Origin: a virus
Virus record (IMG/VR): IMGVR_UViG_3300022661_000179
Length of the DNA stretch: 40,096 nt
Strand: one strand, 5' to 3'
Shown here: one piece after another, positions 1 to 40,096 of the stretch
Layout of the letters: each line of letters begins with the position of its first letter
Position numbering within the stretch: position 1 is the stretch's first letter
Made by a program: the position numbers and the translations under genes
The notes under the pieces: model-generated
Database searches by the model: none
Seen by the model: only the letters and a program-made list of their open reading frames with translations
What the model was told of the DNA's origin: nothing

Positions 1-9668: not shown

Positions 9669-9755
9669 GGGGATATGGTGGAATCGGTAGACGCGCTAGA
9701 CTCAAAATCTGGTGACCGAGAGGTCGTGTGGGTTCGAGTCCCACTATCCCCACCA
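9669..9755 (+). tRNA. tRNA-Leu(CAA)
   Basis: loop CTCAAAA; long variable arm; acceptor ggggata/tatcccc; CCA. Confidence 0.8.
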
Positions 9756-9886
9756 AAAGGTAACTAAGGAAATTGAAAACGCAATCGTAAGTGCGTGAGT
9801 CCTAAGAGCGAGACACCGAAAGTAGGGCTTTATGCCGCGGCACACTGACACGACCAGTCCCTAGCCGATTAGTTACTTTTATATTT

Positions 9887-9973
9887 GCCTTTGTGATGGA
9901 ATTGGTAGACATCCCAGACTAAGAATCTGGTATCCGCAAGGGTGTGCGAGTTCGAGTCTCGCCAGAGGCACCA
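9887..9973 (+). tRNA. tRNA-Leu(AAG) (A34)
   Basis: loop CTAAGAA with perfect 5-bp stem ccaga/tctgg; long variable arm; CCA. Confidence 0.7.
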
Positions 9974-10180
9974 TAAGAGGAATCCGAAAAATAAAGAATG
10001 TGGAGCGACAGTAGGCGACCTGTGAGTGTAGCTACCAATACCAGGCAACGCGCGTACGGCAGCAGGCAGATGCGGATTAGTTGCAACCCTCTTTTTTCAC
10101 TCGCACCAAGAGAGACGGAGGTTCAAATCCTTCCTTCGGCCGAGTAGTTTAGGCAGGTCCAGAACGCTCTTGGTTCATAT

Positions 10181-10267
10181 GCCCTTGTGATGGAACTGGT
10201 AGACTTCTTAGACTCAGAATCTAAGGTCCGAAAGGGCGTGCGGGTTCAAGTCCCGCCGAGGGCACCA
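10181..10267 (+). tRNA. tRNA-Leu(CAG)
   Basis: loop CTCAGAA; long variable arm; acceptor gcccttg/cgagggc; CCA. Confidence 0.8.
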
Positions 10268-10921
10268 TAGTATAATATCCGGTAGCTAACTCCTGGCTGG
10301 CCTATAAAAAACTGAGAGCTCGTAAAAAATGCATGAGGGTTCGGGAACGGTATTATACTAACCACCGTGGTATGCACGGCAAAAACCGAGGTATAAGAGT
10401 GATATAAAGTGTGTGAGTAAAGCGGAAAGGCTCAATCACCGCCTAGCTGAGGGGCACACGCAGAGTTTGGTCCGGTTCTCTGATTTTTTATCAAAACAAG
10501 ATGGCAGGAAAGTAGAGTCCTGGATATGCGGAGTTCGGTACGCCCCTACTCGCGACATATAAACCTGTGAAGCGCAAGCAGGACTTGTTGAGGTATGTGT
10601 GATTTATCACAGAGTGTGTGGCGAAAAATAAAACTAAACGCGCTCCGGACAACGGGGTGCCGGGCCTGGACGCTTGGCTTGCGGGGGAGGATCCCGTCGC
10701 ACTCACCAATATAGTTGTGGGCGTATAAGACTCAAAACCCTCATCCTCCAATAATACTGCGCAGACTATTGGAGGGCAATATTTGGGCTGTGGGACTGCT
10801 TGGGGTGGTCACCTGTCTGGCAGACAGGACGGCAGATCGGTTCAAATCCGATACGGTCCACCAGGTCTATTTAGACCTCCTTTTCCAAACCATTTAGACA
10901 TCGACCGCAAGAAATTGTGAT

Positions 10922-11031
10922 TCGCAGACTAGCTTAACTGGATATAGACCCGAGATCGCTTTACCGGTCAACAAAGGGTGAGAGCATCTCCCTTCAAAGG
11001 AGAAGATTGGGGTTCGAGTCCCCAGTCCGTG
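10922..11031 (+). ncRNA. tRNA-like element with opal-type anticodon loop (CTTCAAA, anticodon TCA) and expanded D region
   Basis: tctcc-CTTCAAA-ggaga arm; T-arm tgggg-TTCGAGT-cccca; acceptor cgcagac/gtccgtg 6/7; about 46 nt where the D-loop should be. Confidence 0.3.
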
Positions 11032-11067
11032 CCGTAGCAAAAATGGTGTCTAGTAAAAAAAATCTTC

Positions 11068-11096
11068 CTTGATTTTTATAAAAAAATATGTTATAA
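11068..11096 (+). promoter_or_regulatory. conserved promoter copy
   Basis: TTGATT 11068-11073, TATAAT 11091-11096. Confidence 0.7.
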
Positions 11097-11131
11097 TATA
11101 TATGTAAGATAAAGGAAGAGAGGTAATCAAA

Positions 11132-11239
11132 ATGAAAAAGATTGATGATTTCGATACTCAAATCCAATCCGATGAATTGGCAGAGATTATCAACTACAAT
11201 GACCAGTTTGAAGATCCTCGCTACCAAGACGAAGAGTAA
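11132..11239 (+). CDS. small acidic hypothetical protein (35 aa)
   Basis: RBS aaaggaagagagg then ATG directly after the promoter; TAA stop; below the ORF-track cutoff. Confidence 0.45.
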   Translation: MKKIDDFDTQIQSDELAEIINYNDQFEDPRYQDEE

Positions 11240-11242
11240 TTT

Positions 11243-11319
11243 GGCCCCATCGTCTAATAGGTCAGTGACAACAGCCTTTCACGCTGTAAATGGGAGTTCG
11301 AGCCTCCCTGGGGTCACCA
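11243..11319 (+). tRNA. tRNA-Glu(TTC)
   Basis: loop CTTTCAC; acceptor ggcccca/tggggtc; CCA. Confidence 0.8.
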
Positions 11320-11944
11320 TTGAGGTTGCGGTTAGCCTGACTAACAACAGACCGGCAGGAGCGATTACCTGCACAATGAGTCGTGGGTTTCAGTGCATGG
11401 TCCTTATTATGCGCCGGGTGCGAAAACAATTATAAAGCAGACCCGTTAGAGCGATAATCGCGAGTATCGCCTGCATTCCCATCTGGGCTGGCTCCGCAAC
11501 TGGAAAGAGGAGATTGACTATGAGATCGCTACTCATAGGACGGGTCCACCAAGGAGGATCGGGGATATTCCCCGTAGCTGGTTGTGTCAGCTGAAATCAC
11601 AACTACCGGCAGGTTAAGGTAGAATCCTGCAGATATGGGACATCGTAAAAAGCTGGGTCCTCGTTCCCTTGTCCCGGACTTTGGGTAGCCAACTGCCCTT
11701 TGACAAAAAGGCTTTAGATAGTAAAGTGGATAAGTTGGAATAGTCCATATTTCTTCTCCCCTCAAGCAAGAGGGCTACGTGGGTAGATACAACAGTACCT
11801 AAGCGCAGAATTCCGGCTATAATGAAGTAGGAAGCCGTAGAAGATGAAGAAGCTGTCGAAAAACATTTTTATAGAGGGAATCGTGGGTTGAAATCCCACC
11901 GGAGTCGCGCTCCGAGGACAGAAGACAAAGTCGCCCTCCTTTAT

Positions 11945-12020
11945 GGCCCCGTCGTCTAGCGGTCTAGGACGCGAGCCTCTCAAGCTCGAAACCGGAGTTC
12001 GATTCTCCGTGGGGTCACCA
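11945..12020 (+). tRNA. tRNA-Glu(CTC)
   Basis: loop CTCTCAA; acceptor ggccccg/tggggtc; CCA. Confidence 0.75.
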
Positions 12021-12298
12021 GCAGCCCTCTTGGGCGGCATTGATAAAAGCGTTAACATGGATTTGTAAGTTAAACTACCACCGGCAAAACAATGTGCGTC
12101 ATAGACAAACAGCGTTAGATATGTGGCTTAGTGGAAAACGCTATATAAAGAAGCAAAGTAAACTTACACTAAAAAGATACTGAAACGGGTCAGGTCCAAT
12201 CGCCCGGCTAAGTAGGTGAGGTAAGTGAGGTTGGGTTTCCTACGCCTTTAAAGTGGTTCTGAAAAATGTATCCGCTTAGCCTTTAGTATCTTACATAT

Positions 12299-12374
12299 AG
12301 CTTCGTGGAGCAGCGGAGTGCTCGCCAGTTTGTCACACTGGAGATCGCGGGTTCGATCCCCGTCGAAGCTGCCA
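12299..12374 (+). tRNA. tRNA-Asp(GTC)
   Basis: loop TTGTCAC; acceptor agcttcg/cgaagct; CCA. Confidence 0.8.
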
Positions 12375-12441
12375 ATACCTCCGTGGTATATAACCCATAC
12401 TGGGGCTTGGTGAGAGCCTTGCACCAATCTCACCACTTATA

Positions 12442-12518
<77 letters not shown>

Positions 12519-12689
12519 ATAAAGGTATGTTCCCGATACCTCGTAGCGGAAAAATCGGGCGTGGAAGAGGAGACGAAAGAATCGCTTTGTTTGGCAACGG
12601 TTTTTTGGTTATAAACTGTTGTAGGTACTCAATGTGTGCCTTAGCCGACGTACCGTGCTTACAAGGGCAGCTACCCAACATTTTCATAT

Positions 12690-12766
12690 CCCTATGTAGC
12701 TCAGTTGGTCAGAGCGGCCGGTTCATACCCGGCAGGTCAGTGGTTCGAGCCCACTCAGAGGGACCA
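12690..12766 (+). tRNA. tRNA-Met(CAT)
   Basis: loop TTCATAC; CCA. Confidence 0.75.
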
Positions 12767-13030
12767 GAATAATTACAATGAGATACCGTGGGTTCTATGT
12801 TCTGTGGTGGGGCATAGACTAAGAGCGATGAGGCAGTAGAGAGCTGAAGTGGATCGCGACAATCTCTATACACACTTCTTCCAAAAGGCTGACCACCGAG
12901 TAGGTATTTTTCCAATCAGCTGTAACGGAAAAATATTTGTAATTATTTACCAACCGCTGATTGCGGTTTTCATTTCCTTTCATGTGCGGTCGTGGGGGCT
13001 CCGACCGGAAAAATATTCCCCCTTGTATAT

Positions 13031-13107
13031 TGCAGAGTAGAGAAGAGGCCGATCTCGCTAGCCTCATAAGCTGGAGAACGGTGGTTCGAATCCACCCTCT
13101 GCATCCA
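13031..13107 (+). tRNA. tRNA(CAT) (Met/fMet/Ile2-type)
   Basis: loop CTCATAA; acceptor tgcagag/ctctgca perfect; CCA. Confidence 0.75.
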
Positions 13108-13108
13108 T

Positions 13109-13185
13109 TGCGGGGTAGACAAGTGGCTAAGTCGCCAGCCTCATAAGCTGGAAATCGTGGGTTCGAGTCCCACCCACCGCAACCA
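13109..13185 (+). tRNA. tRNA(CAT) third copy
   Basis: loop CTCATAA; one acceptor mismatch. Confidence 0.6.
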
Positions 13186-13223
13186 GGGTTGTGCATAGGC
13201 AACTCTCCTTTAGGTGATATATT

Positions 13224-13338
13224 TAGGCGCACACAGCAATTTTTCTTTTAGAAAAAATTTAGCTCATTTGGTAGAGCAATTGTCTGTTAAACAATGTGTA
13301 GTGGGTTCAATTCCCTCAATCTTTTCTTTATGCGCCTA
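13224..13338 (+). ncRNA. ACAGCAA-module enclosing a standard-order tRNA-Asn-like (GTT) domain with A/T-only acceptor
   Basis: taggcgca (13224-13231) pairs with tgcgccta (13331-13338); CACAGCAA at 13232-13239; inner D-arm, attgt-CTGTTAA-acaat, and T-arm. Confidence 0.5.
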
Positions 13339-13344
13339 GTTTAT

Positions 13345-13420
13345 GCCCCGGTAGCTCAGTTGGTAGAGCGTAGGATTGAAGCTCCTAGCGTCGGCGGTTC
13401 GAACCCGTCCTGGGGCACCA
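13345..13420 (+). tRNA. tRNA-Phe(GAA)
   Basis: loop TTGAAGC; CCA. Confidence 0.8.
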
Positions 13421-13725
13421 TCAGTTGGATAGGAAACTGTTACAAAAACCCTATCACTTGGATTGGTAAACCTAATTTACCGAAAGACCCACACCAGAGG
13501 ATCCATACCACCCTTCATTTTGGTTTTCTGCCTTTGTTGTTTGTTTTCATATTGTTATGCCTCCTCATAATGTATAAAGCAGGTATGGCTGTGGGAAATG
13601 TACTCTTTCTATATATTCCGAAATATATAGAAACAAAAACTACCTTCGCGGGAGAGAGTTTTTACATCTAGGCTCGGTCGAGTTTGTTTTTTACTCTCCC
13701 GCTTCTTGTTTATTGAATATTATTC

Positions 13726-13813
13726 GGAGCGGTGGGGTAATGGTATCCCAGAGGATTGCTAATCCTCCCTACCTGCGAGGGTAGTCTGGGTTCGAGTCCC
13801 GGTCGCTCCGCCA
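13726..13813 (+). tRNA. tRNA-Ser(GCT)
   Basis: loop TTGCTAA; long variable arm; CCA. Confidence 0.8.
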
Positions 13814-13983
13814 AAATAAACGAAGTACAAGTTTATCAGTGATGTATCGTATAAGATGAGGAATACACCGAAAAAGAGGTCATATGCTTGAGTAGGAAAT
13901 CTAGGACGCCTAAGAAGCCAACCTGGTACATTGCGTATAAGACATTTTGGAGACCACATAGGCCAAAGTCTCCGATCTTATAT

Positions 13984-14071
13984 GGAGGGGTAAGCATAAT
14001 TGGCACTGCTCCGGTCTAGAAAACCGGTCACGGGCAACCGTGTGTGGGTTCGAGTCCCACCCCCTCCGCCA
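13984..14071 (+). tRNA. tRNA-Ser(AGA) (A34)
   Basis: loop CTAGAAA with perfect stem ccggt/accgg; long variable arm; CCA. Confidence 0.7.
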
Positions 14072-14278
14072 GTATGCGGCCGATCACCGCTCGGTTTTTG
14101 GTAACTCCGTAGGCTTTGGTATGATGCGTTCGCCAAGGCATTGAAACCATCAATGGGGTTCGAAGGTTTTCCCCATAAGGGCAGAGTAACGAACTGTTCC
14201 TAAAAGTCGAACACTCGTAACACTTGAGCAGTCGTTACCTCAATGCGGTTATTAGTTAGTAAACAAACCCTCTCCAAT

Positions 14279-14355
14279 GGCCCGATAGCTCAGTTGGTCA
14301 GAGCAGCTGATTAGTAATCAGCAGGTCGTCGGTTCGAATCCGACTCGGGCCTCCA
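14279..14355 (+). tRNA. tRNA-Thr(AGT) (A34)
   Basis: loop TTAGTAA; stem gctga/tcagc; CCA. Confidence 0.7.
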
Positions 14356-14511
14356 GCGACTTCTTGAATGAAGTGAGCCGACTACAAGATAGGTTCGGCG
14401 CGACGTTGAAGCAATACATTGGACTGTTTTCAGTAGTGTTGTGGAGTCTAATCTAGGGTTGTGCGGTTTCCACAAGACAGAGTAGGAGAAATCTGAAAGA
14501 AAACGCTCATA

Positions 14512-14553
14512 TGCAGTTGATGGTCCGAGTGGGTTCGAGCCCCACAAACTGCA
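14512..14553 (+). ncRNA. acceptor-T-arm minihelix (tRNA-like without D- and anticodon arms)
   Basis: tgcagtt...gtggg-TTCGAGC-cccac...aactgca. Confidence 0.35.
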
Positions 14554-14631
14554 TCGAGTGCGGTATACACGCACAAAATCTATATAGAGTGTCATAGTGA
14601 AAGAATTAGCTACTCAATCACTATGATATAT

Positions 14632-14708
14632 GCGGGATTAGCTCAGCTGGTTAGAGCATATGCCTTACAAGCATGGGGTCAGCGGTTCGAATCCGTTATC
14701 CCGCACCA
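14632..14708 (+). tRNA. tRNA-Val(TAC)
   Basis: loop CTTACAA; CCA. Confidence 0.8.
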
Positions 14709-14843
14709 CTCTCCGTAGTTGGTTCCATTTGCCAACATAGATAAAAAGTTCCCACACTGTAGATGCCCGGAAATTTGGGTGGAGGTGCATATTGGGTGAG
14801 GCACAAGCGCACTGGACCTGCGCTGGCTACGGAGATACCATAT

Positions 14844-14918
14844 GCGGCTGTGGCTCAGCTGGTAGAGCATCTGATTGCCATTCAGAAGGTCGCGGGTTCG
14901 AACCCCGTCAGCCGCTCC
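14844..14918 (+). tRNA. tRNA-Gly(GCC)
   Basis: loop TTGCCAT; CCA. Confidence 0.8.
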
Positions 14919-14920
14919 AT

Positions 14921-14997
14921 GTGAGTGTAGCTTAGTTGGTTAAAGCGCCAGATTGTGGCTCTGGAGATCGGCGGTTCAAGTCCGCTCACTCACCCCA
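14921..14997 (+). tRNA. tRNA-His(GTG)
   Basis: loop TTGTGGC; C73; CCA. Confidence 0.8.
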
Positions 14998-15000
14998 TAT

Positions 15001-15077
15001 TAGACAGACACAGCAAATTACTTTTTACACAAAACGCTTATATTGGGTTTAAGAAATGTTTAATGTAATTCTGTCTA
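15001..15077 (+). ncRNA. ACAGCAA-module (no tRNA-like domain)
   Basis: tagacag...attac pairs with gtaat...ctgtcta; ACACAGCAA bulge at 15008-15016. Confidence 0.45.
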
Positions 15078-15087
15078 GTTTTTTTAC

Positions 15088-15164
15088 GCCCCAGTAGCTC
15101 AGTTGGATAGAGCATGGGATTTCTAATCCCAGTGTCAGGGGTTCGAGTCCCTTCTGGGGTACCA
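15088..15164 (+). tRNA. tRNA-Arg(TCT)
   Basis: loop TTTCTAA; CCA. Confidence 0.8.
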
Positions 15165-15178
15165 ATAGATGAAAAGGG

Positions 15179-15415
15179 GTGAGTTTTGTGATTCAGCCTG
15201 TAAAGTTTGAAACTCAAGAGGATTTATTCCGTTTTAGCGAATTGGCAAGTAAGGAAGATTTCCCTATTTACATCAGTACCTCATATGGTCAGCTTGATGC
15301 TCGAAGCCTGCTTGGTTTATTTACCATTTTAGGCAAGGATGTCAATATCGTTGTTGGCGACCACGCTAATGCTGATAAGTTCTCTGCTTTTTTACAGAAA
15401 TACGCAAATTCCTAA
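15179..15415 (+). CDS. hypothetical protein (78 aa)
   Basis: ORF track; GTG start after gaaaagggg. Confidence 0.5.
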   Translation: MSFVIQPVKFETQEDLFRFSELASKEDFPIYISTSYGQLDARSLLGLFTILGKDVNIVVGDHANADKFSAFLQKYANS

Positions 15416-15436
15416 GTGCGGAAAACCGCACCATAT

Positions 15437-15513
15437 GCGGGTTTAGCTCAGTTGGATAGAGTAACTGGCTACGAACCAGTAGGCCGGGGGTTCGAGTCCC
15501 TCAACCCGTACCA
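15437..15513 (+). tRNA. tRNA-Arg(ACG)
   Basis: loop CTACGAA; CCA. Confidence 0.8.
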
Positions 15514-15628
15514 TCGAGGTCTTTCGGAACCTCTGCGGATGACCGCTAATCCGAATACGGGGATGGGCCCAATAGGATCGGAATAAGGTGGGCTCGTTGT
15601 TATGGTTGAGGTGGCCCATAACGACAAT

Positions 15629-15657
15629 TTGACAATTTTCAAAAAATTTGTTATAAT
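15629..15657 (+). promoter_or_regulatory. promoter variant TTGACA-N17-TATAAT
   Basis: -35 at 15629-15634, -10 at 15652-15657. Confidence 0.65.
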
Positions 15658-15701
15658 ATATATACAAGTAAAGGAACTATCGGATATAGTTTCTCATACT
15701 A

Positions 15702-15813
15702 AAGGCTCTTACAGCAAACTTCGCTTAGAAGAATAGTCTAATGCTAGGACATTTCCCTTCCACGGAAAAATCGCGGGTTGGATTCCCGCTTCTTTAGTAA
15801 AAGCTTGAGCCTT
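15702..15813 (+). ncRNA. ACAGCAA-module enclosing tRNA-Gly(TCC)-like domain with unusual T-loop TTGGATT
   Basis: aaggctc (15702-15708) pairs with gagcctt (15807-15813); ttACAGCAA at 15709-15717; tttcc-CTTCCAC-ggaaa arm. Confidence 0.45.
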
Positions 15814-15819
15814 GAATAA

Positions 15820-15896
15820 CGGGATATAGCTCAGATGGTTAGAGCGTACGACTGATAATCGTAAGGTCGGTGGTTCGATCCCACCTATCCCGACCA
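15820..15896 (+). tRNA. tRNA-Ile(GAT)
   Basis: loop CTGATAA; CCA. Confidence 0.8.
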
Positions 15897-15903
15897 ATTA
15901 TAT

Positions 15904-15981
15904 CCGGGTGTAGCTCAGTTTGGCTAGAGCGCGTGATTTGGGATCACGAGGCCGAGAGTTCGAGTCTCTCCACTCGGACCA
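15904..15981 (+). tRNA. tRNA-Pro(TGG)
   Basis: loop TTTGGGA; CCA. Confidence 0.8.
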
Positions 15982-16096
15982 GCCTCAATGAGGTTTGCTA
16001 TCGCTAAGTCATAGGGTTGTCCGACCCAATCGCATATACTAACAACTTCGGAGTTATGCCCGACCGGCAGGGAGTAGTTTTCAGCCTGCCATATAT

Positions 16097-16174
16097 CTGG
16101 ATGTAGCTCAGTTTGGCTAGAGCGCTACCTTGGGGTGGTAGAGGCCGAAGGTTCAAGTCCTTTCATTCAGACCA
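16097..16174 (+). tRNA. tRNA-Pro(GGG)
   Basis: loop TTGGGGT; CCA. Confidence 0.75.
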
Positions 16175-16243
16175 GATCATACTCAGATGGGTAGACATAT
16201 GCTACCTTCGCCTACGGGACTCTGGGTTTTATATCAAATTACA

Positions 16244-16380
16244 TAGGCACACACAGCAATTTTATTCTATTAAAGAATAATTGTAGGTTCGAGTCCTACT
16301 CCGCCCACTCGGGCAGATTGAGAAATGGTAAACTCACTTGTCTCCAAAACAAGCATAAAAAAGTCTTTTAGATGTGCCTA
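16244..16380 (+). ncRNA. ACAGCAA-module with circularly permuted tRNA-Trp-like domain
   Basis: taggcaca (16244-16251) pairs with tgtgccta (16373-16380); CACAGCAA at 16252-16259; T-arm gtagg-TTCGAGT-cctac, then tccgccc-actc-gggcaga acceptor hairpin, then D-like gag-aaatggtaaa-ctc and cttgt-CTCCAAA-acaag. Confidence 0.5.
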
Positions 16381-16396
16381 GTCCTTTATATCTTAT

Positions 16397-16425
16397 TTGA
16401 TTTTTATAAAAAAATATGATATAAT
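16397..16425 (+). promoter_or_regulatory. conserved promoter copy
   Basis: TTGATT 16397-16402, TATAAT 16420-16425. Confidence 0.7.
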
Positions 16426-16458
16426 ATATCTATAAGATAAAGAAAGGAATGAAATTCA

Positions 16459-16764
16459 ATGCCTAAGTTAGTAGCGGCCGCAATCAAGTTTAAACCACTT
16501 GATTCTGATTACTATCAGATTATGTGCGGCAAGCGCCATTGCAATATACTGGAATTGATGTATAAGCACGGCTTAGAATATCACAAGGTTGGCGCCATTC
16601 AAGGTTTCTTAACCGATGATGATCAGTTCGTTGATCGCTATGACGCCGCGCAGATGGCATTTCGTTCCGGTCAGATGTTAAAAGATTCTGACATTTATAA
16701 GAAGATGTCTGAAGACCAAGAGCATATCAATGCTTATCCATTATATTCGGAGGATTTGTGGTGA
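16459..16764 (+). CDS. hypothetical protein (101 aa)
   Basis: ORF track; RBS aaagaaagga. Confidence 0.65.
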   Translation: MPKLVAAAIKFKPLDSDYYQIMCGKRHCNILELMYKHGLEYHKVGAIQGFLTDDDQFVDRYDAAQMAFRSGQMLKDSDIYKKMSEDQEHINAYPLYSEDLW

Positions 16765-16970
16765 CTTACGAAGTCCAAATTCAAATGACTGATGATCTCA
16801 TTAAGGAGATCGGCAATGCCATCGCCGCCTACGGATTAGTTTTGAGTGCGGCCTGGACTGGTACACAAGTTCCTAAACAGTTTGAGGCATTCAAATATCT
16901 TCCCGATGAAGATTTGCATCGTCGGATGCAGTTACTCAAAGATTTCTATGAGGAGATTACCAATCAATGA
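16758..16970 (+). CDS. hypothetical protein (70 aa)
   Basis: ORF track; start overlaps the upstream stop. Confidence 0.5.
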   Translation: MVTYEVQIQMTDDLIKEIGNAIAAYGLVLSAAWTGTQVPKQFEAFKYLPDEDLHRRMQLLKDFYEEITNQ

Positions 16971-17146
16971 GTGATACACATAAGTTCAAAATCGCACATT
17001 CCCAATACTTCGGTAGGGATATTATGTGCGTAAAGTACCATTCTGATGATGATTGGTATTTTTGTTTCGTAGATAAGCAGAAACAACCTACTTCTGGAAT
17101 TTATAAAGCGCAGTCGAAGCATTCTTACTTCTTCTGGCACTCGTAA
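16967..17146 (+). CDS. small hypothetical protein (59 aa)
   Basis: ATGA overlap with the upstream stop; TAA stop. Confidence 0.4.
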   Translation: MSDTHKFKIAHSQYFGRDIMCVKYHSDDDWYFCFVDKQKQPTSGIYKAQSKHSYFFWHS

Positions 17147-17153
17147 TATAAAT

Positions 17154-17261
17154 AAGGCACACACAGCAAATATACATTTAGTATGTTATGGGTTCAAGTC
17201 CCATTTTTCGAGCCATTTTTTTCGAGAATCGCACAATAGGTAGTGCAACTAAAAGGTGCCT
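17154..17261 (+). ncRNA. ACAGCAA-module with T-arm-first tRNA-like pieces
   Basis: aaggcaca (17154-17161) pairs with gtgcctt (17255-17261); CACAGCAA at 17162-17169; atggg-TTCAAGT-cccat then a D-like hairpin. Confidence 0.45.
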
Positions 17262-17267
17262 TGTATA

Positions 17268-17344
17268 TTGGGGGTTCTGAATAACGGTCAATTCGCCAGA
17301 CTTTGACTCTGGAGATGGGAGTTCGATTCTCTCACCCCCAGCCA
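17268..17344 (+). tRNA. tRNA-Gln(TTG)
   Basis: loop CTTTGAC; U1-A72; G73; CCA. Confidence 0.8.
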
Positions 17345-17521
17345 CAGTTTCTTCATGCGTTCACAACAGACGCAACCAGCAATCTTTTTTCTTCCCCGCT
17401 CATTTTAGAGGAATTTGAAAGTGCGTCTAGTATATATTCCCCTTTAGTCTATCCGATCTTTGGTCAGAAAAGATTTATGACTCACTCTTATTTTTCATAT
17501 ATAAATGAAAGGAGTGGTTAT

Positions 17522-17926
17522 ATGACTACTAAGGTTTGTACTAAATGTAAATTAGAATTGCCAATAGAAGAATTTCATTGGCGTAATAAGGCTGCTGGAA
17601 CACGCAGATCAGAATGTAAAAAATGCCATAATGCAACAATGCGAAAAGATTATGATAAAAAACGAGAATAGGTTGATGCTATGAAATTTTCTTTTGGTGG
17701 TTGTTAGAAATGTGGCTATAATAAATGCATTGAAGCATTAGATTTTCATCATCGAAACCCCGATGAAAAAGAATATGATATTGCTCAAATGATTAGAAAT
17801 CATAGAACACAAGAAGCTATTGCCCAAGAGATGCAAAAATGTGTTATTTTATGTGCTAATTGTCATCGAGAATTTCATTTTTTAGAAAGAAATAAGGGTA
17901 TTTCTATTGATGAATATTTATTATAA
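17522..17926 (+). CDS. HNH endonuclease with two in-frame TAG codons (17669-17671, 17705-17707)
   Basis: AAGGAG RBS then ATG 17522; one continuous frame reads ...KKRE-TAG-VDAMKFSFGGC-TAG-KCGYNKC...LDFHHRNP...CANCHREFH; the second TAG sits inside the conserved GG-C-x-x-C-G-Y zinc-knuckle. Confidence 0.7.
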
Positions 17927-17932
17927 AAATAT

Positions 17933-18008
17933 TGGGGGTTAGTTCAATTGGCAGAGCGTCAGATTCTGACTCTGAAAGTTAAAGGTTCAAGTCCTTTACC
18001 CCCAGCCA
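17933..18008 (+). tRNA. tRNA-Gln(CTG)
   Basis: loop TTCTGAC; acceptor tgggggt/accccca; G73; CCA. Confidence 0.8.
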
Positions 18009-18317
18009 AACTCATAGTGGGCTAAGGCGTTACGTCCCTAATCGGCTCCTGTCCCAGAAATGCGAAAAGACGTCGAACCTATGAGTTACCATAAGTAAGA
18101 GTGCTCTTGGACGGAACCAAGAGGTAAATCTCTGAAAACCTCAAAGGTGGGCTTAGAAGTAGCAATCCTATAATGAGTGGTGCGGTGCGCGCGACGGACC
18201 TTTGGTGTAATAACACATGAGGCTGGTTTGCGGTCAACCAGACCAAAAACCGAAATGTGATCGAGCGACCGGATGGAGAGGCAACGGGATACAATGACTC
18301 TCCACCAAAAATCTTTT

Positions 18318-18346
18318 TTGACTTTTATAAAAAAATATGATATAAT
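18318..18346 (+). promoter_or_regulatory. promoter copy (TTGACT-N17-TATAAT)
   Basis: -35 at 18318-18323, -10 at 18341-18346. Confidence 0.7.
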
Positions 18347-18375
18347 ATTTATATAAAGTCAAAGGAGAAATTCAA

Positions 18376-18558
18376 ATGTTTATTTGTCCTATTTGTTTGC
18401 GGGAATTTGAAAAAGAAAGTGATATTGTGAAACATCTTGCCAGTTGTTGGGGAGAGAAGAATCCATATCGTAAATCCAAGCCCGCTCCTCGTAGCGAAGA
18501 TGTCAATACGAGAGAGGATAATCAAGACATACTGGATTTCTTTGACTCATTCAAGTGA
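18376..18558 (+). CDS. small zinc-finger protein (CxxC...HxxxxC)
   Basis: ORF track; RBS aaaggag. Confidence 0.6.
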   Translation: MFICPICLREFEKESDIVKHLASCWGEKNPYRKSKPAPRSEDVNTREDNQDILDFFDSFK

Positions 18559-18567
18559 GGTGTGCAT

Positions 18568-18921
18568 ATGGAAGAAATTTCAATCAAAACTCATTTGATT
18601 ATCACTGATATTCACGATGAATATCATATGAATTGGTGTGGTAAGATCGCTGATGCTAAGCCACTTCTCCAAGATGGTTTACCCTTATTTGTTATCATTG
18701 GTAGCCAAGGTCGATTAGAATTGAATACTATTGATATGAAACGCCTCGAACATTCTGCAAAGTTGTTGACGCGTCCAAAAGGTCGTTCCGCAGTAACTGT
18801 TGATACCTCTCGTATTTATATCAAAGAGGTTGACGGCAATGATTTTCTCTTGGGCGTTATGACGCATAAGAATATCAAAACCTTTGCTCCCATGCACGAT
18901 AAAGTTGGGTTTATGAAATAA
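18568..18921 (+). CDS. hypothetical protein
   Basis: ORF track 18562-18921; ATG 18568 has GAGG RBS at the correct spacing. Confidence 0.6.
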   Translation: MEEISIKTHLIITDIHDEYHMNWCGKIADAKPLLQDGLPLFVIIGSQGRLELNTIDMKRLEHSAKLLTRPKGRSAVTVDTSRIYIKEVDGNDFLLGVMTHKNIKTFAPMHDKVGFMK

Positions 18922-18923
18922 AC

Positions 18924-18952
18924 TTGATTTTATAAAAAAAATATGATATAAT
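18924..18952 (+). promoter_or_regulatory. conserved promoter copy
   Basis: TTGATT 18924-18929, TATAAT 18947-18952. Confidence 0.7.
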
Positions 18953-18970
18953 ATATATGTAAGATAAAGA

Positions 18971-19037
18971 AAGGCAGACACAGCAATCATAATCCATTTC
19001 TTGACGCTCCATTCTAGAAAACGATTAAACCTGCCTT
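18971..19037 (+). ncRNA. ACAGCAA-module (short, no tRNA-like domain)
   Basis: aaggcag (18971-18977) pairs with ctgcctt (19031-19037); ACACAGCAA at 18978-18986; starts in the promoter leader. Confidence 0.45.
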
Positions 19038-19726
19038 GAAGCAACCGATAACTGATAACCCTCCGCTGAGTAAGCCTGGTGGTTGCGATTTCGACTAATA
19101 TCAGTTTGAACCTTGAAAAGTTTTGCACCTCGGTGAAGAACGAATACCATCGTGCCGAGATCCTCATCCTGCCCGTGGGCGCCAGGAGTCCGAAAAGCAA
19201 TTTACTGACGATAGCCAGTAATAGGTAGATCTGCATACAGTGATGTGTGCGGGCCGCCCTCCGAACGGAGGGGCCTGGATGGAGAGGAGTGCAAAGATAA
19301 TCGCATCTAAAGATACCGTCTTATCGCTCTCGCAATAGACGCCCCTGTGGGGAATAAGCTATGTTAGGGATTAGCTGGTGACTGTTTCAAACCATAGTAT
19401 ACCAATAAGAGAGTCTGCGTTGATGTCCGAGTAATCGGGCTATAAGGTAAGGTCGGGGTACGAGTAGCCCTATCGCAATGACGAGAAGAAAGAAATTGCT
19501 GTTTAGTGTATTTGGGTAATAGCAAAAATTATCAAATAATTCTGAATGGCGGGTGAAAGTTACAGGTAAACAACCCTGTGTAGGACTTGGCTCCAGTAGG
19601 AGCTGGGGCAAGAAGTTTAAGGGTCGCTCCCTTGAGCTCAGACTTGTCTCCCTAGTGATCGAATATAGGTGAAGGTTATAGAGAGTATGTCGAAGGACAG
19701 CAAAACTTTTCAAAGTTCTCAATATG

Positions 19727-19865
19727 AGTGGACTGGCGGAATTGGTAGACGCACCGGACCGGAAACGAATAGTGTCTTGGTCTAAAGCCGCTAACAGCAA
19801 TTCAAATCGGACAGTAAATCCGGCGCCTTATTGGCTTCTTGGTTCAAGTCCAAGGTCCCTCACCA
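19727..19865 (+). ncRNA. Leu/Tyr-type tRNA-like gene with ~47-nt insertion in the anticodon-loop region carrying ACAGCAA
   Basis: D-arm ggcggaattggtagacgc; anticodon-stem strand ccgga is duplicated around the insertion (ACAGCAA at 19794-19800); cgga-CAGTAAA-tccg arm; long variable arm; T-arm cttgg-TTCAAGT-ccaag; imperfect acceptor. Confidence 0.35.
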
Positions 19866-20199
19866 CGGCCCAAGGTTATTGTTGTAGTAGAGTTAGCCGC
19901 TACTGCGTATAAATAACTTTTTTGTTGAACAAGGCTATAGCGAAAGTCCTCGCGTGACGTATTGAGCCTCCAAGGACCGGTGCCTGCACCGGACCCGTTT
20001 TCACGATGCGTCGGGAAGTGTCTAAGCGATCTGGGTTCCACCCGGGACGAGCGCAGACCGGTAGGTAGTCAAAGCTGAGGTTAGACATATACTTTGACAA
20101 GGCATTATATATTTCGGCGGACACCGTGGCCGGCGTTGGATAATTTATTTGATTTGGTTTTGAAGTATAGTAGAAACTAAAAGAAAAGAGGTTTTTATT

Positions 20200-20607
20200 A
20201 TGTTATTTGAAACTAATCGTGATAAGGGTCGCGCTGGTATGGCGATAGCAATCGCTTATTTTGGAGCCAATGGATATACAGTAAATGTGCCTCTAAATGA
20301 TACTCAATGGTATGATTTAGTTATTGAAAAAGACGGTGAGTTCAAAACCGTTCAATGTAAAGCAACTGGCAGTGCTGATAATGTAGTTTCTATGAAGAGT
20401 GCGGGTGGCACAAAAGGTAGTGTTTATGATTCTGTACTAAATCATCCTGTTGATTATTTGTTCTGCTTAGATGGCGAAATGCATATGTATGTTATTCCAG
20501 TGCAAGATTTGCGAGATTATGGAGTAAGTAAACAAATTTCTTTGCGTACTCAAAAATCTGCAAATGGACAAGGTTTCCAAACTTATCAATATATGGTGTC
20601 TTTGTAA
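20200..20607 (+). CDS. PD-(D/E)xK nuclease-like protein (Hjc/restriction-endonuclease-like fold)
   Basis: motif YDLVIEKDGEFKTVQCK (D...ExK); similar in pattern to the 25026-25448 ORF. Confidence 0.5.
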   Translation: MLFETNRDKGRAGMAIAIAYFGANGYTVNVPLNDTQWYDLVIEKDGEFKTVQCKATGSADNVVSMKSAGGTKGSVYDSVLNHPVDYLFCLDGEMHMYVIPVQDLRDYGVSKQISLRTQKSANGQGFQTYQYMVSL

Positions 20608-20615
20608 TACCATAT

Positions 20616-20701
20616 GGGTCAGTAGAGTGTAATTGGTACCACCCCCGACTGTAAATCGGGTTCGTATGACATTGTAGGTTCAAGTCCTACCTGGCCCACC
20701 A
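20616..20701 (+). tRNA. tRNA-Tyr(GTA)
   Basis: loop CTGTAAA; long variable arm; CCA. Confidence 0.8.
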
Positions 20702-21633
20702 TAGGCTCCATGCCTAGACATAGTTATGCGTACAAGTCAAAATGAAACGCTTAGAGTTATCGTTCTCTTCCAAAAACTTCTACAATCAAATAGAATGCCA
20801 TTCGCTGCGAATATAGGCGGGGTACGATGCAAAGCTCAGAAATGAGTTCCCAAATCCTCGTTAGGGTAATGACGTGAGAACTGCTCCTATGGCTGAAGGT
20901 TCTTGGTGGCATTTGGATTAGGTGAGGTTTTTTCCTTTCGCCTGGTGACTGTGGTGAAACGATACATCCCGGCCCGTGCTGATACGTATCAGACATCTAA
21001 TTCAACGCTCCTTATTGCGTTAGATAAGGTAAGAGTTTGCTGATTTCTCTTTTGACCGGTCTGGTTGAATAATCAGATTGCAGTAGTTGTATGAATTGAT
21101 ATTACGATAATTTCTTCTTCATAGTCTACGGTCTATGTTGTAAGCAAATTATCCCTCTGCTGTAAGGTCCCTGGAGCATAAACTGAGTCGGGTTCCGAAT
21201 ATGAAGATTAAGTCCAGGCGCCCCTACTGCGAAATAAGTAGGTGAGATTGGGTAGCGATAATGATACAGACTCGCAACTGCTATATGATTACATAAAAGT
21301 ATAAAAATCTCATTCTTGATTGAGTAGCGCTCGGTAATATAGCCCAATACTGAGGTAAGGCGATGAAAAGCGAAAGATTGATTTTGAGTGGAAAATCCAT
21401 ATTGGATCGAAAACAATACCGATGGAAAGTAAAAATACCTCAATTTTGTCACAACACGGATACAAACCCGACAAAGTATGAGCGTTAGGTGGTAGCATAT
21501 GGCGACGGAAAGACCGTTAGCGCATATGGAGTAGGTAGAGTTTGAAATTCAATATGGGTTTTTTCTTGCGGCCGCCCGTCCGTAAAGCGCGCAATAGTGT
21601 GCTTGTCAGCGGATTTGGGCGACCCGTCCGCAC

Positions 21634-21662
21634 TTGATTTTTATAAAATTTTTTTGTATAAT
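21634..21662 (+). promoter_or_regulatory. conserved promoter copy
   Basis: TTGATT 21634-21639, TATAAT 21657-21662. Confidence 0.65.
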
Positions 21663-21692
21663 ATATACATAAGAAATGAAAATAAATAAAAA

Positions 21693-21787
21693 AAGACCCT
21701 TCCTGCAATCTTTTTTCTTGGATAATAATTTTTACTTCAAATGAAAATTTAGCGGTTCGAATCCGCGTAATAAATGAAAAGGGTCTT
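21693..21787 (+). ncRNA. hairpin-bounded module with T-arm (no ACAGCAA)
   Basis: aagaccctt pairs with aagggtctt; inner agcgg-TTCGAAT-ccgcg. Confidence 0.35.
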
Positions 21788-21793
21788 GTTTAT

Positions 21794-21868
21794 GCCCCGA
21801 TAGTTCAATCGGTAAAACAGTGGATTTGTAATCCTCCGTTCTCGGTTCAAGTCCGGGTCGGGGCTCCA
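21794..21868 (+). tRNA. tRNA-Thr(TGT)
   Basis: loop TTTGTAA; acceptor gccccga/tcggggc; CCA. Confidence 0.7.
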
Positions 21869-21953
21869 ATGGTGAAAACTCGTTCTGGGAGCAAACTTAC
21901 GAGTTACCCTTTTTGACACTCCCACAAATAAAAAAGAGTAAAAGGTGAAGAAA

Positions 21954-22307
21954 ATGAGATATCCAGTTGAAAAGTACAATATTGTTGTGCATCAGCATAA
22001 GGACTACAAGACCACTGAAATCATCGCTTATTCCACTTACGCCGGTAAGGTTGTAAAGGGAAATGCAATCGTTCACGAGAATGATACCTACGATGAAGAG
22101 AAGGGCAAGAAGTTGGCTATTGCCCGCTGCGCTGAGAAGATCGCCCGCAAGCGTCAGGCTCGTTCCGCTCGCTTGCTGAAGAAGGCTCATGAGCAGCTGA
22201 AGATGGCCCAGAAGTATGTTGATGATATGGCTCAATACAATGCTGATGCCTGTGCTGAGGTTTGTGAAGCTCAGAGTGATCTCCAGAAGATTCTGGCAAA
22301 GATGTAA
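21954..22307 (+). CDS. hypothetical Lys/Ala-rich protein (GC3-rich codon usage)
   Basis: ORF track 21945-22307; ATG 21954 after AAGGTG. Confidence 0.65.
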   Translation: MRYPVEKYNIVVHQHKDYKTTEIIAYSTYAGKVVKGNAIVHENDTYDEEKGKKLAIARCAEKIARKRQARSARLLKKAHEQLKMAQKYVDDMAQYNADACAEVCEAQSDLQKILAKM

Positions 22308-22311
22308 TTCG

Positions 22312-22340
22312 ATAGAAGGGGCGCTATGCCCCTTCAATAG
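22312..22340 (+). terminator. hairpin terminator
   Basis: gaaggggcgc-tat-gccccttc. Confidence 0.5.
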
Positions 22341-22344
22341 AGAT

Positions 22345-22433
22345 GGACAGGTGGTAGAGTCTGGCTTATTACACCGGTCTTGAAAACCGGCGGGCGTAAT
22401 GCTCCGGGGGTTCGAATCCCTCCCTGTCCGCCA
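22345..22433 (+). tRNA. tRNA-Ser(TGA)
   Basis: loop CTTGAAA; long variable arm; acceptor ggacagg/cctgtcc; CCA. Confidence 0.8.
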
Positions 22434-22540
22434 TCAGTTGTAGTTCAAGAAGAAGAATACCTTCGTCGACGTCGAGGAGATGTTTGGTGCTACCCGCCCA
22501 AACCGACTGAGCCTAAACTAAATAGAGAGGATGATGTGAT

Positions 22541-22870
22541 TTGATTGGTGCTTATAATAGAGATGTATCAATTCGTAAAGCCAAGAGAAAGCGTAGAATT
22601 GACATTCAGCACAAAACCAGTTATAATGATGGAAAACCTGTTCCTTGGTATAATAATCTCCATCAGTATTCAAAAAACAAAATCCATTGTTCTTGTCCCG
22701 ATTGCAATACCAAAACTCGCAACAAGGGTTCCAAGAGACACAGAAGCGGAAACTATAATCAAGCAATTCTTTATCGTGCCTCCGATTTGCGGAAGGTAGT
22801 TGCTATGGATGAAGATTTGCGCGAAGCCGGTTATTTTGCGCCTAAACACAAGCGCAATCGTTACGCATAA
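22541..22870 (+). CDS. small basic Cys-containing protein; start uncertain (TTG)
   Basis: ORF track. Confidence 0.45.
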   Translation: MIGAYNRDVSIRKAKRKRRIDIQHKTSYNDGKPVPWYNNLHQYSKNKIHCSCPDCNTKTRNKGSKRHRSGNYNQAILYRASDLRKVVAMDEDLREAGYFAPKHKRNRYA

Positions 22871-23065
22871 TGGGGCACCGCAAGATGCGGCCGCAGCCTC
22901 CTCGTTACTTTTGGCCCGACACAGATGGTTGTTGGTGTTGTAAAAATCGAAATGGTTGTTCGGGGTGTAAATTTTTGAAACGCTATATTGCTGAAGGTAA
23001 AGGTCGCAATAAAAGAAAAATTTAGCGAAATGAAAAAATTTTTATAGAAAGGAAAATGAGAAAAT

Positions 23066-23332
23066 ATGGCTAGTATTAAAGTTTTTTAGAATAATCGCTA
23101 CCAATCTCATTATGTTCAATTTGTAGCAGACACTGCAGATGATGTAAAACTTTTAAAGGTAGCAGAACTCGCTATGGGTAGTGAAGTATATGTTATTCAA
23201 GAAAAAAGAACTTATATTCTTGGTAGCGACAAACTCTGGTATTCTAAGGCGGTAAATGATGACGCAATTATTGAGTGTGATTGCGTTGAAGAATCTACTA
23301 TCTGGGAAGATTTGCCTCAACCCAATAATTGA
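23066..23332 (+). CDS. candidate small ORF with in-frame TAG at 23087-23089
   Basis: ATG 23066 after gaaaggaaaatgagaaaat; 88 codons open across one TAG; the only other in-frame start is ATG 23174. Confidence 0.3.
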
Positions 23333-23357
23333 CTTTATAAAAAATTTTTGATATAAT
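23329..23357 (+). promoter_or_regulatory. promoter copy (TTGACT-N17-TATAAT)
   Basis: -35 at 23329-23334, -10 at 23352-23357. Confidence 0.65.
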
Positions 23358-23370
23358 ATAATATAAGATA

Positions 23371-23499
23371 AAGGCATAAACAGCAATTTATTGATTAAGC
23401 CTGCCAAGCCGGAAGTCGTAGGTTCGAATCCTACCGCCCCTGCCATATAGGGGTCGTAGCTCAGATGGTAGAGCGCCGTTAAATATCAAATTGTGCCTT
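23371..23499 (+). ncRNA. ACAGCAA-module with circularly permuted tRNA-like domain
   Basis: aaggcat (23371-23377) pairs with tgtgcctt (23492-23499); aaACAGCAA at 23378-23386; T-arm gtagg-TTCGAAT-cctac plus cgcccct-g-cca, then tat, then ggggtcg-ta-gctc-agatggta-gagc. Confidence 0.5.
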
Positions 23500-23508
23500 G
23501 TGGAATAT

Positions 23509-23583
23509 TCCGGTGTCGTTCAATGGCTAGGACGGCGGGCTCTAACCCCGCATATCTCTGTTCGAGTCAGAGCGCCGGTGCCA
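23509..23583 (+). tRNA. tRNA(CUA), amber-reading suppressor-type tRNA #1
   Basis: D-arm gttc-aatggcta-ggac; anticodon arm gcggg-CTCTAAC-cccgc; T-arm ctctg-TTCGAGT-cagag; 1-72 mismatch; G73; CCA. Confidence 0.65.
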
Positions 23584-23658
23584 TGGGGGTTAGCGTAGCG
23601 GTAGCGCGGCGGTCTCTAAAACCGTTGTGGCTGGGTTCGAATCCCAGGCCCCCCGCCA
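23584..23658 (+). tRNA. tRNA(CUA), amber-reading suppressor-type tRNA #2 (Gln-like acceptor tgggggt, G73)
   Basis: D-arm gcgt-agcggta-gcgc; anticodon arm gcggt-CTCTAAA-accgt; T-arm ctggg-TTCGAAT-cccag; U1.C72; CCA; abuts the 3' end of the previous tRNA. Confidence 0.65.
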
Positions 23659-23670
23659 TTGTGCGGAAAG

Positions 23671-23699
23671 TTGATTTTTATAAAAAAATATGATATAAT
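23671..23699 (+). promoter_or_regulatory. conserved promoter copy
   Basis: TTGATT 23671-23676, TATAAT 23694-23699. Confidence 0.7.
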
Positions 23700-23717
23700 A
23701 TATATAGAAGATAAAGA

Positions 23718-23793
23718 AAGGCTCATACAGCAAATTTCACTTTTTCTAACCGACATAAAATTGGTAATGCTTGAGAGAAAAAAAATGAGCCTT
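23718..23793 (+). ncRNA. ACAGCAA-module (short)
   Basis: aaggctca pairs with tgagcctt; tACAGCAA at 23726-23733. Confidence 0.4.
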
Positions 23794-23801
23794 GTAAATC
23801 T

Positions 23802-23888
23802 GCCGGCGTGGTGGAATAGGTAGACACCAGGGACTTAAAATCCCTTGGGCCTGTGCCCGTACCGGTTCGAGTCCGGTCGCCGGCACCA
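23802..23888 (+). tRNA. tRNA-Leu(TAA)
   Basis: loop CTTAAAA; long variable arm; acceptor gccggcg/cgccggc; CCA. Confidence 0.8.
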
Positions 23889-23965
23889 CTTATCTTTATT
23901 GAAAGGATGTGTTTCCAATGTGGAGGTTGAGTGTCTTCTAACTACCGTAAAGGAGGTTAGAAGTA

Positions 23966-24262
23966 ATGAGTAGATCATTCAAACACACCCCTCGCTCGGG
24001 TGATACAAAAGACAAATTCTTTAAAAGATATGCTAATCGCAAAGTGCGCCGTCTTCCCATCGACGAGCATCCTAAAGGTAATACATACAAAAAGGTGTTT
24101 TGCCAATATGATATTTGCGACTATGAAACAGTCGGCACTTCTTTCGAGCAATATTGGGAGAGTCTCGTCAAAAGATGGTACGAGTGGGATTGGAGATATT
24201 CCGAATTTCCCGATCGCGAAGAAGCATATCAAGAATATCGTCGTTGGTTCATTAGAAAATGA
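23966..24262 (+). CDS. hypothetical protein (98 aa)
   Basis: ORF track; AAAGGAGG RBS. Confidence 0.65.
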   Translation: MSRSFKHTPRSGDTKDKFFKRYANRKVRRLPIDEHPKGNTYKKVFCQYDICDYETVGTSFEQYWESLVKRWYEWDWRYSEFPDREEAYQEYRRWFIRK

Positions 24263-24263
24263 G

Positions 24264-24292
24264 TTGATTTTTCAAAAATTTTTTGGTATAAT
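24264..24292 (+). promoter_or_regulatory. conserved promoter copy
   Basis: TTGATT 24264-24269, TATAAT 24287-24292. Confidence 0.65.
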
Positions 24293-24381
24293 AATAGTAC
24301 AGGAAATAAAGAAAAAATCTTCTCCCCTTTCTTTAAAGTTCCTATCTTCTCGGGGGCATTCCTCGGAGTGCCCCATTCTTT

Positions 24382-24456
24382 GCGGGTGTAGTACATCGGC
24401 TAGTGCGCCTGCCTTCCAAGCAGGATAGAGGGGTTCGATTCCCCTTACCCGCTCCA
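24382..24456 (+). tRNA. tRNA-Gly(TCC)
   Basis: loop CTTCCAA; CCA. Confidence 0.8.
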
Positions 24457-24583
24457 TATAAATAATTCGCCAGGTGTTGATACTGGTCCGTCTATTGCGG
24501 ATAGAAGCTCGAGGAGGGCTAGCTCGCAAATTCCGTTATTAACAGGTGGCCTCGACGGAAAAGTAATTATTTATAGAAACACT

Positions 24584-24717
24584 GAGAGCCATACAGCAAA
24601 CCAGCTTGTACTTAATAGTACAGATCGCTACTTCAAGTAGCTTCTATGATGACTTAACAGTCGCGTTTTTAAATGATAGAAAGAAGAATGGTTTTACTAA
24701 AAAAACTTTCGGCTCTC
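24584..24717 (+). ncRNA. ACAGCAA-module (no tRNA-like domain)
   Basis: gagagcc (24584-24590) pairs with ggctctc (24711-24717); atACAGCAA at 24591-24599. Confidence 0.4.
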
Positions 24718-24905
24718 CGGGAATGTGATAATCAGTAGTAGATGTGATGAGGCTCTCGACACTCATCATCGCATAAATGAAAGTTACCACCAAAGGAGAG
24801 TATTTATACAAGACATATACAGCAAAATTTTCAAAATGATAATACTCAATATTTGACAAACAAACATAGAGAATGATCTTTTTAGAAACATCTTATGTCT
24901 TGCGG

Positions 24906-24940
24906 GATGGGTCAACAAAAGGCCCATCCCACTTTTCCCT
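24906..24940 (+). terminator. rho-independent terminator
   Basis: gggatggg...cccatccc stem followed by acttttcc. Confidence 0.55.
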
Positions 24941-24946
24941 TCATAT

Positions 24947-25494
24947 GCGCCGCTAGCTCAGCAGGTTTCAGAGCACCGCCCTTTTCACACAGGAGAAGAA
25001 AGTATTTTCCCAGGAGGTGAATTAAGTGTTAAACACTCATTTCCAAGGTGAAATTACTGAACTCCAAGTTGCCGAATCGTTTTTGACATTGGGGTATCAA
25101 GTGTGTAAGCCTTTGGTATCTGATAGTCGCTATGACTTTATCGTTGATATCAACCATCAGTTATATCGTATTCAAGTAAAGACATCATCATTGAGTGAAG
25201 ATGAAGATTATATTGAGTTTAAGACTCAATCCTCTCATACAAATACTCAAAAGACAGTATATCAATCTTATTCTGCGGATGACATTGATTATTTTGCTAC
25301 AATGCATAATCATCAGTGCTATCTTGTTCCAGTTGATAAAGCTGGTAGTCGTTCTTGTAGATTGCGTTTAAAGCCTACAAAGAATGGTCAGACTAAGAAT
25401 ATCAATTTCGCAAAAGATTTCAAACTTGAAGATACTTTCATCGAATGACTGAAAAAGGCGGGTGTCCTGGGTTCGAATCCCAGGCGGCGCACCA
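24947..25494 (+). tRNA. split tRNA-Lys(UUU)-like gene: 5' half 24947-24985, 3' half 25457-25494, ~476-nt intervening sequence
   Basis: gcgccgc-ta-gctc-...-gagc-a-ccgcc-CTTTT... and ...AA-ggcgg-gtgtc-ctggg-TTCGAAT-cccag-gcggcgc-a-cca; acceptor 7/7 and anticodon stem 5/5 complementary across the gap. Confidence 0.55.
25026..25448 (+). CDS. PD-(D/E)xK nuclease-like protein encoded inside the tRNA-Lys intervening sequence
   Basis: ORF track; motif YDFIVD...QVKT; paralog-like to the 20200-20607 ORF. Confidence 0.55.
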   Translation: MLNTHFQGEITELQVAESFLTLGYQVCKPLVSDSRYDFIVDINHQLYRIQVKTSSLSEDEDYIEFKTQSSHTNTQKTVYQSYSADDIDYFATMHNHQCYLVPVDKAGSRSCRLRLKPTKNGQTKNINFAKDFKLEDTFIE

Positions 25495-25667
25495 AGTCAT
25501 TATTGCTCGACCGGTCTCGCCTTAGTGCACTGGGAGAAATTCCTCGAGACCGCCCTATGGGGTGCGAATAAGGTTTTACAGTTGGAACTAAGTGGCAATC
25601 GGATATCTGGAAATCAGATCCGACCTAAGTCCAAAGATTAGCCTTATTCGCTGTTTTTTATTTTATT

Positions 25668-25695
25668 TGATTTTTATAAAAAAATATGTTATAAT
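25668..25695 (+). promoter_or_regulatory. conserved promoter copy (16-nt spacer)
   Basis: TTGATT 25668-25673, TATAAT 25690-25695. Confidence 0.65.
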
Positions 25696-25727
25696 ATATA
25701 TGTAAGATAAAGAAAGGGGAAAATCCT

Positions 25728-25931
25728 ATGGAAATCAATATTGACAAGGAAATTGATAATCATAGATGCCCTACAATATGTTTATGCACTGTGGCAACAA
25801 CTTGCTATGAGCCAATAGAAAGAGAGCAAAGATGTTATCGTTGTTGGAAAGGATATTGCCAAGAGCATAACATTACAATTATCTACGATAATATACCACG
25901 CCCGTTTAGCTCAGCTGGTCAGAGCACCTGA
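25728..25931 (+). CDS. small Cys-rich protein; 3' end overlaps tRNA-Lys(CTT)
   Basis: ORF track; RBS aaaggggaaaatcctatg. Confidence 0.4.
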   Translation: MEINIDKEIDNHRCPTICLCTVATTCYEPIEREQRCYRCWKGYCQEHNITIIYDNIPRPFSSAGQST

Positions 25932-25976
25932 CTCTTAATCAGGGTGTCGAGGGTTCGAATCCCCCAACGGGCACCA
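25900..25976 (+). tRNA. tRNA-Lys(CTT)
   Basis: loop CTCTTAA; acceptor gcccgtt/aacgggc; CCA. Confidence 0.8.
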
Positions 25977-26393
25977 GGGTAGCTCCTCACAGGGAGGATA
26001 AGTAATGTAAGTAGTACGGAAGTAAAAACTGCGATGTGGAGATAAACGCCCACTGTCGCCTTGCGTGCGCGAAACCGGTGTAGCGTGGATGGGGTCTCTC
26101 CAGAAGGCTACATGAAAAAAGCGAGGTTCGAGTCCTCGAGTATCCACCATTATCCCGCGGAATGCGGTGGCGATGAAGCCAGGGCTTGTCCGGAAGTGCT
26201 GGTGGAGCCTCTTCCCAAGGTTGGCAGTATACGAATAAAGAGGGGTTAACCTTAGTGCCGAGACTAAGACTTGAACGGTCAAAAAACTGCAATCATATTA
26301 GGTACAGTTTACTAGTGACTGGGTAATATGAGCCTCTTGGAAGAAGGATTAGTGTAATACACGCAATACAGCACGCCAAGAGGCAATTCACAC

Positions 26394-26470
26394 GGGCCTT
26401 TAGTACAATTGGCTAGTGCGCCCGGCTCATAACCGGGACTATCTGGGTTCGAGACCCAGGGGGCCCACCA
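26394..26470 (+). tRNA. tRNA(CAT) fourth copy (initiator-like GGG/CCC anticodon stem)
   Basis: loop CTCATAA; stem cccgg/ccggg; T-loop TTCGAGA. Confidence 0.6.
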
Positions 26471-26483
26471 AGAGGAGGACGCA

Positions 26484-26949
26484 TATGAAAGTTTATACAT
26501 CTTATTTCTATAAGATACGATTTTTCAAACCGAATATGATTCCTATTTCTACTGCGTTATGGGACCCCAAATGGTATCATCAAAATCGAGACCAAGGACA
26601 TTGGTTCATTGATAAGAATGGTGTTATCAATGGATTGCGGGCGCCCGACTTCGCGCCCGGTAAGGTGGCGACCGCAGTATCTAATTGCGGAAGTTGTTCT
26701 GATAAGAATCCCGATCAATGTAATTTCCTCAAAGCATATGCTCATCAGCTAAGTCTTTTGGAAATCAATGATATTATGACTCGTACACGCAATTTATGCG
26801 AAGCTGTCCGTTCAGTAGTCGGATATGAGGGTGAACCAATTCCAGTATTTATTGTGCATGAGGCTCCTGATAATCCGTGCTCTGAGCGAGTTGTAATTCA
26901 AAATTATTTCCGCTCTAATGGCATAGAATGTGAAGAGTGGCAAGAATAA
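26484..26949 (+). CDS. hypothetical protein (155 aa)
   Basis: GAGGAGG RBS then ATG 26484; the ORF-track start at 26416 is read-through from the tRNA. Confidence 0.65.
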
Positions 26950-26951
26950 AT

Positions 26952-27037
26952 GTCAGCGTAGTCAAGTGGCTTAAGACCCCGGTCTGCAAAACCGCGTGCC
27001 TTCAATGGCGTGAGTTCGAATCTCACCGCTGACTCCA
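26952..27037 (+). tRNA. tRNA with GCA (Cys) anticodon on a class-II (Ser-like, long variable arm) body, U73
   Basis: acceptor gtcagcg/cgctgac; D-arm gtca-agtggcttaa-gac; loop CTGCAAA; variable gtgccttcaatggc; T-arm gtgag-TTCGAAT-ctcac; CCA. Confidence 0.55.
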
Positions 27038-27060
27038 AATTTAACAATGAGGTATGATGT

Positions 27061-27306
27061 ATGTTTAAAGGCTATAAAATCAAATATGTGACCTATGGAT
27101 GGGGCAAAGATGGCCCCAAGTTGTACGGTGTTTTGATGATAAAATCAGATCGTGGTTGGGTTGTTGAAGTATGGCCTTGCGACACGCATGGCTCCCAAGT
27201 GTCCGATCCTATTGAGTGGGATGATGGACTCTCTTGGTGGAGCGCTCGCAAACTATTTTATAAATGGTATGCTGAGTATGACCGATATGTAAATAATCGT
27301 ATATAA
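27061..27306 (+). CDS. hypothetical protein (81 aa)
   Basis: ORF track. Confidence 0.55.
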   Translation: MFKGYKIKYVTYGWGKDGPKLYGVLMIKSDRGWVVEVWPCDTHGSQVSDPIEWDDGLSWWSARKLFYKWYAEYDRYVNNRI

Positions 27307-27358
27307 TTCTGCTTAGCAGGTTATAAATATACTATAAAAATTGAAAGGATGTTTAATT

Positions 27359-40096: not shown

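Follow-up and report, generated by a model that had tools for sequence, protein, structure and literature searches.

Two in-frame TAG codons of a phage HNH endonuclease gene are probably read as glutamine with the help of phage-encoded suppressor tRNAs

An HNH endonuclease gene crossed by two TAG codons

The window, by which we mean the whole stretch of viral DNA analysed (40,096 nucleotides, IMG/VR record IMGVR_UViG_3300022661_000179), carries an array of 42 tRNA genes, which occupy its plus strand from position 7079 to 27037. Within this array, and on the same strand, lies an HNH endonuclease gene of 134 codons (17522..17926, GC 0.30), which runs from an ATG at 17522 to a TAA at 17924-17926 and is crossed by two in-frame TAG codons, codon 50 (17669..17671) and codon 62 (17705..17707). 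A Shine-Dalgarno motif, AGGAG, is read from the sequence at 17510..17514, 7 nt 5' of the ATG. The direct upstream neighbour is a plus-strand tRNA-Gln(UUG) gene (17269..17344), and a tRNA-Gln(CUG) gene, also on the plus strand (17933..18008), begins 6 nt past the HNH stop, an adjacency that is the same in three related loci, L001, L002 and L003. The window also contains ROOL and drum RNAs, and a gene resembling that of the Major Vault Protein.

A sequence-only reading of this DNA had proposed that a single frame leads from the ATG at 17522 through the TAGs at 17669 and 17705 to the TAA at 17924, and this frame was found exactly as described. Its account of the standard code was reproduced as well: the gene is then split into pieces of 49, 11 and 72 amino acids, and the HNH core is left without a start, as there is no start codon between the second TAG and the core.

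The product consists of an N-terminal Cys4 zinc ribbon followed by a Cys4-HNH core (C61xxC64 ... LDFHH ... C111ANC114HREFH). Scans against Pfam (PF01844) and NCBIfam gave no significant family match, and the HNH assignment is therefore based on PHROGs, motif invariance and structure. The profile of PHROG 2255, 'HNH endonuclease', gives a single match that spans amino acids 2-126 and both TAGs (E=9.5e-36), and a second profile with the same annotation, PHROG 3106, matches with E=1e-22. The motif C..LC.NCHRE.H aligns with the HNH of McrA in the PDB (E=1.3e-4); in a Foldseek comparison with the PDB, HNH nucleases were top-ranked without significance, fold-search scores being modest. A database search returned more than 170 homologs, many of them about 135 amino acids long, and in an alignment of 70 of these, residues H76, H77, N113, H115 and H119 are invariant, as are the four cysteines of the zinc site, C61, C64, C111 and C114. 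The identity of the product, claimed earlier from its motifs, is supported by the PHROG 2255 match and by the invariant motif residues.

All 70 aligned homologs form a continuous chain across both TAG positions. A domain naturally split at this place would have argued for separate genes, and no HNH homolog was found to be split at the TAG sites. The second TAG falls between C61 and C64; the contention that it needs to be translated is upheld by the continuity of the homologs at this point and by the CAG or CAA that relatives carry at codon 62.

We compared the window gene with three copies, in L001, L002 and L003, which come from independent metagenome assemblies of different samples. In the window, codons 50, 62 and 102 are TAG, TAG and CAA, respectively. 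They are CAA, TAG and TAG in L001 (93% amino acid identity to the window) and TAG, CAG and CAA in L002 (98%), and L003 (about 71%) has TAG at codon 50, CAA at codon 62 and neither a Gln codon nor TAG at codon 102. Where the alleles are 93 to 98% identical, the only codons found in place of a TAG are CAA and CAG, and Gln, the residue that had been expected at the TAG positions, is the one encoded by close relatives at codons 50 and 62. All four alleles terminate in TAA, and no TAA, TGA or frameshift occurs inside any of them. When TAG is counted as Gln, dN/dS between the window and the three relatives is 0.036, 0.051 and 0.14, at dS values of 0.52, 0.12 and 1.46. The HNH gene is intact and under purifying selection.

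The stored L001 protein has Gln at its TAGs, so that the depositor's gene caller had picked a TAG-sense code. Among related contigs, ENA gene calls read across TAG, and JGI calls are fragmented.

Relatives of the HNH gene are often found close to tRNA genes: in 27 of 39 viral loci a tRNA gene lies within 300 nt of the relative, and many loci hold 10 to 35 tRNAs per 20 kb. About 8 of the 39 relatives use the standard code and simply end in TAG. In L016 and L017, the two loci whose relatives have clearly internal TAGs, a tRNA(CUA) is also present. Comparison of L001 with the window gives 93% identity over the HNH gene and some 90 nt upstream, the flanks being about 75% identical or unalignable, and L001 is without the upstream tRNA-Gln(UUG). 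Such mosaic identity, together with the adjacency to tRNA genes, fits a mobile free-standing homing endonuclease, and we assign this function putatively to the HNH product; no HNH-less allele (empty site) was recovered among the loci compared. Known homing endonucleases of phage tRNA gene clusters are SegB of T4, which is a GIY-YIG enzyme, and the HNH enzymes of the T5 tRNA region. Like these, the present enzyme is small, free-standing and wedged between the tRNA genes of an array. It differs from SegB in being of the HNH and not the GIY-YIG type.

TAG codons in other genes of the phage

Four more TAG-containing genes, all on the plus strand, were delineated in the window. A tail-fibre-like gene (32618..33715, 365 codons) starts at an ATG with a Shine-Dalgarno sequence, ends in TAATAA with a hairpin/T-run terminator, and contains TAG at codons 174 (33137-33139) and 259 (33392-33394). 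The former lies within the conserved motif PALIVGG..T.xH.E.D.NEI, where homologs align straight through, with A in 25, Q in 8 and T in 7 of them, the nearest motif variants having Q. The PHROG 18912 gene (5221..6615, 464 codons) has its TAG (5287-5289, codon 23) in a conserved N-terminus: 104 of 120 homologs cover this position, and in 36 the alignment begins with their first residue, which faces MYEDIK. A standard start codon is absent between the TAG and the TTG at 5353, and from this layout the predicted start must be the ATG at 5221. A comparison of the N-terminal extension with a paralog alone gave a weak score (E=0.12), and the database search then decided for the extension. At codon 23, homologs have K (49) more often than Q (20).

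The third gene, rich in Cys (39100..39396, 98 codons, TAG at codon 12, 39133-39135), occupies an otherwise empty gap of 380 nt. The nearly invariant Cys4 and Pro5 stand 5' of its TAG, for which the closest homolog shows Gln, and homologs align their residue 13 or thereabouts onto the first residue past it. The fourth is tentative (23066..23332, 88 codons, TAG at codon 8, 23087-23089), being proposed from coding potential only; no homolog of it was found among the related loci compared. Pooled over five TAG columns of the window, the log-odds for Gln amount to +7.5. Trp comes second (+1.9), a score that was put down to pseudocounts because none of the homologs carries Trp at these columns.

A second record, IMGVR_UViG_3300018495_000174 (43,953 bp), overlaps positions 1-4576 of the window with 0 mismatches, and the two were merged into 80,219 bp. 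The left end of the merged sequence is a minus-strand block of five proteins with a total of 15 in-frame TAGs, and profile matches run across these TAGs. The proteins are the portal (PHROG 2739, E=5e-78, 2 TAGs), a homing endonuclease of 118 amino acids situated between portal and terminase (PHROG 9084, E=1e-26, 2 TAGs), the large terminase TerL (PHROGs 15503, 24618 and 2, with E=2e-56, 4e-50 and 2e-21, respectively; 4 TAGs), a protein of 398 amino acids (PHROG 3314, function unknown, E=4e-56, 4 TAGs) and a sigma factor (E=4e-50, 3 TAGs), the annotation of which comes from PHROG 5767 only and finds no support in Pfam. Both free-standing endonucleases of the phage, the HNH enzyme and the PHROG 9084 protein, carry two TAGs each. 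Besides the HNH gene, TAG is a sense codon in at least nine further genes of the same phage.

The 15 TAG sites of the left block were aligned with 46 related viral loci, where they face Gln 132 times, TAG 73, Lys 57, Glu 45 and Arg 41 times. In the reverse direction, in-frame TAGs that belong to the relatives are matched by Gln (203), Lys (45) and Glu (38), and neither TAA nor TGA is present in frame in these alignments. Several TAG columns have Lys, Ala or Glu as frequently as Gln among distant homologs, and relatives have R or K at codons 52 and 99 of TerL. Some of the Gln residues in the database may themselves be TAGs that were translated by ENA's gene caller.

A genome-level test, which might have favoured the standard code, was carried out on the 80,219-bp merge by means of a codon-usage gene caller with dynamic-programming selection. 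Under the standard code (code 11) the coding density is 0.627 and the coding score 4755; reading TAG as sense (code 15) raises these values to 0.662 and 4849, so that TAG-sense is favoured. The two controls, in which TGA or TAA was taken as sense, give densities of 0.632 and 0.631 and scores of 4588 and 4246. In the leftmost 9 kb, which correspond to the packaging block, density, which is 0.658 under the standard code, reaches 0.859 when TAG is read as sense, and both controls leave it unchanged. The window by itself is uninformative, its density going from 0.543 to 0.554 with TAG as sense and to 0.554 and 0.560 in the controls. A density test confined to these 40 kb could not have discriminated the codes, and neither did totals of stop-to-stop ORF lengths, computed over the window with alternative stop sets. 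The caller chose a wrong start for the HNH gene and did not detect the tail fibre, because both differ in codon usage from the training genes; the densities that it gives for code 15 are thus on the conservative side.

As a terminator, TAG is missing from all of the roughly 57 confident genes examined (about 28 in the window, 24 on its upstream side in L008 and 5 on its downstream side in L007), which end in TAA or TGA. Over the 80 kb, the code-11 calls that end in TAG are, with three exceptions, fragments of TAG-interrupted genes; the exceptions are one apparently genuine TAG stop and two marginal short calls. The first of these is that of a small gene at window-relative positions -14170..-14000, which may end in TAG and where read-through would add 21 codons.

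Genes with and without TAG also differ in composition. Those that use it (the late block, the HNH gene and the tail fibre) have a GC content of 0.30-0.36, more CAA than CAG, and TAG at 18 to 50% of their Gln positions. About 99 plus-strand genes that are free of TAG have a GC content of 0.46 and prefer CAG. The recoded codons are concentrated in late genes (portal, TerL, tail fibre; no lysis gene was among those identified), and the HNH gene has the composition of the TAG-using class although it is surrounded by genes of the TAG-free class.

Suppressor tRNAs and the residue inserted at TAG

Two tRNA genes with a CUA anticodon stand in tandem on the plus strand, 5.6 kb 3' of the HNH gene. Both candidate amber suppressors, the first at 23509..23583 and the second at 23584..23658, were detected by ARAGORN and by Rfam, scoring 48.7 and 50.1 bits with the Rfam tRNA model. 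In suppressor 1, U1:U72 and G73 are followed by a CCA that is encoded in the gene, and the D and T loops are canonical. Suppressor 2 has a 5' acceptor strand UGGGGGU and G73, both in common with the two tRNA-Gln genes of the window. In suppressor 1, U1 and G73 are as in these tRNA-Gln, and the stem differs, the G2-C71 and G3-C70 pairs being absent. The two suppressors share only 60% identity and have different acceptor stems, and their best similarities to other window tRNAs are to Met, Trp and Glu (identity 0.63-0.68), tRNA-Gln being no closer. CUA tRNAs with U1 and G73-CCA are also present in the related tRNA-array loci L012, L014, L016 and L017, and some related loci have CUA tRNAs with a long variable arm. 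A tRNA sequence alone being insufficient for identity, Gln charging of either tRNA(CUA) is something we infer.

ARAGORN labelled the two genes 'tRNA-Pyl', and pyrrolysine decoding was considered and rejected. The architecture of tRNA-Pyl is atypical. Both tRNAs here have ordinary D and T loops (GG in the former, GTTCGA in the latter), so the label reflects nothing more than the CUA anticodon, and no pyl genes were found among the annotated proteins.

The precedent for such a tRNA is supE of E. coli, a tRNA-Gln(CUA) that competes with release factor 1 for UAG and inserts Gln there. In the present phage, the suppressors are phage-encoded and come as two divergent copies. Unlike the situation with supE, the phage genome is adapted to its suppressors, TAG having been purged as a stop and being used as sense in late genes.

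We propose that the TAGs of the HNH gene are decoded as Gln by phage-encoded amber suppression (genetic code 15), an explanation that we hold to be very probably correct; from the alleles and alignments described above, the residue inserted at TAG would be Gln. The source would be a large tailed phage, most likely of Firmicutes, that translates TAG as Gln by means of its own suppressor tRNAs. Relatives of its TerL infect Enterococcus, Bacillus, Geobacillus and Lactococcus, all of which use the standard code. Full-length HNH endonuclease would be made only when the products of the tRNA(CUA) genes at 23509-23658 read both TAGs, in competition with release factor 1 of the host, and TAG may in this way delay or limit production of the enzyme until the suppressors have built up.

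Four other explanations were weighed. TAG could remain mainly a stop that is read through inefficiently, the two HNH codons then serving as an attenuator that holds a possibly toxic endonuclease at trace level for the whole of the infection. The host presumably retains release factor 1, neither a release factor nor an aminoacyl-tRNA synthetase gene was found among the phage proteins scanned, and some 99 genes do without any TAG, all of which would suit this scenario. However, the portal (2 TAGs), TerL (4) and the tail fibre (2) are essential, high-copy genes that depend on read-through, and the share of Gln positions that TAG takes in that class (18-50%) calls for efficient decoding, at least late. 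We consider this scenario unlikely.

TAG might also be a sense codon with a meaning other than Gln, or in addition to it: Lys or Glu could be inserted, the two dissimilar tRNA(CUA) could be charged with different amino acids and make decoding ambiguous, or pyrrolysine could be used. The predominance of Lys at codon 23 of the gene at 5221 (K 49 versus Q 20), the R or K of TerL codons 52 and 99, the differing acceptor stems of the suppressors and the long variable arm of some CUA tRNAs in relatives all point in this direction. Against it stand the alleles of 93-98% identity, which swap TAG with CAA or CAG and with nothing else, and the pooled counts, in which Gln leads Lys by 132 to 57, and in the reverse comparison by 203 to 45, along with the log-odds of +7.5. 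Pyrrolysine in particular is disfavoured by D and T loops that are canonical and unlike those of tRNA-Pyl and by the lack of pyl genes, and in other phages proteomics has detected Gln (PMC9523058). Taken together, these data leave a departure from Gln quite improbable.

A still poorer case can be made for a pseudogene, in which two C-to-T nonsense mutations have killed a selfish HNH gene whose frame only looks intact. Genes of homing endonucleases often decay, and CAG is one transition away from TAG. One relative, L018, may indeed be a real pseudogene, as TAG takes the place of the conserved Asp in its LDFHH motif and a suppressor tRNA is absent within 20 kb. For the window gene, the interchange of TAG with CAA and CAG at Gln positions that differ from allele to allele, dN/dS values of 0.03-0.14 up to a dS of about 1.5, and four alleles devoid of frameshifts, TAA and TGA lead us to exclude decay with near certainty; moreover, suppressor tRNAs are present, and at least nine other genes, portal and terminase among them, have TAGs too. 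Finally, hardly any credit can be given to the notion that the HNH protein is made in pieces (split, or by re-initiation) or that the TAGs stem from faulty assembly or sequencing: an N-terminal zinc ribbon (amino acids 1-49) that might fold alone is the sole point in favour, but the core has no start after the second TAG, which itself sits within the zinc-binding CxxC, homologs are single chains, TAGs recur in independent assemblies of different samples (L001-L003), and the contigs overlap over 4.6 kb with 0 mismatches.

Expression timing and comparison with known recoded phages

A sigma70-type promoter, TTGATTTTTATAAAAAAATATGWTATAAT..., is nearly invariant in this phage. It occurs in 9 copies in the window with up to 3 mismatches, where 0 are expected by chance, and over the 80 kb in 15 copies with up to 5 mismatches, on the plus strand only and with none in the late block. 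The copy nearest to the HNH gene on its 5' side lies on the plus strand at 16397..16442 (TTGATT-17-TGnTATAAT...). As this is the nearest promoter upstream and the stretch from it to the HNH gene has no predicted terminator, the gene is probably co-transcribed with the two tRNA-Gln genes from a promoter of early type. A strong promoter-like site is also present at 23329, 5' of the suppressor tRNAs.

A broader role of the amber codons can be entertained tentatively, although we would not bet on it: they could be the upstream switch of the entire late programme, the suppressor tRNA gating the sigma factor and, through it, late transcription. Suppressor tRNA would accumulate first, the sigma factor with its 3 TAGs would then be translated, and late transcription would be turned on; the same gate would restrain both homing endonucleases, that at 17522 included. 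What suggests this reading is that the plus-strand-only promoter would drive the tRNA array and adjoins the tRNA(CUA) genes, and that the sigma factor with its TAGs adjoins the promoter-free block.

With megablast, 13 kb of the window gave no nucleotide-level match to deposited phages. At the protein level, the closest described relatives are the Phassvirus phages of the human gut, which read TAG as Gln and are only distantly related. Phages of this group have 28-36 tRNA genes, among them 2-3 tRNA-SUP-CTA, and no dedicated synthetase was found in them (PMC10607447). The genome of Phass-1 (phAss-1, OQ749652) contains 36 tRNAs, three of which are tRNA-SUP-CTA, and 41 TAG-containing ORFs, including those of TerL, portal and tail fibre (PMC10607447). 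Like them, the present phage would be a large tailed phage of Firmicutes type that is rich in tRNAs (at least 42) and possesses tRNA(CUA) (2 genes) and recoded TerL, portal and tail fibre. Its TerL, which places it among large phages of Firmicutes, is 44.5% identical to that of Phass-1 over 97% of the length, the nearest match (59%) being in an unannotated 'Bacteriophage sp.' record from the human gut. Features that set it apart from Phassvirus are the ROOL and drum RNAs, the MVP-like gene and the great uniformity of its promoter. Recoded ORFs seem to be less abundant, at about 15-18 of some 120 in 80 kb of an incomplete genome, as compared with 28% in phAss-1.

In gut phages that use code 15 (crAss-like, Lak, Garnet, Topaz and others), the recoded codon is enriched in late genes, suppressor tRNAs are found and TAG stops are depleted (Borges et al., bioRxiv 10.1101/2021.08.26.457843). 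The present phage resembles them in having TAG in structural and packaging genes and not in early genes, and in the fragmentation of code-11 calls in its late module; it differs from crAss-like and Lak phages in lineage and in presumed host phylum. Peters et al. (PMC9523058) verified by proteomics that TAG is translated as Gln, and their rule for calling the code was a density gain of more than 5-10%. The 40-kb window gains about 1-3%, far under these code-15 thresholds, so that density-based screens would miss such a fragment.

A homing endonuclease with a preference for the recoded stop has been described before, in TGA-recoded phages, where it was interpreted as a means of delaying synthesis to late infection (Borges et al., bioRxiv 10.1101/2021.08.26.457843). 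That enzyme, like the present putative one, is of homing type, is found among early genes and uses the recoded stop. It is intron-encoded and involves TGA-to-Trp recoding, whereas the HNH gene described here is free-standing, lies between tRNA genes and would involve TAG-to-Gln recoding.

Phage recoding of TAG to Gln is already well established, and the present case is a further member with no new mechanism. In practical terms, gene calling with the standard code breaks the HNH gene, the tail fibre, two more genes of the window, the portal, the terminase and the sigma factor, and recoding that is this sparse and specific to gene classes is best caught by homology across stops combined with detection of suppressor tRNAs. 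The phage would add to the recoded phages a tRNA-rich lineage of Firmicutes type that is distantly related to Phassvirus. It also offers a clean example, at small scale, of TAG interchanging with CAA and CAG among near-identical alleles under purifying selection. Selfish endonuclease genes of recoded phages had been seen before to carry the recoded stop, and the present phage would extend this to TAG and to endonucleases that are free-standing.

A conserved promoter and the structured RNAs of the tRNA array

A nearly invariant 46-nt element of the sigma70 promoter type occurs in 15 copies in the 80 kb of the merged contig (the window joined to the overlapping record IMGVR_UViG_3300018495_000174). 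It consists of TTGATT, 17 nt, an extended -10 box (TGnTATAAT) and then GTAAGATAAAGAAAGG. Copies in the window start at 2681, 7288, 7749, 8060, 11069, 16397, 18924, 23671 and 25667, with weaker ones at 29827, 33759 and 36354, and four further copies lie upstream of the window. All are on the plus strand, and the scan of the 80 kb revealed none in the TAG-rich minus-strand packaging block.

The copy at 18924 lies directly upstream of a full-length ROOL RNA, located within the tRNA array on the plus strand (19105-19718; Rfam RF03087, 327.8 bits for a gathering score of 99.1). ROOL RNAs are phage-associated, are found near tRNA islands and form an RNA nanocage (PMC12286853). In the syntenic locus L001, the entire segment of about 750 nt corresponding to window positions 18973-19722 is missing, so that one of these related phages has ROOL and the other does not. 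A drum RNA (14401-14511, plus strand; RF02958, 78.1 bits, gathering score 43) is flanked by tRNA-Thr(AGU) and tRNA-Val(UAC). Just upstream of a promoter copy, the OLE RNA model is matched in part (25564-25651, plus strand; RF01071, 53.4 bits, gathering score 50), over model positions 437-594 only. This hit may be spurious, or it may mark a fragment or a shared substructure.

Directly 3' of tRNA-Ala(UGC), a plus-strand gene at 9131-9204 scores 47.7 bits with the Rfam tRNA model, has a U3:G70 pair and does not encode CCA; ARAGORN assigned no anticodon to it (given as 'ag'). Just after it, a weak match to the tRNA model (9218-9285, plus strand, 31.2 bits) was not called as a tRNA by ARAGORN. Three related viral contigs (L012, L014 and L017) have tRNA arrays in which ordinary 75-nt tRNAs with the anticodon CUA adjoin others, 91-97 nt in length, whose variable arm is long.

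Further downstream, the plus strand encodes an 826-aa Major Vault Protein-like product (33835-36315; shoulder domain PF11978, E = 1.7e-24; Vault_3 repeat, E = 4.9e-07). About 2.3 kb upstream of it is the gene of a 519-aa protein (29944-31503, plus strand) assigned to PHROG 850, 'RNA-binding protein' (E = 7.6e-130), and to Pfam DUF2828 and DUF7788. It is unusual for a single phage region to bring together 42 tRNAs, the ROOL and drum RNAs, a shell protein of vault type and a protein that binds RNA.

Nuclease-type genes with and without TAG

Between portal and terminase on the minus strand, at -35701 to -35345 (negative positions are upstream of the window start), lies a second gene of the free-standing, homing-endonuclease-like kind (118 aa; PHROG 9084, E = 1.3e-26). 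It contains two in-frame TAGs: among 23 relatives, one site is occupied by Gln in 15 and TAG in 8, the other by Gln in 12, TAG in 7, Lys in 3 and His in one. The window's second HNH-containing protein, with GmrSD_N and HNH domains (28579-29769, plus strand; PF03235, E = 2e-17; PF01844, E = 2e-10), is encoded without recoding. Its gene lies immediately downstream of that of an EcoRI-type adenine methyltransferase (27341-28564, plus strand; PF13651, E = 1.3e-98), which is likewise TAG-free. Two small plus-strand genes of PHROG 5018, paralogous to each other (20200-20607, ending just 5' of tRNA-Tyr, and 25026-25448) lie within the tRNA array; their L001 homolog matches Pfam PDDEXK_5, and they may be additional nuclease-type mobile elements.

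A possible TAG terminator and a recoded sigma-factor homolog

Only one well-scoring call in the 80 kb apparently terminates at TAG, a plus-strand gene of 56 aa (-14170 to -14000) that is Cys-rich with an acidic tail. Read-through would add 21 codons, overlapping the next gene, and this TAG may be a tolerated terminator within the recoded genome.

A phage sigma-factor homolog is encoded on the minus strand of IMGVR_UViG_3300018495_000174 (-32353 to -31301; PHROG 5767, E = 3.7e-50), an assignment for which Pfam gave no confirmation. Its C-terminus carries a zinc ribbon resembling the N-terminus of the TAG-containing HNH endonuclease. The gene contains three in-frame TAGs; because it adjoins the recoded portal/terminase block, late transcription might be gated by the switch in code.

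Follow-up and report, generated by a model that had tools for sequence, protein, structure and literature searches.

The window analysed in this study, a 40,096-nucleotide stretch of viral DNA (IMG/VR record IMGVR_UViG_3300022661_000179), contains at positions 24947-25494 a tRNA-Lys(UUU) gene that is interrupted by an insert. The insert belongs to a large mobile family of ribozyme-less tRNA inserts in bacterial viruses, whose ends form with the anticodon a strictly conserved RNA helix in which the two junctions are placed symmetrically. That both junctions share this helix suggests that the insert may be removed by proteins, through a route so far unreported in bacteria and the viruses that infect them. 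We give this reading, a ribozyme-less intron excised by proteins, just short of an even chance.

The interrupted tRNA gene

The exons, the insert with its helices and ORF, and the ORF at 20200-20607 are on the plus strand. By direct reading, the 5' exon (24947-24985) comprises the acceptor strand GCGCCGC, the D arm, the anticodon-stem strand CCGCC (24976-24980) and loop nucleotides 32-36, CTTTT (24981-24985). The 3' exon (25455-25494) begins with A37 and A38, and continues with the anticodon-stem strand GGCGG (25457-25461), the variable loop GTGTC, the T arm, the acceptor strand GCGGCGC, the discriminator A and an encoded CCA (25492-25494). The stem sequences and the CTTTT / AA-GGCGG halves are those described in a first-pass annotation of this DNA. 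Moreover, a syntenic phage with the same tRNA gene order (locus L137) possesses an uninterrupted tRNA-Lys(UUU) at its positions 9705-9783; each exon is identical to the corresponding part of this tRNA, and the joined exons (24947-24985 and 25455-25494) match it at 79 of 79 positions. This intron-less homologue bears out the proposal that the two halves make up one tRNA-Lys(UUU), and chance is excluded as the source of the match. Because the uninterrupted allele matches the joined exons, the insert can be delimited exactly: it occupies positions 24986-25454, between tRNA nucleotides 36 and 37, and is 469 nt long instead of the approximately 476 nt first estimated. The insert found in the cultured Enterococcus phage EFP01, when compared with sister phages, occupies the same position.

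When introns are allowed, ARAGORN calls a single tRNA over exactly 24947-25494 and names it Phe(aaa) because it chooses another junction register, while at default settings it misses the Lys(UUU) gene. Likewise, the EFP01 record (NC_047796) has no tRNA annotated over its split tRNA-Asn (105242-105777), and the ORF is labelled hypothetical. Phage tRNA repertoires are thus under-counted, since standard tRNA finders miss such split genes. The window array comprises 42 tRNAs, among which the only other lysine tRNA is Lys(CTT) at 25900, so that Lys(UUU) is otherwise missing, as the annotation had claimed. Glu and Gln are each represented by both UUN and CUN isoacceptors, and in this light the want of another Lys(UUU) was counted in favour of splicing.

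The encoded nuclease

The insert is mostly one ORF (25026-25448) of 140 amino acids with a GTG start, which is preceded at 8 nt by a Shine-Dalgarno-like AGGAGG (25012-25017, direct reading); the non-coding part of the insert amounts to only 46 nt. The product matches PF11645, the I-Ssp6803I family, with 109.7 bits (cut-off 26.1) and an E-value of 1.5e-31 over 132 of its 140 residues, and has a restriction-endonuclease-like fold that matches the solved structure of I-Ssp6803I. D37, Q50 and K52 do not vary among the homologues, and E12 hardly does; this signature aligns with the YD and QVK of 2OST, and we take the four residues to be catalytic from what is known of the family. These similarities identify the product as a homing-type PD-(D/E)xK nuclease of the I-Ssp6803I family, which agrees with the class first suggested for it. 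Along the ORF, synonymous sites are free to vary (mean codon entropy 0.95 bit), with only short constrained stretches and no long block.

An RNA helix spanning both junctions

The ends of the insert are predicted to pair with each other and with the anticodon loop, so that in all cases the anticodon stem is lengthened. In the terminal helix, helix A, a 5' strand formed by U33, the anticodon (34-36) and insert nucleotides +1 and +2 (24982-24987) faces a 3' strand formed by the last five nucleotides of the insert (-5 to -1, UGAAA) and A37 (25450-25455). Both strands are defined by the MFE fold and by pairing counts in the family, and the 5' strand also by covariation. In the window the insert closes with AAA, which pairs with the anticodon UUU, and U33 pairs with A37. 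A small internal loop lies between helix A and helix B, which joins the 5' UTR of the ORF to its end: GAAAGUAUUUUC (24998-25009) pairs with GAAGAUACUUUC (25428-25439) within the last codons, according to the MFE fold and to a test of cognate against non-cognate duplexes. The sequences of helix B vary between loci and their complementarity is kept. The folded pre-tRNA retains the cloverleaf, with z = -5.9 relative to shuffled controls, and similar rod-like folds are seen in every tRNA type, giving a precursor with an imperfect duplex of 25-30 bp. In the Asn group, a CUGA / CUGAUG internal loop could plausibly be a K-turn, as judged by eye.

Pairing in helix A was counted in 79 distinct inserts. 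Positions 33/37 are paired in all 79, 34/-1 form a Watson-Crick pair in 77, 35/-2 do so in 63 with a further 15 G-U pairs, and 36/-3 and +1/-4 are Watson-Crick in 79/79. Covariation is seen at +1/-4 and +2/-5, and pairing relaxes past +3/-6. Across the two junctions, 5 bp are paired in 97-100% of cases, whereas half or more of the inserts are mismatched 4-8 bp further along. The first 7 bp occur in 36 distinct variants, 26 of them fully paired, with a mean of 6.72 of 7 positions paired as against 4.18 in non-cognate combinations. The pairing of the insert ends is also specific in energy (-15.3 kcal/mol for cognate and -7.7 kcal/mol for non-cognate ends). Indeed, the last three insert bases track the anticodon from one tRNA type to another: UUU/AAA, UGU/ACA, GAU/AUC, UCU/AGA, CAU/AUG and GUU/AGC.

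In the first 7 bp of the 79 inserts G-U pairs outnumber A-C pairs by 35:1. Since G-U is tolerated and A-C is not, helix A is an RNA helix on the sense strand. Terminal inverted repeats, or any other cause acting at the DNA level, are ruled out by the same ratio, and there is no target-site duplication. A terminal stem of this kind was looked for around free-standing homologues of the nuclease and is absent there. Both junctions are located symmetrically inside helix A, each immediately 3' of the central 3-bp segment formed by anticodon and insert; this pseudo-two-fold placement, with the insert paired to bases of the anticodon loop, describes the 79 inserts as a group.

Distribution and mobility of the insert family

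The ORF lies inside a split tRNA in 106 of 124 homologous loci, the remaining 18 including some that are cut by contig ends. At least 86 distinct inserts occupy at least 10 tRNA types at the same position, the cultured phage EFP01 included. As parsed, the cassettes measure 446-699 nt, most of them 458-490 nt. A complete cloverleaf is kept in approximately 85% of the loci (106/124), even in deep branches where the nucleases are only 35-45% identical.

EFP01 and 29 sister phages of Schiekvirus differ by the presence or absence of the insert at one precise site, and only one of 31 Schiekvirus phages contains it. The tRNA-Asn gene of EFDG1 is an example of an uninterrupted allele. The window insert is 96.8% identical to an insert whose exons are 77% identical to those of the window and whose flanks are unrelated; the inserts of syntenic relatives resemble it less than does that of an unrelated phage. 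Many other pairs of inserts are at least 90% identical despite unrelated flanks. Taken together, these comparisons show that the insert, suspected of mobility from the start, behaves as a mobile cassette that passes horizontally between unrelated phages. Selection on the exons was approached through vertically inherited pairs, and the inserts are too mobile for such pairs to decide.

In about six distinct loci, decayed exons surround an intact ORF (L004/L016/L017, L030/L112, L128/L129 and L085). Furthermore, L035 and L084 keep the rod without the surrounding tRNA body, as rod-only cassettes located between complete tRNAs, and in L084 the stem runs past the equivalent of the anticodon stem. A rod can thus be present, or be retained, where there is no tRNA to be repaired.

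A scan of bacterial genomes for the cassette returned three weak partial matches only, and thus no clue to a prophage or a host. ORF-less derivatives of the insert were searched for and none was convincing; the search turned up other odd tRNA-like genes with short insertions. A neighbouring 154-aa ORF, taken as a route to syntenic relatives, led to two loci without useful tRNA context.

Possible removal by proteins or an unspliced homing gene

If the insert is an intron removed by proteins, the rod formed by the cassette ends would be the substrate of splicing. The junctions are arranged with two-fold symmetry in one continuous helix, offset by a 3-nt 3' stagger, where a protein endonuclease, dimeric or tetrameric, would cleave each strand. 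The tRNA body would keep the exon halves together after cutting, and an RNA ligase, either RtcB or a phage or host enzyme of the Rnl type, would then restore the anticodon loop of tRNA-Lys(UUU). Acting on DNA, the encoded enzyme would cleave uninterrupted alleles in the anticodon arm, which is pseudo-palindromic, and homing would follow. RNA ligases that seal breaks in the anticodon loop are common in large tRNA-carrying phages (PMC7824862). A search for an RNA ligase or a splicing endonuclease covered the scanned ORFs of the window, the 10-kb flanks of relatives and the initial 50 kb of the EFP01 annotation, and found neither. This result was counted against splicing, along with the want of a bulge-helix-bulge, the loci that combine decayed exons with an intact ORF, and the rods without a tRNA body. 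We know of no enzyme that cuts a continuous RNA helix with a 3-nt stagger.

A narrower version of the proposal, which we consider unlikely, would make the cassette a self-contained ribozyme-free intron: its own PD-(D/E)xK protein would cut both the DNA of the empty gene and the precursor RNA helix that mimics it, with a 3-nt 3' stagger around the anticodon, and a phage or host RNA ligase would reseal the tRNA. Such a bifunctional protein would form tetramers, and would have Holliday-junction resolvases among its relatives and, more distantly in fold, the archaeal splicing endonuclease. If the protein does cut both DNA and RNA, tRNA splicing catalysed by protein would be seen for the first time in the bacterial world, with the intron itself bearing the pathway. 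Protein-dependent tRNA splicing is regarded as an archaeal and eukaryal trait. The bacterial and phage tRNA introns in the searchable literature are all self-splicing, group I or rarely group II (PMC13011429), and our literature searches found no account of ribozyme-less phage tRNA inserts.

The main rival reading, which we rate as somewhat less likely, is that the insert is never spliced. It would then be a selfish homing gene sitting at its own cut site and inactivating a dispensable phage tRNA gene, with the rod serving the nuclease mRNA. By letting the tRNA body fold, the rod could allow a compact, end-protected transcript to be freed by RNase P and 3' processing, as a natural 'tRNA scaffold', or it could be an element of RNase III-type processing or of translational control; intact exons would mark recent invasions only. 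The very high mobility of the cassette speaks for this, with inserts at least 90% identical between unrelated flanks and the window insert resembling that of an unrelated phage more than those of syntenic relatives. Indeed, with inserts that move so readily, recent homing is enough to account for intact exons. The decayed exons around intact ORFs, the rod-only cassettes between complete tRNAs and the failure to find splicing enzymes nearby (window ORFs and 10-kb flanks of relatives) point the same way, as does the presence of the insert in one of 31 Schiekvirus phages, a genus which is therefore without dedicated machinery for it.

On the other hand, a need for general stem stability does not predict that pairing should be strongest at the 5 bp across the junctions, nor that the three terminal bases should be re-matched to each new anticodon in at least 10 tRNA types. 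An unspliced gene also accounts poorly for the complete cloverleaf in some 85% of loci, down to the most divergent branches, for the free-standing family members that do without any stem, and for a cassette lineage that has persisted through long diversification. Long persistence of homing genes usually needs phenotypic neutrality. Should protein-dependent splicing be correct, phages that infect bacteria would use an undescribed enzymatic route of tRNA splicing, and a cultured system, EFP01, is at hand; should the insert stay in place, homing-endonuclease genes would exploit tRNA genes as expression scaffolds, with the tRNA lost.

Searches for catalytic RNA and bulge-helix-bulge motifs

The first-pass annotation had proposed a search for group I, group II and bulge-helix-bulge features; no ribozyme and no bulge-helix-bulge was found. 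RF00028 has no match in the window at the gathering threshold, and the group I, group II and self-cleaving ribozyme families of Rfam match neither 24700-25900 (E<=10) nor any of 20 related loci (E<=1); after these searches at permissive thresholds, group I, group II and small ribozymes were dropped. A by-hand search for a bulge-helix-bulge in the window and in EFP01 gave no register with 3-nt bulges: the junctions lie in a continuous helix, 3 bp apart, and the flanking pairs are Watson-Crick or G-U in 97-100% of cases.

A self-splicing intron whose catalytic RNA escaped detection, be it a group I core that overlaps the ORF and is highly reduced or divergent, or a small ribozyme of a new kind made by the rod, thus seems very improbable to us. 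The idea has a precedent, as the one tRNA insert described earlier with a nuclease of this family, in cyanobacterial tRNA-fMet, is a group I intron (PMC13011429, PMC1995217), and the whole precursor does fold well below shuffled controls. However, RNA for a group I core of approximately 200 nt is lacking, with 46 non-coding nucleotides and largely unconstrained synonymous sites in the ORF; on this point the annotation had rightly judged the non-ORF part too short. The insert does not end in a conserved G; its last base, A in the window, changes with the anticodon. The segment that binds the 5' exon is the 3' end of the insert, unlike the group I guide, which is near the 5' end. Finally, the 3'-OH of nucleotide 36 and the phosphate of the 3' junction would be on opposite strands, 3 bp apart.

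Least probable of all, though by a small margin, is that a host double-strand RNase such as RNase III cuts the rod without religation, leaving the tRNA in two pieces, either inert or with a role other than decoding: the 25-30 bp duplex and the bacterial precedent of 23S rRNA intervening sequences, some of which RNase III excises without ligation, speak for it, but a tRNA broken in its anticodon loop does not decode, the pairing with the anticodon in every tRNA type is left unexplained, and the 2-nt overhangs of RNase III make a 7-nt anticodon loop impossible.

Comparison with known systems

The Synechocystis tRNA-fMet gene carries a self-splicing group I intron of 655 nt (PMC1995217), inserted at 33/34 (PMC13011429), whose nuclease, I-Ssp6803I, has a 23-bp pseudo-palindrome as its target (PMC3384342). 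As in the window, the intron sits in the anticodon loop of a tRNA gene beside the anticodon, and the target is a pseudo-palindromic anticodon arm. I-Ssp6803I leaves a 3-nt 3' overhang. In contrast, the insert described here has 469 nt, 46 of them non-coding, lacks a group I core, uses site 36/37 and is found in phages in at least 10 tRNA species; it also possesses a conserved anticodon-pairing helix, which group I introns can do without.

Archaeal bulge-helix-bulge introns, including rRNA introns with LAGLIDADG homing genes (I-DmoI, I-PorI), are spliced by proteins. They resemble the present inserts in having no ribozyme, in bearing the ORF in the apical part of a rod made by the intron ends, in pairing with exon bases beside the anticodon, and in junctions that are two-fold pseudo-symmetric, each 3' of a short central helix. 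The inserts differ from them by the absence of 3-nt bulges, a central helix of 3 bp instead of 4, the position 36/37 instead of 37/38, and bacterial hosts (Enterococcus for EFP01). To our knowledge, bacteria have no EndA.

In phage Aeh1, nrdA is split by a homing-endonuclease gene, mobE, without intron or intein. There too a bare endonuclease gene divides a host gene in two; however, split protein genes work as two polypeptides, whereas a tRNA with a broken anticodon loop needs religation before it can decode. In the engineered 'tRNA scaffold', an RNA is inserted in place of the anticodon loop for expression. There too the insert sits on a prolongation of the anticodon stem, and the tRNA body provides processing and stability; the scaffold is artificial, non-coding and not removed, unlike the proposed intron, and serves as a model for an insert that is never spliced.

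T4 SegB (cited in PMC8421152) is a free-standing homing endonuclease in a phage tRNA cluster. Such enzymes are also tRNA-gene-linked nucleases that promote their own inheritance, but they lie between tRNA genes, leave the tRNA intact and have no terminal stem, whereas the gene described here is within the anticodon loop. PF11645 genes adjoin tRNA genes (tRNA-Asn, -Ile and -Tyr) in Pectobacterium phage My1, in Kuttervirus and in haloarchaeal viruses, as well as at 20200-20607 in the window.

Other features of the tRNA array

The first-pass annotation had likened the insert start, CACACAGG, to a motif of the tRNA array, CACACAGCAA. With at most one mismatch this motif has 8 matches against 2.2 expected; the insert start is not among them, which leaves the link unsupported. 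Related inserts start with UAGAC, CAGAC or UUGUC.

The ORF at 20200-20607, noted before as a similar nuclease abutting tRNA-Tyr, is indeed a free-standing PF11645 paralogue (E 3.5e-16) that ends 8 nt before tRNA-Tyr (20616-20701). It lies outside the split gene and provides a related context. A terminal stem was looked for around it and is absent, and the paralogue is conserved in the syntenic phage L137 at 87.6%.

The split tRNA-Lys(UUU) gene and its junction

The window is of the phage-type tRNA array kind, with 42 tRNAs called by ARAGORN and Rfam matches to one ROOL RNA, one drum RNA and 40-odd tRNAs. The two tRNA halves that the first-pass annotation had described at 24947-25494 are present as claimed, the 5' half complete to CCGCC-CTTTT and the 3' half running from AA-GGCGG to an encoded CCA. 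With introns allowed, ARAGORN returns a single tRNA spanning exactly this interval; the anticodon AAA of that call is a consequence of its junction register. A search of viral contigs with both anticodon-arm halves fused as CTTTT/AA yielded five uninterrupted tRNA-Lys(UUU) genes. In the syntenic phage L137, whose array runs Gln, Gln, Tyr, Thr, Ser, two suppressors, Leu, Gly, Lys(UUU), Lys(CUU) and whose flanking blocks are 68-94% identical to the window at the DNA level, the uninterrupted Lys(UUU) gene matches window 24947-24985 joined to 25455-25494 at 79 of 79 positions. The sole placement fitting both window and L137 makes the intervening sequence 24986-25454, that is 469 nt instead of the ~476 nt first proposed, inserted between tRNA positions 36 and 37, and this fixes the tRNA identity as Lys(UUU). 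Thus the comparison with intron-less homologues that had been suggested supplies an exact exon match, and the halves belong to one gene, as annotated, and are not unrelated remnants.

The encoded nuclease and its family

The sole long ORF of the insert (25026-25448, 140 aa) has a GTG start with AGGAGG 8 nt upstream. Its annotation as a PD-(D/E)xK-like nuclease is borne out by matches to Pfam PF11645 (PD-(D/E)XK endonuclease; 109.7 bits, E 1.5e-31) and, by sequence, to the homing endonuclease I-Ssp6803I (PDB 2OST, E 1.9e-8). D37, Q50 and K52 are invariant across homologues, and judged by its sequence the protein clearly belongs to the I-Ssp6803I family. The host intron of I-Ssp6803I is a 655-nt group I intron of a cyanobacterial tRNA-fMet gene (PMC1995217), inserted at 33/34 (PMC13011429), and the enzyme recognises a 23-bp pseudo-palindrome (PMC3384342).

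Close relatives of the protein number ~200 in metagenomes. A total of 124 loci, sampled from human gut and other metagenomes, were recovered by scanning viral and metagenomic contigs, and in 106 of them ARAGORN places the ORF within a co-oriented split tRNA; several of the rest are truncated by contig ends or hold split tRNAs that ARAGORN missed. A scan of bacterial genomes found none carrying the cassette. Once duplicates were removed, 86 distinct inserts remained, with parsed lengths of 446-699 nt (mostly 458-490 nt). Insertion at 36/37 gives canonical loops C/U-U-NNN-A-A across tRNA types, namely Lys UUU (31), Thr UGU (17), Asn GUU (12), Ile GAU (8), Arg UCU (4), Ser GCU (3), Met CAU (2) and others; the score that picked the register favoured anticodon pairing, but 36/37 is independently fixed in two cases, the window and Enterococcus phage EFP01.

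EFP01 (Herelleviridae, Schiekvirus) is a cultured example, whose ORF, 40.7% identical and annotated as hypothetical, lies inside a split tRNA. In 29 other Schiekvirus records the flanks match in two pieces, spanning ~930 bp versus 1401 bp, and the corresponding site of EFDG1 and phage 113 holds a normal tRNA-Asn(GTT); by alignment, EFP01 has this tRNA-Asn(GTT) plus 463 nt between CTGTT and AA. At its 3' end, the EFP01 insert has a stretch of ~28 nt (C-terminal codons of the nuclease) similar to the D-arm/anticodon-stem part of the 5' half of the same tRNA (L001, an EFP01 locus, 2900-2933 versus 2440-2469, ~22/28 identical), and MAFFT placed the uninterrupted tRNA on this 3' copy; the window insert has nothing like it. 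A ROOL RNA lies ~460 nt downstream of the EFP01 split tRNA (second EFP01 locus, L042, 2133-2719).

The window insert shares 96.8% identity with that of locus L054, against just 77% between the exons and no relationship between the 300-nt flanks, and at least 16 further pairs have inserts ≥90% identical with no flank similarity. In the syntenic relatives L141-L143 the insert is only 83% identical to the window's, and L137 has none. Thus the cassette is mobile, as the first-pass annotation had supposed: it moves between phage genomes and into the same tRNA position, as expected for a predicted homing enzyme. More distant family members are free-standing and adjoin tRNA genes: before tRNA-Tyr in the window (20200-20607, also noted earlier as nuclease-like), before tRNA-Ile in Pectobacterium phage My1, and after tRNA-Asn in Kuttervirus and haloarchaeal viruses. 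In the Halorubrum virus HSTV-4 (L134), a second copy of the tRNA-Asn T arm and 3' acceptor strand (…GGGUUCGAGUCCUGUCCUCGGCGCU) lies at ~1640-1700, behind the free-standing PF11645 gene located downstream of tRNA-Asn. The related array L142 has three PF11645 genes, before tRNA-Tyr (3940-4347), inside tRNA-Lys(UUU) (10001-10423) and ending in the first bases of tRNA-Lys(CUU) (11390-11824).

Several related nuclease ORFs (L011/L040, L024, L034, L036, L120, L123) have in-frame stops at conserved positions, TAG in 9 of 11, and the window carries a tandem pair of suppressor tRNAs with anticodon CUA (23509-23658), which together suggest that some of these phages decode TAG as sense; in-frame stops are absent from the nuclease ORF of the window itself. 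Short ORF-less insertions of 49-173 nt also occur in or beside the anticodon arm of other tRNA-like genes in these arrays (L024 101-236, L036 540-675, L111 157-282, L029 2088-2236, L055 409-554, L108 554-817), and three of them have conserved motifs in common (GUGUCCAGUGACA…GGGCAGCAC…CAUUAAAAUCUGUU).

An RNA helix across the junctions

The minimum free energy fold of the window precursor (-159.4 kcal/mol, z = -5.9 versus shuffles) retains the acceptor, D and T arms and lengthens the anticodon stem into a rod. From its base this consists of the CCGCC/GGCGG anticodon stem, a C32-A38 mismatch, helix A (UUUUCA/UGAAAA, 24982-24987 with 25450-25455), small internal loops, and helix B (GAAAGUAUUUUC/GAAGAUACUUUC, 24998-25009 with 25428-25439). 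The design is common to every tRNA type, and helix B keeps its complementarity while its sequence varies between loci, cognate insert-end duplexes averaging -15.3 kcal/mol versus -7.7 for non-cognate ones; the free-standing homologues have no comparable terminal stem.

Helix A was scored in 79 distinct inserts, counting + from the first and - from the last insert nucleotide. Pair 33/37 is formed in all 79, and 36/-3 and +1/-4 are Watson-Crick in all 79; 34/-1 is Watson-Crick in 77, 35/-2 is Watson-Crick in 63 and G-U in 15, +2/-5 is Watson-Crick or G-U in 78 and +3/-6 in 67, while mismatches are common past this point. The seven pairs contain 35 G-U versus 1 A-C, which indicates that helix A is selected in sense-strand RNA and not as a DNA palindrome. 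Among 36 distinct 7-bp variants, 26 are fully paired (mean 6.72/7 positions), versus a mean of 4.18/7 and 0.7% fully paired when strands are mixed across anticodon types. The final insert triplet tracks the anticodon (AAA, ACA, AUC, AGA, AUG, and AGC for GUU, with one G-U pair), and the Lys group covaries at +1/-4 and +2/-5 (U-A/C-G and A-U/C-G).

Both junctions, 36 to +1 (5') and -1 to 37 (3'), fall within helix A, each directly 3' of the central 3-bp anticodon:insert segment, which gives a two-fold axis and a 3-nt 3' stagger. The left side and centre of this RNA duplex have the sequence of the empty-allele DNA target.

Possible modes of action

Comparison across loci establishes a mobile homing-endonuclease cassette at 36/37, without a recognisable ribozyme, and an RNA helix that spans both junctions and is under selection. 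We see an even chance that a symmetric protein endonuclease has this helix as its substrate and would act across the junctions, and that an RNA ligase would then reclose the anticodon loop. RNA ligases of a suitable kind are common in large tRNA-bearing phages (PMC7824862).

The chief rival, a serious contender that we put short of even, is that no splicing occurs: the cassette would kill a dispensable tRNA, and for the nuclease mRNA the rod would provide tRNA-scaffold stability, processing or control of translation. Recent homing could account for the intact exons, a search for splicing enzymes near the array found none, and ~6 distinct loci combine decayed exons and an intact ORF; however, constraint is maximal right over both junctions and looser a few bp on, the terminal triplet has been adapted to every one of at least 10 anticodons, and a full cloverleaf persists in ~85% of loci, even at nuclease identities of 35-45%. 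Loci L035 and L084, which retain the rod without the surrounding tRNA body, also speak for an absence of splicing, but could be ectopic insertions that brought the anticodon arm along. Their cassettes (L035 1167-1661, L084 ~930-1470) have complete tRNA genes on both sides; all that borders the cassettes themselves is an anticodon-arm-like stem and helix A, acceptor, D and T arms being absent. The L084 stem is 6 bp longer (AUAGAU/AUCUAU), and its 'anticodon' GGC retains pairing to the insert end GUC.

A hidden ribozyme is improbable, and ranks below both protein splicing and no splicing. Group I, group II and self-cleaving ribozymes gave no Rfam match in the window at gathering thresholds, and ribozyme families gave none in 24700-25900 at E≤10 or in 20 related loci at E≤1. 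The non-coding part of the insert is only 40 nt 5' of the ORF and 6 nt 3', so that the earlier statement that ~50 nt are too short for a canonical group I core stands, at 46 nt. In 30 Lys-type ORFs a crude test gave a mean synonymous codon entropy of 0.95 bit with no long constrained block, which counts against a ~200-nt core concealed in coding sequence. The insert is not a group I intron: core, terminal G and guide position were each looked for and none was found. Excision by RNase III without ligation also ranks below protein splicing and no splicing, and is the least probable of all.

Archaeal bulge-helix-bulge introns are cut at two positions, both located 3' of a short 4-bp helix in the centre. 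Helix A shares this topology, with a central segment of 3 bp and no bulges; a bulge-helix-bulge intron was rejected, the bulges being absent and spacing and position different. The DNA cuts made by I-Ssp6803I flank the anticodon, the same geometry as that of the junctions in helix A. In mode of working, the cassette would most resemble the endonuclease-bearing, protein-spliced introns of archaea, here in bacterial viruses. The literature searched contained only the cyanobacterial group I case for this nuclease family in tRNA, and nothing on ribozyme-less phage tRNA inserts. A homing endonuclease sited in a tRNA anticodon loop is already known; what is new here is one without a ribozyme and with its own conserved helix. 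Enzymatic splicing, if demonstrated, would be categorically new for the bacterial world.

Other features around the array

GC-rich hairpins followed by T-rich tracts (24904-24930 and 24353-24374) lie 8-17 nt 5' of the split tRNA-Lys and of tRNA-Gly. Just 3' of the split tRNA, an 88-nt hairpin followed by a T-run (25564-25651) matches the OLE RNA 3' domain (model 437-594; 53.4 bits, gathering score 50, E 2e-11); L137, the uninterrupted relative, conserves the 25510-25723 region at 80%, so this region is independent of the insert. Ahead of the next module is a strong promoter-like site (25667-25695), TTGATT-17-TATAAT with TG.

A drum RNA (14401-14511, 78.1 bits) lies within the array, and a full-length ROOL RNA (19105-19718, 327.8 bits) is followed after 8 nt by a tRNA-like gene of 139 nt whose anticodon region is enlarged by additional sequence (19727-19865; 'SeC, intron 42' in ARAGORN), with similar elements in L137 (4435-4573) and L141 (3594-3747). 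Downstream of the array are genes for a DUF2828/DUF7788 protein (29944-31503), a vault-domain protein with major-vault-protein shoulder and repeat domains (33835-36315), and a nucleotidyltransferase weakly similar to RlaP of the 'RNA repair pathway' family (38225-39103; E 0.0064, below cut-off). The DUF2828 gene is also 3' of the array in the relatives L141 and L142. These genes may form an RNA-repair-type neighbourhood, in which no RNA ligase was seen. Right after the array (27341-29769) are an EcoRI-like adenine methyltransferase (E 1.3e-98) and a GmrSD_N-HNH nuclease, a pair also present in L143.
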